This document shows, piece by piece, positions 1 to 64,000 of a DNA stretch of 64,000 nt; position 1 is the first letter of the stretch; every line of letters begins with the position of its first letter. The stretch is from NCBI GenBank assembly GCA_026388095.1, contig JAPLKL010000041.1, forward strand, positions 36,016 through 100,015, in the 5' to 3' direction. The notes under the pieces were generated by a model. It ran no database searches and was not told the DNA's origin. It worked only from the letters and a program-made list of their open reading frames with translations. Made by a program: the position numbers and the translations under genes. This DNA is from Elusimicrobiota bacterium (GTDB lineage Bacteria; Elusimicrobiota; Elusimicrobia; UBA1565; UBA9628).

Positions 1-237
1 TCAAGCCTATGATGCCGGCTTTGGTGGCCAGCAGGCCGCCGCTGATCCCCGCGCCCAGCAGGCCGCCCAGGCCCCCGGCTCCGCCGCCGCCGACCGCGCC
101 GAGTCCGGCCGCGCCGCCGCCGGCCTCGGTCCCGATGCCCAAGCGGAACAGGAGCGCCGCCAAGCCGCTGCGCTTCTTCTCTTCCCGGTTCACTTCCGGG
201 TTGATTTTAGGAAGATCGGTTTCTTGGCCCATAGCGT
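1..237 (-). CDS. Small glycine-zipper-like membrane protein. Only the N-terminal ~78 aa lie in the window; the gene continues past position 1.
   Basis: Translating the reverse complement from the ATG at 235-237 gives MGQETDLPKINPEVNREEKKRSGLAALLFRLGIGTEAGGGAAGLGAVGGGGAGGLGGLLGAGISGGLLATKAG... The run of GxxxG-type repeats is typical of glycine-zipper membrane proteins. This ORF is not in the supplied track because it runs off the window edge. Confidence 0.4.
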
Positions 238-247
238 TCTCCCATCG

Positions 248-1297
248 TCAGTGAATTGTCTGTTGACCGTGAGTCGGATCGATCTGGTTCGCCATTGCGG
301 CAGTAGTCGCGCTGTTCGCGGCCCCGCCCGCCACGCCGCCGAAAACGCTGCCGACGACTCCCGTGACCACCCCGCCCACCACCGCGCTGATGACCATCAT
401 CATGATGGCTTTGCGCATCTGCTCGCCTTCGTCAACGGCGGGAGCCGCGAATTTCCCGGGCACGGACTCCATCTTGTTTACGTTGGCGTTGGGATCATTG
501 GCCTTGAGGTTCGCGGGCACGGCGTCAAAGCCCGTGTAGGCCCCGCCCTGGGCCGTGCCCGGGCCGCCGCCGATGGCCGAGCCGCCGCGGCTGCCGTCGA
601 AGCTGGCGCCGGACATGGCCCGTGCCGCGTCGGCGCTCTTGGTCGTGAGCGCGGCCTGGCCCTGGGAGGCCGCCCCCTTCAAGGAGTTCATGATGGGCTT
701 GCCGCCCTGGCCGGCTCCGGAGTCGCCCGGGCCCAAGCCCCGAGTCTGGGCGAAGCCGGTCTTGGCCACGCTCGTGCCGAACGCTCCCGAGACGCTCGGG
801 CCGGAGCTGGCCCCGCTGCCGCCGGATCCCCCCATCCCGGAAAGCGAGCTGAAATTGCCCTTGGGGGGCGTGAAGGGGACCTGGGGCTTGGCGCCGCCCC
901 AGCTCGCCGAGGCTTCGGTCTTGCGGCTGACGTCTTTGAGTGCGTCGGCGAAGGACGCGGAGCCGGTCAGCGGCGCGCCCGGAGCCGCCGCCCCCGTCGC
1001 AGCTTCAGGGGGGGCCTGATAGAGAGAAGACATGGATTCGCCGTCCGCCTTCTTCTTTCCGTAGGCGTTGTCCATGGAGAGGTCCACCGCCTGGCCGGGA
1101 GCGCCGCTGGGGTTGGCCATGCTGTCGAGGCTCTGATTCTCGCTCTTGAGGCCGTGCGCGCGCACGGAGCCGGACCCTACGGAAGTGTCCATCAAAGGCA
1201 TGCAGACCCAGGCTCCGACGCCGGCGAAGCCAAGGAGGATGACCCACCAGTACTTCTTGAACGGGTCATTGCCCTGCTTGATCTTGATGATGTTCAT
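248..1297 (-). CDS. Gly/Ser/Ala-rich low-complexity membrane-anchored protein of unknown function. The track ORF extends to a GTG at 1342.
   Basis: The protein has an N-terminal TM segment (KYWWVILLGFAGVGAWVCM), about 250 aa of G/S/A-rich low-complexity sequence, and a C-terminal hydrophobic segment (MMMVISAVVGGVVTGVVGSVFGGVAGG). The ATG at 1297 (MNIIKIK...) is preferred as start because a sigma70-like promoter sits at 1347-1375 and the 1342 start is a GTG that abuts the -10 element. Confidence 0.45.
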   Translation of the reverse strand: MNIIKIKQGNDPFKKYWWVILLGFAGVGAWVCMPLMDTSVGSGSVRAHGLKSENQSLDSMANPSGAPGQAVDLSMDNAYGKKKADGESMSSLYQAPPEAATGAAAPGAPLTGSASFADALKDVSRKTEASASWGGAKPQVPFTPPKGNFSSLSGMGGSGGSGASSGPSVSGAFGTSVAKTGFAQTRGLGPGDSGAGQGGKPIMNSLKGAASQGQAALTTKSADAARAMSGASFDGSRGGSAIGGGPGTAQGGAYTGFDAVPANLKANDPNANVNKMESVPGKFAAPAVDEGEQMRKAIMMMVISAVVGGVVTGVVGSVFGGVAGGAANSATTAAMANQIDPTHGQQTIH

Positions 1298-1346
1298 AAC
1301 CACCACTGAAGGCGGCCCTGCAAGCGCGCTGAACTCCGACACGCTC

Positions 1347-1375
1347 AGTTTAGCCTCCGGCTATTGTTTTGTCAA
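1347..1375 (-). promoter_or_regulatory. Candidate sigma70-type promoter (TTGACA-N17-TAAACT) between ftsH and the low-complexity protein gene.
   Basis: On the minus strand, TTGACA lies at 1375-1370, followed by a 17-nt spacer and TAAACT at 1352-1347. This is an AT-rich island in a GC-rich background. The predicted TSS near 1340 gives a ~43-nt leader for the ATG at 1297. Confidence 0.3.
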
Positions 1376-1460
1376 GAGAAACCGTTTTCCTTACTCTATT
1401 TTTACCGATTGGCCCCCCCATGAATGGCGCCCGGAAGCCCGGTCCGTCCGGAAGGCGCGC

Positions 1461-3167
1461 TCAGGCGGGCGGCGCGCCCGGGGGGACAGGAAAGGAGGCC
1501 GGGCCTGCGAGCGGCTGAGAGCCGGGCGGCAGAGGGATGGGCCTGGGCGGTTTGCCGTATTCCATGAAAATGCTTACGATCTCGTCATAATCGAGCTCGT
1601 CGCGCCGCACCAGTTCGGCCGCGAAGCGGTCCAGGATGCGCGATTCGGTCCTCAGGACTTGATCGACTTCGACCAGGCACTCATGGAGGATGCGCTGGGT
1701 CTCGATGTTGAGCTTCGCCTTGAGATGCTCGGAGAGCTGGTCTCCCCGCATGCTCTGGCCCGAGGGGATGACGGAGAAGTCCCCGATGAAGCCGTCGCCG
1801 CCCATACCCAGGCTCCAGACCATGTCGTGGGCGAGCGTCATGGCGTTGGAGAAGTCGGCGGAGACCCCGCTGGTGGTCACGCCGTAGCGGATCTTCTCGG
1901 CGGCATAGCCGCCCAAAGAGGTCTTGATATGGCCCAGAATCCGGTTGCGGTCGGAGAGATGGAGCTCCTCGCGCGGGATATGGTGCACCACGCCCAGACT
2001 GCCCGCCCGCTGGATGATCGAGGCCTTGAACACATCGTCCGTGGGATGCAGGAGGTAGAGCACCATCAGGTGGCCGGCCTCGTGGTAGGCCACCATCTCC
2101 CGCTCCCGCGGCGACATGGTCAGGCGGTGGGCCACGCCGAGCTCGATGCGCTCGAGGGCAGTGGAGATATCCTTGTAGTTGATGAGCTCCCGCCGGTCGC
2201 GCAGGGCCACCAAGGCGCCCTCCTTGAGGATGTTCTCGATCTCGGCCGGGGTCTTGAAGACCGCCTTGCGCGCCAGCCGCCCCAGATCCACGGCCGGGTC
2301 GAGATGGACCTTCTTGGCGTAATAGGCGAAGATCTCTTCACGCTCCTGCAGGTTCGGCCGCCCGATGGCGATGGTGCGGTCGAAGCGGCCGGGCCGCATC
2401 AGGGCGGGGTCGAGGACCTCCTCCCGCGCGTTCATGGCGCCGAGGACCACGATGTGGCTCTCGTCGTCGGTGAGGCCGTCCATCTCCACGAGGAGCTGGT
2501 TGAGGGTGCTGTTGGACTCGGAGGAGCCGCCGAAGGCGTCCAGGAACGTGCGCTGCTTGCCCACGACCTCGAGCTCGTCTATGAAGATGAGGCAGGCGCC
2601 GTAAGCCTGGGCGTACTGCCGGGCCTGCTTGAAGAGCTTGCGCACGCGCGAGGCCCCCACGCCCACGAAGACCTCCACGAACTCCGAGCCGGCGGTGGAG
2701 AGGAACGGCACGCCGGCCTCGGTGGCGATGGCCTTGGCCAGCATGGTCTTGCCGCAGCCCGGGGGCCCGACCATGAGCATGCCGTGCAGGATCTTGCCGC
2801 CCACGCGCTTCAAGGCCGCGCGGTCCTTGATGAGCTGGACCATCTCCCAGGCCTCGCGCTTGGCCTCGATGAGGCCGATGACGTCCGTAAAGCGCACCTT
2901 GACCTGGGAGGCGTCGACCTTGGACTTCTTGAGCTGGGCGAAGCCTCCGCCGTACTGCAAGAGATACAGGAAGCCCACGAAGACCAAGGTCTGCAGGATG
3001 CCCCAGGGCAAAGAGGCCACGTTGATGCCCACGATATAGCGCCGGACGCTCTCCTCCATGCCGGACATGTACCAGACCGGGATGATGATGGCCACGATGA
3101 AGCCGACCACGATGGCGACCACCAGCCAGTTGCGCTGCATGAAAAGGCGGATCTTGGCCCAGAGCAT
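1461..3167 (-). CDS. ftsH: ATP-dependent zinc metalloprotease FtsH (AAA+ domain plus M41 peptidase domain).
   Basis: There are two N-terminal TM helices, a Walker A motif (GPPGCGKT), a Walker B motif (IFIDELE), a second region of homology, and the HEAGH zinc-binding motif. The start is MLWAKIRLFMQ at 3167. Confidence 0.9.
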   Translation of the reverse strand: MLWAKIRLFMQRNWLVVAIVVGFIVAIIIPVWYMSGMEESVRRYIVGINVASLPWGILQTLVFVGFLYLLQYGGGFAQLKKSKVDASQVKVRFTDVIGLIEAKREAWEMVQLIKDRAALKRVGGKILHGMLMVGPPGCGKTMLAKAIATEAGVPFLSTAGSEFVEVFVGVGASRVRKLFKQARQYAQAYGACLIFIDELEVVGKQRTFLDAFGGSSESNSTLNQLLVEMDGLTDDESHIVVLGAMNAREEVLDPALMRPGRFDRTIAIGRPNLQEREEIFAYYAKKVHLDPAVDLGRLARKAVFKTPAEIENILKEGALVALRDRRELINYKDISTALERIELGVAHRLTMSPREREMVAYHEAGHLMVLYLLHPTDDVFKASIIQRAGSLGVVHHIPREELHLSDRNRILGHIKTSLGGYAAEKIRYGVTTSGVSADFSNAMTLAHDMVWSLGMGGDGFIGDFSVIPSGQSMRGDQLSEHLKAKLNIETQRILHECLVEVDQVLRTESRILDRFAAELVRRDELDYDEIVSIFMEYGKPPRPIPLPPGSQPLAGPASFPVPPGAPPA

Positions 3168-3221
3168 AGGAATTTTAGTTTAGCATTTAGCGGGCCTGAG
3201 GCGTGGCTGCGGCGATGGCCA

Positions 3222-3698
3222 TCAAGGGCCCAGACCCGGCAGGATGAAGGCGATGGGCCGGTCGCGGTTGGGCACGTACTTCGTCACCTCGAAAGTGAAG
3301 CCCGAGCTCTTGTAGAACGGCATGTTGATGGGATGGGTCTTGACCGTGAGGGTCACCACCTGCCAGACCTGGGTGCGGTTGATGTCGACCTGGGCCGCCT
3401 GCCCCAGCAGGTCGAGGAACGAACCGGCCTTGGTGCCGTAGCCCAGGTACTGGCTGACCTTGGTCTGGATGTCCCCCATGAGCTGGTTGTCCGAACTCAC
3501 GTAGGCCGCGTTGCGGTGCGACTCGAGCTGCCAGCGCCGGGCCGCGTAGAAGGACGCGATCTCGATCTTCTGCACGAGGATGAGCAGGGCGTAGATCTTG
3601 GCGAAGGCGAAGAGGAAGAACATGAACAGGGGGAAGAGCAGGACCGTCTCGGTCATGGCCTGCCCGGGCCGGCGCCTGCGCCAAGGGAATCTGATCAT
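3222..3698 (-). CDS. TadE-like minor pilin (pseudopilin) of the Tad/Flp system.
   Basis: The N-terminus MIRFPWRRRRPGQAMTETVLLFPLFMFFLFAF matches the TadE-like N-terminal domain (basic residues, GQ, hydrophobic helix). It overlaps the stop of the upstream gene by 4 nt (ATGA). Confidence 0.75.
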   Translation of the reverse strand: MIRFPWRRRRPGQAMTETVLLFPLFMFFLFAFAKIYALLILVQKIEIASFYAARRWQLESHRNAAYVSSDNQLMGDIQTKVSQYLGYGTKAGSFLDLLGQAAQVDINRTQVWQVVTLTVKTHPINMPFYKSSGFTFEVTKYVPNRDRPIAFILPGLGP

Positions 3699-4927
3699 GG
3701 GTATGTCCGGACCTGGAACTTGGGCGTCGGGTTGGGCCAGACCGAGGCCTTGGTGCCGGTGCCGTAGCCGTCTATGGCCACGGAGACATGGATCGCGGGG
3801 CCCCCGCCGGGGAAGTCGGTCTGGAAGTCGTGGTTGAAGTAGTTCTTGGAGACGATGAAGTTGTCGCCCGCCCCGCCCCAGAACTGGTTGACCGGGACGC
3901 CCCGGCTCCCATACTGGCTCGAGCTCAGCGCCGCGTTGAGCTTGCCGTCATGGGCGGAGCTGCCGTGGTGCACGCCCGTGATGCCGTCGCTGACCGTCAG
4001 GATCTGGAAAAGGCCGTGGCAGCCGTTGATGGGGCTGGCCATCTGGACCGGGCCGCCGTCAGGCGAATAGACCTGCCAGGGCTGGAACGTGGTGCCCGTC
4101 GGCTTGTTCCCGTAGAAATTGACGTACTGGTAGCAATGGTACTGGAGACTGCTGCCCAGACCCCAGCTGCCCATGCCCGCCTCGAAGAGGTTGGAGGCGG
4201 CGGCCGCCCCGTTGACGTCGGAGCCGGTGTTGAGCCAATAGGATTTCCGGAGGAAGTTGTGCGCCGACGCCAGGCGGTTGAGCACCGAATACTGGGCGTC
4301 CTCGACGGAGCCGAGCAGCTGGTAGATCTGGACGTAGAGCTTGTAGATCTGGTTGGCGTCGTCCCAGTTGAGCCAGTAGGCGTTGGCGTCGTCGTCTTTC
4401 TCCAGGCCCGTCAGGATCGTGATGCAGGGCGACTTGCCGGTGGGCGGACAGGACTCCCCGTCGATGTTCGACGGATCGTCGTTCTTGTCGCGGCCGGGCG
4501 GGCCCCCGTACCTGATGTTCCAGGAACCGTCGCTGTTGCTGAACTTGTCGTCATGCCTCGGCACGCAGTCCCCGTTGCGCTGGGGGAACACGCCCCGCCT
4601 GCAGAGGATCGTCCAAAGCCTCTTGTCCTCGGCGCCCTTGCTGTCGCAGCCGCCCTTCATCGAGCAGTCGAGGGTGGTGTCATAGAACCCCTCGTCGAAG
4701 ATGCGCATGGGGAAAGCGCCGTTGACGTAGGCGGTCCGGTTGAGGAAGTCGGAGTAGTTGGTCATCTCCACGAATACGGCCGCGTCGATGGCGAACTGAT
4801 GGCGGATCTTCTCGCGGGAGAGCTTCGCCGTCTCGTAGATGAGATAGACGAAAAGCATGAGGGTGGGGAACAGGAACAGGGCGGGGATGATGACCTGCCC
4901 CAAACGGCCTCTGCGGCGGGATAGCAT
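3695..4927 (-). CDS. Large TadE/TadG-like pseudopilin (410 aa).
   Basis: From the ATG at 4927 the N-terminus MLSRRRGRLGQVIIPALFLFPTLMLFVYLIYE has the TadE-like signature. It is followed by a Cys-containing periplasmic domain. The arginine-rich upstream extension in the track ORF is spurious. Confidence 0.7.
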   Translation of the reverse strand: MLSRRRGRLGQVIIPALFLFPTLMLFVYLIYETAKLSREKIRHQFAIDAAVFVEMTNYSDFLNRTAYVNGAFPMRIFDEGFYDTTLDCSMKGGCDSKGAEDKRLWTILCRRGVFPQRNGDCVPRHDDKFSNSDGSWNIRYGGPPGRDKNDDPSNIDGESCPPTGKSPCITILTGLEKDDDANAYWLNWDDANQIYKLYVQIYQLLGSVEDAQYSVLNRLASAHNFLRKSYWLNTGSDVNGAAAASNLFEAGMGSWGLGSSLQYHCYQYVNFYGNKPTGTTFQPWQVYSPDGGPVQMASPINGCHGLFQILTVSDGITGVHHGSSAHDGKLNAALSSSQYGSRGVPVNQFWGGAGDNFIVSKNYFNHDFQTDFPGGGPAIHVSVAIDGYGTGTKASVWPNPTPKFQVRTYP

Positions 4928-4997
4928 CCCTAGAAGGTTAGCCCGAGGCCCGTGAAAAATCAAGGCCGGGACGGTAAAAAAGCGGTATCGGCGGGAC

Positions 4998-5987
4998 CTA
5001 GACGACCAGGAACTTGGCGGTCTCTTCGGTGTTGAAGCTGACCTGGGACGCCGCGAAGTCGATGGAGGTCGCGATGTGCTGCTGGAGCATCCCGTCCCTG
5101 CACCGGTTGATGCGCAGCTGGAAGGTCGTGGAGTAGAGCTCCCCGCGCACGCTCTCCACCTCGGCCCAAAGGCCCCGGTCGCCCCAGGGCTTGAGGGTCT
5201 CCGCCATGCCGGCCCGGTAGGCGGCGTAGTCCTCATCGTTCATGCGCCCGGTGGTGGCCATGTTGAAGACCAGCAGGCCCACGTCCTCGTCCGGCGGGAT
5301 GTTCTTGGCGATGAAGCGGGGGGCGTGCTCCGCCGGGCAGGCCACCAGCTGGAGGAAGCTGGCGTCCCGGGAGACCAGGTCCAGGACCACGTCTGCGGCC
5401 TGGTCCATCTCCTCGATGGCGCGCATGTTGTCCGGCGGCACGGCCGCGGTCAGCCAGCGCCTGTGGCTGATGTCCGAGAGCAGGAGCGGCTCAGGGTCCA
5501 GCCCGATGCGAGCCGCCACCAGGTCCGAGGCGAAGTTCTTCTCCGGCCGGACCATGTCCGCACAGAGGTCCAGGCCGGCGCCTGCGTTGACCTCAACCAG
5601 GTAGTACGGCAGCTTGCGGAAGCGCTGGAAGAACAGCAGGGCCGGGACCTTCCAGAGCCCGGTCCGCGCCGCCACGTAGGAGCGGCGGTGCCCGAGGCGC
5701 AGGCGGTGGTAGAACGAGTCCGGCGCGGCTGCCAGGAAACGGTCCAAGGCCGGAGCCGGGTCCGCCTCGGGAGTGCCGCCGCAGGAGGGGAAGTAGCGCA
5801 CCAGCGGGCAGTCCTCGTCGCTCAAAGCCTCGTAGTGCACCGCGCTCAGGAAGAGCTGCCAATCCTCGGTCCAGGCCACGAAGTTGCGCTTCTCCCAGGC
5901 CTTGAGGACCTTGGCCAGCCAAGGCGGGTCCCGCTTGACCGCCTCGGCCAGGTGGCGCACCATGGCGCCGGTCACGGGCAGCTTCAT
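4998..5987 (-). CDS. Hypothetical cytoplasmic protein, possibly with a SAM-methyltransferase-like fold or DUF2332-like; this assignment is weak.
   Basis: The protein has ordinary amino-acid composition from MKLPVTGAMVRHLAEAVKRD onward and contains LVEVNAGAGLDL, which resembles a Rossmann-type motif. The N-terminal ~190 aa of the track ORF are Arg/Gly-rich junk. Alternative TTG starts exist upstream as far as ~6040. Confidence 0.5.
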   Translation of the reverse strand: MKLPVTGAMVRHLAEAVKRDPPWLAKVLKAWEKRNFVAWTEDWQLFLSAVHYEALSDEDCPLVRYFPSCGGTPEADPAPALDRFLAAAPDSFYHRLRLGHRRSYVAARTGLWKVPALLFFQRFRKLPYYLVEVNAGAGLDLCADMVRPEKNFASDLVAARIGLDPEPLLLSDISHRRWLTAAVPPDNMRAIEEMDQAADVVLDLVSRDASFLQLVACPAEHAPRFIAKNIPPDEDVGLLVFNMATTGRMNDEDYAAYRAGMAETLKPWGDRGLWAEVESVRGELYSTTFQLRINRCRDGMLQQHIATSIDFAASQVSFNTEETAKFLVV

Positions 5988-6118
5988 CGTGACCAGGGTC
6001 GCGCGCTCCAACTGGGCGAGGAACTGCTCCTTGGTGATCAAACTTCGTCCCCCCGACGGAACGGCCGCCCCCCGCGGGGGGGCGGCCGGACTCGGCGCCT
6101 TCGGCGCCGAGTTCGAGT

Positions 6119-6790
6119 TCAAGTCTCTTGCGGCGAGATGAGCCCCATCTCGATGCCCTTGACCACGGCCTCCGTGCGGTTGGAGACCTCGAGCTTTTGG
6201 AACACGGCGTTCAAGTGGTTCTTGATGGTCTTGACCGAGCAGTCCATCTTGGCCGCGATCTCCTTGTTGGACATGCCCGAGCCCAGCAGCACCAGCACCC
6301 GGATCTCGGTCTTGGTCAGAGCCACCGGCGAGCCCTGCCCCTCGCCCGAGGCCATCTGGCGCAGCCCGGCGAGGAGCTTGCCCATGACCTGCTGGGGGAT
6401 CATCACGCCGTCGTTGGCGAAGGCCTTCAGGGCGTTGACCAGCTCGGAGGCGGGCAGCATCTTGGAGAGATAGCCGTTGGCGCCGGCCTGGATGGCCTCC
6501 ATCACGTGGGCCTCGTCCTCGTAGCTGGAGAGGATGAGGACGTTGGTGTCCGGGCATTCCTTGCGGATCACCCGCGTGGCCGCGATGCCGTCGATCTGGG
6601 GAAGCTTGATGTCCATGAGGATCACGTCGGGCTTGAGCTTCTTGGCCTGGCGGATGACGTCCTGGCCGTCAACGGCCTCGCCGACCACTTCGACGATCTT
6701 CTCGTTCTCCAGCAGGTCCTTGATCCCTTCGCGGAACAGCGTCTGGTCGTCGGCGATCAGCACTCTGACTCTTTTCTTCGGCGTGGGCAT
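6119..6790 (-). CDS. NarL/FixJ-family response regulator (REC domain plus LuxR-type HTH).
   Basis: From MPTPKKRVRVLIADDQ there is a receiver domain (DVILMDIKLP, conserved K) followed by the C-terminal LuxR helix-turn-helix (TKTEIRVLVLLGSGMSNKEIAAKMDCSVKTIKNHL). Confidence 0.85.
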   Translation of the reverse strand: MPTPKKRVRVLIADDQTLFREGIKDLLENEKIVEVVGEAVDGQDVIRQAKKLKPDVILMDIKLPQIDGIAATRVIRKECPDTNVLILSSYEDEAHVMEAIQAGANGYLSKMLPASELVNALKAFANDGVMIPQQVMGKLLAGLRQMASGEGQGSPVALTKTEIRVLVLLGSGMSNKEIAAKMDCSVKTIKNHLNAVFQKLEVSNRTEAVVKGIEMGLISPQET

Positions 6791-6831
6791 TTCTTTCCCC
6801 CTTGGTCGTGTGTGTGAGTATATCAAAAAAT

Positions 6832-7953
6832 TCAACCGCCGGATTTCGGTATGGGGATCGTGAAATAGAATGTGGACCCCTGGCCCAGGCCCGGGCTCTC
6901 GACCCAGATCCTGCCCTTATGGCTGCCGATGATCTCCTTGGCGATGGACAGGCCGAGCCCGAGACGGCCGCCGCCGGCCTGGCTCTTGGCCTGATTGAAG
7001 CTCTCGAAGATCGTGTCGAGGTTCTCCGGCGCGATGCCTTCGCCCGTGTCCCGGATGGCGAACTGCACGCAGTCGCCGGCCTGGCTCACCAGGACCGCCA
7101 CCTCACCGCCCTTCGTGGTATGCCGGATGGCGTTCTCCAGGAGGTTGTTGAGGACTTGCATGACCCGCCGCTTGTCGCCGCAGACCATAGGCAGTCCCGG
7201 CGAGATCTGCGCCTTCAGAGACAGGCCGCGCGCCGCGGCCCGCCCCTGGGGCCCGAGCAACCCCTCCTCCACCATGGCCCCGGGAGCGAAGAAGCTCATC
7301 TCCAGACGGAACTTGCCCTGCTCGATGCAGGCCCAATCCACCAGGTCTTCGATGAGCCGGGCGAGCTGGCCGATGCCGTTGGAGATATAGACCATGCGCT
7401 TCTTCTGGTCCGCGTCGGGAGTGATGGACTGGGTGAGCATCTCGAAGCTCACCTGCAGGGTCATGAGCGAATTGGAGAGGTCGTGGGAGGACATGGAGAG
7501 GAACTTCGACTTCATCGCATTGAGACGGGTCAGCTGGGCGTTGGTCTCCTTGAGGTCGGCCATGAGGCGGCGGTTCTCGACCTCCAGGCGCAGCTTCTCC
7601 ATGGCCTTGACGATGGAGTGCTTGAGCCGGTCGAAGTCCACGGGCTTGGCCATGAAGTCCGTGACCGATTCCTGGATGGCCTTGACCGCGGTGTCGAGGT
7701 TGGCGTGCGCGGTCAGCATCAGGATCTGGCTCTCGGTGTTCACGGTCCGGATGCGCTTGATGACGTCGATGCCGGTGGCGTCGCCGAGGTTGTAGTCCAT
7801 GAGTATGACGTCGAAGAAGCGCTTCTGCACCGCCGCCAGGGCCTCGGCCCCCGAGGCGGCCTGCGCCACCTCGTAGCCCTCGACCTCGAGGTTGTCGTTG
7901 ATGCTCTCGCGCATGTTCGCGTCGTCGTCCACGATCAGGATGGAACCTTTCAT
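6832..7953 (-). CDS. Hybrid response regulator and histidine kinase (N-terminal REC, then HisKA and HATPase_c).
   Basis: The N-terminus MKGSILIVDDD...DVILMDYNLGDATG is a receiver domain. A coiled-coil region and an H-box (FLSMSSHDLSNSL) follow, and then the N, G1 and G2 boxes (LLENAIRHT, RDTGEGI, GLGLSIAKEI). Confidence 0.85.
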   Translation of the reverse strand: MKGSILIVDDDANMRESINDNLEVEGYEVAQAASGAEALAAVQKRFFDVILMDYNLGDATGIDVIKRIRTVNTESQILMLTAHANLDTAVKAIQESVTDFMAKPVDFDRLKHSIVKAMEKLRLEVENRRLMADLKETNAQLTRLNAMKSKFLSMSSHDLSNSLMTLQVSFEMLTQSITPDADQKKRMVYISNGIGQLARLIEDLVDWACIEQGKFRLEMSFFAPGAMVEEGLLGPQGRAAARGLSLKAQISPGLPMVCGDKRRVMQVLNNLLENAIRHTTKGGEVAVLVSQAGDCVQFAIRDTGEGIAPENLDTIFESFNQAKSQAGGGRLGLGLSIAKEIIGSHKGRIWVESPGLGQGSTFYFTIPIPKSGG

Positions 7954-7965
7954 ATCTATGCCGCC

Positions 7966-9906
7966 TTAGGACATGTGTTGGGGGCCCGCCGCGCCTGCGG
8001 GAGCCCCGCTGGGCGGCGGCGTGCCCGGCTGCGCCACCGGGAGGGTGAGCTTGAAGACCGTGCCCTGGCCGACCACGGACTCGACCTCCACGCCCCCGTT
8101 GTGGCGGTCCAGGACCTTGCGCACGACGGCCAAGCCCAGGCCGGTGCCGCGCGCCTTGGTGGTGAAGAAGGGGGCGAAGATCTTGTCCAGCACGTCCGCC
8201 GGTATGCCGGGGCCCGTGTCGCCGATGAGGATCGCGACCGATTTGCCGTCTGCCGCCATGCGCGTGTGCAGGCTGACCGTGCCCTTCTGGGGCATGACCT
8301 CGATGCCGTTGTTCATCAAGTTGCGGATGGCCTGCTGCACCTCGGTGGTGTCGATGTCCACCAGGGGGTTGGCGGGGTCGAACTGCTTGTCCAAAGCGAT
8401 GTGCGGCGGGAAGGGGTAGACGGAGAGGAGCTCCTCGAGCCAGGCGTTGAGGAGGACCCGCTCGGGCTTGAGCTCGCGCGTGCGGGAGTAGGTCAGGATC
8501 TCGTTGATGATGCCGTTGGCCTGCTTGATCTCCGACTCGATGATCCGGATGTGTTTGTCGATCTTGGGGTCGGTCCCCGCCGGCGCGGTCCCGAGCTTGG
8601 TCTTGATGAAGTAGATGGAGTTGTTGATGACCGCCAGCGGGTTGCGGATCTCATGGCCGACGACGGAAGCCATCTGCCCTATCGCGGCCAGCCGCTCCTT
8701 CTTGATGAGCTCATCCTGGGCCGCCTTGAGCTCCCGGGTTCGCGCCTCGACGCGCTTCTCCAGGAACTTGGTGAACTTCTCCAGCTCCTGCTTGGCGTGG
8801 ATGAGTTCCCCCGTCTTCTCCTTCAAGGACTCGCTCATGGCCAGGAAGGTCTGGGCGAGGTCTCCGATCTCGTCGTTGGTGGTCGTCATCTCGGGCAGGT
8901 CCTCGAACTGCCCCCGGCCCAGCCGAGCCGCGGCCTCGCGCAGGAGGCGGATGGGCTGGGTGATGTGGCCGGCCACGGCCAAGGAGAGCAAGATCGTGAA
9001 GAGCACCACCCAGACCAAGACCCGGAAGATCTGGTTCTTCATCTCCGCCGCGGTCTGATAGGCGTATTCCACCGGCTGCTGCACGTAGACGACCCAGTCC
9101 AGGTCGCGCACGTCGGCGTAGGCCCCCAGCAGGCGCCGGCCGTCGCCCAGGGCCATCTCGCCGCCGCCCTTGGGGGCGGTCTGGGTGGTGATGATCTTGA
9201 GGACCTCGTCGCTCATGCGCGCGTCGGGCTTGAAGACCTCCTTGGGGCTCGAATGCGCGATGAGGAAGCCGTCGCGCTTGTCCACCACGGCCGCGGCGGA
9301 TTTCCCCGTGGCCGGGAACTCCATGCCCAGCATCGAGGAAAGGCCGTTGAGGCTGACCCGCGCCATCAGCACCCCCACGGCCTTGGCCGGCTGCGCCTTC
9401 TGATCGATGACGGCCACGGCGATGGTCGCCGTGGGATAGAGCCCCTGGAAGCGCTCGAGCTTGCCGATGTACTGCCCCCGGCGCATGGCCTCCACGAAGA
9501 ACTCCTCGCCCTCGAAGCTGCGCATCTCCGGCGCGGAGCCCAGGAACCGGCCCGTGCGCATCTGCTCCACGCCCAGGGTGCTGCTGACGGAGAGCTCCAG
9601 GACGGCGAGGTGCACCTGCATGATCCGGTTGAGGTACTGCTGCTGCTTGACGGGGTTCATGGAAGCGAACTCGTCGATGCCGGCGGTCTCGGCCAGGACG
9701 TTGCGGAAGGTGGTCACGTATTTGTAGACCGTGTCGGCGAAGCCCACGGCCAGCGACTCCTGCATGGCCAAGGTCTCCTTGCGCAGGGAGGCCTGGGAGA
9801 TGCCGACGAGGTGATAGCCCACCACCCCCATGGGCGCCAGGGAGATGAGCAGGAACCAGAAGAGGATCTTGTAGGCGAGCTTGCCGCGGCGCGCAGGAGG
9901 CGGCAT
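7966..9906 (-). CDS. Membrane sensor histidine kinase (periplasmic sensor domain, HAMP, HisKA, HATPase_c).
   Basis: TM1 is ILFWFLLISLAPMGVVGY. A periplasmic domain of about 250 aa follows, then TM2, a HAMP region, the H-box VVGHEIRNPLAV, and the ATPase motifs (LMNNGIEVM, GDTGPGI, GTGLGLAVV). Confidence 0.85.
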   Translation of the reverse strand: MPPPARRGKLAYKILFWFLLISLAPMGVVGYHLVGISQASLRKETLAMQESLAVGFADTVYKYVTTFRNVLAETAGIDEFASMNPVKQQQYLNRIMQVHLAVLELSVSSTLGVEQMRTGRFLGSAPEMRSFEGEEFFVEAMRRGQYIGKLERFQGLYPTATIAVAVIDQKAQPAKAVGVLMARVSLNGLSSMLGMEFPATGKSAAAVVDKRDGFLIAHSSPKEVFKPDARMSDEVLKIITTQTAPKGGGEMALGDGRRLLGAYADVRDLDWVVYVQQPVEYAYQTAAEMKNQIFRVLVWVVLFTILLSLAVAGHITQPIRLLREAAARLGRGQFEDLPEMTTTNDEIGDLAQTFLAMSESLKEKTGELIHAKQELEKFTKFLEKRVEARTRELKAAQDELIKKERLAAIGQMASVVGHEIRNPLAVINNSIYFIKTKLGTAPAGTDPKIDKHIRIIESEIKQANGIINEILTYSRTRELKPERVLLNAWLEELLSVYPFPPHIALDKQFDPANPLVDIDTTEVQQAIRNLMNNGIEVMPQKGTVSLHTRMAADGKSVAILIGDTGPGIPADVLDKIFAPFFTTKARGTGLGLAVVRKVLDRHNGGVEVESVVGQGTVFKLTLPVAQPGTPPPSGAPAGAAGPQHMS

Positions 9907-9993
9907 GTCAGATGTCCTCTCGGTTCGTCACGCTAAGGTCCCTCGGGATGTCCGGTCCCGGGCGGGTCCTGCCGCCGGCCACCCGCCCGCAGG

Positions 9994-10371
9994 TCAACCG
10001 CCAGGCGTCCGGCGCGACAGGAGCTGCTTGATGCGGATGGACAGCTCGGCCAAGTCGAAGGGCTTGGTGATGTACTCGTCGGCGCCCAGTTCGAAGCCCT
10101 GCTTCTTCTCCTCAGAGGAAAGGAAGCGTCCGGTCATCATGATGAGGATGGTCTGGCGCGAGCGCTTGCGCAGGGTCTGGCAGATCTGGAAGCCGCTGGA
10201 GTCCGGCAGCTGGATATCCATGATGACGACGTCAGGATCGACCTTCTTGGCCGCCTCGATGCCGGAGTGGGCCGCGCCCGCCTGGGTGCATTCGAATCCC
10301 TCCAGCTCCAGGACCTCGGCGAGGCTCTCGCGCAGGTGCGCGTCGTCGTCGATGATGAGCAGCTTGGCCAT
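9994..10371 (-). CDS. Single-domain CheY-like response regulator.
   Basis: The sequence MAKLLIIDDDAHLRE...DVVIMDIQLPDSSG...ITKPFDLAEL is a canonical receiver domain with no output domain. Confidence 0.85.
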   Translation of the reverse strand: MAKLLIIDDDAHLRESLAEVLELEGFECTQAGAAHSGIEAAKKVDPDVVIMDIQLPDSSGFQICQTLRKRSRQTILIMMTGRFLSSEEKKQGFELGADEYITKPFDLAELSIRIKQLLSRRTPGG

Positions 10372-10372
10372 G

Positions 10373-11173
10373 TTACCTCCGCAGTTCCGTGCCCGGCGGG
10401 ACCAGCTTGTAGCCGACGCAGGGGATGGTGGTGATGAAGCGCGCGGCCGATCCCAGCTTCTCGCGCAGCCGGCGGACGTGAACGTCCACCGTGCGCGGCG
10501 AACCGAAGTAGTTGTAGCCCCAGACGCGCTCGATCAGGTAAGGGCGCGAGAGCACCCGGTTCGACGAGCTCAAGAAGACGTAGAGCAGGTCGAGCTCCTT
10601 CGATGTCAGCGCCACGCGCTTGCCCGAGACGTGCAGGGTGTAGCTCGTCAGGTTGAGCTCGATGGGGCCCATCTTGATGATCTCTTCCGAGGCGTTGACC
10701 TGGGTGCGCCGCAGCACGGCCTTGATGCGAGCCACGCACTCCGCCGCGTCCCAGTTCTGGGACAGGCACTCGTCGGCCCCGGCCTGGAAGAACTCCAGGC
10801 GCAGGGAGGCGCCGCGGGTGCCCGGGGCCGCGATGGCCGGGGAAGGCTGGGACTTGGTGAAATAGCTGGCGTAGGCGGGCCGGACCACCGCAGCCGGCGT
10901 GGATGCGGGGGCGTCGGCGTGCTCCACCAGCGCGATGATGGGGAGCTGCTTCGTCGGCCCGCGGGAGCGCAGGGTCTTGACCATGGACACGCCGTCCTCG
11001 TCGACCAAGCGCTCCCCGATGAGGAGGAGCTCGCAGCTGCGGTTGGCCAGCAGGCCCAGGAGCTCCTTGGACTTCTGGGCCACGGTCACGGAGAGGCCGT
11101 TGGCCGCCATAGCCTCCAGGATGACCGCGGCCCGGTTGGGCTCGCGCGACGCGTAGACGACGTTCACCCGCAT
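10373..11173 (-). CDS. OmpR-family winged-helix regulator with a degenerate (pseudo-)receiver domain.
   Basis: The C-terminal trans_reg_C winged helix is clear (LTSKELDLLYVFLSSSNRVLSRPYLIERVWGYNYFGSPRTVDVHVRRLREKLG...ITTIPCVGYKL). The N-terminal REC-like region lacks the phospho-acceptor Asp (LLLIGERLVDEDG occupies the place of LLDxxMP) and carries a Pro/Ala-rich insertion. Confidence 0.75.
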   Translation of the reverse strand: MRVNVVYASREPNRAAVILEAMAANGLSVTVAQKSKELLGLLANRSCELLLIGERLVDEDGVSMVKTLRSRGPTKQLPIIALVEHADAPASTPAAVVRPAYASYFTKSQPSPAIAAPGTRGASLRLEFFQAGADECLSQNWDAAECVARIKAVLRRTQVNASEEIIKMGPIELNLTSYTLHVSGKRVALTSKELDLLYVFLSSSNRVLSRPYLIERVWGYNYFGSPRTVDVHVRRLREKLGSAARFITTIPCVGYKLVPPGTELRR

Positions 11174-11180
11174 GGTCTTC

Positions 11181-11615
11181 TTATTCCGCGGCGGGCTGGT
11201 CCTCGGCCGCCTCCAGTTCCAGGCGCACGGCGCTCATCCCGAAAGTATCCGAGAAGAGGTTGTAGAGCACGGACAAGACCAGGATGAGCGCGTCCATGAG
11301 GACCATGTAGAAGACCGCGAACATCAGCGTGGCCACCAGCTTGAGAGGCAGGGACATGCCGGCCGCGCTGAGGTTGGGCACGACCACGAAGCTGAGCAGC
11401 CCCCCGGCCAGGCCGAGGGTCCCCAGGACGGCGGAGAGGACCGGCCGGGCCGCGAAGAGGATCGCCAGGGCCGCCACGGCGCCCCCGACCACGGCCAAGA
11501 CGGTCGCCGCCTTGAGGTAGCCGATGAGGGCGAGGATGGCTCCGACCGCGACCCCGGTCGGGATCATCGGGTGGGTGTGCCAATACGGGTCGACGCGCTT
11601 CACTTGCTGGGTCAT
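11181..11615 (-). CDS. Small polytopic membrane protein (144 aa, about 4 TM) of unknown function.
   Basis: The ATG at 11615 is preceded by CAGGAGA 7 nt upstream. Four hydrophobic helices are present. The upstream portion of the track ORF is junk. Confidence 0.5.
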   Translation of the reverse strand: MTQQVKRVDPYWHTHPMIPTGVAVGAILALIGYLKAATVLAVVGGAVAALAILFAARPVLSAVLGTLGLAGGLLSFVVVPNLSAAGMSLPLKLVATLMFAVFYMVLMDALILVLSVLYNLFSDTFGMSAVRLELEAAEDQPAAE

Positions 11616-11709
11616 TTCGCTCTCCTGATAGTATCCTGCGTTAGGAAAGATTAACAATACTAATAAGAGAATACAAGCGGATTGCCGTTGGGGTGGCGAG
11701 CCAGCGCCT

Positions 11710-12822
11710 TCAACCGAAAGCCCGCATGCCGCCCGCCGGGCCGCCCTTGGGCTCGAAGAGGATGAGGGTCCGGCGCAGCTCGCCTTCCTCCTCCAGGTGC
11801 ACGGCCCGGACATGGCAGGATTCGCCGTGGAACATGGTGTCCGCCTCGACCAGCTGGTTGGGCCGGTCCAAGGCCACTCCCACCAGGCGCAGCACGTCCT
11901 GCTGCTGGCTGTCGATGACGTCGAGGAGGTGCATCTTGCCGTCCGCGCCGCCCGCCGCGGTCATGGGAAAATTCGTGAACAGGACCGAGTTGTCCTCGTC
12001 GACCACGATGGCCTTGTGGCTCTTGGCCACCACGGCGCTGAGGATGGACTGCCACCAGCGGGCCTCGGCCACCCCCCGCTGCTTCTCCTTGACCATGGTG
12101 TTGGCCACCTCGGCCTTCACCTTGGAGAGGAAGATGTTGATGACGTTGGCCAGTTCCCCGATCTCGTCGTGCCGCGGCGGGAATTTGAGCTCCAGGTTCT
12201 TGAACAGCGACAGCAGCGGGTTGAGGACGAAATGGTGGAGGAAGAAGTAGAGCGGGATGCCGAGCAGGAAGAGCACCCCCACCGCCCCGACCGCGTATTT
12301 GCTCATGGCCTTGTTGATGACCTTGACCACGCCCTCCCGGCTGATCTGCAGGTCGAGTATGCCCATGACCTCGCCGCGCAGCGCCAGGGGGATGGCGATG
12401 TCGTAGAGCGGCATCCCGGGCACGGCGCGCACCACCGGAGTCTTGGCCAGCGAGGCCTGCTCGATGGCGTCGGTGGGCAAGGACACCTCCTTGACGAACT
12501 GCTCGAAGGTGTAGGTGATCTTGCTGGGGTCGCGGAACCAGCGCACCTCGCCGAACTTATTGAGGTAGAGCAAAGAGGCCACCCGGTCGTCCTTGGAGAA
12601 GCGCATGACCACGTCGTGCTCGTCCATGGAGAGGGCGCTCTGGCTGCGGGCCAGGCCCGTGATCAAGGTGGGCGCGTAGAGGCGCACCATGTCGATGGCC
12701 TCCTGCTTGAGCTTCTCGTCGAAGGTCCACTTGAAGAGGTTGTAGTAGAAGATGCCGCCCAGGACCATGACGTAGATTCCGATCATGGTGAACCACATGA
12801 ACCACTTCGAGGAGAGTCTCAT
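11710..12822 (-). CDS. Membrane protein with a HAMP domain and an unknown C-terminal domain; a signal-transduction protein.
   Basis: The start is MRLSSKWFMWFTMIGIYVMVLGGIFYY (TM1). A periplasmic region follows, then TM2 (VGVLFLLGIPLYFFLHHF) and a HAMP-like amphipathic segment (PLLSLFKNLELKFPPRHDEIGELANVINIFL). No kinase or GGDEF output domain was recognised. Confidence 0.6.
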   Translation of the reverse strand: MRLSSKWFMWFTMIGIYVMVLGGIFYYNLFKWTFDEKLKQEAIDMVRLYAPTLITGLARSQSALSMDEHDVVMRFSKDDRVASLLYLNKFGEVRWFRDPSKITYTFEQFVKEVSLPTDAIEQASLAKTPVVRAVPGMPLYDIAIPLALRGEVMGILDLQISREGVVKVINKAMSKYAVGAVGVLFLLGIPLYFFLHHFVLNPLLSLFKNLELKFPPRHDEIGELANVINIFLSKVKAEVANTMVKEKQRGVAEARWWQSILSAVVAKSHKAIVVDEDNSVLFTNFPMTAAGGADGKMHLLDVIDSQQQDVLRLVGVALDRPNQLVEADTMFHGESCHVRAVHLEEEGELRRTLILFEPKGGPAGGMRAFG

Positions 12823-14171
12823 TGGGGGCTGCCGTAGAGGTTGTTGATGCGTTCCAGGCCAGCCTTGGCGTCGGGGTTGGCCGGGTCGAGCTGCAGGGCG
12901 TGCGTCCACTCGTTGCGCGCTTTCTCGAAGTCGCCCTTGTCGTAATAGATGATGCCGGAGAGGTAATATTGCTGAGACTGGCGCTTGTTCTCCTCGCTGG
13001 TCCCGAGCGCCGCGGCCGTCTGCGTGACATCGGTCTTGGCGGTGCCGGTGCTCGCCGAGATGTTGGTGGCCGCGGCCTTGGCGTCGGCTTCCGCCTTGGC
13101 CTTGGCCTCGGCCTCCACCTTGGCGACTTCCGCGGCCCGCTGCTTCTCCTCATCAGCTTTCAGCTTGGCGATGTCCGCGGCGCGCTTGCGGGCGGCGTCC
13201 TCGCGACGGACCTGCTCTTTGGCCCGGGCGATCAGTTGGTCGGCCGCCCTGGTGTCGTAGCCGTAGCCGACCGCCTTCTTCCATTCCCCCTGAGCCTCGT
13301 CGTATTTGCGCGACTCGTAGAGCTTGCGGCCCGCCACCAGGTGCTGGCTGGCCATCTCGGAGCGGATCTCGGCCTGCAGCTTCTGCGCCTTGGCGTTGCC
13401 CGGTCCCAGGGCCAGCACCTCGTCGAGCATCTTGATGGACTCGTCGATGAGGCCCTGGCTGTAAAGGTTGAGCGCGGTCTGGAGCTTCTCGTTGGCGTCG
13501 GCCTCGCGGGTCTCGGCCTCCACCTTGGCGATCGCCGGGACCAGGCGCGGGTAGCGCGGGTTGAGGACCAGGGCCGCGTACCACTGGTCCAGGCACTCGC
13601 GCAGACGGTGCTGCCGGTAGGCCTTCTGCCCGCGCCGGAAATGGTCGTCCGCCATCTCGCTGCGGGCCTTCTTGAGCCACCAGCGGGCCTTGAGGTTGCT
13701 GGGCGCGAGCTTGACCGCCTCCTCCCAGCGCCCGGTCGCCTCCACCAGGCGCCCCTGGCGGTAGAGCGCCATCCCCTCCTCGAAGCGGTCCTCGATGAGC
13801 TTTTGCTCCGAGGCGTACGGCTTGGGCGAGCCGTTGAGCTCTATGGTGGCGCGCTGCAGGATCGAGGCGTCCTCGTAGGCCGGGTCGATGGCCAGGATCT
13901 TGGAGGTGAGATCCCGCGCCCCGTTGAAGTCGCCCTTCCGATAGAGGTCGAAGGCGTTGTCGTAGACCCCGCCCAGGGTCTTGCGCATCATGCGCGCCTT
14001 CTCCAGCTGGATGGTGTAGATGTACTTCTTCTTGTCCTCCTCCGAGGTGATGGTGCCCAGATTGAGCTTGGCCATGTCCAGAAAGAGCCCGTCGGCGTCC
14101 TTGACCCGGGGGAGGTCCTGCCCCCAGGAAGCCGCCGCGAGCCCGAGCCACAACAGGAGTTGCCCGTGCAT
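12819..14171 (-). CDS. Secreted TPR-repeat protein, TadD-like.
   Basis: The ATG at 14171 overlaps the tadC stop (ATGA). The signal peptide is MHGQLLLWLGLAAASWGQ. Multiple TPR-like repeats follow (for example YRQGRLVEATGRWEEAVKLAPSN and YDKGDFEKARNEWTHALQLDPAN), and the C-terminus is Lys/Ala/Glu-rich coiled coil. The N-terminal ~300 aa of the track ORF are spurious. Confidence 0.75.
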   Translation of the reverse strand: MHGQLLLWLGLAAASWGQDLPRVKDADGLFLDMAKLNLGTITSEEDKKKYIYTIQLEKARMMRKTLGGVYDNAFDLYRKGDFNGARDLTSKILAIDPAYEDASILQRATIELNGSPKPYASEQKLIEDRFEEGMALYRQGRLVEATGRWEEAVKLAPSNLKARWWLKKARSEMADDHFRRGQKAYRQHRLRECLDQWYAALVLNPRYPRLVPAIAKVEAETREADANEKLQTALNLYSQGLIDESIKMLDEVLALGPGNAKAQKLQAEIRSEMASQHLVAGRKLYESRKYDEAQGEWKKAVGYGYDTRAADQLIARAKEQVRREDAARKRAADIAKLKADEEKQRAAEVAKVEAEAKAKAEADAKAAATNISASTGTAKTDVTQTAAALGTSEENKRQSQQYYLSGIIYYDKGDFEKARNEWTHALQLDPANPDAKAGLERINNLYGSPQ

Positions 14172-15082
14172 CAGAATCCCAGGCCTCCCGAGATGAGCGA
14201 CTTCATCATCGGCGCCAGCATCAGGATGAACACCGTGGGGAAGATGAAGATGAAGAGCGGGATGAGCATCTTGGTGGAGGCCTGGGCCGCGAGCTTCTCG
14301 GCCTTGTTGAGCCGGCGGAAGCGCATGTCCGTGGCGTAGTTGCGCAGGAGCTCCACCAGGCTGGTGCCCAGTTCGTCGGATTGGATGATGAGCCCCACGA
14401 AAGAGCGGATCTCCTGCACGCCCGTGCGCATGGCCAGGCGCTTGAGGGCGTCGCGGCGGGAGTAGCCCAGCGAGATCTCGTTGATCATCTTGCCCAGCTC
14501 GACTTCGAGCTCGGTCTTGGCCTTGGCGTTCTTGAGGATGCGGTCGATGGCGGTCATGTAGTCCAGGCCGGCCTCGATGGTGAGCGCGGTCAAGTCCACG
14601 AAGGTCGGGAAGTTGCGCATGATCTCGGTCTGCCGGGCCTTGATCTTTCCGTTGAACAGGGAGTCGGGGATGAAGAAGCCGACCAGGCCGAAGATCCCCA
14701 GGATCGGCGAGCCGGTCATGAAGTAGATGAAGCCGGTCAGTCCGGCGGCCAGCATCTCCTTGAGATGCAGCATATCCAGGGGAGAGGGCTTGTTGGGCCT
14801 GCCCATCATCATGTGCATCTCCTCGAGCTTGACGTCGAGGTGGAAGGTCCTGAGCAGGAAGAGGTCGATGCGGTCGAGCAGGCCGCCTTGCGGGTTGAGG
14901 CCCGAGAAGGCCGAGCTCATGCCCAGGTCCTTCTTGGCCAGCAGGGCCAGGTCGGACTTGTCCACATCGGGCGGCGGGGCCAGCAGCCGATGGATGGAGG
15001 TGTAGGCGGCCACCGACCCCAGCACCCCCACCACCAGGAGCAGGAAATGCACGAACTGGCCGCTCAGCAGGGTGTCGCTCAT
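14171..15082 (-). CDS. tadC: Flp pilus assembly protein TadC (T2SS F-domain inner-membrane platform protein).
   Basis: The protein has a T2SSF-type topology of about 300 aa, with one N-terminal TM and two C-terminal TMs (LIPLFIFIFPTVFILMLAPMM). It overlaps tadB by 4 nt. Confidence 0.85.
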   Translation of the reverse strand: MSDTLLSGQFVHFLLLVVGVLGSVAAYTSIHRLLAPPPDVDKSDLALLAKKDLGMSSAFSGLNPQGGLLDRIDLFLLRTFHLDVKLEEMHMMMGRPNKPSPLDMLHLKEMLAAGLTGFIYFMTGSPILGIFGLVGFFIPDSLFNGKIKARQTEIMRNFPTFVDLTALTIEAGLDYMTAIDRILKNAKAKTELEVELGKMINEISLGYSRRDALKRLAMRTGVQEIRSFVGLIIQSDELGTSLVELLRNYATDMRFRRLNKAEKLAAQASTKMLIPLFIFIFPTVFILMLAPMMKSLISGGLGF

Positions 15083-16590
15083 ACCTGGACATCCCCCAGC
15101 TTATTGACGATCTTCATGCCGATGGCGATCCACATCGTGCAGAACATGAGCACGCAGACCCCCAGCGGCGTGAAGTAGAAATCCTTCATCGGGCCCGGCT
15201 GGAAGGCGAACATGATGAAGAACATGACCCAGGGCATGACCCCCACCACGATGGCCTGGATGCGCTGCTGCGCGGTCATGGCCGCGGTCTTCTCGATGAG
15301 CTTGGTCTCCTCGCGGATGTTCTCCACGATGCGGTCGAAGATCTTGGTGAGGTTGCCCCCGACCTGGCGCTGGATGACCACGGCCTTGATCATGTAGGAG
15401 AGCAGCCGACTCTGCACGCGCTCCTCGACGCCCTCCAGCGCCTTCTCCAGGCTGGTGCCCAGTTGGTAGTTCTTGATGCAGAGCCCGAACTCCTCGGAGA
15501 TGGGCGGCTGCAGGTCCCGGTGCACCAATTCGAGGCATTGCACGAGGTCGATGCCGGATTTGAGGCCGTTGGACATCAGGATCATGGCGTCCATGAGCTG
15601 GGCCTCGCACTTCATGCCCCGCCGCCAGCGGATGTTGCGCAGCAGCCAGCCGGGAAGGATGAGCCCCCCGTATACGCCGAACCCGGTGAAGATCAGGAAG
15701 CCGAAAGGATCGAAGGTCAGCAGGCCGATGAGGACGCCCAGGGCCGCCGGCCCCCCCACCAGATAGTTGACCTTGATGGTGATGAACTGGCGTTCGTAGT
15801 CATGCGCCCACTCCTTGGCCTTGACCTTGTAATCCGCGACGTACTTGGCGATGCGCGGCTCGTTGAGCGAGCCCACGAACCAGAAGGCCGCGAAGAACAG
15901 GGCGATGCCGCCCAGCTTGAAGAGCGTGGCCAGCGCCAGCGCGGTCTTGCGGTCCCCCGGGGGCTCCGGAGGCGCGTAGCCCCGCGGCATGCGGTTGAGC
16001 ACGCGGAAGGCGTTGTCGGTCAGGCCCCCGACGGCCAGGACCGCTTCCCGGTAGCGGTCGGCGTCCGACGAAGTCAACGCGTCTATGACGCTGTCCATCT
16101 CCTTGAGGATGAGGTCGAAATCGGCCATCACCGCCCGGCCGCGGCCGCCCAGAGAGCTGCCCAGATGCGCGCGGTAGAGGCGGTCCAAGGACATCTGGAA
16201 CCGGATGCGGTTGTCGGCGTAGTCGCGGATGAGGGCCCCGGGCTGGAGCAGCTGGCCGCCGTCGGAGGGCAGGAAGGTCTTGCGGGTGAGCTCGAAGAAC
16301 TCGTAGAGCACCGAGACCGGGGCCTGCCAGAGCTGGGCCTCGTTGATGACCCCCTCCTCCGGGTCCTGCCAGACCGGCCTCTTGAGCATGGCATCGAGGG
16401 TCGAGTCGATCCAGGAGGGCACCGGCAGGCCGGGGTCGCGGTCCTTCTTGAAATAGTGATAGATGATCTGGCTCTTGGCCTCGGCCCCGTCGGTCTTGTC
16501 CACCAGGAACTTGACCTCCGCGGGCGAGAAGATCTGCGCGCCCGCGGGCGCGGCCATGAGCCACAGGATGATCCCGAGCCAGGCTCTCAT
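15079..16590 (-). CDS. tadB: TadB-like T2SSF platform protein fused to an N-terminal signal-peptide-bearing periplasmic domain of about 230 aa.
   Basis: The N-terminus [19 protein letters not shown] is a signal peptide and is followed by about 230 aa of unknown sequence. The C-terminal half has the TadB/T2SSF topology (LVGGPAALGVLIGLL..., IVVGVMPWVMFFIMFAF...). Confidence 0.8.
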   Translation of the reverse strand: MRAWLGIILWLMAAPAGAQIFSPAEVKFLVDKTDGAEAKSQIIYHYFKKDRDPGLPVPSWIDSTLDAMLKRPVWQDPEEGVINEAQLWQAPVSVLYEFFELTRKTFLPSDGGQLLQPGALIRDYADNRIRFQMSLDRLYRAHLGSSLGGRGRAVMADFDLILKEMDSVIDALTSSDADRYREAVLAVGGLTDNAFRVLNRMPRGYAPPEPPGDRKTALALATLFKLGGIALFFAAFWFVGSLNEPRIAKYVADYKVKAKEWAHDYERQFITIKVNYLVGGPAALGVLIGLLTFDPFGFLIFTGFGVYGGLILPGWLLRNIRWRRGMKCEAQLMDAMILMSNGLKSGIDLVQCLELVHRDLQPPISEEFGLCIKNYQLGTSLEKALEGVEERVQSRLLSYMIKAVVIQRQVGGNLTKIFDRIVENIREETKLIEKTAAMTAQQRIQAIVVGVMPWVMFFIMFAFQPGPMKDFYFTPLGVCVLMFCTMWIAIGMKIVNKLGDVQV

Positions 16591-18878
16591 TTGGGCGCCG
16601 TCCCCGGCGGCGGGGGGCCTCCGCCGGAACCCTTCTTCTTCTTGGTCTCGTCGCTCTCGTACATCTCGCGCGGCATCTTGATGCCCTTGAGTTTGAACTC
16701 CTCATGGAAGCTCGGGACGTAGTCCTGGCCCGTGTAGTAGCCGACGCTGCGGCCCTGCTCGTCCACGGACACCTGCTTGAACCGGAAGATGTCCTTGGTC
16801 TTGACCTGGTTGCCGTCCTTGCCCGTGATCTCCGTGATGTAGGTGACCCGGCGCTTGCCGTCCGAGAAGCGGGTGATCTGCACGATCATATGGACGGCGC
16901 TGGAGATCATGTCGACCAGGACGCTCATGGGCAGTTCGGTGCCCGAGAACAGGCACATGGCCGAGAGGCGCGAGACGGCGTCGTTGGGGGTGTTGGCGTG
17001 GATGGTGGCCAGCGACCCTTCGTGGCCGGTGTTCATGGCCTGGAGCATGTCCAAGGCCTCGCCGCCGCGGCACTCGCCGACCACGATGCGGTCGGGGCGC
17101 ATGCGCAGGCAGTTCTTGACCAGGTCGCGGATGGTGATCTCGCCCTTGCCCTCGATGTTGGGCGGCCGGCTCTCCAGGCGCACCCAGTGCTCCTGCATGA
17201 GCTTGAGCTCGGCCGTGTCTTCCACCGTGACGATGCGCTCGTCCTCCGGGATGAAGTTGGAGAGCATGTTGAGGAAGGTGGTCTTGCCGGTGCCGGTGCC
17301 CCCCGAGATGATGATGTTCTTGCGCAGCAGCACGCAGTCCTTGAGGAACTCGATCATGTCCGGGGAGACCGAGCCGAAGCCGATGAGCTGCTTGTAGGTG
17401 AAGGGCTTGGCCGAGAAGCGCCGGATGGTCAGGCTGGGCCCGGAGACGGCCAGGGGCGCGATGATGGCGTTGACGCGCGAGCCGTCCTTGAGGCGGGCGT
17501 CCACCAGCGGCACCGACTCGTCGATGCGCCGGCCGATGGGGGCCACGATGCGCTTGATGACCTGGATGACCTGCTCGTCGCTGCGGAAGCGGTTGGGCAG
17601 GAGCACCAGCTTGCCGGCCCGCTCGATGTAGATGTGGTCGAAGGAGTTGACCATGATCTCGTTGACGGTGGGGTCGCGCATGAGGGCCTGCAGGGGCCCC
17701 AGGCCCAGGATCTCGTCGACCAGCTCGCCGACGAACTGCTCGCGCTGCGCGCGCGAGAGCGGCAGGTTCGCCTCCCGCTGCAGGAGGTTCTCGATGATGG
17801 AGGAGACCTTCTTGTGGTTCTCGTCGTTCTGCCCCACGTCGTCCGAGATGCGGATGCGCTCGGTCTCCATGGCGGTCACGACCTGCTTGTGCATCTTGGT
17901 CTTGAGCTCGTCCCAGAACTCCGGGATCCCCGCGGCGGCCGCCGCCCCCGCCCCCGCGGTCTTGTTCGTCTCCGCCGCCGCGGTCTTCGCGGCGGTGCCG
18001 CCGCCCGCGCTGCCCTGGGGCTTCCAGAGGAAGTCGGCGCCCTCGCTGAACTCCTCGGCCGGCATGTAGCTCTCCCAGGACTTCGGGGTGGGCTTGAGCT
18101 CCATGGTCCGGCCCAGGATGATGCGCAGGGTCTTGACCCACTCGCTCTGCAGGTTCTCGACCACGAGGATCTTCTGGGTGTTGGCGTACTCGGGGAGCAG
18201 GTCCTCCCAGGGCATGTAGGCCAGGACCTTCTTCTGCATGGCGCTGAAGAACCGGTCGACCTCCTTGGGCGCCAGCGCCCCGGGGAGGTTCGCCGCGTTG
18301 ACGATGACCTCGAACTTCTCCAGGGGGAAGTGCAGGGCCTTGATCTCCTGGAACATGTTGTAGGTGGCCTCGAAATGGGCGCGTTGGGGCAGACAGACCC
18401 AGTAGATGAGGTCGGCCAAGTCGAAGGAGAAGATCTGCATCGGGAAGAAGGGGTCCACGTCCAGGAACAGGTCGTAGGCCTCGGCGAGCGAGCCCAGGAT
18501 CTGCACCACCAGCTGCGGGGAGAGGCTCAGAATCTCGGAGCGCTTGGCGGCCAGGGGCAGCAGGCCGACCCCCCACTGGGTCATGGGGATGCGGCCCTTG
18601 AGGAGCCTGCCCAGGCCGGTGGGGTTGTCCCCGACGAGCTGCGCCATGCTGGCCACGGTCGGCGGGTTGACCCCGAGCAGGTAGGAGATATCGTTGCGGC
18701 AGAGGGGGTCCATGTGGACGATGATGACCTTCCGGTTCTGGCTGCCGGCCCAGGCCAAGGCCAGGTTGAGGCACAAGGTGGTCTTGCCGACCCCTTCCTT
18801 GGGGCCGGTGAACACGAGCACCCGGCTCGGCTCCTTGGCGAGCCGCCCGGTCTCAGTCTCGGGCTTGACTTCTGCCAT
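16587..18878 (-). CDS. Fusion of a TadZ/CpaE-like ParA/MinD-type ATPase domain with the CpaF/TadA secretion ATPase (VirB11/PilB family).
   Basis: The N-terminal ~280 aa carry a deviant Walker A motif ([17 protein letters not shown]). An Ala/Gly-rich linker follows. The C-terminal half has the CpaF Walker A ([15 protein letters not shown]), Walker B ([12 protein letters not shown]), the Asp box and the His box ([12 protein letters not shown]). Confidence 0.85.
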
Positions 18879-18890
18879 GACGGCGCTCCC

Positions 18891-19643
18891 TTATTTGACG
18901 ATCTCCATGGTGATGAACAGGAACAGCGAGGACTGCGTCTCCACGACGCTCGAGCTGGTGAAGAGCAGTCCCAGAATCGGGATCCGGCCTATATAGGGTA
19001 CGCGCGTCTTGGTCACGTTCTTGGTGCTCGACTTCAGGCCCCCCAAGACCAGCGTCTCGCCGCTCTTGATCTCGACCGAGGTCTGGATCTGGCGGGTGAC
19101 GAAGGACGGCACCGTGGTGTTGCCCACCTGCACGGGCTTGGAGTAGTCCGGGTTGGAGACCTCCAGCTGCAGCTCCGCGCGGATGGTGTCCTTCTTGTTC
19201 GGGTTGATGACCGGCATGATGTTGAGGATGACCCCGTACTTCTTGAGCTCGACTCCCACGCTGCCCGTGGCCCCGGTCACCGGATAGGGCTGCTCGCCGC
19301 CGACCACGAAGTTGGCCTGCGATTGGGCCTGCACGATGACCTTGGGATTGGAGAGCAGCTGCGCCTTGCCTTCGGTCTCCAGCATCTTCAGCGAGGCCTG
19401 CAAGGCGGTCTGCCGGGCGAAGTCCCCGATCTTGTATATGCCGGGGATCTCCTTCTCCGCGAAGTTGATGCCGCTCTGCAAAGGTCCCCATGTGAAACCC
19501 GTGGACACATCCTTGGAGCCGGAAAGCTCCACGATATCCGCCGAGACCGCCACGAGGGAATCCTCGGGCTGGGCCCAGAGCTGCGCGCCGCCCAAAAGCA
19601 GCGCCAGCGAAAGCGACAGACGCCCTGACAGTTGTCTCAGCAT
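18891..19643 (-). CDS. cpaC: Secretin of the CpaC/RcpA family (outer-membrane channel of the Tad pilus); a short form.
   Basis: The signal peptide is MLRQLSGRLSLSLALLLGGAQLWAQP. The secretin C-domain carries hallmark motifs (VVGGEQPYPV, VSNPDYSKPVQVGNTTVPSFVTRQIQTSVEIKSGETLVLGGL, VPYIGRIPILGLLF). Confidence 0.8.
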   Translation of the reverse strand: MLRQLSGRLSLSLALLLGGAQLWAQPEDSLVAVSADIVELSGSKDVSTGFTWGPLQSGINFAEKEIPGIYKIGDFARQTALQASLKMLETEGKAQLLSNPKVIVQAQSQANFVVGGEQPYPVTGATGSVGVELKKYGVILNIMPVINPNKKDTIRAELQLEVSNPDYSKPVQVGNTTVPSFVTRQIQTSVEIKSGETLVLGGLKSSTKNVTKTRVPYIGRIPILGLLFTSSSVVETQSSLFLFITMEIVK

Positions 19644-19688
19644 GATGTCGTACCGTTGCGGCTCGAAACGCCTCTACGTCAGGTCCGG

Positions 19689-20444
19689 CTACTTGAACAG
19701 CTTGCGGAAACTCGCCATCTCCATCGGATGCATCTCCACGTCGCCCAGACCCCGCAGGACCACGGTCGTGTCGCCCTGCTTCATGGCCAAGGACAGGTAC
19801 TGCGCCTCGTTGGGGTTGAGCGCCAGCGCGATCATGGCCTTCTCCGAGAAGGCCGCGGTCTTGTCCTCCTTGTCCGTGGCGACCTTGGCCTGCTTGGCGT
19901 TCATCCCCTGGCCGAGGTTCGTCCCCACCGCGATGACCAGGACGTTCTGCAGGATGGTCGCCGTCACCCGCTCCTTGCGGCCGTCCGCCATCACGGCCTC
20001 GAAGGTCACCAGGACGTCCACGCGGTCGCCCGGCTTGATGAGGGGCTTGAGCTCGTTCTCGATGCCCAGGATGGCGCCGCGATAGCCCGGCGGGATCTTG
20101 ACGCTCAGGCCGGCCTCGGGAGACAGGGAGATCAGCGCCGACTGGCAGATCTGGTTGCCCTTGGGGACACGCACCCGGGTGACCAGGTTGGCGATGAGCT
20201 TGATGTCGGCCGGAGTCTTGACCTCGAAGGCGTCCTGCTCCATGAACTTGCGCGGGACCTGCATCGGCTCGGCCATCTCCTCCTTGAGCACGGTGCGCTC
20301 CGGGATGTCCACGCGGGCGACCAGGACCTGGCCGGTTTCATAGGCCGAGGAAAGCGCCCGCTCCTTGCTCGTGAGCACCATCAAGTAGAAGATGGCGGCC
20401 CCCATGGCCAGCACCATCGGCACCAATATCCCTTTCTTTTCCAT
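19689..20444 (-). CDS. cpaB: Flp pilus assembly protein CpaB/RcpC (SAF domain).
   Basis: There is an N-terminal TM (ILVPMVLAMGAAIFYLMVL), a SAF-like domain (LVARVDIPERTVLKEEM), and a C-terminal RcpC β-domain. Confidence 0.85.
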   Translation of the reverse strand: MEKKGILVPMVLAMGAAIFYLMVLTSKERALSSAYETGQVLVARVDIPERTVLKEEMAEPMQVPRKFMEQDAFEVKTPADIKLIANLVTRVRVPKGNQICQSALISLSPEAGLSVKIPPGYRGAILGIENELKPLIKPGDRVDVLVTFEAVMADGRKERVTATILQNVLVIAVGTNLGQGMNAKQAKVATDKEDKTAAFSEKAMIALALNPNEAQYLSLAMKQGDTTVVLRGLGDVEMHPMEMASFRKLFK

Positions 20445-20447
20445 AGT

Positions 20448-20915
20448 TCAGAAGGCCAGAGGCCTCTCGATGGGCATGCGCACCTCCGCCGAGATTGTGC
20501 ACCAGCCCCCGCCCGGCCCCTGCGGGCAGAGGATCGGCGACGACATCAGGATGCTGCTCAACGGGAAGACGAACTTGATCGGGTTGCTTCCCGTCACCAC
20601 GAGGTCTGCGTTGGTGACCTGCGCCTGAGTGTCCTGGAAGGAGTGGTAGTCCAAGGTGCAGGACACGGTCGCGGACTGGAGGATGCGTTTCATCAGAGGC
20701 ACCAAGCGGCCGCAGTCAGGCAACACCGTGCCGCTGGAGAGGCATTGGGTCATGGCCCCGATGCGGGCCACCTCGTAGGTGGCGTGGTTGAGCAGGATCA
20801 TCTGGAACGACATGTAGCCCATCTCCATGATCGTGAAGACGATGGTCAGGAAAATAGGCAGGACGAGGAGCATCTCCACGAGAACCTGCCCATGTTTCCA
20901 TCCCCTCTTCGACAC
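20448..20915 (-). CDS. TadE-like pseudopilin.
   Basis: The N-terminus MSKRGWKHGQVLVEMLLVLPIFLTIVFTIMEMG is a TadE-family N-terminal domain. Confidence 0.8.
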   Translation of the reverse strand: MSKRGWKHGQVLVEMLLVLPIFLTIVFTIMEMGYMSFQMILLNHATYEVARIGAMTQCLSSGTVLPDCGRLVPLMKRILQSATVSCTLDYHSFQDTQAQVTNADLVVTGSNPIKFVFPLSSILMSSPILCPQGPGGGWCTISAEVRMPIERPLAF

Positions 20916-20983
20916 GACCCCCCCTCGGGGCCCTCGCGGGCCCGCGTCTTTGCGTCAAACGGCGAGGCTGCAGCCTGCGGCTC

Positions 20984-21190
20984 TTAGTTGCCCTGCCCCA
21001 ACGACGTGGCGGCGCCTGAGATCATCTGCTGGATCGAGCTGAACAGACCCGGCATGAACCGCTTGAGCGCCACCCCGGCCACCAGCACGACGCCCACGAC
21101 CACCGTCAGCATCAGCAGATACTCTACGGTGTTCTGACCTTTCCGGCTCTTGAGCCACTTGCGCGCCGCTTCCACTCTCATCGTCATCAT
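20984..21190 (-). CDS. flp: Flp/Fap-family type IVb pilin (prepilin).
   Basis: The sequence MMTMRVEAARKWLKSRKGQNTVEYLLMLTVVVGVVLVAGVAL has a short basic leader, a G/xxxxEY processing motif and a hydrophobic helix. AGGAG lies 10 nt upstream of the ATG at 21190. In-frame ATGs also occur at 21187 and 21181. Confidence 0.75.
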   Translation of the reverse strand: MMTMRVEAARKWLKSRKGQNTVEYLLMLTVVVGVVLVAGVALKRFMPGLFSSIQQMISGAATSLGQGN

Positions 21191-21212
21191 ACGTTTCGCT
21201 CTCCTTGCACGA

Positions 21213-21380
21213 TCAGTAATAGGTCGAAAGAATCTTCTTGCCGGCCAGGATGAACAGCAGCTTCAACTGCCCCTGGATGAACCCGTACATGGCCGCGAAG
21301 CACGTCACCAAGACCATCGTGGTCAGGATGTACTCGACCGCAGCCTGTCCTTTCCGCCATCCCGGCATCTTCAGAGCCAT
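21213..21380 (-). CDS. flp: Second Flp-family pilin (55 aa), not in the ORF track because it is under 60 aa.
   Basis: Manual translation gives MALKMPGWRKGQAAVEYILTTMVLVTCFAAMYGFIQGQLKLLFILAGKKILSTYY*. It has the same leader-GQ-xxVEY-hydrophobic-helix architecture as the adjacent pilin. An alternative in-frame ATG at 21389 would give MTYMALK... Confidence 0.6.
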   Translation of the reverse strand: MALKMPGWRKGQAAVEYILTTMVLVTCFAAMYGFIQGQLKLLFILAGKKILSTYY

Positions 21381-21442
21381 GTACGTCATTGAGTGTATCA
21401 GCCACGGTTTTCCTTGTCAATAACCTTTCCATTAAAAATACA

Positions 21443-22417
21443 TTAAAACTTGACCTTAAAGGAGAATTGGTCGACGGTGCCGAGAGCTCCGTAAGGGACG
21501 TAGGCATAGTCCAGGGCGATGCCGTACCCGAAGGCCCGCGAGGTGAACAGCCCGAAACCGAAGGAAAGACCGGCGGTCCGGTCCATGCGCAGGTTCTTGA
21601 GCGTGCCGTCGAAGCTCTGGCCCAGGGTGTCCGCGTTGTAGTACCCCGCCCGGAACGTGACCTGCCCGACGTCGAGATACTGCTCGGGGAGCATGAATTC
21701 CCCGCCCACGCCGAAATGGGCTCCCGAGTCGGAGGCCTCATTGAGCTCCAGGCCGATATTGAAGAAGTCTCCCAGCCGCAGGGCCGCCCCGCCCCGCGTC
21801 GTGGCGGGGACGTTCTCCTTGTTGGTCCCGAAGTTCTGCACCGCGAATCCCAAGGTCAGCACGCTGTTGGGCTTGAGCAGGACGCCGAAATCGCCGACGA
21901 CCGTGTCGTGCACGCGGCTGGCGAGGTCCTCATGGACCAAGCGCACCGCGCCGCCCAGGAACAGCTTCTCGTACCAGAACGACCGCGCCATGCCGATGGA
22001 GCCGAATCCGTCGCGCACATTGATGTTCTCGCCGGTCTGGGGTACGCCGTTGGCGTCGCGCACGTCGAAGCCCGATACGCTCATGTAGGCGATGTTGGCG
22101 CCCCAGACCGTGCGGCCCATGGGATGGGCGTAGCCCAGATAGAGGGGCGAGTCCGTGTCCTGGACGTAGCGCAGGTAGGAGTAGACCAACTCCTTCTGCT
22201 GGGTCAGGGCCAAGCCGGCGGGGTTCCAGGTCAAGGCGTCGGCGCCCTCGGCCAAGGCCACGTAGGCCTTGCCCAGGGCCTGGGCCCGCGCCGAGCCCTG
22301 CTGGAGCTCCATGAACTGGGCGCCGCTGGTGCCGGCTTGATCGGAGATGGCCCAAGCCGCGGCCGGGCCGCCGAGCAGCCAGACGCATGCGAGCAGGGCC
22401 GTTATCCCGAGTCTCAT
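21443..22417 (-). CDS. Outer-membrane beta-barrel protein, PorV/PorQ/FadL-like.
   Basis: The signal peptide is MRLGITALLACVWLLGGPAAAWA. The conserved N-terminal motif GSARAQALGKAYVALAEGADALTWNPAGLA matches the PorV/PorQ/FadL-like barrel family. Alternating hydrophobic β-strands follow, and the C-terminus is an aromatic residue (FSFKVKF). The start abuts the stop of the giant upstream gene. Confidence 0.65.
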   Translation of the reverse strand: MRLGITALLACVWLLGGPAAAWAISDQAGTSGAQFMELQQGSARAQALGKAYVALAEGADALTWNPAGLALTQQKELVYSYLRYVQDTDSPLYLGYAHPMGRTVWGANIAYMSVSGFDVRDANGVPQTGENINVRDGFGSIGMARSFWYEKLFLGGAVRLVHEDLASRVHDTVVGDFGVLLKPNSVLTLGFAVQNFGTNKENVPATTRGGAALRLGDFFNIGLELNEASDSGAHFGVGGEFMLPEQYLDVGQVTFRAGYYNADTLGQSFDGTLKNLRMDRTAGLSFGFGLFTSRAFGYGIALDYAYVPYGALGTVDQFSFKVKF

Positions 22418-25400
22418 CGCACCAGGAATTTCTTCACCGTCTGCAGGATGTTCCTGCTGCCGTCCGTGGCTTCGGCCCGGAATACCGCGTAGTACAACCC
22501 GCGCGCCACCCGGCGGCCGGCGGAGTTGGAGCGGGTCCAGGCGAAGCACGGGACGCCGCCCGCCGTGGAGCCCCCGCTGACGTAGTTATTGGCCTGCTGC
22601 TCCCCGAAGTCCTTGTCCAGGACCAGCTCGCCGCTCATGGTGTAGAGCTTCATCTTGACGTCGGCCTGGAACGGCGAGAAGATGACGATGTTGGCGCTGT
22701 CGCCGTCCACGGGGTTGGGGTAGATGTAGGTGTTTCGCTCGAAATCCCCTTTGGGATCAGCGGACTGGTTGCGCACCACGGCGACCTCGTCGAGCGGCCG
22801 GTCCTCGGCCAGCTCCAGCGGGAAGATCACGTTGCCCGTCATATTGTCGATGGCGCTCATGTCCGTCGAAGCCACGATGCTGAATTTGTAATTCCCGTCG
22901 GGGGTCGCGCCCAGGCGCAGATCGGTGCCGTCCCAGGTCTCGGTGACCTCCGTGCGGCCCGGCCGCACGCCCACGATGCGCTTGACCAATGACACGGCCT
23001 CGGGCGGCGACGGGTTGCCGTTGCCGTCGAAGACGGTCCCTGGGCGGTAGATCTTGACCGACACCTTCATGGTCGCGGAGACCTGGTAGAGGATGCGCGC
23101 CCCCTCCGAGCCGTTGGTCAGCGGCGCGATGGCCACGTCGTAGATGCGCAGCGGGTCGTAGGCGATGGTCATCTGGGCCGTGGAGGGCTGGTTGAGCTGG
23201 GAGGCCACGTCCTGGGCCACGCCGCGCACCAGGTAGAAGCCGGACGGCGGGAAGTTGCCCTTGTCGTCCCGGCCGTCCCAGACGTCCTCCAGCAGCAGGC
23301 CGCCGTCGCGCACTCCCCCCAAGATGACCGAACGCACGACCTGGTTGGGGACGTTGTTGTTGAGGATCTGGATGGTGACCGAGGATTGGCGGGTGAGTGC
23401 GTAGCTGATGGTGAAGGGGTCCAAAGTGATGCTGGAGCTGGAGTTGAACATCTGCGGCACGGTCGGAGTCACGTTGAAGGTGGTGAAGATGATCGCGCCG
23501 CGGCTGACGGTCACGCTCCCGAAGACCCGGTCCGTGGCGTAGTACTGGGGAGTCGTCGTGGACTGCGCGACCAAGGTGAAGACGTAGCTGCCGTCCGGGA
23601 CCAGCAGTCCGTTGGCGTCCCGGCCGTCCCAGTATTCGGTGATGCGCATGCGGCCGGGCCGCATCCCGTGGTAGCTGATGAGGGGCCCGATCTTGCCGCC
23701 TTGGGAGTCCACGGTGTTGTCGCAGACGGTGGTGGACATGCCGCAGGGCGGCCAGGTGGAGGTGCTGTTCTTGATGACCGTGCCCGGGGAGTAGATGTTC
23801 CACACCACGTTCATGGGCTGGGAGAGTTGATAGTTGAGCGAGACCGAATCCGAGGTCCCGGCCATGAGCGGCGTGGTCACCACGTCCGTGATGCGGAACA
23901 GGTCAACCGGGAAAGACGACGACACCGTCGAGACCTTCATGGTGCACAAAGGGTCCGCGGCGGTCAGCTGGACGATGTAAGTGCCCGAAGTGACCCAACG
24001 GCCGGTGTTGTCCACCGCGTCGCCCCATATCTCCTGGTTGGCGAACAAGCCGGGCCGGACCACGTTTTCGGCGAGGGTCCTGACCAAAGTGGTCCCGTCG
24101 GCCTGGAAGATCTTCACGCTCGCGATGGCGTCGCGGCCGAGCTGATACCGGAACACGAAGGGATTGAGGCCGCTGATGGCCGGGCTGGAGCCGATGACGG
24201 TGGGGCTGGCGGCGATCTGGCTGAGGCCCACGTTGCCCCGCACCACCGGCATGAAGCCAGTCTGGGCCTTGGTCGTCCAGATGCGGCGGTCTTGCACGCT
24301 GCTGATGAAGGGGCTCCCGTTCTGCGAGGGCAGGGCGGCGTAGATCACGAAGACGTAGTCGCCGTCCGTGCAGACCGCGTTGCCGTTCATGTCCCGGCCG
24401 TCCCAGAAGGTCAACGCGGAGCCGCGGCCGGCCTTGATCTCCTCGAAATGGCGCACCAGGGGAGCCGGGGACGAGTTCGGGCCGGTGCAGGCGCCTATGT
24501 AGGGTTTGAAGTCCTTGGGTCCGTGCACCCACTCGAACCCGCCGGAGATGACTGGGCCCGCCCGGTCCAGGTTGACCGGGTCATTGACATTGTTGAGGTT
24601 GCCGCAGAACTGGGTGTTAGGAGGATAGATGTCTATATACACCGTCGCCGGCTCGGTGAGGGTGTAGCTCAAAGTCGCCAAAGACGTCGCTGAGCCCGCC
24701 AGAGGCGCGACCCTGAGGTCCGTGATCTGGAGGGGGTCCAAGCTGATCTGCCGCGTGGTCGGGTAGGACAGGTCGCCCCCGTACTGGTCAACGGCGAAGG
24801 CCTGCAAGGTCGCCAGGAACACCCCGGGGGGCAGGAGATCCCCGTTGTCTGCGCGGCCGTTCCAGGCATCGCCGTTGAGCAAGGTCCCGTTGGGCGTGCC
24901 CTCGCCCACGCGCGCCACGCCCGGCAGCACGGAGCGCAGCACCGCGCCGCTGTCCGGGTCGGTGACGGTGATGTACATCGAGGCGTCCTTGGAGAGCCGG
25001 TAAGTGATGTTGTAGGGCTCCACGTAGACCCCGGCGCTGCCCACCACCGTGGGAGAGGAGCGCACCACGTGCACGTTGGTGACGTCCACCTGCACGGGCT
25101 TCTGCAGGACGAAGAGCGCGTTGGCATCCATGGTGGCTCCCGCCGGATAGGCGCGCTGGGCCGTGATGGTGATGTTGCCGCTGGAGCCGGTCTGGTTGGT
25201 CTGGGCCGTGATGCGGAATCCGTACTGTCCGTTGGTCTTGCCCAACTCGCCCTGGATGCTGACTGCGCCGTCCCAGAGCACGCAGTAGGGTTTCACACCG
25301 CTCGTGGTGGAGTTGGTGTAGGGAGCCAGGACCCCGGGGGCGTCCACGAAGAAGGTGCGGATCGGCGGGGTGGAGCCCGCATCCAGGGGGTTGGCCCCGT

Positions 25401-25911
25401 CCTGGAACTTGAAAATCTCGAACTCCACCATGTCCAGGGCCACGGTGTCGGAGCCCGGGTTGTTGTAGCCGATCCCGGCGCAGAGGAAGACGTCGGAGTT
25501 GCAGATGTTGTTGCCGTTGACTGCGTCGCCGGCAGGGGAGTTGGCGGCGTCGCAGTTGGACAGCACCGTGGAGCTGCGCTGGTCGAACTCGATGTGGGGG
25601 TCGTTGGAGATGTTGCCATTCTGCGGCTGCAATCCCGAGACATCAGTGGGCGAAGTCGGGTTGATGTCCCCGCAATAAGTGGTGCCGCCCAGTTGGCAGT
25701 TGGACGAGCCGTCCAGACAGAAGAAGTGCTTCGTGAACGCATTATAATAGCAGTAGAAGCCGCTGTCCTTGACCACGAAGGACTGATCGATGAAGAGCTG
25801 GACCTGGCCCTGAGCGAAGAGGCGGGAGGGCAGGAGGAGGGACAGGAGGGCGGCGCCGTAGAAAGCCTGCGCCGCCCCCATGCCGCTTCGATGTCGGTTC
25901 ATAGAACGCAT
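22414..25911 (-). CDS. Giant secreted protein (~1165 aa) with six FlgD-Ig-like repeats and a T9SS-type (Por_Secre_tail-like) C-terminal sorting domain.
   Basis: The signal peptide is MRSMNRHRSGMGAAQAFYGAALLSLLLPSRLFAQG, followed by a Cys-rich N-terminal region. Six repeats carry the W(D/N)GRDxxGxxxPxGxYxF motif (TFWDGRDMNGNAVCTDGDYVFVIY, EYWDGRDANGLLVPDGSYVFTLVA, DVWDGRDDKGNFPPSGFYLVRGVA, ETWDGTDLRLGATPDGNYKFSIVA and others). The C-terminal ~90 aa (YIYPNPVDGDSANIVIF...VKMKLYTMSGELV...RGLYYAVFRAE...KKFLVR) match the T9SS sorting-domain consensus. The ATG at 25911 is chosen; a GTG lies at 25914. Confidence 0.8.
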   Translation of the reverse strand: MRSMNRHRSGMGAAQAFYGAALLSLLLPSRLFAQGQVQLFIDQSFVVKDSGFYCYYNAFTKHFFCLDGSSNCQLGGTTYCGDINPTSPTDVSGLQPQNGNISNDPHIEFDQRSSTVLSNCDAANSPAGDAVNGNNICNSDVFLCAGIGYNNPGSDTVALDMVEFEIFKFQDGANPLDAGSTPPIRTFFVDAPGVLAPYTNSTTSGVKPYCVLWDGAVSIQGELGKTNGQYGFRITAQTNQTGSSGNITITAQRAYPAGATMDANALFVLQKPVQVDVTNVHVVRSSPTVVGSAGVYVEPYNITYRLSKDASMYITVTDPDSGAVLRSVLPGVARVGEGTPNGTLLNGDAWNGRADNGDLLPPGVFLATLQAFAVDQYGGDLSYPTTRQISLDPLQITDLRVAPLAGSATSLATLSYTLTEPATVYIDIYPPNTQFCGNLNNVNDPVNLDRAGPVISGGFEWVHGPKDFKPYIGACTGPNSSPAPLVRHFEEIKAGRGSALTFWDGRDMNGNAVCTDGDYVFVIYAALPSQNGSPFISSVQDRRIWTTKAQTGFMPVVRGNVGLSQIAASPTVIGSSPAISGLNPFVFRYQLGRDAIASVKIFQADGTTLVRTLAENVVRPGLFANQEIWGDAVDNTGRWVTSGTYIVQLTAADPLCTMKVSTVSSSFPVDLFRITDVVTTPLMAGTSDSVSLNYQLSQPMNVVWNIYSPGTVIKNSTSTWPPCGMSTTVCDNTVDSQGGKIGPLISYHGMRPGRMRITEYWDGRDANGLLVPDGSYVFTLVAQSTTTPQYYATDRVFGSVTVSRGAIIFTTFNVTPTVPQMFNSSSSITLDPFTISYALTRQSSVTIQILNNNVPNQVVRSVILGGVRDGGLLLEDVWDGRDDKGNFPPSGFYLVRGVAQDVASQLNQPSTAQMTIAYDPLRIYDVAIAPLTNGSEGARILYQVSATMKVSVKIYRPGTVFDGNGNPSPPEAVSLVKRIVGVRPGRTEVTETWDGTDLRLGATPDGNYKFSIVASTDMSAIDNMTGNVIFPLELAEDRPLDEVAVVRNQSADPKGDFERNTYIYPNPVDGDSANIVIFSPFQADVKMKLYTMSGELVLDKDFGEQQANNYVSGGSTAGGVPCFAWTRSNSAGRRVARGLYYAVFRAEATDGSRNILQTVKKFLVR

Positions 25912-25965
25912 CACCCTAGCAGTGCCAAAATAGCCTAAATCTGTTTCCGGAGTATTACCGGCATG

Positions 25966-27975
25966 TTAAAAAATTGTGAAGAGGCGCCAGCCGACTCGGT
26001 AGCGCGCCAGCGCGAAGCCCTGCCGCCGCGCCGACGGCCCCGCGAGCACCAGGATATCCTCGGTCTTCGACCCGGCCCCTGCCCCGTCAGCCTGGGCCGC
26101 CGTCAAGCCGACGACGTTCTCATCCAACGCGACGGCCCAGGCCGGCGCGAAGGCTTCGTTGGCGAGGTCGAACGCCATGAGCCGCCGGCTGCGGGAATCC
26201 CAGAGCCAGAGGCGGCCCCCCAGCCACTGCATGGCGGCGGGCAGGACGTCGGCTTCCAGCGGATAGGCCTTGGCGTCGGTCTCCTCGGCTCCGTGCCGGT
26301 AGAGGCGCTTGTTGAAGGCGTCGTAGGACCACAGGGCCTGGCCGTCCCAGGCGAGCGCCGTGGGCGCGGGCCCGGGCGCCGGCTTGGCGTAGAGCACGGT
26401 CCCGGGGTCATCCGGCTGGTGGCGGACGATGCGGGCCTGGGCGGCGTCCAAGGTGTAGAACCGCTCTCCGCCCAAGGCCAGGGCCACGGGTCGGTAGGCG
26501 CCGATGCCTGAGACGCTCGCGCTGCTCACGGGCGCCCGGAGGTCCGCAGGGTCGAAAGCCTCCAGGGTCCCCTTCCAATCCGACACCCACAGGCGCTTCC
26601 CGTCGGACGCCAGCGCGGTCGGGTGGTCCAGAGCCAGGCCGCGGGTGGTCAGCGGCTTGAGGCTCCATGCGCTCAGCCAGCGTCCCAGAGGCCACGCCGC
26701 GGCCAGGAGCAGGCCCGCCGCGACCGCCGCCGGCCCGAGCCAGCGCCGCCGCGGCGCGGCGGCGCGCAAGGGCGCGCCGTCCCCGGAGGGCTGGCGTTCT
26801 CCGTTCCCGGAGGGGGCCGGGAGCTTGCGCTCCAGCTCGGCGACGCGTTCCATCACCGCGGCCAGCTTCTGGGAAGCGGCCGAAGCCTCGGGCAGGCTGC
26901 GCGCAAGCTGCTCCGCGGGCTTGACCGGGGCTTGGTCTTTGGCCGAAACCTCGGCGCGCGAGGCCTCGCGCTCCTTGCGCAGGCCCTCTTCCCAGGCCGA
27001 CCGTTCCTGGCGCAGGCTCTCATCCCGGGCGGCGAGCTCGAGGCGCCGGGCCTCCCAGGCCTCGCGCTCCTTGCGCAGGTTCTCCTCCCACGCGGCGAGC
27101 TCGAGGCGCCGGGCCTCCCAGGCCTCGCGCTCCTTGCGCAGGTTCTCCTCCCAGGAGGAGAGCTCGAGGCGCCGGGTCTCCCGGGCCGAGCGCTCCTGGT
27201 CCCAGAGCTCGCGCCACTGCCCGCGCTCCTTCTCCCAGACGCGGGAGAGATCCTCGCAGCGCCCTTCCACCTCCGCGATCCTCTTGACCGCCTGGGATTG
27301 CTCGCCTTCGGACTCCTGATGCGCGTGCCGCTCGCGCAGGAGCTCGGCCAGCGTCTTCTCCAGGGCCGCTTGGGTCTGCTCGAGGCCCGTCGAGAGGCGC
27401 GCCGCCGCGTCCTCGGCCCGCTGGGAATCCTCCTGGCGGCGGGCGGCCGCAGCCTGGAGCTCCTGCAGGTCCAGCAGATACTGCTGCTCTTTCTTCTCCC
27501 AGCGCCGCTGCTCCTCTCGCCAGCGGGCGCCTTCGGCTCCGGCCGATTCGCGCGCGGCGTCGACCAGGGCCTTGAGGTCCCGGCGCTCGGCCTCGTGCGC
27601 GGCGCGCTCGTCGGCGAGGGCCTTCTGCGCGGCCTCCAAGCGGGAGCCCACGTCGAGGACCTCGGCGACCACGAGCTCGTCGTCGGCGCGCACCTTCTGG
27701 CGCAGGGAACCCAGCTCGGTCTCCAGCAAGGCTTGGCGTTCCTTCAGGGCGCGCAGCGCCTTTTCCCGGGCCTCCAGGAGCTCGTGCCAGCGGGCTTCCT
27801 GGCGGCGGTACTGGCTCTTGAGCATGGCCACCGTCTCCCAGGCCACTTCGTTGGCCGTGGCCACGGATGCGGCAGGCGTCGGCGCGGGGTCGGCCGGGGC
27901 GGCGGAGGCCGCGCCGACCTTCTCCCAGAGCCGGCTGATCTCCTTGTGCAGGTCGTCCGGAGAGGCTTTTTCCAC
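25966..27975 (-). CDS. Bitopic membrane protein with a long cytoplasmic coiled coil (tandem 21-aa repeats) and a periplasmic beta-propeller-like C-terminal domain.
   Basis: The start is a GTG (MEKASPDDLHK...). The first ~400 aa are charged coiled coil with the repeated unit RRLELAAWEENLRKEREAWEA. A single TM (LGPAAVAAGLLLAAAWPLGRWL) follows. The C-terminal ~200 aa have W-rich repeat motifs (LWVSDW, LWSYDAFNKRLYRH, RLWLWDSRSRRLMAFDL). Confidence 0.65.
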   Translation of the reverse strand: MEKASPDDLHKEISRLWEKVGAASAAPADPAPTPAASVATANEVAWETVAMLKSQYRRQEARWHELLEAREKALRALKERQALLETELGSLRQKVRADDELVVAEVLDVGSRLEAAQKALADERAAHEAERRDLKALVDAARESAGAEGARWREEQRRWEKKEQQYLLDLQELQAAAARRQEDSQRAEDAAARLSTGLEQTQAALEKTLAELLRERHAHQESEGEQSQAVKRIAEVEGRCEDLSRVWEKERGQWRELWDQERSARETRRLELSSWEENLRKEREAWEARRLELAAWEENLRKEREAWEARRLELAARDESLRQERSAWEEGLRKEREASRAEVSAKDQAPVKPAEQLARSLPEASAASQKLAAVMERVAELERKLPAPSGNGERQPSGDGAPLRAAAPRRRWLGPAAVAAGLLLAAAWPLGRWLSAWSLKPLTTRGLALDHPTALASDGKRLWVSDWKGTLEAFDPADLRAPVSSASVSGIGAYRPVALALGGERFYTLDAAQARIVRHQPDDPGTVLYAKPAPGPAPTALAWDGQALWSYDAFNKRLYRHGAEETDAKAYPLEADVLPAAMQWLGGRLWLWDSRSRRLMAFDLANEAFAPAWAVALDENVVGLTAAQADGAGAGSKTEDILVLAGPSARRQGFALARYRVGWRLFTIF
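27034..27222. repeat. In-frame 63-bp tandem repeat array inside the coiled-coil gene: two perfect copies at 27034-27096 and 27097-27159, with degenerate flanking copies.
   Basis: The unit GAGCTCGAGGCGCCGGGCCTCCCAGGCCTCGCGCTCCTTGCGCAGGTTCTCCTCCCACGCGGC repeats exactly twice. Diverged copies lie at about 26971-27033 and 27160-27222. The array encodes the 21-aa unit of the coiled coil. Confidence 0.85.
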
Positions 27976-27997
27976 AGCGCGAACCAGTTTAGCAGAC

Positions 27998-28023
27998 CGG
28001 AATTGGAAGTGGTGTCGGAATTG
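27998..28023. promoter_or_regulatory. Direct repeat CGGAATTG-N10-CGGAATTG in the divergent intergenic region between the coiled-coil gene and the GT-C gene.
   Basis: CGGAATTG occurs at 27998-28005 and again at 28016-28023. The 94-bp intergenic region has divergent starts at 27975 (minus) and 28070 (plus). This is a candidate two-half-site operator for a winged-helix or LuxR-type regulator. Confidence 0.3.
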
Positions 28024-28069
28024 TTAAGCAGAGCCGGGCCTGCGGGCCATTACGGCTCCCTGGGGCGTT

Positions 28070-30004
28070 ATGATATCATGGCCGCTGATGGACCGCGAAG
28101 AATCCTCCCCCTGGAGTTGTCTCATCGCGGCCGCCCTCCTGGCCCAGATGCTCTGGCTCGGGGCCAACACGGCCTACGATCCGGACACTTGGTGGCACCT
28201 CAAGACCGGGCAGCTGGTCTTCCAGACCCATTCCATCCCCACGCGCGACCCCTACTCCTACGTCCTGGCGGGCCGGCCCTGGACCACCTTCGAGTGGCTC
28301 TTCCAGGTCGTCATCTACCTCGCCTACGCCGGGGCCGGCGCGGCCGGCGTGGCCGCGCTGCGCGTGGGCCTGCTGGCCGGAGCATTCCTGCTCCTCCTGC
28401 GCTTGGCGGGCGGCGGGTTCTGGGCCGGCATCCTGACTTCTTTGGCCGCGCTGGCGGCCAGGGATTTCTTCGTGACCAGACCGCAGGTCTTCGACTACCT
28501 CCTGCTCGTATTCTATCTCTCGGTGGTCGACCGCTGCCGCGGCCGGCCGGGCCGCCTGGCCTGGCTGCTGCCCGGCCTGCAGGTCCTCTGGGTCAACCTC
28601 CACGGAGGGGCGGCGCTTCTGGGAGTGGGGTTAGTGGGACTCAGAGCGGCGGTCGCCGCCCTGCCGGGACAGAGGCAAGACAGAGCCCTGGGGCCCTGGC
28701 TGACCCTGACCGGAGCCTGCCTGGCAGCCATGCTCGTCAATCCCCACGGGCCCGGGATATTCACCCATGCCTACGCGACCCTCTTCTTCCCCGGCCAGGA
28801 GCTGATCAACGAATGGCGGCCGGTGGCCTCTCTGCTGAGTTGGCAGGGGGCGTGCCTCGCCGTGGGGGCCGTGGCCGCGGTCTGGTCCTGGGAGTCCGAA
28901 CCGCACCTGGCTCTGACCGCTTTGGTCCTGGGCGTCATGGGCTGCCTCCAGGTGCGGCATGTGTCTTTGGCCATGCTGGCCGCGGCGCCCCTGGCCGCCC
29001 GGCTGCTCGCGCGCCTGCGGCCCGTGCCCATCGGCCGACGCTCGGCCCTGGGCGCCGTCGTGGTGATGGCCGCCTGGTCGGCCCTCTTCATCCATCAGCG
29101 CGTCGGGTACCTGGAGAACGTCGGCGCGGGCCTGGAGGAGCTGCCGGACCGGGCCATCCGGTATCTCGACGACAACGACGTCTCGGGCCGGATGTTCCAC
29201 ACCTACAACATGGGCGGGTATCTCATCTGGAAGACCTGGCCGCGCCGGCAGGTCTTCGTGGACGGCCGCAACGTGGAGTATGGCCCGGACTTCATCGCGC
29301 AGGCTCTGAACTGGACTCGCCCGGAGGTCTGGCCGCGGCTCGACGCCCAGTGGCGGTTCGACTACGCCGTCATCGGGAACTCCCCGGGCTACGTGGCTGA
29401 GGTCCTGGACGACTCGCCGCAATGGGCCCTGGTCTTCTGGGACGACGCGGCCCTGGTGTACCTGAGGCGCACGCCGGCCAACGCCGCCCTCATCCGGCGC
29501 GACGCCTACCGCCTGCTCAAGCCCAACCAACTCACCTTCGCCTATCTCGCCGAGGACCTGCGCGACCGCCGCAAGGCCGCGGCCGTGCTGGCCGAACTCG
29601 ACCGCTCCGTGCGATCTTCGGACCGCAACGTGGACGCCTGCCAGATGCGGGCCTACGTCCTCTCCGAGCTGGGCCGCCCCGCGGACGCCGTCCGGGACCT
29701 GCAGGGCGTCATCCGACGCTTCCCGCGCAAGCCCGGCCCGTACATGTCTCTGGGCTGGTTCCATGAGCGGGCGGGACGTCTTTTGGCGGCGCGGCAGGTC
29801 TACGAGGAAGGGGTGCGCATGGCGAAGTGGAACTCGGACCGGACCTCGCGGGCCTTTCTGGAGAATAACCTCGGATCCATCGAGCTGCGGCTCGGCAACC
29901 GCGAACGCGCCCGCGAGCTGTTCGAGGACTGCTTGGCGCTGGAGCCCAGCCATCCCCAGGCTCGGCGCAACCTCCAGATCTTGGATCAGTCCGCTAAGAA
30001 GTAG
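28070..30004 (+). CDS. Polytopic GT-C-type membrane protein (glycosyltransferase-like) with C-terminal TPR repeats.
   Basis: About 10 predicted TM helices span the first ~330 aa. A periplasmic domain follows (YNMGGYLIWKTWPRRQVFVDGRNVEYGPDF). The C-terminus carries TPR repeats (DACQMRAYVLSELGRPADAVRDLQ..., LENNLGSIELRLGNRERARELFEDCLALEPSHP). Confidence 0.65.
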   Translation: MISWPLMDREESSPWSCLIAAALLAQMLWLGANTAYDPDTWWHLKTGQLVFQTHSIPTRDPYSYVLAGRPWTTFEWLFQVVIYLAYAGAGAAGVAALRVGLLAGAFLLLLRLAGGGFWAGILTSLAALAARDFFVTRPQVFDYLLLVFYLSVVDRCRGRPGRLAWLLPGLQVLWVNLHGGAALLGVGLVGLRAAVAALPGQRQDRALGPWLTLTGACLAAMLVNPHGPGIFTHAYATLFFPGQELINEWRPVASLLSWQGACLAVGAVAAVWSWESEPHLALTALVLGVMGCLQVRHVSLAMLAAAPLAARLLARLRPVPIGRRSALGAVVVMAAWSALFIHQRVGYLENVGAGLEELPDRAIRYLDDNDVSGRMFHTYNMGGYLIWKTWPRRQVFVDGRNVEYGPDFIAQALNWTRPEVWPRLDAQWRFDYAVIGNSPGYVAEVLDDSPQWALVFWDDAALVYLRRTPANAALIRRDAYRLLKPNQLTFAYLAEDLRDRRKAAAVLAELDRSVRSSDRNVDACQMRAYVLSELGRPADAVRDLQGVIRRFPRKPGPYMSLGWFHERAGRLLAARQVYEEGVRMAKWNSDRTSRAFLENNLGSIELRLGNRERARELFEDCLALEPSHPQARRNLQILDQSAKK

Positions 30005-31564
30005 TCAGGGCGCAGGCTCGACCTGGAGACGGTAGTCCTCGGGGTCCAATGCCGCGGCTGTGACATAGTCCCTTTGCGCGCCGGGGTCGCGGCGGGCGTC
30101 GCGCAGCGTCCCGTCGAGGTAATGGGCGAAGGCGTAGCTGAGCAGGATGTCGCGCACGTAGCTCTCCTCCCGTTGCAAGGCCTGGCCGCGCCTGAGCGCG
30201 GAGAATTCCCAGGCCGGGCCTTGGGGCTCGGCGCTCTGGACCAAGCCGGCCGGGTGCAGGCTCTCCTGGCTCATGCCCATGGCCGCCAGGTTGGCCAGAG
30301 AGAGTCCCAGGACGAAGCGCGGCCGGACGCCCGGTTGCGCGTCCTTGTAGAAGACCAGCCTGCGGCCTTGGCCGTCCGGATGCGCCAGGTCGAGGTAGCG
30401 CGAGGCGTAGAGGGCTGTGTCGCCTCCGACCACGGCCGTGCTGCCCGGAGGCAGGGCCCGGCGCAGGTCCTTGGCGTAGTCGTAGGCCGAGAAGTCGTCG
30501 CGGTGGCAGCAGTCGGCCGCGTTCTGCCACAACGAGCCGGCCACGGCGGCCGCGCCCAGCAGCAACCCGGCCGCCTGCTTGCGCCGCATGAGCCACGCCA
30601 GGCCGAAGCCCGAGCAGAGGCAGACCACGACCGCGGGCGCGACCAGGGCCGATTCCATGACGGTGCGCGCCACCCAGCCGCTGAGGTCGAAGCGTGTGGC
30701 CAGGAAGAAGGCCGGGCCGAAGCCCAGGAAGACGAGGAGCAGGCCGGCCGCGAAGCGCCGGCTGATGCGCCAGGCCTGCCAGGCTCCCAGCGCGGCCAGG
30801 CCCAGGACCACGGGGGACATGCCCTGCCAAAGGGCTTTGCAGAAATATCCCAGCAGGCTCGCTGCCAGGGGCAGGCTGAGGGGGCGGCTCAAGCCCGCGG
30901 AGAGCTGGAAGGTCCCGTATTCCTGCCTCGTGAACATGGCCCAGGCGCGGCCCAGGCTGCCCAGGTTCGCCCACAGGAACAGATACGGGGAGAGGCCCAG
31001 CAGGAAGAGCGGCAGGCAGGCCTTGACCAGGAACCGGCGGTTATCAGCGGCGGAAAGTTCCCCCCACCACAGCACGGCCAGGCCGGGCACGGCAAGGACG
31101 AAGGCCTGGTGGTTGGCCAGACCCAGACCGAGGAGCAAGGCGCTTGCGGCCAGGCGCCGCCACCTGGTCGCATCCTCCTGCCCGGGCCCCGGGGCCAGGA
31201 GCAGCAGGAGCGCGAGGCACAAGCCATGCAGAGAGTACATCTCGCAGAGCAGGCTGAACTTCCACAAGGGGGCGCTGAAGGCCAGGGCCAAGGCCGCGGC
31301 CAGGGCGGGCAGGAGGCCGCAGGACCGGGACAGGAGCAGGAACACGGTCGTGGCGCAGCCGGCCCCGGCAGCGGCGGACATGAGGTTGAGCCTGTAGGCC
31401 GGGTCGCCCCAGGGCATAAGGAAGAGCCACGCCTTGCCCAGCAGGACGTAGAGCGGATAGCCGGGAGGATGCGCGGGCATGAAGGCCAGCACCGCGCTGG
31501 CCAGGTCGCCGCTGTCGCGGGGCGCGACGGTGGGATAGGCCGTGTACGCGTAAGTCGCGAACAC
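30005..31564 (-). CDS. DUF2723/TMEM260-like membrane protein (putative protein O-mannosyltransferase-like GT-C enzyme).
   Basis: The N-terminal signature AYPTVAPRDSGDL...AHPPGYPLY is characteristic of DUF2723, and multiple TM helices follow. The track start at 31564 is a GTG. The upstream in-frame sequence (TTAALVFLGVF) looks like a TM segment, so the true start may be an upstream non-ATG codon. Confidence 0.65.
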   Translation of the reverse strand: MFATYAYTAYPTVAPRDSGDLASAVLAFMPAHPPGYPLYVLLGKAWLFLMPWGDPAYRLNLMSAAAGAGCATTVFLLLSRSCGLLPALAAALALAFSAPLWKFSLLCEMYSLHGLCLALLLLLAPGPGQEDATRWRRLAASALLLGLGLANHQAFVLAVPGLAVLWWGELSAADNRRFLVKACLPLFLLGLSPYLFLWANLGSLGRAWAMFTRQEYGTFQLSAGLSRPLSLPLAASLLGYFCKALWQGMSPVVLGLAALGAWQAWRISRRFAAGLLLVFLGFGPAFFLATRFDLSGWVARTVMESALVAPAVVVCLCSGFGLAWLMRRKQAAGLLLGAAAVAGSLWQNAADCCHRDDFSAYDYAKDLRRALPPGSTAVVGGDTALYASRYLDLAHPDGQGRRLVFYKDAQPGVRPRFVLGLSLANLAAMGMSQESLHPAGLVQSAEPQGPAWEFSALRRGQALQREESYVRDILLSYAFAHYLDGTLRDARRDPGAQRDYVTAAALDPEDYRLQVEPAP

Positions 31565-31912
31565 GCCCAGGAAGACCAGCGCCGCCGTCGTCCGGTTAGT
31601 CGTATGAGGAATAACCCCTCTTCACGTTTGCCGGCCCCGAGGGGGCCGGCAAACGGTATGATACAACACACGGAGCCGGGAAAACCGCCGATGCGGCAGC
31701 TTGGAAGCGCGTCTAGGCAGCGCCTGCCCTATGCCGGCTTATCGTGGCCAGGGGGATTGCCCGGCCGGTCGGGCCCGGGACGGGCACGGCGCGGGCCTCC
31801 AGGCCTAGCAAGAGCAACGACAGGACCAGCGCGCCGCGGCAGCTTCGTGTTCTCATGGCGCTCTCCAGGGACGCAGTTCCGGCTATGATATCATAGGCGG
31901 AGAGGTGGGAGA

Positions 31913-34006
31913 TTGAAGGCCGGCGCCTGCAGACTGATCCTCCTGACCGCGGTCTTGGCCGTGGGCGCCGTCGTCCGTCTCGGCGCCGCGGAAGGCGACC
32001 GCCTGATCCCGCTGGGCGAGATCCCGCCGAGCGGAGGGCCGGGCCTGAGCGAGCACGAGCCGGGCCCGGAGGAGCTCAAGGCCCGCGACCAAAGGCTCGA
32101 CGCCTTCGCCCGAATCCTGCGCGCGGCGGTCCAGGTCGCGCACCGCGAGGCGGGGCGTCGCTACGTCGACATCGCGGAACTGCTCCTCGACCCTGCGCCG
32201 CGGGCCGGCCAGGAGTTGGCCACGATCGGTCTGGCCGCTTTCCCCTATTACGGCGGCGATCTGAGCCTGGGTCATGACCTGTCCGGCGCGATCTCGCTGC
32301 CGGTGCTCGTCTCCGAGATGCCGCCCGCGCAGCGCGCCCGGATCGCTGACCTGAGGCGCCGCCAGAACCCGCCGCCCGACGATATCATGCCGTCGGTGTC
32401 CCATCCGCCGCATGTCCTCTCCGTTCGCGGCCGGCTGGCCGGCGACGCCCAGAGCGGGTACCACCTCCAGGCGACCGGATTCCGCGATCTCGGCGCCGTG
32501 CCCCCGAACGGGCACCACTGCCTGAGCGACCTGGTCCTCGGCAGCAAGGCCATGTACCCGGACGACCTCCTGTCCATGCGCGAGAAGCTCCTAAGCGCCC
32601 TGGACGAGCTGAAGAGAGCGGGGACCCATGCGTTCGTGCCGTTCGCAGACCTTATGCTCGACAGCGAGCGCTACCTCGGGCGGGACGTGGCGACCTTCGG
32701 CGCGCCGCAAGGCGTGGAGGCCAATGCCCAGAATTCCTATTTCAGCCTGCGCGACAGCCTCGGCTATCGGTACAGCCTGAAGGTCGTGATGTCGGGCCTG
32801 CCATTGCAGGAGCGCGCCCTGGTGCTGCGATCGGGGTGGTCCAGTCTGCTGATGGTCCAGGGCCGTTTCGCCCGGACGCCGGACGGCGTCTACTATCTCT
32901 CGGCATCCAGCTGCGCCGGCATGGGCGACTCCGACTACCGGAGCTCGACCGAGATCCTGGCGCCGGAGTTGGAGCCCTTGGTGCCTTTCGACGGCAGCAT
33001 CAGAGGCTTCCGGCGCAAGGCCTCGCGGTCCGTGGTGCCCGAGTCCGAGCTCCGCGCCCGGCTCGACGAGTTCGCCGAGAGCCTGCGCGCCTCGGTCGAG
33101 AGCATCAAGAACGACCCGGCGCACGTCTTCGCCGAAGTGGGCGACATCGGTTTCGATCCGCGCGCCTACATGGACCGGCGCCTGGCCGTCCTGGGCGCCC
33201 CCACGGAGGTGGCAGCCCTGGACCCGCGAGCCAATCTCAAGCTGGGCAGCCACGTCATGGGCGGGCTGCGCCTCCCGGTCTCGATCGCGAGGTTCCCGCC
33301 GGAGATGCGCAAGGGGGTCCTGAGAGCCGAAGATCGCCATGTGCTGGTCATCCGAGGCTATCTGCGGCGCAGCGAGGATGGGAGGCATTTCCTCGACGCC
33401 ACGGGCTACGCGGATCTGGGAGGCCCCCCCGCCGGCCTGCTGAAGAAACTGTCGGTGGCGGACCTCATGCGGGGGAGCGCGGCGTTGGTCCTCCCGACCC
33501 TGTCCGCCGCGCGCCAGAAGGTGGCCGAGGCCAAGGTGGAGCTGGAACGGGACCAGGCGCGTCCTTTCGTCGACCTCCTCCGCCTGGCGCAGGAGCCGGC
33601 GGCGCATCTCGACCGCGACGTGGCCACGATCGGCGTCCCCGGGCAGGTCGTGGCCAACACGCGCGGCGCCTACGCCGATGCCTGGTCGACCTTGGATCCG
33701 GACTATGAGAAAACCCTCATCCTCTGCATCTCCCCTCTGCCGCTGCAGGACAAGAAGGAGCTCCTGCGCCTGGCGTCGCCGTGGCACGCGCTCGTGCTCA
33801 GGGGCAAGGTCCGGGCCATGGAGAAAGGGCACTGCCTGGAGCTGACGGGCTATGAGGACATCGGTCCCTTCCCTCGGGTCGTGACGCCTACGGGGAGCCC
33901 CTTCATGCCATGGAAGTCCACGGCCGCATGCCCTCCGGGGAAGACCGCGATCCTCTGCAACTGGCCGTTCCTCGGCGACATGTACTGCGCCGAGCCGAAG
34001 CGCTAG
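31913..34006 (+). CDS. Secreted protein built from four ~150-aa repeats of an uncharacterised domain.
   Basis: The signal peptide is MKAGACRLILLTAVLAVGAVVRLGAAEG. Four repeats share the pattern ...(F/Y)VD(I/L)...L(D/G)RDVAT(F/I)G(A/V)PxxV...LV(L/I)RGxxxRxxDGxxYL(S/D)ATGYxDxGxxP. No known domain was recognised. Confidence 0.6.
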   Translation: MKAGACRLILLTAVLAVGAVVRLGAAEGDRLIPLGEIPPSGGPGLSEHEPGPEELKARDQRLDAFARILRAAVQVAHREAGRRYVDIAELLLDPAPRAGQELATIGLAAFPYYGGDLSLGHDLSGAISLPVLVSEMPPAQRARIADLRRRQNPPPDDIMPSVSHPPHVLSVRGRLAGDAQSGYHLQATGFRDLGAVPPNGHHCLSDLVLGSKAMYPDDLLSMREKLLSALDELKRAGTHAFVPFADLMLDSERYLGRDVATFGAPQGVEANAQNSYFSLRDSLGYRYSLKVVMSGLPLQERALVLRSGWSSLLMVQGRFARTPDGVYYLSASSCAGMGDSDYRSSTEILAPELEPLVPFDGSIRGFRRKASRSVVPESELRARLDEFAESLRASVESIKNDPAHVFAEVGDIGFDPRAYMDRRLAVLGAPTEVAALDPRANLKLGSHVMGGLRLPVSIARFPPEMRKGVLRAEDRHVLVIRGYLRRSEDGRHFLDATGYADLGGPPAGLLKKLSVADLMRGSAALVLPTLSAARQKVAEAKVELERDQARPFVDLLRLAQEPAAHLDRDVATIGVPGQVVANTRGAYADAWSTLDPDYEKTLILCISPLPLQDKKELLRLASPWHALVLRGKVRAMEKGHCLELTGYEDIGPFPRVVTPTGSPFMPWKSTAACPPGKTAILCNWPFLGDMYCAEPKR

Positions 34007-34588
34007 CTAGCGGCTGGAGCAGCAGCTCCAGGATGCCGGAGCATTGCCCATGTCGTCGGGACCCTGGACCGAGACCAGGACGGCCTGGTGCGCCGTCCAG
34101 GTGCGCTTACCGCCCGTCCCGAAGTCCTTGGCCAGGCCGGCCGGCAGGCTTCCCATCCTGGCGCCGCCGCCCAGCCTGCGTCCCCAGTCCGTCCGGTCCC
34201 CGCAGACCTGGCAGCCGCCCGGCGCCATGACGAGCGCAAGGGCGTCCCGCGGGACATCGTTGAACTCAACGGCCGGGACCTCCCGCGACGGAGCCGGCGC
34301 GAGGGGGACCTCTGTTGCGGCCTGCGCCGAAGGCGCAGGTGCCGAAGGCTCAGGTGCGGACGGCCGGGCTGCGGCGGCCGGACGCGCGACCGGGACTGGG
34401 GGCGTCGGCGGCCGGCCGGGTCCGATCCTGAAGGCCACGGCCAGGGCCAAGGCTCCGGCGACGACGATGATGGCCGGCCCCAGCCATCTCCGAACTGAGC
34501 CGGCGTCCGGCTCCCGCCGTATGGGCGCCAGCATCGGCTGCGGGGATGGACGGGACTCCTGGGGGTCGGTTCGCGGGTCAGAGGACAT
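34007..34588 (-). CDS. Small membrane-anchored protein with a Pro/Ala-rich linker and a Cys-containing C-terminal domain; hypothetical.
   Basis: There is an N-terminal TM (LGPAIIVVAGALALAVAF), a proline-rich linker, and a C-terminal CQVCGDRTDWG...CCSS segment. It is convergent with the preceding gene and their stops abut. Coding status is moderately uncertain in this GC-rich DNA. Confidence 0.4.
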   Translation of the reverse strand: MSSDPRTDPQESRPSPQPMLAPIRREPDAGSVRRWLGPAIIVVAGALALAVAFRIGPGRPPTPPVPVARPAAAARPSAPEPSAPAPSAQAATEVPLAPAPSREVPAVEFNDVPRDALALVMAPGGCQVCGDRTDWGRRLGGGARMGSLPAGLAKDFGTGGKRTWTAHQAVLVSVQGPDDMGNAPASWSCCSSR

Positions 34589-34777
34589 TGCGGTAGGGCC
34601 TATGCCGGCCTTGTCTGTGATATTATAGCCGACAGTCGGCTATGAGCGGAGCCCTCTTTACCCTGCTTTCGTCCATAATTCGTATATTTTTTTTCTGTCG
34701 GCAATGGGTCCATACCACCTTCTTGGTAGCATATCACTAGAGCCGGGCCCGGAGAGCCGTATGAGCCCAGAACCGCG

Positions 34778-36361
34778 ATGGGAACAGAGCCGATGCCAAC
34801 GACGACGACCTTGAATCAGGTCGACCCTGGCCCTGACGATCGGGTCCCCCTCGGACCTCGCCGCCTCATGCTCGCGCTGGTCCTGGCCGCCGGAGCCCTC
34901 GCCTGGGGCCTGATGATCCTGCATCGCGGCTACACCTATGATGAGGTCCTGCGGACCCACTCGGTCTGGATGACGTCGCAAGGCCTGCGGCCGTACCACG
35001 ACTTCTTCGAGTGCCATCCGCCCTACTTCGCGCTTCTGGCCCCGCTGGCGCGGGGCCTCAAGGACCCCGCCGCGCTGCTCGTCGCGCTGAGGCTGGTCGC
35101 GCTGGCGGGAAATCTCCTGTTCCTCGCCGGCCTCGCGGCCGCGCTGGCCGGGCCCCCGGGGGTGCTCGCCGCGATCCTGGGGACGGCGCTGGTCGCCTTC
35201 CACCCCGCGGTGCTCGCATTCCTCGCAGAGTTCCGGATCGACGGATGGGGGTACGCGCTGGCCATCTGGAGCATCGTGTGGTTCCTGCGTTCGCGCCGAT
35301 CCTGGCGTGGCGCGGGGCTCGGCGCCGGGACCGGGATCGCGACCCTATTTCTCTGCCCAAAGGTCGCGCTGCTGCCGCCGCTGGTCCTCGCGTTCGAACG
35401 ACTCCGGGCGCGCAGCTCCTGGAGAGACGCGCTATGGGCTGGCGCGACGTACGGAATCGGCATCGCCGCCGCCGGAGGGCTCTTTTGGGTCTGGCTGGCG
35501 GCGAACAGGCTCGGCGCCGGCCAGGTCTTCGCCCTTCTCGTAAGCTACAACTCGCTGAGCAACTTCCATTCGTCCTACGGCCACGGGCTGTGGCGGGAGA
35601 TAGGGGGGTGGCCGACGCTGGGCGTGCCGATCCTGGCCGCCGCCGCGGCCGGCGCGGTCAGCTGCATCCGCGCCAGGACGCTGCCCGCCGCCTATCCGGC
35701 GGCTCTGGCTCTTTGGCTCGCCGCGCAAGCCGCGCTGGTCTCCTTCCCCCACGCGCAGTACTACGGGCCATGGTTCCTCTTCGCCTCGGGCCTCTTCCCC
35801 TTCCTCTATCCTTGGCTGAAGACCTTCCCGGGACGCGCGGCAGCCAGGATGTTCTTCGGGGTGTGCGCTCTGTCGGTAGCGGTGTCCCTCGTCAACGCGC
35901 CCTGGATGGACTCGCGTGAGTCTCGGGATGACGGGGCCATCCGCCGGACCATCAACGAGGTCACGGACCCAGACGACTATATCGTGGCGATGCCGCCATT
36001 CCATCCCATCGACCGCCGTGACACGTTCTTTGCATGGTTCGACACTTTCGACCCGGCCGGGCACGAGACCGAGGAGATCCTGCAAGGGCTGCCGCTGGTC
36101 CGCGGCCTGGTGTCCGAGCAACGGTACCGTGATGAACTGCAGGCGCATCCTCCCGCGCTCGTCGTCCTTTGGTCCGACTCCGCAGGCCGCAAGTATCCTC
36201 GCCGCCAGCAAGCGTTGCTCGAGCAGTTCCTTCAGGAACGCAGATATGTCGTCTTCGAGATCGGCGACGTGCCGGTCGCGGTGCGTCCGGACCGTTTCGA
36301 GCGCTTAGCCCGCCTGCGCCCGCAACTGCTGTATTTGGGCAATTTCCGGCCCCGCGGTTAG
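34778..36361 (+). CDS. GT-C-family membrane glycosyltransferase-like protein (ArnT/PMT-like N-terminal motif).
   Basis: The N-terminal loop motif YTYDEVLRTHSVWMTSQGLRPYHDFFECHPPYFALLAPL resembles the catalytic loop 1 of GT39/GT83 enzymes (DE/YDE...HPP). About 10 TMs follow, and the C-terminus is a soluble domain. It is a paralog of the 56561-58120 gene. Confidence 0.6.
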   Translation: MGTEPMPTTTTLNQVDPGPDDRVPLGPRRLMLALVLAAGALAWGLMILHRGYTYDEVLRTHSVWMTSQGLRPYHDFFECHPPYFALLAPLARGLKDPAALLVALRLVALAGNLLFLAGLAAALAGPPGVLAAILGTALVAFHPAVLAFLAEFRIDGWGYALAIWSIVWFLRSRRSWRGAGLGAGTGIATLFLCPKVALLPPLVLAFERLRARSSWRDALWAGATYGIGIAAAGGLFWVWLAANRLGAGQVFALLVSYNSLSNFHSSYGHGLWREIGGWPTLGVPILAAAAAGAVSCIRARTLPAAYPAALALWLAAQAALVSFPHAQYYGPWFLFASGLFPFLYPWLKTFPGRAAARMFFGVCALSVAVSLVNAPWMDSRESRDDGAIRRTINEVTDPDDYIVAMPPFHPIDRRDTFFAWFDTFDPAGHETEEILQGLPLVRGLVSEQRYRDELQAHPPALVVLWSDSAGRKYPRRQQALLEQFLQERRYVVFEIGDVPVAVRPDRFERLARLRPQLLYLGNFRPRG

Positions 36362-37347
36362 CCGCCCCAATTCTCGAAGCCGAGCCCAGGGTCGCAGCGC
36401 AAAGACCGGCCCACGCGGCGTCTGCGCAGCCGGTGGCTGGCCGCCTGGGCGAGCATGGCCCCGTTATCCGTGCACAGGATCGGCGGCGGGATGCTCACGC
36501 GCAGGCCGCGGCTTGCGGCCGCCTCTGCGAAAGCCTCGCGCAGCCGGGCGTTGGCCGCGACCCCGCCTCCCACCACCACCTGCTTGACCCGGTGGCTCAG
36601 CGCGGCGGCGACGGTCTTCCTGACCAAGGTCTCCACCACAGCCTCCTGGAAGGAGGCGCACAGGTCGGCGGTCTCCTTGCGCGTGGGCTTGCGCTCGAGG
36701 TCCCGCAGGTGGTAGAGCATGGCCGTCTTGATCCCAGCGAAGGAGAAATCCCAAGTCCCGGGCAGGAGCGGCCGGGCGAAAGCCACGGCTTGCGGGTCGC
36801 CTCGACGCGCCAGCCGGTCGATCGCGGGCCCGCCCGGGTAGCCCAGGCCCAGCATGCGCGCCACCTTGTCGTAAGCCTCTCCCGCGGCGTCGTCGCGCGT
36901 GCGGCCCAGGACGCGGTAGCGGCCCGGGGCCCGGCACAGGAGGAGGTCCGTGTGCCCGCCCGAGACGATGAGCGTGACCAGCGGGAAGCGGATCCGGCCG
37001 CTGAGCTCGGCCGCGAAGACATGCCCTTCGAGGTGGTTCACCGCCACGACCGGGCAGCCCAGGGTCTCAGCCGCGGCCAGAGCCGCCATCTTCCCGACCA
37101 AAAGCGGCCCCATGAGCCCCGGACCGCGGGCGAAGGCTACGGCATCCACCTTCCGCCCCGCCAAGGCGGTCTCCACCACCTCGCCGATGCGCTGCAGGTG
37201 CGCGCGCGCTGCCAGCTCCGGCACCACGCCGTGGAAGCGCCGGTGCAGGCGTATCTGGGACGAGACGACATTGGAGAGGATATGGCCGTCCTCGACCACG
37301 GCGGCGGCCGTCTCGTCGCAGGAGGTCTCGATGCCCAGGACTCTCAT
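36358..37347 (-). CDS. tsaD: tRNA N6-adenosine threonylcarbamoyltransferase TsaD (Kae1/YgjD family).
   Basis: The N-terminus MRVLGIETSCDETAAAVV is canonical. The metal-binding motif region (HLEGH) and the C-terminus (GGGVAANARLRE...PPPILCTDNGAM) are present. Confidence 0.9.
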   Translation of the reverse strand: MRVLGIETSCDETAAAVVEDGHILSNVVSSQIRLHRRFHGVVPELAARAHLQRIGEVVETALAGRKVDAVAFARGPGLMGPLLVGKMAALAAAETLGCPVVAVNHLEGHVFAAELSGRIRFPLVTLIVSGGHTDLLLCRAPGRYRVLGRTRDDAAGEAYDKVARMLGLGYPGGPAIDRLARRGDPQAVAFARPLLPGTWDFSFAGIKTAMLYHLRDLERKPTRKETADLCASFQEAVVETLVRKTVAAALSHRVKQVVVGGGVAANARLREAFAEAAASRGLRVSIPPPILCTDNGAMLAQAASHRLRRRRVGRSLRCDPGLGFENWGG

Positions 37348-37356
37348 ATGAGTTCG

Positions 37357-37421
37357 GGGACACAATACTTAATTCCCGTCCTACTGCGCATAGGTATCCC
37401 TTGAATTAAGTATTGTGTCCC
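37357..37421. other. Perfect 19-bp inverted repeat (GGGACACAATACTTAATTC ... GAATTAAGTATTGTGTCCC) with a 27-nt loop, lying between the ctpA stop and the tsaD start.
   Basis: The arms are at 37357-37375 and 37403-37421. It is AT-rich within GC-rich DNA. It begins 7 nt after the ctpA stop and ends 9 nt before the tsaD ATG on the transcribed (minus) strand. There is no U-tract, so it is not a classical intrinsic terminator. It is either an RNA structure or a protein-binding palindrome. Confidence 0.6.
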
Positions 37422-37427
37422 TCAATT

Positions 37428-38816
37428 CTATTTCTCCTTGCCTTTGAGACGCCCCAGCACATCCCCAGACTTGACGATGGCCGCGGCGCGGTCCAGGACC
37501 TCGTCGCGCACGGTCTCGTCCTTCTTGACCGCGGAACGAGGCTTCTTGCCCGGCTCGTAGATCATCTCCCACTGGGAGAAGATCTTCTCCTCCACGTCGC
37601 GGGCGACCGGGACCACGATGTCCGGCGTGATGCCGCCCGTCTTCTTCTTCTCGTCGCGGTGGATCGAGCGGCCGTTGGGCGTGTAGTAGCGCGCGATGGT
37701 CAGTCGCAAGCCGCAGTTGTTCGGCAGGGGGATGACGGACTGCACGCTCGCCTTGCCGTAGGTGCGCTCACCCATGAGCAGGGCGCGGCGATGGTCCTGC
37801 AGGGCTCCGGCGATGATCTCGGAGCCGGAAGCGGAGGCTTCGTTGACCAGGACCACCAAAGGCAGGTCCTGGTACGGCGCCTGGGTCCCGCCGCGGAATT
37901 CCTGATGGCTGTCGGGACGCCGGCCCTGGGTGTAGACGATGAGCTTCCCGTCGCCCAGGAAACTCGCGGCCACATCCACCGCCGAGGCCAGCAGCCCCCC
38001 CGGATTGAAGCGCAGGTCCAGGATGAGGCCGGCGAGCCCATCCTTGGATAGGGCGCGCAGGGCGGCGCGGAAATCATCCGTGGTGCGGGCGCTGAACTCG
38101 GAGATGCGCACATAACCGACCTGGCCGTCGAGCTTGCGGTATTGGACGCTCTCGATCTTGATGTTCTCGCGAGTGAGCCAGAACTCCTTCTCGACCCCGT
38201 CCTCATCGGAGGGCGCCTGGACGACCGTCCCGGAACTGGCCTTGGTCCCGGAGCCGGCGGCGGACTCGGGCCAGCGCATGACGGTGAGCTTGACCTTGGA
38301 GCCCGGCGCGCCGCGCAATTTCTCCATGGCGTCGGCCACTTGGAGCTCCTTGGTGCTCTCGCCGTCGATCTCGATGATGCGGTCGTTGGGCAGGATGCCC
38401 GCGCGGAAGGCCGGGGTGCCGGGCAGAGGAGTCAGAACGGCGAGCCAGTCATCCTTCACGATCATGCGGATGCCGATTCCGCCGAAGGCGCCTTCGGTCT
38501 CCGCCTTGATCTCGCGATGCGCCTGCGGCTCCATGAATTGGGAGAATGGGTCGAGCGCGCGGACCATGCCCGCGGCCGCGCCGTAGACGAGCTTCTGAGT
38601 GTCGGTCGGGTCGACGTAGTTCTCCTGGATGTAGTTGATGACGTCTACAAGGAAGGAGAGTTGCTCGTAGGTCTTGTCGTCGCCCTCCGGGCGGGCCGGG
38701 GCAGAGGCTTTCTTGGGGTCGGCGGCGACCGCCGGCCCGGCCGGGCCCCCCCAGGCCGACGCTCCGAGAGCAGCCAACGACAGGCCGATGAGAGCCAGAC
38801 GCAGAGTGATCCTCAT
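37428..38816 (-). CDS. ctpA: Carboxyl-terminal processing (tail-specific) peptidase, S41 family, with a PDZ domain.
   Basis: The signal peptide is MRITLRLALIGLSLAALGASAWG. A PDZ domain is present (GIGIRMIVKDDWLAVLTPLPGTPAFRAGILPNDRIIEIDG). The S41 catalytic region includes LILDLRFNPGG, the conserved Ser in GASASGSEI, and a Lys in the TYGKAS region. Confidence 0.9.
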   Translation of the reverse strand: MRITLRLALIGLSLAALGASAWGGPAGPAVAADPKKASAPARPEGDDKTYEQLSFLVDVINYIQENYVDPTDTQKLVYGAAAGMVRALDPFSQFMEPQAHREIKAETEGAFGGIGIRMIVKDDWLAVLTPLPGTPAFRAGILPNDRIIEIDGESTKELQVADAMEKLRGAPGSKVKLTVMRWPESAAGSGTKASSGTVVQAPSDEDGVEKEFWLTRENIKIESVQYRKLDGQVGYVRISEFSARTTDDFRAALRALSKDGLAGLILDLRFNPGGLLASAVDVAASFLGDGKLIVYTQGRRPDSHQEFRGGTQAPYQDLPLVVLVNEASASGSEIIAGALQDHRRALLMGERTYGKASVQSVIPLPNNCGLRLTIARYYTPNGRSIHRDEKKKTGGITPDIVVPVARDVEEKIFSQWEMIYEPGKKPRSAVKKDETVRDEVLDRAAAIVKSGDVLGRLKGKEK

Positions 38817-38826
38817 GAGCGATCTC

Positions 38827-39960
38827 CTATGATTTCTTCTGGAGCCAGGACATGGGGTCCAGGGCCTCGGTCCCGCGACGCAGTTCCAGATAGACCACGC
38901 CCTTGCCCGCCTCCCCGCCGGCCGTGCCGACGGCCTCGCCGACTTCGACCGGCGCGCCCTTGGCTTTCTGGATGTCGCCCAGTTCGCCGTAGATGCTGAA
39001 GAACCCGCCGCCATGGTCGACGATGACCACTTTGCCGTAGGACCGGAAGGGCCCGGAGTAGATCACCCGGCCGGCTCCGACCGCGCCCACGGGGGCCCCG
39101 GGCTTCGTCGCGAAGGTGACTCCCTGGCGGATGACCCAGGTGTTGAGTTCCGCATTGCGCTGCCGGCCGAAAGGCCGCGCCACGGTGCCGTCCACCGGCC
39201 AGGGCAGGGAATTGCGGGGCAGCTCCAGGCGGGTGGGGCCCTGCCGGTCATAGCGCTTGGCCGCGCCGAGGCGGGAGAGCAGCTCGGTCAGGGCGCGCTT
39301 GGTCTCCTCGAGCTCCCGGGCGCGCTTCTCGGCCGCCTGCACCTGGCCCCGAGCCGCGGCCACGGCCGCCTGCTTGCGTCCGTACTCCTCCCGGACTTGA
39401 GCGGCCTCCGCCTCGGCCCGGCGGCTACGGCCCCGGAGCTCCACCGCCGAGTGCCGCGCGGCTTCGACGGCGGCCTCGGTCTTGTGGCGGTAGCCCAGGA
39501 GACTGGAGACGATGCGGGCCTTGTCCAGGAGCACCGCGCGACGGAAGGCCTCGGCCCACAGGTCCGCGCCCCCCCAGGCCTCCTCACGGGCGGCCAAGGC
39601 CACGACGTAAGCGCGCAGCTCGCGGTCTCGCGCCGCCGTCCAGAATCCCGAAGCGAGGTTCAGGGCGCCGAGGTGCGATCTGAGCCCCACCCGCCTCTGC
39701 TCGGCTTCGTGGATGTTCCTCCGGATGCCGCCGATGCGGCGGCGGGTGTCCGCGTCGTGGCTCTCCAGCTTATGCAGGTCGCGGTTGAGCGCAGATTCCT
39801 GGCGGCGATACTCATCCAGGTCGGATTTCACCTTCTCATACTCCTTCTGGATGCGGATGAGGTCCCGACGCTTCTCTTCCAGCTGGCCCGACGCGACGCC
39901 CGGGAAAGTCCAGAGCAAGGCCGCGGCCAGGCCCAGGCGCGCCAGAACGATGCGGTCCAT
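38827..39960 (-). CDS. envC: EnvC-like murein hydrolase activator (coiled coil plus degenerate M23/LytM domain).
   Basis: The signal peptide is MDRIVLARLGLAAALLWTFPGVASG. A long coiled coil follows. The C-terminal LytM domain (VIVDHGGGFFSIYGELG) lacks the second HxH metal-binding motif, as in the non-catalytic EnvC. Confidence 0.75.
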   Translation of the reverse strand: MDRIVLARLGLAAALLWTFPGVASGQLEEKRRDLIRIQKEYEKVKSDLDEYRRQESALNRDLHKLESHDADTRRRIGGIRRNIHEAEQRRVGLRSHLGALNLASGFWTAARDRELRAYVVALAAREEAWGGADLWAEAFRRAVLLDKARIVSSLLGYRHKTEAAVEAARHSAVELRGRSRRAEAEAAQVREEYGRKQAAVAAARGQVQAAEKRARELEETKRALTELLSRLGAAKRYDRQGPTRLELPRNSLPWPVDGTVARPFGRQRNAELNTWVIRQGVTFATKPGAPVGAVGAGRVIYSGPFRSYGKVVIVDHGGGFFSIYGELGDIQKAKGAPVEVGEAVGTAGGEAGKGVVYLELRRGTEALDPMSWLQKKS

Positions 39961-39968
39961 GAGCTCGT

Positions 39969-40700
39969 CTAGGGTGGGGAGAAAAGCCCGGCCGCCAGCG
40001 CGGCCGCGGCCCATACGGCGAACTGGGATCCGGCTGCCGGCATCTCCCACCAGGGCAGGTACTGGCGCGCGGGCCAGGCCGCAGCCAGGGCCAAGGCCAA
40101 GCCGACCGCAGCCCCGACTCCGGCCGGAGCCACGGCCGCCGCCGGCCGAGCAGCACCGGGCCAACGCGCCCACCAGAGGACCGCGGCCAGGGCCGCGCAG
40201 GCCAGGCAGAGCAAAGAACTCAAGATGAGGCTCAGGTAATGGCCGTAGAGCTGGGCCTGCAGGATGGCGCGGACTTGGCCCGACCGGTAGCGCAGATCCG
40301 CCCAGTCGGCGACGCCGCGGACGCTCGCCAGCCATTCCTCGAACCGCCCCAAGGCCGCGGGGGCGGGACGCACCTCGAAAGCGGGGCGCAGGGGATTGTC
40401 CCCCATCCAGGTGACGGAGTCCACCAATTCCGGGTCATCCCGGCGCAGGTCCGCCAGAGCGGCGTCGCGGGAGACGAAGCGCGCCTCGCTGACCTCGGAC
40501 AGGCCCAGGAGCTTGTCCTCCAGGATCTTCGCCTGGCTCTCCGGCAAGTCATTCTTAAGGAACATCAAGACCCGGAAATCCTCCCGCAAAAGGTTCTCGA
40601 ATCGGAAGACCTGAGTGCGCACCAGGAGCAGGCTCTCGCCGGCCAGGCCGGCCATGGCCGCGAGGGCGAAGGTCAAAGACCGGCGCAGGGCGGGGTTCAT
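39969..40700 (-). CDS. ftsX: FtsX-like permease-family membrane protein (short form).
   Basis: The order is TM1 (LTFALAAMAGLAGESLLLV), a periplasmic domain of about 100 aa (FENLLREDFRVLMFLKNDLPESQAKILEDKLLGLSEVSEARFVSRDAALADL), then three C-terminal TMs. This matches FtsX topology, and the gene sits next to the envC-like gene. Confidence 0.5.
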   Translation of the reverse strand: MNPALRRSLTFALAAMAGLAGESLLLVRTQVFRFENLLREDFRVLMFLKNDLPESQAKILEDKLLGLSEVSEARFVSRDAALADLRRDDPELVDSVTWMGDNPLRPAFEVRPAPAALGRFEEWLASVRGVADWADLRYRSGQVRAILQAQLYGHYLSLILSSLLCLACAALAAVLWWARWPGAARPAAAVAPAGVGAAVGLALALAAAWPARQYLPWWEMPAAGSQFAVWAAAALAAGLFSPP

Positions 40701-40723
40701 GCAGGAGAAGTATAGTAAAACCG

Positions 40724-41998
40724 TCAGCGGTAAGGCACGAAGACGCGGACCGCGGCGGCCACGCGCGAGCCGACCCAAGGCAGAAGCATGAGCAAAGTCA
40801 GGACCAGCAGCATCGGGTATTGGCCCGCAACGAAAGCCAGGAAGCCGCGCAGCTCGCCCGCGACCCGGCGCTTGGGGTGCTGCGGCGCCGGCGGCGCGGG
40901 CGGGGCCGGCATCATCTTGACCACGTCGCGAAGCGCCATGACCCGCGGCAGGACGCTGATGGGGACCGAGGCCTCGACTACGAGCACGGTCTCGGCGGTC
41001 CCGGGGACCGTCTGGGTGCCGATCGTCCGCCGCACGCGCAGGCCTGGCGTGGCGGGATTGCGCTCCAGGTCGGCTACGACCTCGGCCAAGCTGCGGCCCG
41101 GAGGCACGCGCACGCCCATGAGCATGTCCGTGGCCGTTTGCGGAGCCGGCTGGCGCGCCGCGGGATTGATCTGCAGGCGCGCGACGGTCGGGACCTGCAA
41201 GGCCGCGCCAACGCGGTTGGAAGGAAGCCAGCCCCACAGGGAGATCTGGTCCGGCCCCGCGCCGACCGCGGCGGGCTCGAAGCGGGGATCCTGCCGGAAT
41301 CCCGCCAGGCGGGAGAGGTCCGCGACCGCGTCCTTCAGGGTCGCGTCCGGATGCTTCTTCAGATCGATGTTCAAGGTGACGAACACCTCGGGAGCCTTGC
41401 CGGCCGTAAGGATATCCGTCCGGCCGGCAACTGCGGGACCTGCCGCGACCGCCCCTTGTGCGCGCAGCTGCGCAGGGGGAGCGCCGGCATCTTTCTGACC
41501 GAGGATGTGGGACTCATAGTCCCTGCGTCCCAAGGTGGCCGCTTGGTCTTCGCTGACGCCGTTGATCTTCTGCGCGGAGAGCTCCATGGGCGCCGCCAGC
41601 CCTTCCCAAAGCGAATAGCGGCGCCGGTCGCCGTCCGCCGGGGCGGAAGACTCGGTGCCGGCCGCGTCGGTCCGCGGGCGAGTCACGGCCGGACGCGGGC
41701 GAGTCAGGGCGGGGTGTATCGGCAGAGGCTCCGAGGGACGACCATCGGGGACGGGGACGAGGTCATGATGCGGGAGGGGTCTCGGGACCGGTTGCGCAGT
41801 TGCGCCCGAGGCCCCGCTCTGCTGGGCCCCGGTCTCCATCGCGTCGCTGGCGTCAGGCGGCAGTTGGTTGTAGCCGCCGCCTTCGCCGACGAACTTGAGC
41901 TTGAAGGGCGAGCTTGCGGAAGGGCTCTTAGGCTGGGCGCAGAAGGCGGGGGCTGAAGCGAAACTGAAGATACTCGCCAATATGACAAGGATTCCCAT
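40724..41998 (-). CDS. Hypothetical secreted protein with a signal peptide and a C-terminal membrane anchor.
   Basis: The signal peptide is MGILVILASIFSFASAPAFCAQP. A Pro/Ala-rich periplasmic region follows, and the C-terminus is hydrophobic (FLAFVAGQYPMLLVLTLLMLLPWV). No domain was recognised. Confidence 0.45.
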   Translation of the reverse strand: MGILVILASIFSFASAPAFCAQPKSPSASSPFKLKFVGEGGGYNQLPPDASDAMETGAQQSGASGATAQPVPRPLPHHDLVPVPDGRPSEPLPIHPALTRPRPAVTRPRTDAAGTESSAPADGDRRRYSLWEGLAAPMELSAQKINGVSEDQAATLGRRDYESHILGQKDAGAPPAQLRAQGAVAAGPAVAGRTDILTAGKAPEVFVTLNIDLKKHPDATLKDAVADLSRLAGFRQDPRFEPAAVGAGPDQISLWGWLPSNRVGAALQVPTVARLQINPAARQPAPQTATDMLMGVRVPPGRSLAEVVADLERNPATPGLRVRRTIGTQTVPGTAETVLVVEASVPISVLPRVMALRDVVKMMPAPPAPPAPQHPKRRVAGELRGFLAFVAGQYPMLLVLTLLMLLPWVGSRVAAAVRVFVPYR

Positions 41999-42030
41999 AA
42001 GGCTTGCGCCTCGGCCGACAGCCTATCTTA

Positions 42031-43653
42031 TCACAGTTCCGGTTCTGGGTCAATAGTCCCAGAAGCCGTAGGCCTTTGGGCCCAGCTCTCCCATGCCGCA
42101 TGAGCGATCAGGGCGGCCCCGCCGACGACCAAGCCCGCGGCCAGAACAGCCGCGGTCTGTCCCAAGATCTGCCAAGGAGCGGCCTCGGGCCGGCCCAGCG
42201 CCGCGATGGTCCCGATCGGGAAGAGCAGGCTCAGCCAGAACCAGGGGCGGGGGTCGTCGACCCGGCAATGCGCGGCCTGCGTCCCCTTGGCGTCGAGTTG
42301 ACGCCCGACCAAGTAGAGAGCATGCATCAGCGCGGGCACCCCGACCAGGAACTCGCGCCAGCGCCAGGGCCACCACCAGAGGGACTCGGAAGCGTCCGCA
42401 GCCGCCTGCAGTTGCGGCCATAGCGACGTGCCCGCCAGCACGAGCCGCGGCCGGAACAGCAACGCCGCGCCCAACACCGCAGCCGCGCCCAACAGCAAGT
42501 CCAGGTAGGTCGGCGAGCGGGCCAGCCCCCGGCCCAGCGCCCGCGCCGAGAGCGGATACAAGGCGAATCCGCCGATGACCAGGGGCCAGGCCATGGTCGA
42601 GAAAGCCAGGCTCTCGGGAAGCGCCGCGGCGTCGCCGCCGGCGAGGAGCAATCCGACGATCAGCCCCACAGCGGCGGCCGCGGCCGCGGCGGTCACGACG
42701 CCCAGGACGATCTCGGCGACGGGCGAAGCGAGGGGCCGCCGCGCCTGCACCTGGCCGTGGAAGTGCTTGAAGCCCTTGACGCCGAAGCGCACCGCCGCGA
42801 TCGGGCCGAGGACGGCCAGGCCCCAAGCCAGGAGGTTGCGCCAGGGCGGCGACGAGCCGCGTCGCGAAGCCTCCAGTCCCGTAGCGTCCGAGCCGATGAG
42901 CCCGCGTTCGCGCAAGGGCCGCAGCGCGGCGCGCACACTCGCCAGGTTCTCTTCGGCGTCCGCGGCCGGGTCCAGCCGCAGCAGCAGGACCCGGCCGGGC
43001 TGGCTGTGGATGGCGCGCAGCAAGGTGGGCAGGGGCGCCGGCGCCGGGATGCTGCGCGGCGTACGCAGGGCGACGGGTCCCCGAGCCCCGCTGATCCAGG
43101 CTTGGCCGGAGGGGTCCAGATGGAAAGGGACGAGCTTGAGCGCCGCGGCGAGGGCAAGGTCTTCCGAGGCCACGCCGACCTTCAAGCCCGGGTCCGGCTC
43201 GCGGGTCAACTCGATGGAGCCATGGCCGCCGACCGTCGAGGTGCTGAACACCAGGTTCTGTCCGCGCAGCGTCTCGGCCACGCGGGCGAAGAGCTTGGGG
43301 TCGTTGACCCAGACCAGGTTCGCCTTGAGCGGCGCGTTGGCCGCGATGAGGCCGACGCCCTTCCACTTGGAGATCTCAGACCGGGAGAACACCAAGGCCT
43401 GGCCGGAATCGGCGAGCTCGCCCAAGGTCTGGGTCCGCAGGACCATGGCGCCCACCCCCATGGCCTGCGCCCGGGTCCAGAAGTCGGACAGCGCGGTCCC
43501 GGAGCCCGCGCACGCGGCCGCCGCCTCGCCGGCATCGAGGGCAGCCAGGGACCGGGGGGAGGGCTTCTCCACCGTGCCGGCGGCCCAGGCCAGCAGCAGG
43601 AATCCGGCGGCCGCGAGCCACGGCCTCGCGTTGGATCCGGAAGCGGCAGCCAT
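42031..43653 (-). CDS. Hypothetical membrane protein with an N-terminal periplasmic domain and a C-terminal polytopic region; co-operonic with glgA.
   Basis: The ATG at 43653 overlaps the glgA stop (ATGA). The signal or anchor segment is MAAASGSNARPWLAAAGFLLLAWAAG. A periplasmic domain of about 300 aa follows, and then at least six TM helices. The upstream ~190 aa of the track ORF are spurious. Confidence 0.55.
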   Translation of the reverse strand: MAAASGSNARPWLAAAGFLLLAWAAGTVEKPSPRSLAALDAGEAAAACAGSGTALSDFWTRAQAMGVGAMVLRTQTLGELADSGQALVFSRSEISKWKGVGLIAANAPLKANLVWVNDPKLFARVAETLRGQNLVFSTSTVGGHGSIELTREPDPGLKVGVASEDLALAAALKLVPFHLDPSGQAWISGARGPVALRTPRSIPAPAPLPTLLRAIHSQPGRVLLLRLDPAADAEENLASVRAALRPLRERGLIGSDATGLEASRRGSSPPWRNLLAWGLAVLGPIAAVRFGVKGFKHFHGQVQARRPLASPVAEIVLGVVTAAAAAAAVGLIVGLLLAGGDAAALPESLAFSTMAWPLVIGGFALYPLSARALGRGLARSPTYLDLLLGAAAVLGAALLFRPRLVLAGTSLWPQLQAAADASESLWWWPWRWREFLVGVPALMHALYLVGRQLDAKGTQAAHCRVDDPRPWFWLSLLFPIGTIAALGRPEAAPWQILGQTAAVLAAGLVVGGAALIAHAAWESWAQRPTASGTIDPEPEL

Positions 43654-45086
43654 CACGGCGCCTCCGGCGCGCGGCGCTCCGCCGTGGCACGCTTGAAGAG
43701 ATCCAAGTAACTGCGCACGGAGCGGTTCCAGGAGAAGTCGCCGCTCATCCCCGCTTGCGTGAGCTCGGCCCAGGACGGGCCCGCGCAGGCGTCCAAGGCG
43801 CGGCCCAAGGCCCGGCCGAAGTCCCGCGCATCGCCCGGCTTGGCCGTGAAGCCGTTGAGTCCCTCGGTGACGGTGTCGCGCAGGCCGCCCGTGCGCGTGA
43901 CCACCGGCACGCAGCCGTAGCGCATGGCGATGAGCTGCCCCAGCCCGCAAGGTTCGAAGCGCGAAGGCATGAGCAGGATGTCCGCCGCGGCGTAGAGACG
44001 GTGCGCCAGATCCTCGTCGTAGCCGCAGCGAAAGCGGGCCGCGCCGCTGTGGCGGCGCGCCCAGCCGGCCACGGTCTTGACCAAGGAGGGCTCGCCCTCC
44101 CCCACGCCCACGAAGCGGCACCGCCGCAGACGCGGCGCCAGGGCTTGCAGGGCGATGTCCCAGCCTTTCTGGCGGTCGAGCCGGGCGACCATCCCCACGA
44201 GGGGGACGCCCGCCGCAGCCTTCAGGCCGCAATCGGCCAGGAACCAGTTCTTGCAGGCCGCCTTTCCCTTCCGGTCTCCCAGGGAATAGCGCTGGGCCAG
44301 GCAGGAGTCCCGCTCCGGATTCCAGCAGTCGAGGTCAAGGCCGTTGAGTATGCCGACCAGCCGGTCCCGGCGGCGGCGCAGCAGGCCCTGCAGGCCGTGG
44401 CCTCCGGACGGGGTCTGCAGCTCGCGGGCGTAGGTGGGGCTGACCGTGGTCAGCCAGTCCGCGTCGGCCAGACCGGCTTTGAGGAAGCTGTAGCCCTTCG
44501 CGGTCTTGGCTTTCCGGATGTCCGTCCTCGCGAAGCCAGCCTGGATGAAGCTCCGGGCCGGGAACACGCCTTGGTAGGCGATGTTGTGGATGGTGAGGAC
44601 CGTGGCGGCGGCGGAGAAGAAGGGGTCTTGGGCGTAGAGGGTCTTGAGGTAGGGGGCGATCAGGGCCGTCTGCCAATCGTGGAGGTGGATGACATCCGGC
44701 TTGAAGCCCATGGCTTTGGCGCCTTCGAGCACGGCCCGGCAGAACACGGCGTAGCGCAGGTCGTTGTCCGGGTGGTCGCGGCCGTCCACGCCGTAGAGGC
44801 CGTCGCGGTCGTACAGGGACGGAGAGTCGATGAACTGCACGGAGACCGAGCGCCACTGCATGAAGCGCAGCGCGACCGCCACGGAACTGGCGCCGAAGGG
44901 GACGTCCAGGGGATGAGACATGCCGCCCTGCAGCGCCGCGGACTCCACGACCCGGTACTTGGGCAGGAAGAGCACGACGTCGTGCCCGGCGGCGCCGAGC
45001 TTCTGGCTCAAGGCGCCGACCACGTCCGCCAGCCCGCCGGTCTTGCAGAAGGGGAAGGCCTCGCTGGCGGCCAGGAGTATCTTCAT
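43653..45086 (-). CDS. glgA: Glycogen/starch synthase-like GT5 glycosyltransferase (GlgA family).
   Basis: The N-terminus MKILLAASEAFPFCKTGGLADVV carries the KTGGL motif. The GT-B C-terminal domain (ARLDRQKGWD..., FLMPSRFEPCGLGQLIAMRYGCVPVV) is present. Confidence 0.85.
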   Translation of the reverse strand: MKILLAASEAFPFCKTGGLADVVGALSQKLGAAGHDVVLFLPKYRVVESAALQGGMSHPLDVPFGASSVAVALRFMQWRSVSVQFIDSPSLYDRDGLYGVDGRDHPDNDLRYAVFCRAVLEGAKAMGFKPDVIHLHDWQTALIAPYLKTLYAQDPFFSAAATVLTIHNIAYQGVFPARSFIQAGFARTDIRKAKTAKGYSFLKAGLADADWLTTVSPTYARELQTPSGGHGLQGLLRRRRDRLVGILNGLDLDCWNPERDSCLAQRYSLGDRKGKAACKNWFLADCGLKAAAGVPLVGMVARLDRQKGWDIALQALAPRLRRCRFVGVGEGEPSLVKTVAGWARRHSGAARFRCGYDEDLAHRLYAAADILLMPSRFEPCGLGQLIAMRYGCVPVVTRTGGLRDTVTEGLNGFTAKPGDARDFGRALGRALDACAGPSWAELTQAGMSGDFSWNRSVRSYLDLFKRATAERRAPEAP

Positions 45087-45093
45087 CCCAGGC

Positions 45094-45834
45094 TCACGGC
45101 TCCGGAGCCTTCTCCTGGGGAGGTTCCGACGACGCATCATCCGCAGGCCAGATGGGGGCGGCGGGCTCAGCGGGCGCTTCCGGCTCCGGCTCGGCGACCG
45201 GTTCGGCGGGCTGCGGCTCGGGAGCGGGCTCGCCGGCCTGCGGCTCCGGCACGGGAGCCGCGGCGACCTCGGGGGGAGCAGGATTCTCCGGGGCCTGGAA
45301 ATCGTCGATGGACGGCAGGTCCTCAAGGCTGCGCAAGCCGAAGTGGCGCATGAAGTCGGCCGTGGTCCCGTAGAGCAGCGGCCGCCCCACGCTCTCCTTG
45401 CGTCCCACGACCTTGATGAGGCGCTTCTCCAGGAGCGTCTCCAAGGCCGCGATGACCTCCACCCCGCGGATCTCCTCGATCTCGGCGCGGGTGAGGGGCT
45501 GCTTGTAGGCGATGATGGCCAAGGTCTCGTGCGCCGCGGTGGAAAGGCGCATGGTCATCCTCTCGGCGAAGAGCTTGCGCACCAGGTCGCCGTGGGTCGG
45601 CCGGGTGGCCATCTGGAAGCCTCCGGCGACTTCCAGGACCTGGAGGGCGGACTTCCGGTCCTCCAGGTTCTGACGGATAGCCCCCACCAAAGCGCCCAGG
45701 CGGGCGGTATCCTTGACCTTGGTGAGCTTGCGCAGCTCGTCGAGACTCAGCGGGTGGTCGGTGATGAAGAGCAGGGTCTCGAGCTGGCCCTTGAGCTCAT
45801 CATCCGGCAGGGGCGATGCTGGCGTCTGGGACAT
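45094..45834 (-). CDS. scpB: Segregation and condensation protein B.
   Basis: The protein from MSQTPASPLPDDELKGQLETLLFITDHPLSLDEL onward has the two winged-helix ScpB domains, followed by a Pro/Glu-rich acidic tail. Confidence 0.85.
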   Translation of the reverse strand: MSQTPASPLPDDELKGQLETLLFITDHPLSLDELRKLTKVKDTARLGALVGAIRQNLEDRKSALQVLEVAGGFQMATRPTHGDLVRKLFAERMTMRLSTAAHETLAIIAYKQPLTRAEIEEIRGVEVIAALETLLEKRLIKVVGRKESVGRPLLYGTTADFMRHFGLRSLEDLPSIDDFQAPENPAPPEVAAAPVPEPQAGEPAPEPQPAEPVAEPEPEAPAEPAAPIWPADDASSEPPQEKAPEP

Positions 45835-46537
45835 CGACGCGGACCTCCTTTTTGTAGACCATGATGGGGCCGAGATTCCCCTCTTGGCGCACGAAGACCT
45901 TCTCCATCTTGACGAGTTCGAGCATGGCCAGGAAGCAGGCGAGTATGCCCCGCCGCTTGCGCTCGTCGGAGAAGATCTCCACCCAGCTGAGCGCGGGCCG
46001 GCTCTCGAGGAGGAACATGATCTTGGCCATCTTCTCCTCGATGGGGAACTCCTCGCCGACCACCTCGCGGGTCTCATGCTTGGCGCGCTCGAGGATCTCG
46101 CGGAGGCTGCCGAGCAGGTCGAAGAGGTTCAGGTCCAGATTCTTCTGCGACTCGTCGAAAGTGGGCACGCCCCGGTAGAAGACGTCCTTGAACTCGTCGG
46201 CGCGCTTCTCCAGGAACTTGGCCGCCTCCTTGAACTTCTGGTACTCCAGGAGCTTGGCCTTGAGCTCGGCGGTCGGATCCGGGCCGGTCTCCTCCTCCTC
46301 GCCGGGATGGCTGGGCAGGAGGGCCCGCGCCTTGATGCCGATCAAGGTCGCGGCCATGACCAGGAACTCGCCGGCCAAGTCGAGGTTGAGTTCCTTCATC
46401 AGGTCGATATAGGCCAGGTACTCGTGCGTGATGTGGGCAAGGGGGATGTTGTTGATGTCGAGGTCGTCCCGCTTGACCAGGAACAGGAGCAGGTCGAGCG
46501 GCCCCTCGAACATCTCCAGATGGACTTGGTGGCTCAT
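45800..46537 (-). CDS. scpA: Segregation and condensation protein A (kleisin).
   Basis: The N-terminus MSHQVHLEMFEGPLDLLLFLVKRDDLDINNIPLAHITHEYLAYI is the canonical ScpA N-terminus. The gene overlaps the scpB start by 35 nt. Confidence 0.85.
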   Translation of the reverse strand: MSHQVHLEMFEGPLDLLLFLVKRDDLDINNIPLAHITHEYLAYIDLMKELNLDLAGEFLVMAATLIGIKARALLPSHPGEEEETGPDPTAELKAKLLEYQKFKEAAKFLEKRADEFKDVFYRGVPTFDESQKNLDLNLFDLLGSLREILERAKHETREVVGEEFPIEEKMAKIMFLLESRPALSWVEIFSDERKRRGILACFLAMLELVKMEKVFVRQEGNLGPIMVYKKEVRVDVPDASIAPAG

Positions 46538-47607
46538 CTCAGCCTCATGGCGCGGCGGACCTGCTCCAAAGTGGACTTGGCGACGGCCGAGGCTTTGCGG
46601 GCGCCCTCGGCCAGTATCTCGTCGACTTTCTCGGGCTTGGCGGCGTAGCCTTCCCGGGCCTTGCGGAACTCGGCGAAGGGGCCGTCCAGGGACTGAAGCA
46701 GGCTCTTCTTGTCGGCCACGCAGCCCAAGCGGCCGGCGCGGCATTCCTCGCCAATCTTCTCCCAGTCCTGGGTGTAGAGCTTGTGCAGAGCGTAGACCGC
46801 GCAGCCGGGAGGGTTCTCGGGGCAAGGATCGGGATGGCCGGGAGTGTCCTTGCGGAGCTTCTGCGGGTCCGTGTACATGGACATGACCTTGGCTTTGAGC
46901 GAGTCCGCGGTCTCGTAGATGTTCACGGCGTTGCCGTAGGACTTGGACATCTTGCGGCCGTCGCAGCCAGGGACCTTGGGAGTCTGGGTCAGCAAGGGCT
47001 GGGGCTCGGAGAGCACGGGACCGTAGATGTGGTTGAATTTGCGCGCGATCTCGCGGGAGAGCTCGACATGCGGGAGTTGGTCCTGGCCGACCGGCACGCG
47101 ACCGCCCTTGTAGAGCAGGATGTCCGCGGCCTGCAGGACCGGATAGCCCAAGAAACCGAAGGTGCGGATCTCGGACTTGGCGGCCGCCTCGCCCTCAGAC
47201 GCCTTGTGGTCCTCCCCGTCGGCCGCCTTGCTCAGCTTGGTCTTGGACAGCTCCTGGAGCTGTTCCTTCCATGTGGGATTATTCTCCAGCCAGGACAACG
47301 GGGTCACCATGCCGAGCAGGACCGCGAGCTCCGCGTGCTCGGACACGTCGGACTGCTTGAAGATGACGCATTTGGCGGGATCGAGGCCGGCGGCCAGCCA
47401 ATCGAGCACCATCTCGCGAATATTATCTTGAAGGGCCGAGGTGTCCGAGTAGCCAGTGGTGAGCATGTGCCAGTCCGCCACGAAGAAGTAGCAGTCGTAG
47501 CGGTCTTGCAGGGAGACCCAGTTCTTGAGCGCGCCCCAAGAGTGGCCGATGTGCAGACGGCCGGTGGGCCGCATCCCGGAGACCACGACTTCCCGGCGGT
47601 CTGGCAT
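46534..47607 (-). CDS. trpS: Tryptophan--tRNA ligase.
   Basis: The HIGH-region variant (PTGRLHIGH), the KMSKS motif and an overall class I TrpRS layout are present. The start is MPDRREVVVSGMRPTG. Confidence 0.9.
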   Translation of the reverse strand: MPDRREVVVSGMRPTGRLHIGHSWGALKNWVSLQDRYDCYFFVADWHMLTTGYSDTSALQDNIREMVLDWLAAGLDPAKCVIFKQSDVSEHAELAVLLGMVTPLSWLENNPTWKEQLQELSKTKLSKAADGEDHKASEGEAAAKSEIRTFGFLGYPVLQAADILLYKGGRVPVGQDQLPHVELSREIARKFNHIYGPVLSEPQPLLTQTPKVPGCDGRKMSKSYGNAVNIYETADSLKAKVMSMYTDPQKLRKDTPGHPDPCPENPPGCAVYALHKLYTQDWEKIGEECRAGRLGCVADKKSLLQSLDGPFAEFRKAREGYAAKPEKVDEILAEGARKASAVAKSTLEQVRRAMRLR

Positions 47608-47648
47608 GGGGTGTATCTTAGCGAATTGCCCAGGGGGACACAAGAAAA

Positions 47649-48056
47649 TTAAGCGCCGGGGACCATCCGGAATCCGGCTTTGGCGAAATCCTCGTCAAAA
47701 GCGAAGACCGCGTCCGCTTTGAGCTCCGCCATGAGGGCCATGGAAACGCAGTCCGTGAAGCTCAGCCTCTTGTCCTTGTATCTGCTCATGACCTGGAGCG
47801 CGGCGCGCTCCAGGTCCGCGTCCACATAAGAGATGGAGCAGAGGCGGCTCTTGAGGATGATGTCGGCGAAGGCCAGGGCCGCCTCGCAGCCGACGCAGTA
47901 GCGCAGCCTGGTGATGGTCTCGTCTACCACGTAGTTGCTGGTCAAAAGCCGGTCCGCCGAAGTCAGGGTCTCGTAGAAGCGTTTGGCCCGCGGGTGCAGG
48001 ACGTCCGAGCGGTCTTCCAGGGCGATGAAGGCGCTGGTGTCTACGAAAATCTTCAC
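47649..48056 (-). CDS. vapC: PIN-domain ribonuclease toxin (VapC family).
   Basis: The sequence MKIFVDTSAFIALED...VVDETITRL...FTDCVSMA carries the conserved PIN acidic residues. It overlaps the upstream antitoxin gene by 4 nt. Confidence 0.85.
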   Translation of the reverse strand: MKIFVDTSAFIALEDRSDVLHPRAKRFYETLTSADRLLTSNYVVDETITRLRYCVGCEAALAFADIILKSRLCSISYVDADLERAALQVMSRYKDKRLSFTDCVSMALMAELKADAVFAFDEDFAKAGFRMVPGA

Positions 48057-48307
48057 GCGGCGTCGCCGTAGATGTCCCGGTCATGGCGCACGGCGCCGTC
48101 GGTCAGGCCGCTCTCGCATGCGCCGATCAGCCGTTGGAAGGGGTCCTTTTTGGGGTCCACGGTCTTTTCATCGCACCCGATGTGGTAGGCCAATTCAATG
48201 GCGTCGCGGACCAGCTGGGCCAGGCTCTTGCGCTCCTTGGCGGCCCTGATCTTTAGCGCCTCCAAAGTCTTCTCAGGAAGGCGGATGTTAGTGGCTGTGT
48301 ATTTCAC
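48053..48307 (-). CDS. vapB: Antitoxin of the VapBC pair (ribbon-helix-helix, CopG-like).
   Basis: The sequence MKYTATNIRLPEKTLEALKIRAAKERKSLAQLVRDAIE is an RHH fold (β-strand, helix, helix). The start codon is a GTG at 48307. Confidence 0.7.
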   Translation of the reverse strand: MKYTATNIRLPEKTLEALKIRAAKERKSLAQLVRDAIELAYHIGCDEKTVDPKKDPFQRLIGACESGLTDGAVRHDRDIYGDAA

Positions 48308-48330
48308 GATATCATGATACCATGATATCG
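48307..48330. promoter_or_regulatory. 24-bp near-perfect palindrome (CGATATCATGATACCATGATATCG) overlapping the vapB start; a candidate autoregulatory operator.
   Basis: The 10-bp arms CGATATCATG and CATGATATCG flank a 4-bp centre. The palindrome sits at the 5' end of vapB inside an AT-rich promoter region (48300-48370). Confidence 0.5.
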
Positions 48331-48370
48331 CATGGATTTCAAGCCTTGCAATGAGCTCTTCAGAAGAAAG

Positions 48371-49483
48371 TCAAAGCCTGACACCCAACCAGGCCAGGGC
48401 TTCCGCGCGCGAGCGGATGCGGCCCGTCCATTGCGCGCGCGCGGCCTCATCGAGCATGGCGCGGAACTCCGGGCCCGGCTTCAAGCCTGCGGCCTGAAGG
48501 TCCGAACCTCCCAAGAACAATGGCTGCAAGGCGGTCTTGGGCAGGCGCGGCAAGACCAAAGCCACGAGACGTGCGGCCTCGGGAGAAAGCGCGACCCGGG
48601 GAGACGCCTTCTCCCGGCAAACGCGCAGCGCCTCCTTGATGCGCCGCGCCAAGGAATGCTCCACGGGCAGCCCGGCCAGGAACTCCTCGGCCTTGCCGCC
48701 CAAGGCAAAAGACAACGCGCCTAGCCGCTCCTCGACCGTATCTCCCTTGGCCTTCGCGGGCAGGTCGGGATAGACCAGATCGAGGTAACCCCACTCCCGC
48801 AAGCGCCGCAATGGCGCCTGAGGATTCTCCTCAGCCAGCACGCGCAGGAGCTCCTGCGCGATGCGGTGGCGGGAGAGCCGCCCCGCGATGCAGCCGTAGA
48901 GCGACTGGCGGACCATGATCCCGAAGCCGGGGGCGGGCTGAAGATTCAGGCGGCACAGGAAGCGCGCGGCGCGGAAGACCCGCGTGGGGTCGTCGCGGAA
49001 GCTGGCCTCATGCAGGACGCGCAGCACCCCGGCCTTGAGGTCGCGCAGTCCTCCGTAGGGGTCCACCAGAGCCCCCGCGCCGTCGGGCTCCACGCGCACG
49101 GCCATGGCGTTGATGGTGAAGTCCCGGCGGAACAGGTCGCGCTCCAAGGGCGCGGGCTTGACCTTGGGCAGGCAGGCCGGCTCCGGATACTCCTCCTGCC
49201 GCGAGGCCGCGAAATCGACGCGCAAGTCAGCCCCCTTGACCCGCAGGGTCCCGAAAGCGCCGAAGGCCTCCGCCTTGCCGCCCAACTGCCGGGCGCAGAG
49301 CTTGGCCAGGCCGCCGGGGTCCCCCTCGGTCACGAGGTCAAGGTCCTTGACGTCCTTGCGCCCCAGGATCCAGTCCCGGACGCAGCCGCCCACAGCGTAG
49401 AGGGGCAGGCCTTGGCGGCGGGCGCTCTGCGCGAGCGGGCGCAGGAGCTTCAGCGTTCGAGCCGGGATGCGCGGTCCGGTCAT
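48371..49483 (-). CDS. cca: tRNA nucleotidyltransferase (CCA-adding enzyme) / poly(A) polymerase family protein; head domain only, with no HD domain detected.
   Basis: The Pol-beta-type nucleotidyltransferase motif LYAVGGCVRDWILGRKDVKDLDLV is present, followed by an RNA-binding neck region. Confidence 0.75.
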   Translation of the reverse strand: MTGPRIPARTLKLLRPLAQSARRQGLPLYAVGGCVRDWILGRKDVKDLDLVTEGDPGGLAKLCARQLGGKAEAFGAFGTLRVKGADLRVDFAASRQEEYPEPACLPKVKPAPLERDLFRRDFTINAMAVRVEPDGAGALVDPYGGLRDLKAGVLRVLHEASFRDDPTRVFRAARFLCRLNLQPAPGFGIMVRQSLYGCIAGRLSRHRIAQELLRVLAEENPQAPLRRLREWGYLDLVYPDLPAKAKGDTVEERLGALSFALGGKAEEFLAGLPVEHSLARRIKEALRVCREKASPRVALSPEAARLVALVLPRLPKTALQPLFLGGSDLQAAGLKPGPEFRAMLDEAARAQWTGRIRSRAEALAWLGVRL

Positions 49484-50139
49484 CAGCGTAGGGCCGGAGG
49501 CAGCGCGCCGTCGGCCGCGGTGCGCAAGACGCCGAGATAGGATTGGTAGGCGGTCAGGCGGTCGTTGGCCGCGAGCAGCGTCTCCAGGCCGGCGATCATG
49601 TTGGCGCGGGTGATCCCTGCGCCCTTCCTGGCGGGAGCGTAGGGCAAGGACGCGGGGATGCCCAATCTCCGGGCCAGGCCGGGCCGCACATGATAGAGGG
49701 AGAGGCCCAGTTCCCGCGCCACGAACTCCATCACCTCGACCTCCTCGCCGCGGTAGTCGTCCTCGCTGAGGAGCGCGCCCAAGGTCTCCGGCCCGAAGCA
49801 GATCTCCGGCTCCAGGTCCAACGGCAGCTTATCGCCCATAGCCTTCTTGAACTCCTTGAAATCCTCCGCCATCTTGAGCCGCCAGCGGCTCTCCTCGGCC
49901 TGGAAGGACGCCGGGAAGACGAAGAACAGGATGTCGGCCGCGGGTGCGAAGAAGATGTAGGGCGCGTCCGCGAAGAAGGCGGCGCCGCAGGCGGGGCAGA
50001 TGAGCAGGTTCATCTCCTTGGCCGCCACGGCCTCGCGCAGCTCCGGGCTGCGGTCGCCGTTTATGAAGCTCCAGACCTCGGCCTCGAAGGGCTCGCAGCC
50101 CTGGGGACAGCGCGCCTCGATGACGCCCTTGATCGACAT
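49483..50139 (-). CDS. CpXC-domain protein (zinc-ribbon-like).
   Basis: The motifs CPQGC...CPACG (IEARCPQGCEPFEAEVWSF...LLICPACGAAFFADAPYIFF) match the CpXC domain. Confidence 0.65.
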   Translation of the reverse strand: MSIKGVIEARCPQGCEPFEAEVWSFINGDRSPELREAVAAKEMNLLICPACGAAFFADAPYIFFAPAADILFFVFPASFQAEESRWRLKMAEDFKEFKKAMGDKLPLDLEPEICFGPETLGALLSEDDYRGEEVEVMEFVARELGLSLYHVRPGLARRLGIPASLPYAPARKGAGITRANMIAGLETLLAANDRLTAYQSYLGVLRTAADGALPPALR

Positions 50140-50183
50140 GGCGGCTACATTATAGCTCTTCGCGTCCGGCCCGATGACGCCTC

Positions 50184-51734
50184 TCAGGGCAGACCGGCCT
50201 TGATCTGGGCCGAGAGGCCGAGGACCTTGTCCACGTATTGCTGGGAGTGGTTGTAGCCGTAGATGGAGCGGGACACGTCGCCGGCGTAGCCGTGGCGGTT
50301 GAGGTAGTTGGCCACGGAGAGCACGGAGTCGGGGAAGCTGAAGGGGTCGCGGCCGCCGCCGTCGGCGTCGCGGGCGTAGGCCTCCCAGCTGGTGGGGAGG
50401 AACTGCGGCACGCCCATGGCGCCGGCCCAGGAGCCGCGGACCTGCGTCGGCTTCAAGTCCCCAAGATCCCCTTGGGCCGTCAGCCGCGTCAGGGCGGCCA
50501 GATCGCGCTGGGCTTGGAGGGCGCGGCTGGTGGGGCGCCCGTTGGAACCGAGCTGGCCGGACAGCGTGAGCAAGGTGTCGCGCAGGGGGTGGCCTCCCGT
50601 GTTGTGGCCGAAGCTGGTCTCCACGCCGAGGATGCCCAGGATATGCTGGGGCTGGACGCCGTATTCCTTCAGCGCGCGGTCGAAGACCGTGCGGTTCTTC
50701 TGATAGGCGTCCAGGGCCCCGCGGGGCGGCGGCGCGCGCGGCGCGGGCCGCGGTTCGTCTACGTGCTTGAGGATCTCGGCGCGGGTCGCCGGGTCGGGAG
50801 GATTGGCCACGACCTGCTGCGCGGCCGCGGCGTAGGCGGCGGGCGCGACGGCCGCAGCGGGCGGGATGTCGGCGCGCGCCAAGGCCAGGTCCGCGTCCTC
50901 GTCCTGCGCGCTGCGGCCGCTGGCCTCGAGCACCGCAGCCGCGGCCCGCTGGCGCTCCAGCGGCGTCACCGGCCGGCCGGAGGCCTGCAGCTGCGCCAGC
51001 GCACCGCGCACGCCCTCGTCCACCTTTCGGTCGGCGTCGATCTGCTGCAGGATCGCGGCGGCGAGATGCGGCTCGTCCTGCATGACCTGACCGGAGTCTC
51101 CGACGATCTTCAGGTCCCGCGCCGCGGCCAGCACGCCGGCGACCTTGGCAGACAAACGTTCGTCCTTGGAGAGCCCGGCTGTCTCCGCCTCCAAGGCCAG
51201 ACGCTCGCGGCGGCTGTCCCCCTCACGCGGGGGCTCGCCGGCGTCCCGGGCCGGGGCGGCGGCGCCCCGCGGCACGACGGCGCCTCGTGGGGCGGCGGTT
51301 GGCGCACCCGGGGAAGCTTGGGCCGAGGGTCCCGCCGGGAGATAACGGGCGGAGGAGCCGGCGGTGAAGCCGGAGTCCAAGCCCGCGAGACGAAACGCCG
51401 GAGTTCGGAGGCCGGCCCGGAACGGCCGCCCTTCTCCAGGAGGCGGGGGCTCCAAGGCAGGCGCGTCGACGGCCTCGGGATATCCGACGCGCGGGTCTTC
51501 CCCTGAGGGCGGCACGCTCACGGCGGCGGCCGACGCGCCCGCGCTCCGCGGCTGCGGCCGGCCCTGCGCGACCAACACCGCGCCGATGCCGGGCGGTCCC
51601 AGCCTCCTGGGGCCGCGCTGGGAGTACCAGGCGAGAGCGCTCAAGCCTGCGGCGGCCGCGACCAAGAGCAGGGCCTTGGGGCCCGATCCGGACTCCATGC
51701 CAGTGAGTTTAAGCTGAAAGGCCCCCAGCGTCAA
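50184..51734 (-). CDS. Membrane-anchored lytic murein transglycosylase (MltB/SLT_2-like C-terminal domain) with a long disordered Pro/Ala-rich N-terminal region.
   Basis: The C-terminal region has ILGVETSFG (with the catalytic Glu context), GAMGVPQFLPTSW and DPFSFPDSVLSVANYL. An N-terminal TM (ALLLVAAAAGLSALAWY) is present. The start may be at MESGS (51698) rather than 51734. Confidence 0.75.
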   Translation of the reverse strand: MTLGAFQLKLTGMESGSGPKALLLVAAAAGLSALAWYSQRGPRRLGPPGIGAVLVAQGRPQPRSAGASAAAVSVPPSGEDPRVGYPEAVDAPALEPPPPGEGRPFRAGLRTPAFRLAGLDSGFTAGSSARYLPAGPSAQASPGAPTAAPRGAVVPRGAAAPARDAGEPPREGDSRRERLALEAETAGLSKDERLSAKVAGVLAAARDLKIVGDSGQVMQDEPHLAAAILQQIDADRKVDEGVRGALAQLQASGRPVTPLERQRAAAAVLEASGRSAQDEDADLALARADIPPAAAVAPAAYAAAAQQVVANPPDPATRAEILKHVDEPRPAPRAPPPRGALDAYQKNRTVFDRALKEYGVQPQHILGILGVETSFGHNTGGHPLRDTLLTLSGQLGSNGRPTSRALQAQRDLAALTRLTAQGDLGDLKPTQVRGSWAGAMGVPQFLPTSWEAYARDADGGGRDPFSFPDSVLSVANYLNRHGYAGDVSRSIYGYNHSQQYVDKVLGLSAQIKAGLP

Positions 51735-51740
51735 GGCCGT

Positions 51741-54700
51741 TCACTGCGAGATGCGCTTGAAATACTCCTTGATGACCTCGTCGTAGGAGGCGGGCCGCTT
51801 CTCGCGCAAGGAGCGTTCCAGCTCCTCGCGCAGCTCCTTGGGCGGCAGGTAGTCCTTGGCCTTGGGCAAGGGCACGAACTCGACGCGCGCGCCCATGCCC
51901 CCCCCGCCCGACATCGAGCGCACTCCGCCGGCCGGCTGGGAGAAACCCGCGTTGATGCCGATCTCGATCTGCTTCTGGGCCGCGGCCGAGCGCTGCAGGT
52001 CCTGGCCGCCCTGCTCCAGCAGCTGCAGGGCCTTCTCCTGATGGCTCAGCGCCGAGGCCGAATCGCCCCCGCCCAGGTCTTTCTCGGCTGAGCCTTGCTC
52101 GCCTTGAGCGGCTTCCAGCTTGGCCGCGGCCTCGGGCGGGGCCGCGCCGAGGTCCTCGACCAGGGATTCCAGCTCGTGCTGCAGCCCGGCGGTCTGGCTC
52201 CTCACTTCGGCCTGCCGCCGCGCCGCGGCCGCGGTCTCGTCGTCCGGCCCCGACGGCGGAGGGGAAGCCGGGGCTTCGTCGAGGCGGCGGCCGATCTCCT
52301 CCTGCGCGGAGGCGAAGCTCTGCATGGCCGCGCCGTGGCCGGCCCGGCCCGAGGGCAGCCGTGCCGAGGCGCGCAGCGAGAAGACGGCGGCAGCCACGAG
52401 GCTACCGGCCCGGCTGACGCGTCCGGAAGCGAACTCATCGCGCAGGGCCTTCATCATGGGCGGGACCTCGGCCGGAAAAGCCTCCCCGTAAGCCGCGGCC
52501 GACGAGAGGAGCACGGATTCATCGGCCGCGAGCTTGGCCAGCAGGTCCTTCTGCGCGGCCACGAAACGCTGCCGCCGGCGTTCTTCCAGGCTTTGGCTCT
52601 TCTCCGCCAGGCGGGTCTGGCCCTCGACCACTTCGGACCACCGGGCTTGCAGCCTCTCCAGGCGCGCCGAGCCCTGCCGCGGCGCAGCGCCCGCCGCCCC
52701 CGCGGCGGCCGCCGCCGTGACCGCGTTCTCGATGGCCGCGAGCTGCGCCGCCAGTTCCTTGGCGATGGCCGCGGCCGCGGCGTAGTCGCCCGCGCGCAGG
52801 GCCGCCTGCAATGCGTCGGCCGAAGTCTGGGCCGCCAGCAGGGGCATGCTATAGCTGCGCCGGGACTTGTCTTCGGCTCCGCCGGGCTGGGCCTGGGGCA
52901 GGGCCGCGATGGATTTCTGGAGCCGGTCCATGCGCTCCTGCAGGCTCTTGAGAGCCTCCTGGACCTGCCGCAAGGCCTCCGCCGAGGGCCGCCCCTTGCG
53001 GCTGCCGGACAGCGATTCCAGCTCCGCGGCGAGTTGCTCGCCGTCCTGGCTCATCCGGCCGGCCTGCATGTAGAAATCCTGCAGGTCCTGGAGCGGACGG
53101 CCGTTCTTGAGGAGCCTCTCCGCGCGCCGCGCCGCGGCCGCCAGCCGCGCGTGGCGGGCGCGCGCCGCGGCGGCGTCCGAGACCCGGTCCGCGGCCAAGG
53201 CCGCGGGCAGGTCCCGGCCCGCGCTGTCTTTAAGCCGGTCGGCCAATCCAGACACTTCCTCCCGCAGCCCGGGGTTGGCATAGGCGTCGCGGTCCATGGC
53301 CCGCGCCAGCTCCTCGGCCGCCGCCGCGGCGTCCTTCCAGGCCTCGGGCAGGCCGGAGAGCCTCTGGCGGGCCCCCTCGAATTCGCCGGCCGCATAAAGG
53401 TCGCGCAGCGTCTCCTCTCGGCTGGCCAGCGCGCCGAGGGCCGCCTCGGCTCTGCGCCAGCTCCGCTGGGCCGCCAGGTGCCCGGCCGCGAAGTCGACGA
53501 TCTCCACCAGTCCGGGCTCGGAGAGCCCGGTCTGCGGCGGGACCGCATCGTCATAGGCCTTGATCTGGAAGGCGATCTTGGCCCCGACCGGCAGTCCGGA
53601 GAGCGGCCAGGGGTAGTCCCCGATGGACTCCTTGGGCGCTTCGCGGCCGAAACGCCGCAGGGCCAGCTCCTTGGGCGGCTGCCCCGGGACGCGCACCAGC
53701 AGAGCCACGCGGCTGAGGGCCGAGTCGTCGCGCGCGGCGTACGCGACCGGCAGAGAGTCCGACGGGTCCGCTTGGACCGGCTGGATGGGCGAGAGCAGCT
53801 GCGCGACGGGCGGCTCGTCCGGGACCACCCTGAGAGAATAGACGATCGGCGCCGGGTCCCGGCGGCCGTCCGCGGTCTCCAGATCGAACTGGAAGCTCCC
53901 GTCGTCCTGGGCCGTGAAGCCCGCCTCGCAGGCCGCGGCCGGCGGGCAGTTCATCGGCGCCGGGGCAGGGAGGAAGGCGGCGCGCAAGACCGCCTTGGCC
54001 AGAGGCTGATTGGGCCGGCCGGAGATCCGTACCCAGGTCCCCCGGCGCGCAGCCAGGGGCTCGGCCCCGCTCAAGGGCACGACCGCGGCCAGGCCCGCGA
54101 GCCGGGCCTGCAGCGACTCCAGCTGCGGGACGGACTCGGGCGAAAGCCGGTACACGCGGCTCTCCAGGCCCCGCCAGGTCAGCCGGTACTGCAGGGGCTC
54201 GGCCACGGAGGCCACGGTGAAGGAAGCTCCTTGCGGGAACTGGCGCTCCCAAGGGACCAGGCTCCAGGGGCCCACGGTCCTCAGCCAAAGCCTCGTCTCC
54301 GCGGCGCGGCGCGGCCCTCCGGCCGTCCCCAAGAGGCGCACTGAGACCTCTGCCGGCTGGCCGAGGCTCCAGACCGAATCTCCGGGCTGGACCGAAAGGA
54401 ATGCCTCCAAGGCCACGTCGCGCCACGGCGCCAGGACGCGCGGCCAGGACGCCTTCGCCAGCCAGGGCCAAGTGAGCACGCCCAGCAGGGCGGCAGCGGC
54501 GACGCGGCGCAGGTGCGTAGACGGCCTCCATTGGAAAGCGGGCCGGTCGGGGAGGGCTGCGAGCAGCCTTTCCGTGGCCTCGACGTGGGCCCGGGTGAGT
54601 TGTGGAGAGGTATGGGCCGGAGGCGTTCGCCGCAGCTCCCAGGCCGGGATGAGGTGCTGCCGCAATCCCGGGAACTCCAACGCGGCTCCGTCGAGCACCG

Positions 54701-54944
54701 TCAGCCAGAGATTCAGGCGCCAAGGCCGCCAGAGCAGGACCCAGGCTCCGGCGAGCACGGCCGCGAGGCCCGCCAGCCAGACCACGGCGCGCGCGGCCTG
54801 GGGCAGGAGGATGATCTGGTCGAGCCAGAGCGCCGCGCTCAGGGCCGCCAGGCTCCAGGCCAGCAGCCTGCCGCCGCCTTCGCAGAGCAAGGCCCGGGCG
54901 CGTTGGCCGCGCCAGGCCCGGGCGCGCTCGAGCAGGAGGGACAT
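51741..54944 (-). CDS. Large (~1067 aa) membrane protein with an N-terminal TM pair, a periplasmic region and an extensive Ala/Glu/Arg-rich coiled coil; function unknown.
   Basis: The protein begins at MSLLLERARAWRGQRARALL, and TMs follow (LLAWSLAALSAALWL, AVVWLAGLAAVLAGAWVLLW). The remainder is a long low-complexity coiled coil. The C-terminus reads KELREELERSLREKRPASYDEVIKEYFKRISQ. Confidence 0.55.
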   Translation of the reverse strand: MSLLLERARAWRGQRARALLCEGGGRLLAWSLAALSAALWLDQIILLPQAARAVVWLAGLAAVLAGAWVLLWRPWRLNLWLTVLDGAALEFPGLRQHLIPAWELRRTPPAHTSPQLTRAHVEATERLLAALPDRPAFQWRPSTHLRRVAAAALLGVLTWPWLAKASWPRVLAPWRDVALEAFLSVQPGDSVWSLGQPAEVSVRLLGTAGGPRRAAETRLWLRTVGPWSLVPWERQFPQGASFTVASVAEPLQYRLTWRGLESRVYRLSPESVPQLESLQARLAGLAAVVPLSGAEPLAARRGTWVRISGRPNQPLAKAVLRAAFLPAPAPMNCPPAAACEAGFTAQDDGSFQFDLETADGRRDPAPIVYSLRVVPDEPPVAQLLSPIQPVQADPSDSLPVAYAARDDSALSRVALLVRVPGQPPKELALRRFGREAPKESIGDYPWPLSGLPVGAKIAFQIKAYDDAVPPQTGLSEPGLVEIVDFAAGHLAAQRSWRRAEAALGALASREETLRDLYAAGEFEGARQRLSGLPEAWKDAAAAAEELARAMDRDAYANPGLREEVSGLADRLKDSAGRDLPAALAADRVSDAAAARARHARLAAAARRAERLLKNGRPLQDLQDFYMQAGRMSQDGEQLAAELESLSGSRKGRPSAEALRQVQEALKSLQERMDRLQKSIAALPQAQPGGAEDKSRRSYSMPLLAAQTSADALQAALRAGDYAAAAAIAKELAAQLAAIENAVTAAAAAGAAGAAPRQGSARLERLQARWSEVVEGQTRLAEKSQSLEERRRQRFVAAQKDLLAKLAADESVLLSSAAAYGEAFPAEVPPMMKALRDEFASGRVSRAGSLVAAAVFSLRASARLPSGRAGHGAAMQSFASAQEEIGRRLDEAPASPPPSGPDDETAAAARRQAEVRSQTAGLQHELESLVEDLGAAPPEAAAKLEAAQGEQGSAEKDLGGGDSASALSHQEKALQLLEQGGQDLQRSAAAQKQIEIGINAGFSQPAGGVRSMSGGGGMGARVEFVPLPKAKDYLPPKELREELERSLREKRPASYDEVIKEYFKRISQ

Positions 54945-54963
54945 GCGGGCATTATACAAGAAT

Positions 54964-55050
54964 GGACTTGCCGCGTCGCAGACGCGGCAAGTCCGAGCGA
55001 GTCGCCATAGGCGACTCGCAACCGCCGCCCCCATAGGAGGGGGGCGGCGG
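54964..55050. repeat. Cluster of three consecutive GC-rich hairpins (REP-like) in the intergenic region.
   Basis: Hairpin 1 spans 54964-54994 (GGACTTGCCGCGTC-gca-GACGCGGCAAGTCC). Hairpin 2 spans 54997-55019 (GCGAGTCGCC-ata-GGCGACTCGC). Hairpin 3 spans 55022-55050 (CCGCCGCCCCC-ataggag-GGGGGCGGCGG). Two of the loops contain ATAG. Confidence 0.6.
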
Positions 55051-55077
55051 TTCCGTCGGGGGTGGTTAGACTTGCCC

Positions 55078-55431
55078 TTAGCTGGGCACGATGTCCGATT
55101 CCGTGATCGCGTTGGCCGGGCGGGCCATGGACAACTGGGTCTCTATGGCGTCGAGCTCCCGGAACTGGCGCCGGCGGAAGTCCACGATGCGGCTATTGAA
55201 ATCCGGAGCGTTCTGCTTCTCGGCCTCGAGCATGATGTCTTCGGCGCGGACGTTCTCCACGAGCCCGCCCTTGCCTGAGCAGCTCACCATGACGCGCTGC
55301 GAGATATCATTGAAGGCGTCCCACTCCTCGAAGATGGTCTCCAGGAGCACCTTCATCACGGCTCCCAGTCCGATGAGGCCGAAGGCCAAGGTGCTGATGA
55401 ACCTCACGTAGAGTTCCATGATCGTCTCCAC
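55078..55431 (-). CDS. Small hypothetical membrane protein (117 aa).
   Basis: One TM is present (FISTLAFGLIGLGAVMKVLL), followed by a charged C-terminal domain. Composition is ordinary and there is no database-type signature. Confidence 0.45.
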   Translation of the reverse strand: METIMELYVRFISTLAFGLIGLGAVMKVLLETIFEEWDAFNDISQRVMVSCSGKGGLVENVRAEDIMLEAEKQNAPDFNSRIVDFRRRQFRELDAIETQLSMARPANAITESDIVPS

Positions 55432-55479
55432 TTCTATTTTAGGCCGCGCCGGCCGCGATATGCAGGGCCCCTTGGGCCC

Positions 55480-56487
55480 CTACAATTGGACAAAGGTCCC
55501 AGGCGTTGATAGGCCTTTGGGCCCAGGAGCCCGCGAGCACAAAATCGAGGCCTGGTCGATGAACCCCAAGGACTTGGGCGAGAGGGTCTTGAGCGCGAGG
55601 TCTTCACGGAGCTGCATGAGGCTGCTGGCGCCCACGACCGCGGCGGCGATGCCGGGCCGGGAGAGCACCCAAGACAGGGCCGCGGCCGAAGGCGTCGTCG
55701 CCTCCTGCTTGGCCACGGTGATGAGCACCCGGACCACGCCGCCGTATCGTTTCTCGTCCAAGGGCGGGAAGGCCTTGGACGGATCCTGCCTGCGGCCCTT
55801 GGGACGTTGGCCCGGCTCAAGATACTTGCCGGTGAGGTAGCCGCCGGCCAAGGGGCTCCAAGCGATGACCGAGACTTTCTCGGCCCCGGCCACGGGCAGG
55901 ACGTCGCCGTCGGCTGAGCGCGCCACGAGACTGTACTCCACTTGATCGCATTCGCAACGCGGCCAAGCCTTGGCCGCGGAAGCGGCCAGGGCTTGGCGCC
56001 ACTGGGCGCCGGGGAAATTCGAGCAGCCCAGGACTTTGACCTTGCCGGCCTTGACCGCGGCGGCCAAGGCTCCCAAGGTCTCCTCCAACGGCACCCTGTT
56101 GTCCGGGGCATGGGGCATGTAGATGTCCAGATAGTCGGTCTTGAGGCGCTTGAGGCTGGCGTCGAGGGCGGCTCTGATGCGCCTCTTGGAAAGGCCTCCG
56201 GAGGCGGGGTTGTCCGGATCCATCTGCCAGCGGACCTTGGTCGCCAGGAGGACTCTCTGGCGCCTCTTGCCGAGGATGCGGCCGAGCATGGTCTCGGCCG
56301 CGCCGTAGCCGTAGATGTCCGCGGTGTCGATGAGGTTGACGCCGGAGTCGAGCGCGAAGTCGAGCAGGCTGCGCGCGGTCTTCTCATCTACGGGGGTGGA
56401 GCCCATCCAGTCCGAGCCCCAGCCCATGGTGCCCAAGGCCAGCACGCCGATTTCAAGACCCGAGCTGCCTAAAGCCCGCTTCTCCAT
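55480..56487 (-). CDS. Aldo/keto reductase family oxidoreductase.
   Basis: The N-terminus MEKRALGSSGLEIGVLALGTMGWG and motifs such as LIDTADIYGYGAAETMLG and YLDIYMPHAPD, together with the AKR (α/β)8 pattern, support the call. Confidence 0.85.
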   Translation of the reverse strand: MEKRALGSSGLEIGVLALGTMGWGSDWMGSTPVDEKTARSLLDFALDSGVNLIDTADIYGYGAAETMLGRILGKRRQRVLLATKVRWQMDPDNPASGGLSKRRIRAALDASLKRLKTDYLDIYMPHAPDNRVPLEETLGALAAAVKAGKVKVLGCSNFPGAQWRQALAASAAKAWPRCECDQVEYSLVARSADGDVLPVAGAEKVSVIAWSPLAGGYLTGKYLEPGQRPKGRRQDPSKAFPPLDEKRYGGVVRVLITVAKQEATTPSAAALSWVLSRPGIAAAVVGASSLMQLREDLALKTLSPKSLGFIDQASILCSRAPGPKGLSTPGTFVQL

Positions 56488-56560
56488 GCCCAAATCTTAT
56501 ATCTTTTTGGACTCCGAATTAAGTATGGTGTCCCCGCATTCTTTTCTACAATATGGCCGG

Positions 56561-58120
56561 ATGAAAAAGCAGGACTGGCTAGCCCTGGCCGCCGTCCTCC
56601 TCCTGGGCCTGGGCCTGCGCGCTCCCATCGCGGGCATCTTCCTGGAGCGCGACGAGGGCGAATACGCCTACATCGCCCAACGCTGGCTCAAAGGCGAAGT
56701 CCCCTACCGGGACAGCTTCGACCAGAAGCCCCCGGGCGTCTTCGCCGCCTACGCCGCCATCGAGCGCCTGTCCAGCGGGAGTCCGGCGGCCATCCACTGG
56801 GGCGCGCAGCTCTACACGCTCCTGACCCTCTGCCTGGTCTTCCTCATCGGCCGCCGCCTCTTCGGCCCGGAGGCCGGCTGCGCGGCCGGAGCCTTGGCCG
56901 CCTTCATGACCGTGGACCACAGTCTCCTGGGCAACGCGGCCCACTGCGAACTCTTCATGCTCCTGCCTCTGGCCGCCGCTTTCCTGGCCGCGCTGCTGGC
57001 CGCGGAGCGCGACTCCTGGCGCTGGGCCCTGGTCAGCGGAGCCTGCGCGGGCGCAAGCCTGCTCTTCAAGCAGGTCGCCGCGACCGATGCCGCTTTCTAC
57101 CTGGTCTTCCTGCTCTGCGCCCCCCGCATCAGCCGCAAGGTCCTCACGGCCGCGGCCTTCGCCGCGGGAGCGGTCGCGGTCTGGATCCCGGTGGCGCTCT
57201 ACTTCGCGGCGACGGGCGCCTGGGCCCCGTTCTACGACTGCGTGCTGGGCTACAACCTCTCCTACGCCGGAGGCATCCCGCTCTCCGATTACGTAAGGAA
57301 CTTCTGGACCACCTTCTCGCGGACTCTCCCCGGCCTCCTGCCGATCTACCTCCTGGCCCTGGCCGGCGCCATCTGGCAGGCCGGGCCCGCGGCGCCCTGG
57401 GTCATCGGCTGGCTGGCCTGCTCTTTGCTGGGCGTCTGCGCCGGCGGCTTCTTCCGGGCGCACTACTACCAGCAGGCCGTCCCGGCCCTGGCCGTCCTGG
57501 CCGGCTCCGCGCTCTCGGGCTTGTCCCAGCGCTGGCGCCTGCCGCGTCCGGCGCCCTACGCGGCCGCGGCCGCGGTGCTCCTCTTCGGCGTGCTCAGCGC
57601 CGCATGGTACTATGGGCCGGGCTCGGCCGTGGTGAAATGCCGACGGCTCTACCAGGACAACCCCTTCCCCGAAGCCACGGGCGTGGCGCACGTCATCGAC
57701 GAGCGCACCACGGAACAGGACCGCATCTTCGTCTTCGGCTCCGAGCCGGAGATTCTCTACTATGCCAGCCGAAAGAGCGCCACGCGCTATATCTTCCTTT
57801 ATCCCCTCTTCCTGGCTTCCCCGGACGCGGCCGCGCGCCAGCAGGAGGTGCTCGCCGAGGTGCGCAGCGTCAAGCCCAAGACCATCGTCACGGTCTTCGT
57901 GCGCAAATCCTTCCTGCCGTCCAGCGCCTCTCCGCTGGAGATATTCGGGGAGGTCAAGAGCCTTCTGAAGGACTATCACATCCAGGCCGTGGTGCTGTCC
58001 AATCCCAAGAACCCGACCGAACTGTTCGTGGACCAGGCGGCGCGGAAGCTTTGGCAGAAGTACCCCATGTGGTACGACCGGCCGTTCTGGGGGACCTTGG
58101 CGGTCTGGGAACGCGACTGA
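56561..58120 (+). CDS. GT-C-family glycosyltransferase (ArnT/PMT-like, PMT_2-type).
   Basis: The N-terminus is MKKQDWLALAAVLLLGLGL. The extracytoplasmic catalytic loop ERDEGEYAYIAQRWLKGEVPYRDSFDQKPPG matches the GT39/GT83 DE-motif loop. About 11 TMs follow, and then a C-terminal soluble domain. Confidence 0.75.
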   Translation: MKKQDWLALAAVLLLGLGLRAPIAGIFLERDEGEYAYIAQRWLKGEVPYRDSFDQKPPGVFAAYAAIERLSSGSPAAIHWGAQLYTLLTLCLVFLIGRRLFGPEAGCAAGALAAFMTVDHSLLGNAAHCELFMLLPLAAAFLAALLAAERDSWRWALVSGACAGASLLFKQVAATDAAFYLVFLLCAPRISRKVLTAAAFAAGAVAVWIPVALYFAATGAWAPFYDCVLGYNLSYAGGIPLSDYVRNFWTTFSRTLPGLLPIYLLALAGAIWQAGPAAPWVIGWLACSLLGVCAGGFFRAHYYQQAVPALAVLAGSALSGLSQRWRLPRPAPYAAAAAVLLFGVLSAAWYYGPGSAVVKCRRLYQDNPFPEATGVAHVIDERTTEQDRIFVFGSEPEILYYASRKSATRYIFLYPLFLASPDAAARQQEVLAEVRSVKPKTIVTVFVRKSFLPSSASPLEIFGEVKSLLKDYHIQAVVLSNPKNPTELFVDQAARKLWQKYPMWYDRPFWGTLAVWERD

Positions 58121-59721
58121 TGAGGAAGCCCGACCGCTGGGCGTTGGCCGTGGCCGCGGCCGTGTTCATCGCGTTCGTGTGCGTGCTCAGGCACCAGTTC
58201 GTGAGCTGGGACGACGACGGCTTCCTCTACCTCAACTTCCACTTCAGAGGCCTAGGCTGGACCCAGTTGCGCTGGATGTTCACGACCTTCCTAAAAGGTC
58301 CCTATCAGCCCATCGTTTGGATGAGCTACGCGCTGGACTATCTCCTCTGGGGAATGGACCCCGCCGGGTTCCATCTGACCAACCTGCTCTGGCACTGCGC
58401 CAACGCCGCCTTGCTCTTCGTGTTCTCCCGCAGGCTTTTCCAGGCCGCGGCGCCGGGGACCGCGGAGGCGCCCCGCTGCTGGGCCGCGGCCGGCGCGGCT
58501 CTGATCTTCGCCCTGCATCCCCTGCGCGTGGAGCCCGTGGCCTGGGCTGCGGCGCGGCGCGACCTCATGTGCGGTTTCTTCTTCCTCTGCGCATTGCTCT
58601 GCCACCTCAAGGGGCGCGAGGAGCCGGCCCGAGAGAGGTTCTGGCGCGGCGCCACCGTGGCCTGCTACTGCCTCTGCCTCCTGTCCAAAGCCATGGGCAT
58701 CGGCCTGCCCTTGGTCCTGGCCGTCCTGGATTCGACGATTCTTAGGCGGCGCGTGCGCTGGTCGGACCTGCTCCCTTACGCGGTCCCGGCCGCGCTGGCC
58801 GCTGCCCTGGCCTGGTACGGCCAGGCTGTGACCGGCGCGCTGGCCGCGGGCGCGGGCTTCGGGTGGCAACGGCGTCTCGCCCAGGCCTGCTACGGGCACG
58901 CCTTCTACTTGGTCCGGACCCTCTGGCCTTCGGGGCTGGCGCCCATGTACGGAACGGCCCTGAACATCGACCCGCTCGCCCCGAGGTTCTTGGCGAGCGC
59001 GGCTCTGGACTTGGCTGTGGCCGGCTCGGCCTTCGCCCTGCGCCGGCGCTGGCCGGCCCTGTGGGCGGCCTGGCTCTGCTACCTCTTGCTCCTGGCCCCG
59101 GTGCTGGGCGCGGTCAAGTTCGGCCTGCAGCTCGTGGCCGACCGCTACTCCTACCTGCCCTGCCTGTCTGTGAGCCTCCTGGCCGCGGCCGGGCTCCTGG
59201 AACTGGCTCGCCGCAGACCGGGCCAAGGGCGTCCGCTGATCCTCTGCGGCACGGCCTTGGTCTCTTTGCTCTGGGGCCTGTGCGCCCAGCAGCTCTACTA
59301 TTGGCGGGACTCGGAGACCCTCTACTTCCGCATACTCGACGTCGACCCCGGCCAAGCCATGGCCCGCAACAACCTGGGCTTGGTCTACGCAGGCCAGGGC
59401 CGCGGAGCGGATGCCGTGGAGCAGTTCCACTTGGCGCTCAAGCTGAGGCCGCGCTTCGCCGCCGCGCACAACAACCTGGGCTCCGCCATGCTCAAGCTGG
59501 GGCGCCTGCAGGAGGCCGAGGCCGAGTTCCGCGCGGCCATGGCCAGCGACCCGGGCCTGGCGGAGAGCTACAACAACATCGGCCTGCTCCTGGCTCATCG
59601 CAAGCGCTACGACGAGGCCCTGGCCATGTTCGACACCGCGCTGAGCCTCAACCCGGATTCCGGCCTGACCGCGCAGAACCGCGCGCTCTGCCTGCGCCAG
59701 AAGCAGGCCATGGCCCGCTGA
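58121..59721 (+). CDS. TMTC-like GT-C protein (DUF1736-type polytopic domain plus C-terminal TPR repeats); putative protein O-mannosyltransferase.
   Basis: The ATG follows the upstream stop immediately (TGATG). The HLTNLLWHCANAALLF motif and about 10 TMs are present. The C-terminal TPRs include ARNNLGLVYAGQGRGADAVEQFHLALKLRPRFAAAHNNLGSAMLKLGRLQEAEAEFRAAMASDPG. Confidence 0.75.
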
Positions 59722-59728
59722 GCTTCCC

Positions 59729-61759
<2,031 letters not shown>

Positions 61760-61777
61760 TCAGGAGTGGCGCGCTCG

Positions 61778-62401
61778 CTATCGCCGAAGAGGCTGCGCCG
61801 CCGCAGTGGTGAACGGCCGGTCCTTGGTGAGCGGCAGGCGCCCGGTCAGGGCCGCGGCCGCGGTCAGCAGCGTGGGCAGGCAGGTGATGACGGCCAGCGC
61901 TTGCACATGCTCCTCGTCCATGGGCAGCCCGCAGAAGATCACGATGATGCTGACCAGGGCGTATGCGAAGAGGGCGTAACAGACGGCGGCAACGCCCTTG
62001 CGGATGAGGTTGGCGGTCTGGATCTGGGAGCCGATGAGGGAATGGTAGGCGAAGGCGGCGCGCGTCGCCTGGACGGCGCAGACCGCCACCAACAAAGAGG
62101 GCGTCAGAGCGGCCATGTTCCGCATGCCGGCTTCGGGCGAGGTCATCATGACGATGAAGAAGGAGCCTGATGCTTCCCAGAACAGGGCTATGGCTGCGGC
62201 GCGGCTGCGGTAGCGTCCCAGGCCGTAGCCGAGGAAGATGTGGGCCATCCCGCTGAAGAGCCCTGGGAATCCAAGGCAGCCAAGGATGAATTCCAGGGCG
62301 CCGATGAAGTAGCAGATGCCGGATGTGAGAGTCAGGATGGTTGCGGCCTGCTCGACTGAGCGGGGCGATGAGAAGTAGTCCTCCCAGGAACTTTCCTTCA
62401 T
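61778..62401 (-). CDS. Hypothetical polytopic membrane protein (about 6 TM).
   Basis: The sequence is hydrophobic throughout and has no recognisable motif. Confidence 0.45.
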   Translation of the reverse strand: MKESSWEDYFSSPRSVEQAATILTLTSGICYFIGALEFILGCLGFPGLFSGMAHIFLGYGLGRYRSRAAAIALFWEASGSFFIVMMTSPEAGMRNMAALTPSLLVAVCAVQATRAAFAYHSLIGSQIQTANLIRKGVAAVCYALFAYALVSIIVIFCGLPMDEEHVQALAVITCLPTLLTAAAALTGRLPLTKDRPFTTAAAQPLRR

Positions 62402-62497
62402 GCAGGGATTATAGAGAGGTATCCACGATATTGCAATGGCCGGCGGGGTATGGGTACAATACCGCGGCTGTCAGGCAGCTGCCAGGAGGGTCCAATA

Positions 62498-63298
62498 ATG
62501 AAGAACTTCATCTGCGCCTCGGTCGCGCTGCTGTTGCAGGTTCCGGCCTCGGCGGCCGGCGCTGCCGGCTCGGCCAAGGCGGCGCGTCCGGCGTCGGATG
62601 CCGCCATTCTGCAGGAGGCTCGCAAGAATGTGGTGGCGGCCTTCGCCCGCATCGACTCCGCGCTCTCGCAGGCGGTGCCCAAGGTCTCCTCCGATCCCGC
62701 CGGGACGCTGGAAGGACTCTGCAAGACCCTCTCCGTCGCCAGCTGCGCGGTCATAGACAAGCAGGGGAAGATCACCGCGATGGCCCCGAAGGAGAACGAG
62801 CGCTTCGTGGGGATGGACATCTCGAAACAGGACCATGCGGCCAAGCTGCTCAAACACCACCAGCCGGTCATGGGGGACGTCTTCACCGCGCTTGAGGGTT
62901 ATTCGGGCGTGGGCATCTACCACCCCCTCTTCTCGGACAAAGGGCAGTTCTCCGGCGGCGTCGGAGTGCTGGTCAAGCCGGAAGAGCTGCTGGCAGGCGC
63001 GCTGACCCCGCTGGAGGGGAAGGACGGGCCGCAGTTCTCGGTGATCGATACCTACGGGAGGCTGCTCTATGACTCCGACAAGTCGCAAGTCGGCAAGATG
63101 CTTTTCAGCGATCCCCTCTACAGCCCGCATGAGGATCTGCTGGCGTTGGGCAGGCGCATCGTCGCCCGCACCAAGGGCAAAGGCGAGTACAAGTTCTTCA
63201 GAAATGGCAGCAAGGAACTGGTGACCAAGTCAGCGCTCTGGGACACCGCAGGTCTTCATGGAGCGCGCTGGCGGCTGGTGCTGGTGCAGCCGAAATAG
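62498..63298 (+). CDS. Secreted periplasmic protein with a Cache-like (PAS-fold) ligand-binding domain; it has no transmembrane or output domain.
   Basis: AGGAGG lies 8 nt upstream of the ATG. The signal peptide is MKNFICASVALLLQVPASAAGA. The domain pattern ...VIDKQGKITAMAPKENERFVGMDIS...GDVFTALEGYSGVGIYHPLFSDKGQFSGGVGVLV... resembles Cache domains. Confidence 0.5.
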   Translation: MKNFICASVALLLQVPASAAGAAGSAKAARPASDAAILQEARKNVVAAFARIDSALSQAVPKVSSDPAGTLEGLCKTLSVASCAVIDKQGKITAMAPKENERFVGMDISKQDHAAKLLKHHQPVMGDVFTALEGYSGVGIYHPLFSDKGQFSGGVGVLVKPEELLAGALTPLEGKDGPQFSVIDTYGRLLYDSDKSQVGKMLFSDPLYSPHEDLLALGRRIVARTKGKGEYKFFRNGSKELVTKSALWDTAGLHGARWRLVLVQPK

Positions 63299-63369
63299 CC
63301 TGTAAGCCGATCCACGGCCAAGCGTCCGGTCGTTTTGCTACCATCTCGGGCGTCACGCAGGAGGACCAT

Positions 63370-64000
63370 GTCCGATAACACCTTCATGCAGGTCACGCCC
63401 GAAGGGGCCCTGCGCCGCTGCTCCGGAGCCGCGGAGGCCCTGGCCGCACCGGGCGGCGGCTACGTCTGGCTCGACTACATCGACCCGTCGCGCGCCGACC
63501 TGGAGGCGCTGGTCTCCCCTCTGGGCATCCATCCCCTCTCGGTCGAGGACTGCCTGGACGAGCAGCAGATCCCCAAGATCGAGGACTTCCCCGGCAGCTC
63601 ATTCCTGCTCCTCAACACCTTCACTTTGGAGGAACGGCAGGCCCGCATCGACGAGGTGGATTTTATCATCGGGCCCCGCTTTTTGGTCAGCGTGAGCGGG
63701 CACACGGGCCACAGCCCGCGCTTCACGGAGGCCCTGGAGAGATCGCTGCGCCTGGACTCGGGCAGCATCCGCCAGGGACCGGACTTCCTCCTACACGTGC
63801 TGCTCGACTTCGTGGTGGACGGCAAGGCCAAGGCCATCGACGCCGTGCAGTCCGAGATCGAGTCAGCGGAGGAGACGATCCTCAAGAACCTCTCCGGGTT
63901 CAGCCTCGCCGGACTGGCGCGCCAGCGCCGACAGCTCCTGGCCCTGCGCAAGAGCCTGTTCCACGAGCGGGAGGTCCTGGTCAAGATCTGCCGGCGCGAC
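63370..64000 (+). CDS. corA: Magnesium/cobalt transporter CorA; N-terminal cytoplasmic domain only, truncated by the window end.
   Basis: AGGAGG lies upstream. The translation MSDNTFMQVTPEGAL...YVWLDYIDPSRADLEALVSPLGIHPLSVEDCLDEQQIPKIEDF matches the CorA N-terminus. The ORF is not in the track because it has no stop codon inside the window. Confidence 0.8.

Follow-up and report, generated by a model that had tools for sequence, protein, structure and literature searches.

Here, we report a locus in a 64,000-nucleotide stretch of Elusimicrobiota DNA (the window) in which the gene of a giant, putatively secreted protein of Ig-like repeats and the gene of a predicted outer-membrane beta-barrel directly precede the genes of a Tad/Flp pilus, all on the minus strand (Table 1). 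The giant and barrel genes had been placed correctly, in position and in strand, by the earlier note on this DNA. The reading frame of the giant gene opens with GTG and has an alternative ATG start at 25911, and a database copy of the protein, 100% identical, has its start called at Met12 and a length of 1155 aa. Farther from the pilus genes than the giant gene lies a conserved gene for a protein of 669 aa, here called cc669.

Table 1. Features of the giant-barrel-Tad locus, in the order of transcription (positions counted from the first letter of the window)
Feature	Position	Strand	Basis or remark
cc669, conserved upstream gene, 669 aa	25966-27975	-	ORF translation
Bipartite A/T motif TTTTAAC-N7-TAAT	25954-25971	-	upstream of giant gene, overlaps cc669 stop codon
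Giant secreted Ig-repeat protein gene	22414-25914	-	1166 aa from GTG start
Signal peptide of giant protein	25813-25914	-	ends ...LFA/QGQ
N-terminal Cys-containing beta-sandwich region	25105-25812	-	
Six FlgD_ig-type repeats	22834-25092	-	
C-terminal domain (CTD) of giant protein	22417-22737	-	aa ~1060-1166; T9SS type-A-like
PorV/PorQ-family outer-membrane beta-barrel gene (predicted)	21443-22417	-	324 aa, ATG at 22417
Second motif copy TTTTAAT-N7-TAAT	21431-21448	-	overlaps barrel stop, just upstream of pilin promoter
Sigma-70-type pilin promoter TTGACA-17-TACACT, TG extension	21392-21420	-	consensus scan
flpA, Flp-type pilin A, 58 aa (...KG/QAAVEY...)	21213-21389	-	translation; position conserved
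flpB, Flp-type pilin B, 68 aa (...KG/QNTVEY...)	20984-21190	-	translation
TadE-like minor pilin	20448-20915	-	PF07811, 43.7 bits
RcpC/CpaB periplasmic ring protein	19689-20444	-	orthologs with PF16976 RcpC
Minimal secretin, 250 aa	18891-19643	-	secretin core only, no N0-N3 domains
TadZ/CpaE-TadA/CpaF fusion ATPase, 763 aa	16587-18878	-	orthologs: CbiA + T2SSE
TadB-like platform protein	15079-16590	-	orthologs: PF00482 T2SSF
TadC-like platform protein	14171-15082	-	orthologs: PF00482 T2SSF
Secreted TPR protein, 450 aa	12819-14171	-	TPR families; position conserved
Conserved membrane protein, last gene of syntenic block	11710-12822	-	46-98% identity

The signal peptide, the Cys-containing head and the six FlgD Ig-type repeats that had been noticed earlier in the giant protein were all recovered. 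Pfam FlgD_ig scored 74 bits (cutoff 27), and an iterated internal-repeat profile placed the repeats at aa 275-392, 413-532, 565-664, 701-798, 806-918 and 924-1027, with E-values from 4e-19 to 1e-43. Eight Cys are found within aa 55-211, six of them nearly invariant among orthologs. The AF2 model of aa 30-400 is all-beta (pLDDT 84, pTM 0.85), and the N-terminal region consists of generic beta-sandwiches for which no ligand-binding homolog was found. Orthologs share 51-80% identity and a fixed length (about 1100-1240 aa) and domain number. The giant protein has diverged no more than about 1.4-1.8 times as far as the proteins of the Tad core, the mean pairwise distance being 0.44 for the repeats and 0.29-0.40 for the Tad core. 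The protein could conceivably serve as an adhesin; its length and sequence are unusually conserved for one. Orthologs are at present labelled 'hypothetical protein' or, wrongly, 'FlgD', and NCBI names one of them 'T9SS type A sorting domain-containing protein'. The name 'flagellar hook assembly protein FlgD', given by JGI, is a misannotation at the level of a domain: the FlgD equivalog models align only to single Ig-like repeat regions, and the best of them reached 61.8 bits against cutoffs of at least 230, so that an identity with FlgD was rejected.

A type IX secretion (T9SS) sorting domain had been proposed for the C-terminus of the giant protein from the motifs YPNP, KLYT.SGELV, GLYYAVF and KKFLV (extended here to KKFLVR), and the proposal is borne out by profile searches. 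TIGR04183 passes on aa 1064-1114 of 1166 (28.4 bits, cutoff 23), while Pfam PF18962 fails its gathering threshold (19.6 against 27 bits). The C-terminus of the PorZ model matches the same domain with an E-value of 2.3e-8 and the CTD of PorU in the PDB (6za2) with 5e-5 over 86 residues, while the profile of the internal repeats reaches only 0.3. Among the CTDs of 69 orthologs, 66 match PorZ, 61 match TIGR04183 (E <= 0.01) and 55 match PorU. By these profile matches the domain is a predicted sorting domain of T9SS type, akin to those of PorZ and PorU, and not a seventh repeat, and it resembles most the uncleaved, retained CTDs of these two proteins.

The barrel carries a signal peptide ending AWA/I and is matched over the full length of the PorV/PorQ family model NF033709 (positions 1-326 of 326) with 95.4 bits, the cutoff being 90. 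All 33 barrel orthologs tested match this model, with a best E-value of 3.5e-30, and their ranking of models is PorQ, then PorV2, then PorV. The scores for the window's barrel are far under the equivalog cutoffs of both PorQ (NF033711, 60 against 220 bits) and PorV (NF033710, 22 against 250 bits). From these scores we classify the barrel as a member of the PorV/PorQ family that is nearer to PorQ and an ortholog of neither. The earlier description of a PorV-like barrel holds at the level of the family and needs revision as regards PorV itself. The only significant sequence match in the PDB is to a PorV, that of F. johnsoniae (6h3i_F, E 1.3e-6), and this alignment covers the PorV/FadL-like N-terminal motif to which the earlier note had drawn attention. 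An AF2 model built from 33 close orthologs was poor (pLDDT 52.6, about 13 strands). Foldseek with this model is weakly informative, the best TM-score being 0.44 for PorV (8gl6_F) and the others generic barrels, FadL homologs among them. Pfam gave weak matches to Toluene_X/FadL and UPF0164, and one distant relative carries the JGI label 'long-subunit fatty acid transport protein'. A lipoprotein signal was considered and rejected: the consensus of the orthologs does not retain the Cys at position 11, and the sequence has an AxA site for signal peptidase I. An exact-sequence database lookup of the window's barrel gave no match.

Inspection of the sequence verified the overlap of 4 nt that had been reported between the two genes: the barrel start overlaps the stop codon of the giant gene as ATGA, and an ATG or GTG is present at the -4 position in 65 of 73 distinct loci. 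As had also been stated, pilin genes follow the barrel on the same strand, flpA starting 53 nt past the barrel stop and being followed by flpB. The conserved order is cc669, giant, barrel, flpA, flpB, tadE, cpaB, secretin, cpaEF, tadB, tadC, TPR and HAMP, and it is kept, where flanking sequence allows, in all 73 Elusimicrobia species loci found from the barrel. Complete or near-complete genomes with the locus include CP096137.1 (3.8 Mb) and CBDIQC010000001.1 (3.1 Mb). A reverse search based on CpaB found the giant and barrel genes upstream in 39 of 39 testable metagenome loci, the counts in both directions being limited to loci with enough flanking sequence. With this recurrence in 73 of 73 species-level loci and 39 of 39 reverse-search loci, the arrangement lies far beyond chance. 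The giant-barrel pair is an invariant feature of this type of Elusimicrobia Tad cluster, and its physical coupling to the pilus operon, pointed out before from the window alone, is not incidental. No description of this arrangement was found in the literature on Elusimicrobia secretion, T9SS components and Tad pili; the occurrence of Tad systems in Elusimicrobia has been noted earlier (PMC6668835).

Distance matrices of the barrel and the giant protein correlate with those of the Tad core (pairwise r = 0.8-0.95). In mirror-tree partial correlations, from which the shared phylogenetic signal had been removed, r was 0.29 for CTD and barrel and 0.50 for repeats and barrel. This test points to common vertical descent and is not specific for the CTD and the barrel. 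Across a broad range of Elusimicrobia, the barrel-CTD pair is universal in the Tad locus and vertically inherited.

The bipartite A/T motif occurs in the window only at the two places given in Table 1, against a chance expectation of 0.00. Orthologous loci carry it at the corresponding position before the giant gene, and a strict search over 1.58 Mb of loci gave 68 matches, 67 of which belong either to this site or to that of the pilin promoter. The locus also encodes an OmpR-type response regulator (10373-11173). The pilin promoter sits in the 53-nt gap between barrel and flpA. The sequence TTGACA-17-TA(C/A)ACT keeps its offset in 37 of the 40 loci listed, and a strict regular expression recovered the promoter in 72 of 115 loci. 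The pilin genes have in this way a conserved promoter of their own, and their transcription need not be joined to that of the giant and barrel genes.

Flp pilins, TadE, RcpC/CpaB, secretin, TadA and TadB/TadC in one locus place the cluster among the Tad/Flp systems. Both pilins contain the prepilin motif G/Q..VEY, and flpB also gave weak matches to Class_IIIsignal and Flp1_like. CpaB is 58-98% identical across loci. The secretin aligns with the models of PilQ and GspD only in their C-terminal ~180 positions, and PF00263 is the sole domain in its orthologs. The gene for the TPR protein occupies the slot of TadD in classical tad loci. The last gene of the block matched no family in the window's copy; some orthologs are HAMP-like, with a weak HAMP match in the ortholog of locus L001. 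At the other end, cc669 immediately precedes the giant gene in almost every orthologous locus (26-75% identity). Its product has a long coiled coil in the N-terminal part, a single TM helix (the hydrophobic segment at about aa 413-431) and, towards the C-terminus, repeats that may form a beta-propeller-like structure, and it matched no family in Pfam and NCBIfam. None of the genes of the cluster could be recognised as a classical RcpB/CpaD-type or TadG gene. For the prepilin peptidase (TadV/CpaA), no G.GD[VAILF][KR] motif is present in any ORF of the window and no prepilin-peptidase Pfam family in the neighbouring genes; the gene of this enzyme may lie in another part of the genome.

The combination of a CTD protein and a barrel is not restricted to the Tad locus. 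In a second family of Elusimicrobia barrels (about 297 aa), the gene before the barrel always encodes another protein, with a type-A-like CTD, and overlaps the barrel gene by 4 nt in two of three loci; this second family of pairs is unlinked to pilus or Tad genes. It suggests that a CTD-barrel pair has no intrinsic need for a secretin.

In organisms with a T9SS, CTD proteins need the SprA/Sov translocon for reaching the surface, and no T9SS core gene is found in the 64-kb window. TXSScan detected T9SS in Bacteroidetes only (PMC4793230), and a 2024 review describes T9SS genes as absent outside the FCB phyla (PMC11285876). In Porphyromonas, the PorQ barrel holds PorZ and the PorV barrel holds PorU, both with retained CTDs (PMC10947112). 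A cargo gene adjoining that of its cognate anchoring FadL-type barrel is known from SprB-SprF and PG1035-PorP (PMC9143113).

The explanation that we prefer, and to which we attach about an even chance, is that the barrel and the CTD form a cognate anchoring pair of the PorQ-PorZ kind which displays the Ig rod in fixed partnership with the Tad pilus. The giant protein, with its observed signal peptide, would be exported by Sec and fold as about nine beta-sandwich domains, comprising the N-terminal Cys-containing region, the six FlgD_ig repeats and the CTD; a rod of this many domains may be roughly 35-40 nm long. The PorQ-like barrel would bind the CTD non-covalently and keep the rod on the outer membrane, its less conserved Cys-containing N-terminal end pointing away from the membrane; surface exposure is here an assumption. 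As the barrel is translated from an overlapping start, it is probably made in amounts matching the giant protein. Strict co-inheritance with the pilins, secretin, CpaB, CpaE-F and TadB/C, together with the shared A/T motif, suggests that rod and pilus function as fixed partners. The rod could be a fibril on the surface, working with the pilus in attachment, or, alternatively, an outer-membrane accessory of the secretin devoid of N-domains. The earlier note had seen the two proteins as a cargo and its shuttle. Its domain calls stand, and of the three outcomes that would have overturned its reading two are contradicted, by the significant profile match of the CTD and by the family of the barrel. 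Since the CTD is closest to the retained CTDs of PorZ and PorU, a stable anchor suits the pairing better. In favour of the anchoring pair count the family assignments, the CTD subtype, the gene overlap, the synteny and co-inheritance, the second family of pairs, the known neighbours SprB-SprF and PG1035-PorP, the shared motif with the conserved pilin promoter, and the fixed length and low divergence of the giant protein. Against it count the poor barrel model, the partial correlations that are not specific, the CTD score below the PF18962 threshold, the need of CTD proteins for SprA/Sov in T9SS organisms, and the pilin genes' own promoter. It is a possible, though unlikely, extension that the CTD-barrel pair is a self-sufficient display or secretion module without T9SS which has been recruited as an obligatory pilus component, with crossing via the barrel (possibly with BAM) or via the Tad secretin and Flp pseudopilus, and that the barrel-CTD 'attachment' half exists apart from the SprA/PorKLMN half, outside the FCB superphylum.

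Other explanations keep the pairing and differ in the role assigned to it. The giant protein and its barrel may belong structurally to the Tad machine, placed at the outer membrane or beneath it, CTD-anchored and scaffolding, piloting or gating the secretin, in which case the giant protein would be periplasmic or membrane-associated and not surface-displayed. The obligate co-occurrence in both search directions, the reduction of the secretin to its core of 250 aa, the lack of identifiable RcpB/CpaD-type and TadG genes in the cluster, and the fixed length and machine-like conservation of the giant protein would fit such a role. However, barrels hold CTD proteins at the surface in the T9SS cases studied (PorZ-PorQ, SprB-SprF), the rod as estimated from its domains is roughly the length of a typical periplasm or longer, and the second cassette family is unlinked to pilus genes; on balance we regard this role as unlikely. 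The Tad-like apparatus might itself be a type II-like exporter, with the Flp (pseudo)pilus driving the folded rod out by way of the minimal secretin and the PorQ-like barrel capturing it on the surface. This would also be one possible export route within the anchoring explanation. The gene of the putative substrate heads the conserved block, its upstream motif is common to the pilin unit, and the locus shows no further translocon. Against this stand its conjectural nature, the other CTD-barrel cassettes, which do not adjoin Tad genes, and the lack of a known precedent for Tad export of Sec-dependent periplasmic proteins, and we judge it very improbable.

The pair may also have no particular bond with the pilus. 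An ordinary T9SS cargo with an ordinary outer-membrane component would imply a full T9SS (SprA/Sov, PorK/L/M/N, PorU) elsewhere in the genome, with the barrel acting like PorV or PorQ and the Tad linkage reflecting mere co-regulation of surface structures. The family-level passes of CTD and barrel and the NCBI name of one giant ortholog agree with this, and further type-A-like CTD proteins in Elusimicrobia suggest a general pathway. It is nevertheless opposed by the confinement of T9SS in the literature, by the lack of a core gene within the window, by barrel scores far below both equivalog cutoffs, and by each CTD protein being seen with its own translationally coupled barrel, one to one, unlike a single shared PorV; these points leave it decidedly unlikely. 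That the barrel is a FadL-like transporter of small hydrophobic molecules unrelated to the giant protein, with a plain Ig-like domain as CTD and an adjacency devoid of mechanistic meaning, is suggested by the weak Pfam matches, the FadL homologs among the fold matches and the fatty acid transport label of a distant relative. We hold it to be extremely improbable in view of the start/stop overlap kept in most loci, the CTD that is PorZ/PorU/TIGR04183-like and unlike the internal repeats, and the independent second barrel family likewise paired with CTD proteins.

In the literature, components of the T9SS are confined to the Bacteroidota and their FCB relatives, and the pair described here, PorQ/PorZ-like, is from Elusimicrobia. 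If these genomes are without SprA and PorKLMN, the anchoring module can work, and perhaps arose, independently of the T9SS translocon, which would bear on the evolutionary assembly of the T9SS. The giant-barrel pair would in addition be a new accessory module for Tad pili, found beside a secretin stripped to its core. For uncultivated Elusimicrobia of groundwater and sediment, the locus offers a concrete handle on attachment to surfaces and cells.

Among known systems, the PorQ-PorZ and PorV-PorU pairs of the P. gingivalis T9SS attachment complex are alike in combining a barrel of this family with a protein rich in beta-sandwiches, and a retained-CTD anchor is known there (PMC10947112). The giant CTD is matched best by the CTDs of PorZ and PorU and the barrel by PorQ. 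Unlike in that complex, the scores here are far under those of equivalogs and indicate no orthology, the host is an Elusimicrobiota bacterium and not one of the Bacteroidota, the partner of the barrel is a 1166-aa chain with six FlgD_ig repeats whereas PorZ is a beta-propeller protein, the two genes overlap inside a Tad pilus locus, and Sov/SprA, PorK/L/M/N and a PorU sortase are not known from this host. SprB-SprF and PG1035-PorP, with type-B CTDs, likewise have a large repetitive protein encoded beside its own barrel, a dedicated 14-stranded member of the FadL family that anchors the surface protein (PMC9143113). Such systems also comprise several cargo-barrel pairs per lineage, comparable to the second Elusimicrobia family. 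The CTD here is type-A-like (TIGR04183) in contrast to type B, the barrel is of the PorV/PorQ and not the PorP/SprF kind, and the context is a Tad pilus in a phylum outside FCB as opposed to the gliding motility of SprB-SprF. With FlgD of the flagellar hook cap, the giant protein has only the Ig-like fold and family PF13860 in common. The tad locus of Aggregatibacter, cpa of Caulobacter and rcp-tad of Pseudomonas share with the locus the Flp pilins (G/xxxxEY), TadE, RcpC/CpaB, secretin, TadZ/TadA, TadB/TadC and a TPR protein. In contrast to the Tad systems described, the locus here has no recognisable gene for a prepilin peptidase, RcpB/CpaD or TadG, the secretin is a core of 250 aa, TadZ and TadA are fused, and cc669, the giant gene and the barrel gene, which none of those systems has, are three invariant extra genes.

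On the minus strand of the window the genes are closely packed from that of a 669-aa coiled-coil/TM protein (cc669) to that of a membrane protein, and all elements listed in the earlier note, which had claimed a T9SS-type protein and a PorV-like barrel beside Flp/Tad genes, were found there. The stop codon of the gene for the Ig-repeat protein (the giant) and the start codon of the barrel gene overlap as ATGA, and GC content in the region is ~65%. A barrel-seeded scan with one genome per species gave 73 loci, 73/73 in Elusimicrobia, at barrel identities from 90% down to 41%; gene order and orientation, traced by tblastn with thirteen window proteins, were the same without exception where flanks sufficed. 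In the reverse test, which started from CpaB in metagenome contigs and counted only loci where upstream sequence extended for 2.6 kb or more, giant and barrel genes stood upstream in 39/39 loci, including a divergent clade with barrels ~40% and giants 36-45% identical. The -4 overlap position was occupied by ATG or GTG in 65 of the 73 distinct loci. Mean pairwise distances were 0.29-0.40 for CpaB, secretin, CpaEF and TadB/C, 0.44 for the six repeats of the giant, 0.45 for the barrel and 0.52-0.53 for the giant's N-terminal region and C-terminal domain (CTD). All distance matrices intercorrelate (r ~0.7-0.96); the genes for giant and barrel have thus come down by vertical descent together with those of the pilus machine. 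Homologs bearing names all came from Elusimicrobia/Elusimicrobiota MAGs. Two contigs assigned to one MAG (NC_groundwater_1678; L009 and L010) both contain the entire cluster, with barrels 82% and 84% identical to that of the window; either the cluster is truly duplicated or the bin is mixed.

Features of the locus (window coordinates) and of related loci (L numbers)
Feature	Position	Strand
TMEM260-like protein O-mannosyltransferase	30005-31564	-
Polytopic-membrane and TPR protein	28070-30004	+
cc669, 669-aa coiled-coil/TM protein	25966-27975	-
TTTTAAY-N7-TAAT, just 5' of giant gene	25954-25971	-
Giant, 1166 aa	22414-25914	-
Barrel, 324 aa	21443-22417	-
TTTTAAY-N7-TAAT, just 5' of pilin promoter	21431-21448	-
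Pilin promoter	21392-21420	-
Flp-type pilin	21213-21389	-
Flp-type pilin	20984-21190	-
TadE	20448-20915	-
RcpC/CpaB	19689-20444	-
Secretin, 250 aa	18891-19643	-
TadZ-TadA fusion, 763 aa	16587-18878	-
TadB	15079-16590	-
TadC	14171-15082	-
Secreted TPR protein	12819-14171	-
Membrane protein	11710-12822	-
Regulator genes	6119-11173	-
OmpR-type response regulator, atypical N-terminal half	10373-11173	-
Single-domain receiver	9994-10371	-
~450-aa barrel/coiled-coil gene	L001:1288-2634
~450-aa barrel/coiled-coil gene	L005:2434-3858
Long giant ortholog	L068:4305-9947
Long giant ortholog	L069:4371-9926
NHL-repeat CTD protein and barrel	L028:606-3595	-
Second-family cassette	L080:1716-10891
Second-family cassette	L081:8907-10906
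Second-family cassette	L082:7917-10900

The giant can best be pictured as ~nine beta-sandwich domains in a row, and from the domain count alone we estimate a rod roughly 35-40 nm long. The signal peptide proposed earlier is present (...LFA|QGQ), as is the Cys-rich head, with eight Cys at aa 55-211, six of them nearly invariant among orthologs. An iterated profile seeded with one repeat recovered exactly six strong copies, the number first read (aa 275-392, 413-532, 565-664, 701-798, 806-918 and 924-1027; E 4e-19 to 1e-43), and their FlgD_ig character was upheld by Pfam (74 bits, cutoff 27). A model of aa 30-400 is all-beta (pLDDT 84, pTM 0.85) with a poorly structured Cys-containing insertion; since PDB searches with this region matched generic Ig/Fn3-type sandwiches and nothing else, the head shows no fold recognisable as that of an enzyme or a lectin. 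Orthologs are mostly 1100-1240 aa long and keep all six repeats, a conservation of length and repeat number that is unusual for a free-standing adhesin. A few (L068, L069) reach ~1850-1880 aa instead of ~1150 aa; they contain a further internal stretch, in which the CTD profile has one more, weak hit. Identity with FlgD, as in the JGI name 'flagellar hook assembly protein FlgD', was ruled out by equivalog tests; the label on P0247, P0249, P0265 and other orthologs is a misannotation from the FlgD_ig domain alone.

The proposed T9SS sorting domain at the C-terminus of the giant stood against TIGR04183 (28.4 bits, cutoff 23) and failed against Pfam Por_Secre_tail (19.6, cutoff 27). It is not simply a seventh repeat, because the last ~107 residues score only E 0.3 with the internal-repeat profile whereas the TIGR04183 cutoff is reached. 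When 69 ortholog CTDs were scanned one by one, the family matched most often was the PorZ C-terminus (66/69, best E 1.8e-15), followed by the tail of a T9SS-dependent metalloprotease (64/69), TIGR04183 (61/69) and the C-terminus of the PorU sortase (55/69). Against the PDB, the best match of the CTD profile was the PorU CTD (6za2, E 5e-5, 86 residues), and PorZ (5m11) was also among the matches, weakly (E 0.055). Among T9SS proteins, these are the two whose CTDs escape cleavage, and the PorQ barrel keeps PorZ at the surface (PMC10947112).

The PorV-like character first suggested for the barrel is borne out by an end-to-end match to the PorV/PorQ family model (95.4 bits, cutoff 90). Among specific models PorQ scored best (60 bits) and PorV 22 bits, both far under their equivalog cutoffs, a pattern repeated in 33/33 orthologs tested. 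The sole significant PDB sequence for the ortholog profile was Flavobacterium PorV (E 1.3e-6), and the N-terminal motif noticed earlier lies within that alignment. A low-confidence model from close orthologs (pLDDT 52.6, ~13 strands) retrieved generic outer-membrane barrels with Foldseek, the best TM-score, 0.44, being for PorV in a T9SS translocon complex. Among 1.84 billion representative proteins the profile matched 8165 at E <= 0.001 and 24 at E <= 1e-30; the Tad-linked barrels thus form a distinct subfamily of a very large PorV/PorQ-like superfamily, and its representatives with a source name are labelled Elusimicrobia. By these comparisons the barrel leans towards PorQ, and the CTD of its partner towards PorZ and PorU.

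The 250-aa secretin aligns to PilQ and GspD solely over their C-terminal secretin core, lacks N0-N3 domains and is of the same size in all orthologous loci; the fusion of TadZ/CpaE with TadA/CpaF is likewise kept in all. No window ORF contains a prepilin peptidase (TadV/CpaA) motif, though three prepilin-type substrates are encoded. The cc669 gene, which in nearly all loci immediately precedes that of the giant, specifies a predicted cytoplasmic coiled coil of ~410 aa, one TM helix and a periplasmic repeat domain of ~235 aa, and matched no known family. Still further 5' in many orthologous loci (L001, L005 and ~48 others) is a ~450-aa gene with no counterpart in the window, whose product joins a divergent PorV/FadL-like N-terminal barrel (PorV_fam, weak, E 4.6e-7) to a C-terminal coiled coil of ~150 aa.

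A sigma-70-type promoter (TTGACA-17-TACACT, with TG extension) lies in the 53-nt gap between barrel and flpA. It is strongly conserved, its offset being identical in 37 of the 40 orthologous loci inspected, so that the pilins are predicted to have a strong promoter of their own. No terminator-like site was found between the giant/barrel and pilin units. Exactly two copies of a bipartite motif, TTTTAAY-N7-TAAT, are present in the 64-kb window, where chance predicts 0.00, and 67 of 68 strict matches in 88 orthologous loci (1.58 Mb) fall at either conserved site; this points to a candidate binding site for a regulator common to both units. Downstream of the cluster are genes for the OmpR-type response regulator and the single-domain receiver, for two kinases (a Cache/HAMP histidine kinase and a hybrid kinase) and for a LuxR-type regulator, which possibly regulate the locus; in L082 a response regulator adjoins cc669. 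Just upstream of the cluster are a TMEM260-like O-mannosyltransferase gene, found upstream again in no fewer than 25 of the 51 loci whose flanks are long enough, and one for a polytopic-membrane and TPR protein that, in our reading of its architecture, resembles TMTC-type transferases. In eukaryotes, Ig-like folds are glycosylated by TMEM260 and TMTC enzymes, and by this analogy the Ig repeats of the giant might be O-glycosylated.

The families involved are singly already known: NCBI uses 'PorV/PorQ family protein' for some barrel orthologs and 'T9SS type A sorting domain-containing protein' for one ortholog of the giant, most giants being listed as 'hypothetical protein'. In the literature we found no paper that describes parts resembling the T9SS from Elusimicrobia or links such parts to a Tad locus, and Tad systems in Elusimicrobia are mentioned only in passing (PMC6668835). 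What the sequences suggest is an anchoring pair of the PorQ-PorZ kind that occurs beyond the FCB superphylum and has become a fixed part of a pilus machine. The likeliest working explanation, to which we give an even chance, is that this pair acts with the Tad pilus. The giant would be exported via Sec, its retained CTD would bind the co-expressed PorQ-like barrel and keep the rod on the outer membrane, the less conserved, Cys-containing N-terminal end would face outward, and the anchored rod would work jointly with the pilus. The established part of this reading comprises the family assignments, the CTD subtype, translational coupling, strict co-inheritance with the Tad genes, recurrence of the CTD-barrel pair and the shared upstream motif. 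That the pair instead serves the N-domain-less secretin as a scaffold, in the periplasm or at the outer membrane, is unlikely. An ordinary T9SS with its genes in another part of the genome is still more doubtful; the 64-kb window holds no T9SS core genes, and T9SS is reported from Bacteroidota, possibly other FCB phyla, and nowhere else (PMC4793230; PMC11285876). Type II-like export through the Tad secretin we consider improbable.

The barrel could also be a FadL-type transporter standing here by coincidence, which is hardly credible, being contradicted by the conserved gene overlap and by a second cassette family. The latter emerged when CTD and barrel profiles were run against all ORFs of the fetched loci: in L028 a 698-aa protein with NHL repeats and a type-A-like CTD is followed immediately by a 299-aa PorV/Q-family barrel, which led to a second well-conserved Elusimicrobia barrel family of ~297 aa. 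In three independent contigs a protein with a TIGR04183/PorZ-like CTD (2762, 695 and 363 aa) is encoded directly 5' of this barrel, with a 4-nt gene overlap in two of the three. These CTD proteins differ, having NHL, fn3 or ZU5 domains, and none of the pairs lies within a Tad gene block. Since the second family repeats the pairing, a two-gene unit of a CTD protein and its own barrel recurs in the phylum. Such units parallel the type-B CTD/PorP-SprF pairs of Bacteroidota, in which the barrel anchors its cognate protein (PMC9143113).

Follow-up and report, generated by a model that had tools for sequence, protein, structure and literature searches.

The window, by which we mean the whole 64-kb stretch of Elusimicrobiota DNA analysed here, contains a Tad/Flp pilus locus headed by a gene for a bitopic protein of 669 aa, with a divergently transcribed neighbour on its upstream side and an OmpR-type response regulator gene at the far end. 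The genes concerned are:

28070..30004 (+): polytopic membrane protein with C-terminal TPR repeats, divergently transcribed (Pfam TPR)
25966..27975 (-): gene of the 669-aa bitopic protein, GTG start, stop codon within the coordinates (ORF list)
22414..25914 (-): secreted protein of 1166 aa; FlgD Ig-like repeats, with a T9SS type A sorting domain at the C-terminus (Pfam, NCBIfam)
21443..22549 (-): PorV/PorQ-family outer-membrane barrel (NCBIfam NF033709 PorV_fam, 94.7 bits vs a cutoff of 90)
15079..21389 (-): Tad/Flp pilus core (Pfam, translation, gene order), made up of the seven genes below
21213-21389 (-): Flp-type prepilin with the motif KGQAAVEY (translation)
20984-21190 (-): second Flp-type prepilin
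20448-20915 (-): TadE (Pfam)
19689-20444 (-): RcpC/CpaB (Pfam)
18891-19643 (-): 250-aa secretin (Pfam)
16587-18878 (-): TadZ-CpaF fusion (Pfam)
15079-16590 (-): TadB/C-type platform (Pfam)
10373-11173: OmpR-type response regulator

The open reading frame at the head of this series had been correctly placed in the first-pass annotation, and its start is shared by 23 aligned full-length homologs (alignment A1). It lies, as was also noted then, directly upstream of the gene for the 1166-aa protein and of the Tad genes, and the gap of 51 bp to the next gene holds no terminator-like site. With a G/XXXXEY prepilin, TadE, RcpC, a secretin, TadZ, a CpaF-type ATPase and TadB/C all present, the locus is, by its gene content, a Tad/Flp locus. 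The TadZ part of the fusion begins at residue 22 with a ParA/CbiA domain (Pfam) and has no counterpart of the N-terminal receiver-like domain known from canonical TadZ, so that a localisation function would be left for another protein. As to the 1166-aa neighbour, its earlier description as a giant adhesin is unproven; it is a secreted protein of FlgD-Ig repeats (Pfam FlgD_ig, E = 9.5e-21) whose sorting domain reaches 28.4 bits, where the cutoff is 23 (NCBIfam TIGR04183), and whose C-terminus matches the PorZ sorting domain. The barrel probably starts internally, near 22417; its length would then be about 324 aa, in line with the called gene sizes of two homologous loci (L086 and L087).

The 669-aa protein itself is composed of the following parts, all encoded on the reverse strand:

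27913..27960 (-): short conserved N-terminal helix, aa 6-21, motif DL..E...LW..V (AlphaFold H6-21; alignment A1)
27328..27846 (-): long helix 1, aa 44-216, coiled-coil-like (AlphaFold H44-216, pLDDT 72-93)
27112..27237 (-): core motif of the family, aa 247-288 (alignment A1; heptad register)
26743..26946 (-): juxtamembrane linker, aa 344-411, with an Arg-rich stop-transfer stretch at its end (AlphaFold pLDDT; alignments)
26674..26736 (-): single TM helix, aa 414-434, N-in (AlphaFold H414-434; K/R flank bias)
25987..26667 (-): periplasmic five-bladed beta-propeller, aa 437-663 (AlphaFold pLDDT 89.3, pTM 0.86; Foldseek)

After the N-terminal helix comes a Pro-rich linker of low confidence (aa 22-43), then helix 1 and a second helix that spans aa 223-347 in the AlphaFold model. 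In helix 2 the best hydrophobic period is 3.55, and the power at 3.5 (z = 5.1) is reached by 0.2% of shuffles; in helix 1 the periodicity of 3.5-3.6 is weaker and significant only for aa 44-130. Long uninterrupted helices that carry a 3.5-residue hydrophobic periodicity are those of a heptad coiled coil, and the region N-terminal of the membrane, roughly 410 aa, is helical and heptad-phased. The juxtamembrane linker, where pLDDT falls below 50 at aa 344-371 and 379-411, is probably flexible in view of the model; it is also the fastest-evolving part of the gene (dN 0.335, 55% identity to L086), and in the window it has gained three Pro substitutions relative to close relatives. The N-terminal region can be placed in the cytoplasm because the protein has no signal peptide and because K/R residues around the TM helix average 3.8 on the N side vs 1.7 on the C side among 24 family members. 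In this way the AlphaFold model, the periodicity and the K/R bias bear out the architecture first proposed, that is, a cytoplasmic coiled coil of ~400 aa, a TM helix and a periplasmic propeller.

The propeller, with its conserved motifs LWxxDW, LWSLDAAQ, PGPAPxALAxDG..LWSYDA and MQW.GG.LW, finds its best Foldseek matches in five-bladed glutaminyl cyclases (2iwa, 3mbr, 3nol, 3nok; TM about 0.7, E about 1e-9 to 1e-7), and its relatives in sequence contain propeller repeats of the Vgb_lyase, SGL or DUF6923 type. These type II (plant/bacterial) cyclases (Glu_cyclase_2), likewise propellers with five blades and of about 235-255 residues, match at TM 0.67-0.72 with only 8-17% sequence identity, and none of 19 family members matches the PF05096 (Glu_cyclase_2) profile at E <= 1. 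The similarity is best read, at the level of the model, as one of shared fold rather than shared activity, and an enzymatic reading of the propeller finds no support in the sequence. For the rod, the full-length fold search, which returned propeller matches only, gave nothing, and sequence matches in the PDB were to generic coiled coils (dynactin, myosin, ELKS). The Pfam and NCBIfam profile search of the whole protein was likewise without a match, except for a sub-threshold one to the DUF6444 coiled coil that we treated as spurious.

A homolog search gave 891 matches, among them about 25 full-length homologs of 565-640 aa, and 23 of these align end to end (about 580-640 aa, parts in the same order) at 22-78% identity. 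In a scan of one genome per species 124 relatives were found, of which the 80 kept were all from Elusimicrobia or from unclassified MAGs; Elusimicrobiaceae (for example L079 and L080) were among the sources of these relatives. On the evidence of these searches the protein belongs to an unnamed family (P0019-like: coiled coil, TM helix, propeller) found only in Elusimicrobia, for which there is no Pfam or NCBIfam model; nor did we find in the literature any paper on the family or on the Elusimicrobial operon, beyond the noting of Tad systems in the phylum. Relative to its closest homolog the gene has a dN/dS of 0.33 as a whole and 0.18 in helix 1, with 0.47 for the neighbouring gene, and is by this measure functional and under purifying selection. 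The length of helix 1 differs among the homologs by indels of 20-60 aa, and the linker is variable too.

Four of four NCBI MAG homologs retrieved with a C-terminal query are “partial,” on a contig that ends just before the TM helix. The idea that these ends mark a variable or rearranging region was rejected: the missing halves are found on other contigs of the same MAGs, with ends that overlap by 39 bp (L064/L002) and by 16 bp (L067/L004), so that they are assembly breaks, and they fall in the extremely GC-rich stretch coding for Arg and Ala beside the membrane, away from the repeat.

That repeat lies within helix 2, where its elements are:

26990..27197 (-): 63-bp (21-aa, three-heptad) tandem array (Tandem Repeats Finder; direct-repeat family D1)
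27174-27112 (-): unit 1, RRLELSSWEENLRKEREAWEA
27111-27049 (-): unit 2, RRLELAAWEENLRKEREAWEA
27048-26986 (-): unit 3, RRLELAARDESLRQERSAWEE
26985-26950 (-): partial unit 4, about 33-36 nt, GLRKEREASRAE
26956..27114 (-): in-frame insertion of 159 nt (53 aa) that no homolog shares (gap in 23 of 23 homologs at columns 427-479 of alignment A1)

Tandem Repeats Finder gives the array 3.3 copies with 88% matches and without indels; its score of 311 is far above that of any other tandem repeat in the window, the runner-up reaching 81. The two copies first reported at 27034-27159 form a real tandem repeat, but not the perfect one that was claimed: the 63-mers there differ at 3 positions, units 1 and 2 agree at 60/63, and the longest exact run repeated at the 63-bp offset measures 62 bp (27029-27090 = 27092-27153). 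The further diverged copies also reported are there, as unit 3 (50/63 against unit 1, 51/63 against unit 2) and the partial fourth.

The insertion, whose boundaries are ambiguous within the repeat, appears also in the DNA alignment with L086, L007 and L009, and consists of two further units and the partial fourth, copying the C-terminal half of the core motif. Everywhere else the motif is single: in 108 of the 108 other homologs examined (23 aligned, 80 genome loci, 5 metagenome loci), including the closest relative at 84% nucleotide identity. No conspecific sequence came from any collection searched, where none was closer than this 84%; an exact-protein look-up with V or M as first residue found no match in 153 billion gene positions, and a metagenome scan for conspecific alleles gave three relatives only, at about 70% identity and all single-copy. 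It should be borne in mind that the pattern of the genome scan is not matched by the allele of the window itself (Q260), and the source genome could have escaped it.

The synonymous divergence is 0.07 between units 1 and 2 and 0.38 between units 2 and 3, the latter about equal to that between the window and L086 (dS 0.38). As read from these comparisons, the repeat arose in this lineage alone, when the second half of the core motif was duplicated stepwise and in frame, and is not a feature of the family; the divergence of its units points to old, stepwise duplications rather than to active slippage, so that the copy-number variation by slipped-strand mispairing envisaged at first is unsupported. 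The array would have grown by one step of 11 aa and two of 21 aa (three heptads each), which together make 53 aa. Through the insertion helix 2 has passed from about 72 to 125 residues, a gain of roughly 8 nm as a straight helix, and the motif from one to about three copies per chain, one of them already degenerate; the reading frame is kept, and the net 53 aa (49 + 4) move the heptad phase by four residues, that is, a stutter. Conserved Trp residues have already gone from unit 3 and from the partial unit (W to R, W to S), in keeping with redundant copies that drift neutrally.

What has been multiplied here is part of the most conserved segment of the protein. Residues 247-288, with the consensus W..ER.QWRELWD.ERS.WE.QR.E...WEE.LR.ERE.W (in longer form WEAER.QWRELWDRERS.WETQR.EF..WEE.LR.ERE.W), account for 7 of 9 invariant columns in alignment A1 (E250, R251, W254, W258, W275, E276 and L279) and for 11 of 24 that are nearly invariant. 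The Trp, Phe and Leu of the motif occupy heptad a/d positions, and all the Trp are found there. In the window the motif shows two deviations, R260Q and W265R, and its second half is present in three copies. Positions a/d filled with Trp are unusual in a two-stranded coiled coil. Alternatively, the Trp motif could face the membrane or pack in a bundle of another type.

The position of the gene is also conserved. A FlgD-Ig gene follows the family gene in 56 of 63 informative Elusimicrobia loci, and, where the downstream flank is long enough, RcpC is found in 45/51 and TadZ-CpaF in 41/48; the first-pass annotation had made its reading depend on such conserved homologs at Tad loci, and they are there. 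The series runs from the family gene to the FlgD-Ig/T9SS-sorting protein, the PorV/PorQ-family barrel and then Flp, TadE, RcpC, secretin, TadZ-CpaF and TadB/C, in identical order among the called genes of L001, L002, L004, L005, L086 and L087, and the window fits this head-of-operon arrangement (FlgD-Ig / PorV-like / Tad). The gene of the TPR membrane protein is, judging by its recurrence, also linked to the family, being upstream and divergent in L006, L007, L011, L014, L015 and L019, and between the coiled-coil and FlgD-Ig genes in L048, L050, L055, L060, L062 and L076. In one sub-clade (L039, L040, L044, L045, L049, L068, and also L069) the family gene lies away from the Tad genes, which means that it is able to work, or at any rate to be maintained, apart from the operon.

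Among known systems the closest analogue would be PodJ of Caulobacter, which combines cytoplasmic coiled coils with a disordered region, a TM helix and a periplasmic domain by which pilus biogenesis is modulated, and which recruits CpaE (TadZ) directly (PMC9684454). The order of parts is the same, from a coiled-coil region through a disordered stretch and a single TM helix to a C-terminal periplasmic interaction domain; PodJ, in contrast, carries in the periplasm TPR-like repeats and a peptidoglycan-binding domain where the 669-aa protein has its five-bladed propeller, and in the profile libraries the two share no Pfam or NCBIfam family; the likeness is one of architecture. In addition, podJ lies outside the cpa operon, PodJ also organises PleC, PopA and FliG, and we know of no counterpart in it of the invariant Trp motif. 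FimV, HubP and TspA are large bitopic inner-membrane proteins in which a long, charged and partly coiled-coil cytoplasmic region serves to position pilus machinery and secretin, and they resemble the 669-aa protein as bitopic inner-membrane proteins with a long cytoplasmic region; they differ in their other domains and in not being Tad-specific, no homology was found, and in FimV the topology is the opposite, with a periplasmic LysM domain at the N-terminal side. In the profile libraries we detected no similarity to PodJ, to FimV, or to Pfam, NCBIfam or PDB families beyond generic coiled coils and propeller repeats. As for streptococcal M proteins and other length-variable rods, they share the lengthening of a rod by in-frame duplication of a heptad-compatible unit (here of 21 aa). 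Their repeats, however, are surface-exposed, strain-polymorphic and immune-selected, whereas the segment in the window is cytoplasmic with no polymorphism documented, and what is duplicated here is the most conserved motif of the family rather than a variable spacer.

By gene order and architecture, the 669-aa protein is an accessory component devoted to the Tad/Flp locus of Elusimicrobia, and it would be an inner-membrane Tad scaffold, PodJ-like in architecture, in which the repeat would be a lineage-specific duplication of a docking motif; to this reading as a whole we give a probability of about 0.55. Of the ruler or scaffold proposed at the outset, the scaffolding or positioning role is reasonable because conserved homologs occur at Tad loci, and the molecular ruler does not fit, since the motif is single in the 108 other members and the length of the coiled coil varies freely, as the indels in helix 1 attest. 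The cytoplasmic rod of the first 410 residues or so, probably dimeric, would act as bitopic coiled-coil scaffolds do in the organisation of type IV-like pilus machines, and, chiefly through the Trp/Arg/Glu motif of aa 247-288, may dock or position the TadZ-CpaF motor or the TadB/C platform. In the periplasm the propeller, about 230 residues at the C-terminal end, would be a putative protein-binding platform, contacting either RcpC and the secretin, or the PorV/PorQ-like barrel and the sorting-domain Ig-repeat protein, and the machine would thus be tied together across the envelope.

A different use of the same parts would be that of a transmembrane sensor or regulator, in which the propeller binds a ligand of the envelope or the environment and the coiled coil switches the Tad motor on or off. 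Long dimeric coiled coils beside the membrane are common signal wires, the propeller resembles the extracellular domain of PknD (1rwi/1rwl, TM about 0.6) and YncE, and the response regulator gene at the end of the locus could be seen in the same light. This we consider unlikely: neither Pfam nor NCBIfam gives an output domain for the 410 cytoplasmic residues, be it kinase, cyclase, HAMP or anti-sigma; about 65 residues of low confidence, poorly conserved and variable in length, lie between coiled coil and TM helix, a poor arrangement for mechanical signalling; and the best conserved cytoplasmic element is situated about 70-125 residues from the membrane. It is unlikely too, in equal degree, that the protein belongs with the FlgD-Ig protein and the PorV/PorQ-like barrel to a surface-display module, whose propeller would chaperone or hand over either of them in the manner of BamB or of a PorV shuttle, the coiled coil anchoring or clustering the module. 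The three genes do stand side by side and are conserved together as the first of the operon in the 56/63 loci, the neighbours score above the curated NCBIfam cutoffs for T9SS sorting domains and for PorV/PorQ proteins, weak PQQ_2/BamB-type matches (best E = 3.4e-5) were obtained with 5 of 19 propellers of the family, and BamB chains are among the fold matches of the propeller; but the genes of the unlinked sub-clade are without accompanying FlgD-Ig or PorV-like genes, and a purely periplasmic chaperone would leave unexplained a cytoplasmic rod of 400 aa in which the conservation is strongest.

The repeat has invited two further explanations. It could be a contingency device, whose copy number would change frequently by slipped-strand mispairing or unequal recombination and so tune the rod as a “ruler,” and the two 95%-identical in-frame units with their 62-bp exact overlap, together with an array that has grown in at least two or three steps, would be suited to this, as would a unit of three heptads, whose gain or loss as a whole preserves the coiled-coil register. 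We regard this as very improbable, given that more than one copy exists in this lineage only, against the 108 other homologs examined, that the divergence of the units (dS 0.07, 0.38) implies slow turnover, that a cytoplasmic segment is outside the immune or phage selection typical of contingency loci, and that a rod length not conserved in the family speaks against a precise ruler. Hardly credible, finally, is an artefact of assembly, in the form of a spurious short-repeat expansion, or a gene in decay. The exact protein is absent from the collection of 153 billion gene positions, the allele of the window lacks two otherwise conserved Trp and has the three Pro in its linker, and MAG assemblies often break in the family gene; yet the places where they break are in the GC-rich stretch beside the membrane, with overlapping contig ends, and not at the repeat; the units show 3 and 12-13 in-frame substitutions between them, when an assembler loop would give identical copies; and ordinary reads and final k-mers are longer than the longest exact repeat of 62 bp. 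Because the units have diverged in frame and their exact identity extends over no more than those 62 bp, an artefact is unlikely and the repeats can be taken as real, and an intact frame with a dN/dS of 0.33 led us to reject the pseudogene reading.

A bolder form of the scaffold reading, which we put forward as doubtful, is that the family would be the missing trans-envelope organiser of a hybrid specific to Elusimicrobia, made of a Tad pilus and a PorV/PorQ-anchored sorting-domain Ig-repeat protein, in which the invariant cytoplasmic Trp zipper would dock the receiver-less TadZ-CpaF, with the propeller holding on to the outer-membrane module. Tad pili are widespread organelles of adhesion and colonisation. 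How their cytoplasmic motor finds its place and is joined to the outer-membrane parts has been worked out in a few Proteobacteria only, notably through PodJ of Caulobacter. An unannotated, phylum-wide family at the head of the Tad operon, whose architecture would suit such a task and whose Trp-rich motif is strikingly invariant, offers a concrete candidate for the organisation of this machine, and one that comes from a deep-branching and mostly uncultured phylum; it also draws attention to the unusual pairing of Tad genes with genes of T9SS-type sorting domains and of PorV/PorQ. The repeat itself would be of less importance, mainly marking a segment that tolerates multiplication or benefits from it, although, if the hybrid-machine reading were true, its triplication would be a natural experiment in the valency of the docking site and the length of the rod.

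The principal result is an unannotated, phylum-restricted family of Tad accessory proteins, marked by a Trp-zipper motif that is invariant and by a periplasmic propeller of five blades; the protein of 669 aa belongs to it, and the repeat within that protein is secondary. Neither Pfam nor NCBIfam holds a model for this protein; with HMMER, an exhaustive pass over 1.84 billion representative proteins gave 891 matches, about 25 of them full-length homologs (565–640 aa) with their parts in the same order, and a scan of 185,579 species, one genome each, gave 124 relatives, the 80 kept being all from Elusimicrobia/Elusimicrobiota MAGs or unclassified “bacterium” bins. Every named database entry for the homologs reads “hypothetical protein,” and in the literature the family is undescribed, the sole related remark being that Tad systems occur in Elusimicrobia.

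The “partial” homologs of the MAGs were rejected as biology: the assemblies break within a GC-rich stretch, and the contig ends overlap. The homolog lies on two contigs, parted shortly before the TM helix, in the locus pairs L002/L064 (39 bp overlap) and L004/L067 (16 bp), and also in L001 and L005; the recurrent site, near 26740–26790 of the window, is an extremely GC-rich Arg/Ala-coding stretch, which makes database proteins seem partial. In another MAG (CAIKVT01, locus L019, protein P0022) the homolog is truncated to about 316–332 aa, its frame stopping soon after the core motif, the Trp-rich segment described below, while the operon downstream is intact; a frameshift or an assembly error is possible.

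The first-pass annotation had proposed a coiled coil, a TM helix and a periplasmic propeller-like domain, and this architecture is borne out by structure prediction, heptad periodicity, charge bias and structural matches. In the full-length AlphaFold2 model, for which 24 family members were aligned, the predicted elements are a short N-terminal helix (aa 6–21), two very long helices (aa 44–216 and 223–347, pLDDT mostly 80–94), a low-confidence linker (aa 344–411), a TM helix (aa 414–434) and an all-beta C-terminal domain. The hydrophobic periodicity of 3.5 residues is strong in helix 223–347 (z = 5.1 versus shuffles) and less clean in helix 44–216, and the PDB sequences matched by the family profile are generic coiled coils only (dynactin, myosin, ELKS). 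No signal peptide was found in the protein, and the 15 residues that precede the TM helix hold, averaged over 24 homologs, 3.8 Lys/Arg against 1.7 after it, which places the N-terminal rod in the cytoplasm and the C-terminal domain in the periplasm. Predicted by itself (pLDDT 89.3, pTM 0.86), this domain most resembles the five-bladed propellers of plant and bacterial glutaminyl cyclases (2iwa, 3mbr, 3nol, 3nok; TM about 0.7, 8–17% identity), followed by the PknD sensor domain, YncE, NHL domains and BamB. None of the family hits the glutaminyl cyclase profile in Pfam, a few match PQQ_2/BamB, NHL or SGL profiles weakly, and remoter sequence relatives are Vgb_lyase, SGL or DUF6923 repeats within large secreted proteins; we read the modeled propeller as a probable binding platform of widespread fold, not an enzyme.

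In the cytoplasmic half, conservation is gathered in one 40-residue segment, the core motif (aa 247–288), where, of the nine columns invariant over the entire protein, seven are found (E250, R251, W254, W258, W275, E276, L279), as are 11 of the 24 nearly invariant ones. If W275 is set as heptad position d, Trp 247, 254, 258, 265 (in homologs), 275 and 286, together with F272 and L279, all fall on a/d, and thus would form an aromatic seam along one helix face. The second half of this motif is the 21-aa repeat unit, arranged as follows:

25966–27975, minus strand: intact 669-aa ORF, GTG start
27174–27112, minus strand: repeat unit 1, peptide RRLELSSWEENLRKEREAWEA
27111–27049, minus strand: repeat unit 2, peptide RRLELAAWEENLRKEREAWEA
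27048–26986, minus strand: repeat unit 3, peptide RRLELAARDESLRQERSAWEE
26985–26950, minus strand: repeat unit 4, partial, peptide GLRKEREASRAE

Tandem Repeats Finder places the 63-bp array at 26990–27197 (3.3 copies, 88% matches, no indels), and its score of 311, against 81 for the runner-up, leaves no other strong tandem repeat in the 64-kb window. A 24-bp repeat (2.1 copies, 88%) lies at 13074–13124, in the gene of a 757-aa TPR protein at the distal end of the Tad operon. The in-frame tandem array first annotated as perfect is thus real, but not perfect: the 63-mers at 27034–27159 differ at 3 positions, the longest exact stretch recurring at the 63-bp offset is 62 bp (27029–27090 = 27092–27153), and pairwise identities are 60/63 (units 1 and 2), 50/63 (1 and 3) and 51/63 (2 and 3).

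The repeat is a duplication of the core motif confined to a single lineage. The in-frame insertion of 53 aa (159 nt) is gapped in 23/23 aligned homologs and was found in none of 80 genome loci nor in five metagenome loci, which include the closest relative, L086 (84% nt identity). The composition A-B, A-B, A-B, B′ implies one 11-aa and two 21-aa duplications, and dS, noisy in units of 21 codons, is 0.07 between units 1 and 2 and 0.38 between units 2 and 3, the latter equal to that of the window versus L086; these values suggest stepwise growth over a long time, not rapid slippage. Of the conserved half-motif positions, unit 2 keeps 7/7 and unit 3 5/7 (W to R, E to D), while the Trp of partial unit 4 is gone (W to S) and W265 of the ancestral part is replaced by R. 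Compared with close relatives, the window allele shows W265R, R260Q and W to S in the final motif at otherwise conserved positions (27180–27200, 26890–26960), and just past the repeat three changes to Pro (from Q, F and R). Nowhere in the gene is dN higher than in the linker segment that follows (0.335). Exact-protein look-ups and a metagenome scan found no conspecific sequences for comparing copy number.

That the repeat is a contingency device or a molecular ruler, expanding and contracting by slipped-strand mispairing as first annotated, is therefore unsupported and seems highly improbable, since the expansion is unique to this lineage, its units have diverged from one another, and the rods of the family differ in length. 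Less credible still is an assembly artefact or a decaying gene: the units are not identical, the longest exact repeat spans no more than 62 bp, and the gene, with a dN/dS of 0.33 against 0.47 for its neighbor, is under purifying selection.

Gene order, read by tblastn with the neighboring proteins of the window and concordant with independent gene calls, is conserved across loci and the same in the window: family gene, FlgD-Ig-repeat protein (about 1100–1200 aa), PorV-like barrel, Flp pilins, TadE, RcpC, secretin, TadZ-CpaF and TadB/C. The suspected association with Tad loci is upheld by these conserved homologs, the FlgD-Ig gene being next in 56 of the 63 loci whose downstream sequence reaches 3 kb or more, with RcpC downstream in 45/51 and TadZ-CpaF in 41/48; in the window the gap to the next gene is 51 bp, without a terminator-like site. 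Other genes of the surroundings are:

10373–11173, minus strand: OmpR-type response regulator gene (receiver and Trans_reg_C domains), just past the Tad operon
15079–16590, minus strand: platform protein, 503 aa, one clear T2SSF domain; a single gene, not separate TadB and TadC
16587–18878, minus strand: TadZ-CpaF fusion, 763 aa (ParA/CbiA domain aa 22–233, T2SSE aa 392–675)
28070–30004, plus strand: polytopic membrane protein with C-terminal TPR repeats, divergent, upstream of the 669-aa gene
30005–31564, minus strand: TMEM260-like protein O-mannosyltransferase gene, adjoining the polytopic TPR gene

The C-terminus of the secreted FlgD-Ig neighbor (1166 aa) matches the T9SS type A sorting-domain family (28.4 bits, cutoff 23) and the gene after it the PorV/PorQ family (94.7 bits, cutoff 90; both NCBIfam); this operon head (21443–25914, minus strand), a sorting-domain protein with an outer-membrane barrel, is kept in most Elusimicrobia loci, and it is unusual for a Tad machine to be paired with anchoring parts of T9SS type. 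In the window, as in six other loci, the polytopic TPR gene is upstream and divergent, and in six more it lies between the family and FlgD-Ig genes; the O-mannosyltransferase beside it hints at glycosylation tied to the locus. One MAG (JACRDS01, NC_groundwater_1678) carries two complete loci on different contigs (L006, L007), each with the coiled-coil, FlgD-Ig, PorV-like, RcpC and TadZ-CpaF genes, which reflects a true duplication or else a bin that mixes two strains. The Tad link is strong yet not obligatory, because in seven loci of one sub-clade (L039, L040, L044, L045, L049, L068, L069) the family gene lies apart from any Tad gene; that of L040 is preceded by the gene of a 325-aa TPR protein, with fatty-acid metabolism genes flanking on the opposite strand.

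A sensor or regulator would suit a propeller such as that of PknD, but is unlikely given that the protein has no output domain and that a floppy linker adjoins the membrane; equally doubtful is a role in exporting or anchoring the sorting-domain neighbor, which suits the tight three-gene block and leaves the conserved cytoplasmic rod unaccounted for. The nearest known analogue is Caulobacter PodJ, in which cytoplasmic coiled coils, a disordered stretch, a TM helix and a periplasmic interaction domain follow in the same order, which recruits CpaE (TadZ) directly, and whose periplasmic part modulates pilus biogenesis (PMC9684454). However, membership of PodJ is not claimed, because its periplasmic domain is unlike the propeller and no homology was found with the Pfam and NCBIfam profiles; as a proposed scaffold, the family would rank with the bitopic coiled-coil proteins that organize type IV-like pilus machines.

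The protein encoded at the head of the Elusimicrobial Tad operon is thus bitopic in the inner membrane, its long rod in the cytoplasm and its propeller in the periplasm. The scaffold or positioning role first suggested for it is reasonable given the strong synteny, the function itself being our inference. Canonical TadZ carries an N-terminal receiver-like domain; here the TadZ moiety of the fusion, kept in related loci at about 761–780 aa, starts directly at the ParA/CbiA domain without one, which makes a separate positioning factor plausible. As a scaffold, the protein would organize the Tad machine across the inner membrane, the Trp seam being the obvious candidate surface for docking or oligomerization, while the partners of the propeller could be RcpC and the secretin, or else the PorV/Q-like barrel, which is co-conserved, and its cargo. 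In the lineage of the window, the triplication would lengthen the helix by about 8 nm and add at most two further copies of the motif, and so may have altered the valency or reach of the scaffold, or else be nearly neutral redundancy.

Follow-up and report, generated by a model that had tools for sequence, protein, structure and literature searches.

Five large genes of membrane glycosyltransferase type (GT-C) lie in the window, the whole 64-kb stretch of DNA from an uncultured Elusimicrobia genome that was analysed, which raises the question whether they form a single system for protein O-glycosylation, as the original prediction had it, or work separately. We put it at about an even chance that they are five separate GT-C enzymes and not one pathway, with the first of them (A) glycosylating a protein of an adjacent surface-structure module and the last two (D and E) acting jointly. 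The five genes and that of a secreted protein (R) located among them are as follows:

A, 28070 to 30004, plus strand: 644-aa GT-C-fold membrane protein with a periplasmic alpha/beta domain and a TPR tail at about residues 485 to 640.
B, 30005 to 31564, minus strand: TMEM260-like (DUF2723) GT-C protein of 519 aa, PF11028.
R, 31913 to 34006, plus strand: secreted protein of 697 aa that contains four internal repeats, each about 150 aa long, and ends in a Cys-rich tail.
C, 34778 to 36361, plus strand: 527-aa GT-C-fold protein with DE in the first loop, an HPPYF motif, and a C-terminal soluble domain.
D, 56561 to 58120, plus strand: PMT_2-family GT-C protein, 519 aa; its first loop carries DE, and its gene opens the D-E operon.
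E, 58120 to 59721, plus strand: TMTC-like GT-C protein of 533 aa with a TPR tail.

All five ORFs (A to E) are present, with a coding-type GC3 of 0.84 to 0.91, and all five predicted genes proved to be real. A, B, C, and D are of GT-C type, and for E this type is supported by motifs and topology. The prediction of one cluster of paralogs did not hold. Pairwise BLAST and hhalign detected no similarity other than that between the TPR tails of A and E, to which the alignment of the two profiles is confined, making "paralogs" too strong a term, and the genes are spread over at least 4 transcription units that differ in their evolutionary history. A and B point toward each other and their stop codons abut, R and C are encoded on the strand opposite to B, and the two gene groups are 20 kb apart with housekeeping genes between them.

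An acidic residue in the first extracytoplasmic loop is found in all five proteins (D39 in A, D17 in B, D55/E56 in C, D31/E32 in D, as read from its sequence, and D31/D32 in E). We infer the catalytic residues, the identity of the sugar, and the protein acceptors; the last rest on analogy, since we know of no characterised bacterial member of the families of A, C, and E or of the TMEM260-like family. The HMM searches that had been proposed gave matches of PMT_2 to D, of DUF2723 to B, and of TPR models to the tails of A and E, while DUF1736 had no match in E. In A, C, and E, the membrane part matched nothing in Pfam, NCBIfam, or the PDB sequences.

For B, the predicted TMEM260-like identity was borne out by the Pfam model PF11028 (E 1.3e-21; 77.6 bits, cut-off 24.2) and by human TMEM260, an O-mannosyltransferase for IPT domains, as its only significant solved-structure match (PDB 9rql, E 2.7e-22, residues 3 to 392). 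The alignment of about 390 residues includes the DSG(D/E) loop: the DSGD of B is aligned to the DSGE of TMEM260, in which the catalytic Asp52 lies (PMC10214176), and D17 of B to Asp52 itself. B differs from its human counterpart in length (519 versus 707 aa) and in having no match to any TPR family at E ≤ 10, whereas a TMEM260-like form with TPR exists in locus L014. Furthermore, B is bacterial and in relatives is transcribed with the envelope housekeeping genes tsaD, a ctpA-type protease gene, and an M23 peptidase gene, even overlapping tsaD by 8 bp in L007. Its annotated GTG start at 31564 truncates TM1, which an in-frame ATT at 31612, probably the true start, would restore.

The prediction had also included a PMT/ArnT-like enzyme with a DE loop. 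This description fits D, which matches PMT_2 (PF13231) at E 1.6e-16 and 61.4 bits over residues 56 to 210 (cut-off 26.1) and carries DE in its first loop. C has the DE pair as well. Its likeness to ArnT is one of fold, and neither C nor D had a sequence match to ArnT in the PDB. The AlphaFold model of C (pLDDT 88.3) matched ALG12, ArnT (5ezm), STT3, AftB, and Pmt4 in Foldseek with TM scores of 0.51 to 0.58. C and D thus share with the ArnT/PMT_2 clan (GT83/GT39) the first-loop DE pair and a soluble domain at the C-terminus, but differ from ArnT in lacking an arn operon context and, in the case of C, in matching no sequence model. The C family has the invariants D55, E56, H80-F84 (HPPYF), and K195, no Pfam domain among its homologues, and a distribution comprising Elusimicrobia and Planctomycetota. 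The secreted protein of novel repeats, R, was confirmed to consist of a signal peptide and four repeats of about 150 aa (z 11 to 20 versus shuffles); it has no Pfam or NCBIfam match and belongs to a rare family, with 22 representatives at E ≤ 1e-3 among 1.84 billion. Relatives in which B has stayed beside TsaD lack C and R at this position (R: L007, L008).

Of two predicted TMTC-like proteins with TPR tails, both tails were confirmed by Pfam, but TMTC likeness was found for E and not for A. E shows the TMTC motifs DD31-32, Y62-Q-P64, R146-x-D148, K190, and D341-R342-x-x-Y345 (motif set from PMC7801869), with D31/D32 invariant among its homologues, and its hydropathy indicates eleven hydrophobic segments, TM7 and TM8 being joined by a long loop. 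E thereby resembles TMTC1-4 (GT105, cadherin O-mannosyltransferases) in its eleven segments, C-terminal TPR, long loop, and the motifs DD, Y(Q/R)P, RxD, the K of KExxT, and (D/E)RxxY. Unlike TMTC1-4, it has no Pfam DUF1736 or PMT_2 match and only 3 to 4 TPRs, no DW motif could be found, KExxT has Ala in place of Glu (PxxP is unclear), and its gene is translationally coupled to a PMT_2 gene. DUF1736 had no match in E and 14 relatives, and a weak sub-threshold one (5.7e-4) in one distant relative; the membrane profile of E matched nothing in the PDB or Pfam. Homologues of E are named "protein O-mannosyl-transferase" by JGI, and full-length prokaryotic TMTC homologues have been noted, though not studied, before (PMC7801869). 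The start of E is at 58120, not at 58121 as previously given, in an ATGA overlap with the stop codon of D. This 4-bp overlap of the pair is kept in L005 and L045, with differing flanking genes in L045, and D-E is the sole conserved, translationally coupled pair among the five genes. The O-mannosylation-like part of the prediction agrees with the match of B to TMEM260 and with most TMTC motifs in E. A single system was not supported.

The membrane domain of A belongs to a family without a Pfam model, which is undescribed. Its AlphaFold model (pLDDT 93.8) matched AftA (8if8, E 4e-5) as the top hit as well as STT3, PglB, and DPY19 in Foldseek, all with a probability of 1.00 and TM scores of 0.40 to 0.43 over the full length. 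Conserved residues of the family are D39, H43, D60, R137, P138, W174, N176, and H178, with D39 kept in at least 90% of sequences. A assignment as TMTC-like was rejected on its DPD instead of DD, the missing Pfam match to the membrane part, and the lack of sequence likeness.

These folds bear on the best surviving alternative, which is that some or all of the enzymes, C and D above all, act on lipids or glycans such as lipid A or LPS core (ArnT) or a surface polysaccharide (AftA, Emb, GtrC). The lipid A transferase ArnT is the second-best fold match of C and the one with the highest TM score (0.58), the PMT_2 family of D shares a clan with ArnT (PMC7801869), neither C nor D has a TPR tail according to Pfam, and the top match of A, AftA, primes arabinan. 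In Tundrisphaera, moreover, a GT2 gene that overlaps a C-family gene by 4 bp comes after a methyltransferase gene, an arrangement typical of glycan decoration. Yet neither here nor in relatives was any arn, LPS, O-antigen, or peptidoglycan-synthesis gene seen next to one of the five, so that the conserved lipid A, O-antigen, or peptidoglycan neighbourhood named beforehand as speaking against protein glycosylation did not appear. A and E have protein-binding TPR tails, and the only significant solved-structure match of B is a protein O-mannosyltransferase. The A family furthermore occurs in Patescibacteria (Peregrinibacteria, Kaiserbacteria, Doudnabacteria, and Saccharibacteria), which to our knowledge have no outer membrane and no LPS. 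Modification of lipids or glycans is therefore a possibility to which we give clearly less than even weight.

Protein glycosylation by A is suggested by its genomic setting. The Ig-repeat giant protein and pilins predicted nearby as possible substrates were confirmed, the pilins being two of Flp type, and A is truly linked to the module that encodes them:

p669, 25966 to 27975, minus strand: coiled coil in the cytoplasm, a single TM segment, and a domain in the periplasm; divergent from A.
FlgD-Ig giant protein, 22414 to 25914, minus strand: secreted, 1166 aa, with six FlgD-Ig-like repeats and, at the C-terminus, a sorting domain of T9SS type.
Outer-membrane beta-barrel-like protein, 21443 to 22414, minus strand: about 324 aa, signal peptide, C-terminal F.
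Two Flp-type prepilin genes, 20984 to 21389, minus strand: 20984-21190 (68 aa) and 21213-21389 (58 aa), with G/xxxVEY motifs.
Tad machinery, 12819 to 20915, minus strand: TadE, RcpC, secretin, TadZ-TadA fusion, TadB, and TadC (Pfam), together with a TadD-like TPR protein at 12819-14171.

The repeats of the giant protein, a candidate acceptor, are visible in its sequence and match FlgD_ig (E 9.5e-21), and its sorting domain matches TIGR04183 (28.4 bits versus a cut-off of 23). The prepilin gene at 20984-21190 has Class_IIIsignal and Flp1_like matches. A 448-aa paralog of the outer-membrane barrel protein sits between A and B in relatives, and the paralogs gave weak Toluene_X matches.

A is linked to the Tad/FlgD-Ig module in L002, L007, L008, L010, and L083, in all of which homologues of p669, kept with A and the FlgD-Ig protein, adjoin A. 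The gene set is preserved in relatives at 69%, 66%, 80%, and 47% identity, and in L083, at 41% identity, an inversion has placed A within the module operon, on the same strand. The linkage of A to the module survives this inversion and is genuine. Housekeeping synteny is also kept within Elusimicrobia, and the A-Tad linkage may be partly passive. The Tad pilus of C. crescentus has been reported without glycan density (PMC10710030).

In other lineages, type IV filament genes lie beside A-family genes in about 10 of about 32 divergent lineages (clusters below 50% identity, counting only those with context). The A-family gene is immediately upstream of pilA in L020 (PilS-PilR-A-PilA) and L024 (PilB-PilT-PilC-PilS-PilR-A-PilA-PilA), its locus contains secretin-PilB-PilC-pilin in L018, and it follows three T2SSE genes and a T2SSF gene in L069. 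A secretin gene lies upstream on the same strand in L038, L040, L042, L078, and L079, directly adjacent in four of the five. Most A-family loci with context have no pilus genes, and a survey of the two neighbouring genes on either side revealed no dominant family. Small GT2 genes resembling Dol-P-Man synthase occur beside A-family genes in 6 to 8 of the roughly 32 lineages, directly so in L014, L036, L039, L063, and L073 and nearby in L016, L020, and L061. The GT2 of L014, whose best match is the Pyrococcus Dol-P-Man synthase 5mlz (E 4.8e-31), belongs to an operon of TMEM260-like+TPR, A-like, GT2, and TMEM260-like genes, and E-like genes adjoin A-like genes in L007, L034, L016, and L061.

Given this linkage of A to pilus modules and GT2 genes, protein O-glycosylation is plausible, and best so for A by analogy with the pilin D-arabinofuranosyltransferase TfpW of Pseudomonas aeruginosa group IV, a 646-aa, 11-TM GT-C protein with a periplasmic TPR domain that is encoded next to pilA and glycosylates pilin (bioRxiv 10.1101/2020.04.19.049825). 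Compared by architecture and locus, the two proteins are alike in length (646 versus 644 aa) and in their roughly 11 TM segments. Both begin in the cytoplasm, carry an acidic motif in the first periplasmic loop, and have a periplasmic TPR domain at the C-terminus. The gene of TfpW neighbours a pilin gene, just as A lies within a Tad/Flp module here and its family upstream of pilA in two lineages; A thus combines the TfpW-type GT-C and periplasmic TPR architecture with a pilin or pilus locus. The two differ in the loop motif (DDx in TfpW, DxD(T)WWH in A), in the filament (T4aP versus a Tad/Flp pilus with a giant Ig-repeat protein), and in the donor genes, as A has no D-Araf donor genes nearby and its relatives have Dol-P-Man-synthase-like GT2 genes instead.

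A could alternatively be mainly an assembly factor of the pilus or secretin, a membrane-anchored TPR pilotin like TadD or PilF in which the GT-C-like domain serves as anchor and not as catalyst. Its TPR tail has a weak likeness to PilW-type proteins (TIGR02521, 5.4e-7, far below the cut-off), one A homologue is labelled "TadD" by JGI, and in Planctomycetota the A-family gene lies downstream of a secretin gene in the same orientation. We nevertheless regard this role as improbable: the Tad locus has a secreted TadD-like TPR protein of its own (12819-14171, recovered by frame analysis), the polar and acidic membrane-domain residues of A (D39, H43, D60, R137, N176, and H178) are kept across phyla, Dol-P-Man-synthase-like GT2 genes recur beside the family, and many members outside Elusimicrobia have no TPR tail (about 66-70% query coverage).

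That five functionally unrelated envelope enzymes came to lie by chance in 64 kb of an enzyme-rich genome, with A and Tad joined by inherited synteny, is equally hard to credit: although the membrane domains are mutually undetectable by sequence, the gene groups are far apart with housekeeping genes between, a C relative at 67% identity sits in an unrelated neighbourhood, the synteny of tsaD, ctp, M23, and uvrB is conserved too, and about 2000 relatives were scored for the E family alone, the A module outlasts an inversion, D-E remains paired while its flanks change, and independent lineages place A-family genes in pilus clusters and beside TMEM260-like, TMTC-like, and GT2 genes.

With folds or families and gene linkage established, we favour five periplasm-facing GT-C glycosyltransferases of five different families that would not make up one pathway. 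Each may take a sugar from a polyprenyl-phosphate carrier and pass it to an acceptor at the outer face of the inner membrane, with a probable catalytic role for the conserved first-loop acid. Donor synthases are coupled to relatives of A and C, both of which occur with a small GT2 as in the two-step systems GtrB-GtrC, ArnC-ArnT, and Ppm1-Pmt, where a GT2 synthase supplements a GT-C transferase. The window differs from these systems in that no polyprenyl-phosphate-sugar synthase gene was found among its annotated genes; since it holds no GT2 synthase gene, the donor gene must be located in another part of the genome. D and E, as a two-gene operon of PMT_2 and TMTC-like/TPR proteins, probably share a client or form a complex. 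A would be a member of a surface-structure module with p669, the FlgD-Ig giant protein, the outer-membrane barrel, the Flp pilins, and the Tad machinery, in which it most likely O-glycosylates a module protein, either a pilin or the Ig-repeat protein, its TPR tail possibly holding the client as in TfpW with the Pseudomonas pilin. The A family, which is found repeatedly inside pilus gene clusters, probably sugar-coats pilus or adhesin proteins.

The window has a GC content of 62-74%, with real genes being distinguished by a GC3 of 0.8-0.98, and five large polytopic GT-C-type candidates (A to E) as well as a repeat protein (R) are all coding-like.

Five GT-C candidates and the repeat protein
28070-30004, + strand: A, GT-C-type, TPR tail
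30005-31564, - strand: B, TMEM260-like
31913-34006, + strand: R, secreted repeat protein
34778-36361, + strand: C, GT-C-type
56561-58120, + strand: D, PMT_2 family
58120-59721, + strand: E, probably GT-C-type, TPR tail; ATG overlaps the TGA of D

In the searches with PMT_2, DUF2723, DUF1736 and TPR profiles that had been proposed with the original prediction, D matched PMT_2 (E-value 1.6e-16) and B the TMEM260-like family (E-value 1.3e-21), whereas E gave no DUF1736 match. B also aligned over approximately 390 residues with human TMEM260 (PDB 9rql, E-value 2.7e-22), its DSGD being placed on the DSGE segment, which holds the catalytically important Asp52 (PMC10214176). Single-sequence and profile searches of the D membrane domain against PDB sequences returned nothing, and the same was true for the membrane parts of A, C, and E in Pfam (E-value ≤ 10), NCBIfam, and PDB sequences, profile searches included. 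None of the homologues of A, C, or E carries a membrane-domain Pfam annotation, and A and C belong to families without a Pfam model. For A, an AlphaFold model based on 48 aligned sequences was obtained with high confidence (pLDDT 93.8, pTM 0.91); its best matches among solved structures are AftA, STT3, PglB, and DPY19, and TPR proteins come next, matching the tail. The model of C (pLDDT 88.3) matched ALG12, ArnT (TM 0.58), STT3, AftB, and Pmt4. In the E family, D31-D32, Y62-x-P64, H133-P-x-x-x-E138, K190, and D341-R342-x-x-Y345 are invariant; E itself also contains R146-x-D148 and has eleven hydrophobic segments, a first loop of 56 residues, and a TM7-TM8 loop of 45 residues. These features of E correspond to motifs M1, M2, M3, M4 (K only), and M7 as well as to the topology of TMTC proteins (motifs as defined in PMC7801869); the DW motif was not found. 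Several E homologues with 40-44% identity carry the JGI label "protein O-mannosyl-transferase". On the basis of family matches (B and D), models (A and C), and motifs with topology (E), A to D are GT-C-type, as had been predicted, and E probably is. Of the two proteins originally considered TMTC-like, E has most of the motifs and the topology, but A is not TMTC-like, as it has DxDTWWH, not DD, and its profile does not resemble that of the E family.

The five genes had been described as a cluster of paralogs pointing to an O-mannosylation-like system, a description that could not be upheld. Pairwise BLAST detected similarity solely in the TPR tails of A and E, and hhalign between membrane-domain family profiles gave no significant match; the comparison of C with D (E-value 0.0058, 6% probability) was not significant either, although the DE...PY.D.F..PP motif was aligned. 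These sequence comparisons indicate that A to E belong to five different families and are not recent paralogs. Moreover, A and B are convergent, with stop codons that abut exactly (TAG/TCA at 30002-30007), R and C lie on the strand opposite to B, and C and D are separated by 20 kb of housekeeping genes (tsaD, S41 protease, M23 peptidase, glycogen synthase, scpB, trpS, and others). This interval also harbors a PIN-domain toxin and RHH antitoxin pair (47649-48307, - strand), located between trpS and the gene of the CCA-adding enzyme. D and E are the only overlapping pair among A to E, with the start of E corrected from 58121 to 58120. Thus, the locus encodes five GT-C enzymes that are independent of one another instead of one O-mannosylation system.

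Comparison with related loci from other genomes and metagenomes (designated L followed by a number) further separated these genes. B directly adjoins tsaD in L008 (A 80% identical) and in L007 (A 47% identical; 8-bp overlap), and both R and C are absent from the B-tsaD locus there; therefore, relatives in which B stays beside tsaD lack the R-C segment at this position. A C homologue with 67% identity was found in an unrelated neighborhood (L004). Relatives carry a gene for a 448-aa FadL-like outer-membrane barrel between A and B, and, since the stop codons of A and B abut here, this gene seems to have been precisely lost from the window. The D-E pair, with its 4-bp overlap, is kept in L005 (syntenic) and in L045 despite changed flanks on both sides, and is therefore a genuine operon.

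The expected secreted repeat protein among the GT-C genes was found in R, which contains four divergent repeats of approximately 150 aa, recognized by segment-wise alignment against shuffles, and a Cys-rich C-terminal tail; self-BLAST of R detected no repeats. The family of R is very rare: at an E-value ≤ 1e-3, 22 representative proteins were matched out of 1.84 billion. Between R and C, a gap of 770 bp (34007-34777) contains an uncertain ORF (34007-34588, - strand, 193 aa, GC3 0.84), which is Pro/Ala-rich with one TM segment and was also called by a gene caller on an independent contig (L001). In B, the first canonical start, a GTG at 31564 (- strand), leaves only half of TM1, while relatives start approximately 16 residues further upstream (e.g., MKRALPWLLFLGVFALY in L010); the corresponding stretch (31564-31612, - strand) contains no ATG, GTG, or TTG but just a CTG and, at 31612, an in-frame ATT, which points to the use of a non-canonical start codon or to damage at the N-terminal end of the gene.

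The Ig-repeat giant protein and the pilins that had been proposed as neighbors are indeed encoded next to A, upstream and on the other strand, as part of a Tad pilus locus.

Genes upstream of A
25966-27975, - strand: p669, divergent from A; coiled coil, one TM segment, periplasmic domain
22414-25914, - strand: FlgD-Ig giant protein, 1166 aa, secreted, six FlgD-Ig-like repeats
21443-22414, - strand: outer-membrane beta-barrel-like protein, next after the FlgD-Ig giant protein
other strand than A: two Flp prepilins
other strand than A: Tad machinery (TadE, RcpC, secretin, TadZ-TadA fusion, TadB, TadC)
16587-18878, - strand: apparent TadZ-TadA fusion, 763 aa, CbiA/ParA-like N-part and T2SSE ATPase C-part
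12819-14171, - strand: TadD-like candidate, 450 aa, signal peptide, about six TPR-like repeats; ATG overlaps the TadC stop

In this Elusimicrobia genome, the C-terminal sorting domain of the FlgD-Ig giant protein is of the T9SS type (TIGR04183, scoring above the cut-off), and the pairing of this protein with a beta-barrel-like outer-membrane protein is odd inside a Tad pilus operon. The TadZ-TadA fusion is conserved in relatives (761-762 aa). That A substitutes for a missing TadD was considered and dropped, as a TadD-like TPR gene is present. Upstream of the Tad locus, a second, weak TadE-like gene (3222-3698, - strand) and a dense two-component block (6119-11173, - strand) with a Cache/HAMP kinase, a hybrid kinase, and LuxR-, OmpR-, and single-domain receivers were found; they may regulate this locus.

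The module of p669, FlgD-Ig giant protein, barrel, Flp prepilins, and Tad machinery co-occurs with A in L002, L008, L010, and L007, which is weak evidence on its own, since housekeeping synteny is likewise conserved there. The decisive case is L083, in which A is only 41% identical and B is absent, and where one strand encodes, in this order, p669, A, FlgD-Ig, barrel, Flp, TadE, RcpC, secretin, TadZ/A, and TadB. With A inside the operon, its linkage to the module has outlasted a rearrangement. L083 (NCBI JACQAH010000047.1) is labelled "Proteobacteria bacterium"; considering that its Tad proteins share 67-71% identity with their counterparts in the Elusimicrobia window and that it shares the same unusual module, this label may be wrong.

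Genome and metagenome scans revealed 70 A-family loci (46 clusters at <50% identity) in Elusimicrobia, Omnitrophota, Planctomycetota, Gemmatimonadota, Thermodesulfobacteriota, Bacteroidia, Verrucomicrobia, and several Patescibacteria. Type IV filament genes lie within approximately 6 kb of A in about 10 of the roughly 32 clusters whose available context spans 4 kb or more, compared with 2-3% expected for random genes, a rough estimate from typical gene counts rather than a computed control.

A-family loci with type IV filament genes
L024 (263-10993): PilB-PilT-PilC-PilS(6TM_PilS)-PilR(sigma-54)-A-PilA-PilA
L020 (42-5458): PilS-PilR-A-PilA
L018: secretin-PilB-PilC-pilin, one reverse gene, A
L069: three T2SSE genes and T2SSF, then A
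L052: T2SSE gene near A
L038/78/79, L040, L042: same-strand secretin gene upstream of A, immediately adjacent except in L042

L024 and L020 are canonical T4aP clusters with the A-family gene inserted between pilR and pilA. The association is visible solely with wider windows and dedicated profiles; in a Pfam census of the ±2 genes flanking A-family members, no family predominated. Neighbors matching window genes 6832-9906 were rejected as pilus components, as these are two-component kinases and regulators; in L020 and L024, the two-component neighbors are PilS/PilR. The A family is apparently undescribed and associated with type IV filaments.

A small soluble GT2 is encoded beside or near A in six to eight clusters, immediately adjacent in L014, L036, L039, L063, and L073. 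The L014 GT2 is closest to the Pyrococcus Dol-P-Man synthase (5mlz, E-value 4.8e-31), ahead of ArnC and GtrB, within an operon encoding TMEM260-like+TPR, A-like, GT2, and TMEM260-like proteins. In Tundrisphaera, a GT2 gene overlaps a C-family gene. This coupling speaks for polyprenyl-phosphate-hexoses as donors of the A and C families. TMTC-like genes adjoin A-like genes in L007, L034, L016, and L061.

With respect to the acceptor, TfpW, the pilin D-arabinofuranosyltransferase of Pseudomonas aeruginosa group IV strains, offers a precedent: this 646-aa protein combines 11 TM segments of a GT-C enzyme with a periplasmic TPR domain, is encoded beside pilA, and arabinosylates pilin (bioRxiv 10.1101/2020.04.19.049825). 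Since A shares both the TPR tail and the pilus-locus linkage, the acceptor of A would, by analogy, most likely be a protein of the pilus module. The predicted protein O-glycosylation is thereby plausible for A; the closest relatives of B and E are protein O-mannosyltransferases. Several points count against it, namely that no donor synthase gene is found in the window, that the majority of A-family loci are without pilus genes, and that we know of no study of a bacterial member of these GT-C families. Furthermore, the Caulobacter crescentus Tad pilus showed no glycan density (PMC10710030). For C and D, an ArnT-like lipid or glycan acceptor is possible. A lipopolysaccharide, O-antigen, or peptidoglycan context, which would have refuted the original prediction, was looked for beside the five genes here and in relatives and was not found. 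The A family also occurs in Patescibacteria, which to our knowledge have no LPS, and this speaks against lipid A being the acceptor for the family in general.

Returning to protein glycosylation, we tentatively propose, while considering it somewhat less probable than not, that the A family is an undescribed, widespread GT-C class dedicated to type IV filaments in Elusimicrobia, Omnitrophota, Planctomycetota, Thermodesulfobacteriota-like bacteria, and several Patescibacteria. Its members would draw on polyprenyl-phosphate-hexose supplied by a Dpm1-like GT2 for periplasmic O-glycosylation of pilins or pilus-associated adhesins and, in Elusimicrobia, would have been built into a composite Tad pilus/Ig-repeat adhesin module, sometimes with TMTC-like and TMEM260-like enzymes.

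Animal TMTC and TMEM260 proteins are client-specific, disease-linked O-mannosyltransferases. Their bacterial relatives appear in the literature just as uncharacterised "distant homologs" (PMC10214176, PMC7801869). One genome here unites TMEM260-like, TMTC-like, and PMT_2 enzymes with two unannotated GT-C families, and the conserved linkage of A provides concrete candidate clients, i.e., the Flp pilins, p669, and the FlgD-Ig surface protein with its six repeats. In Patescibacteria, pili are considered important for an attached, episymbiotic lifestyle. If confirmed, GT-C/TPR glycosylation of pilins and adhesins would reach beyond a few Pseudomonas strains into many uncultured phyla, Patescibacteria included, and two protein families that now lack a Pfam model would gain a function. 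Should the proposed role of the A family hold true, bacteria would possess client-specific O-mannosylation-type enzymes, in parallel to the TMTC and TMEM260 pathways of animals.
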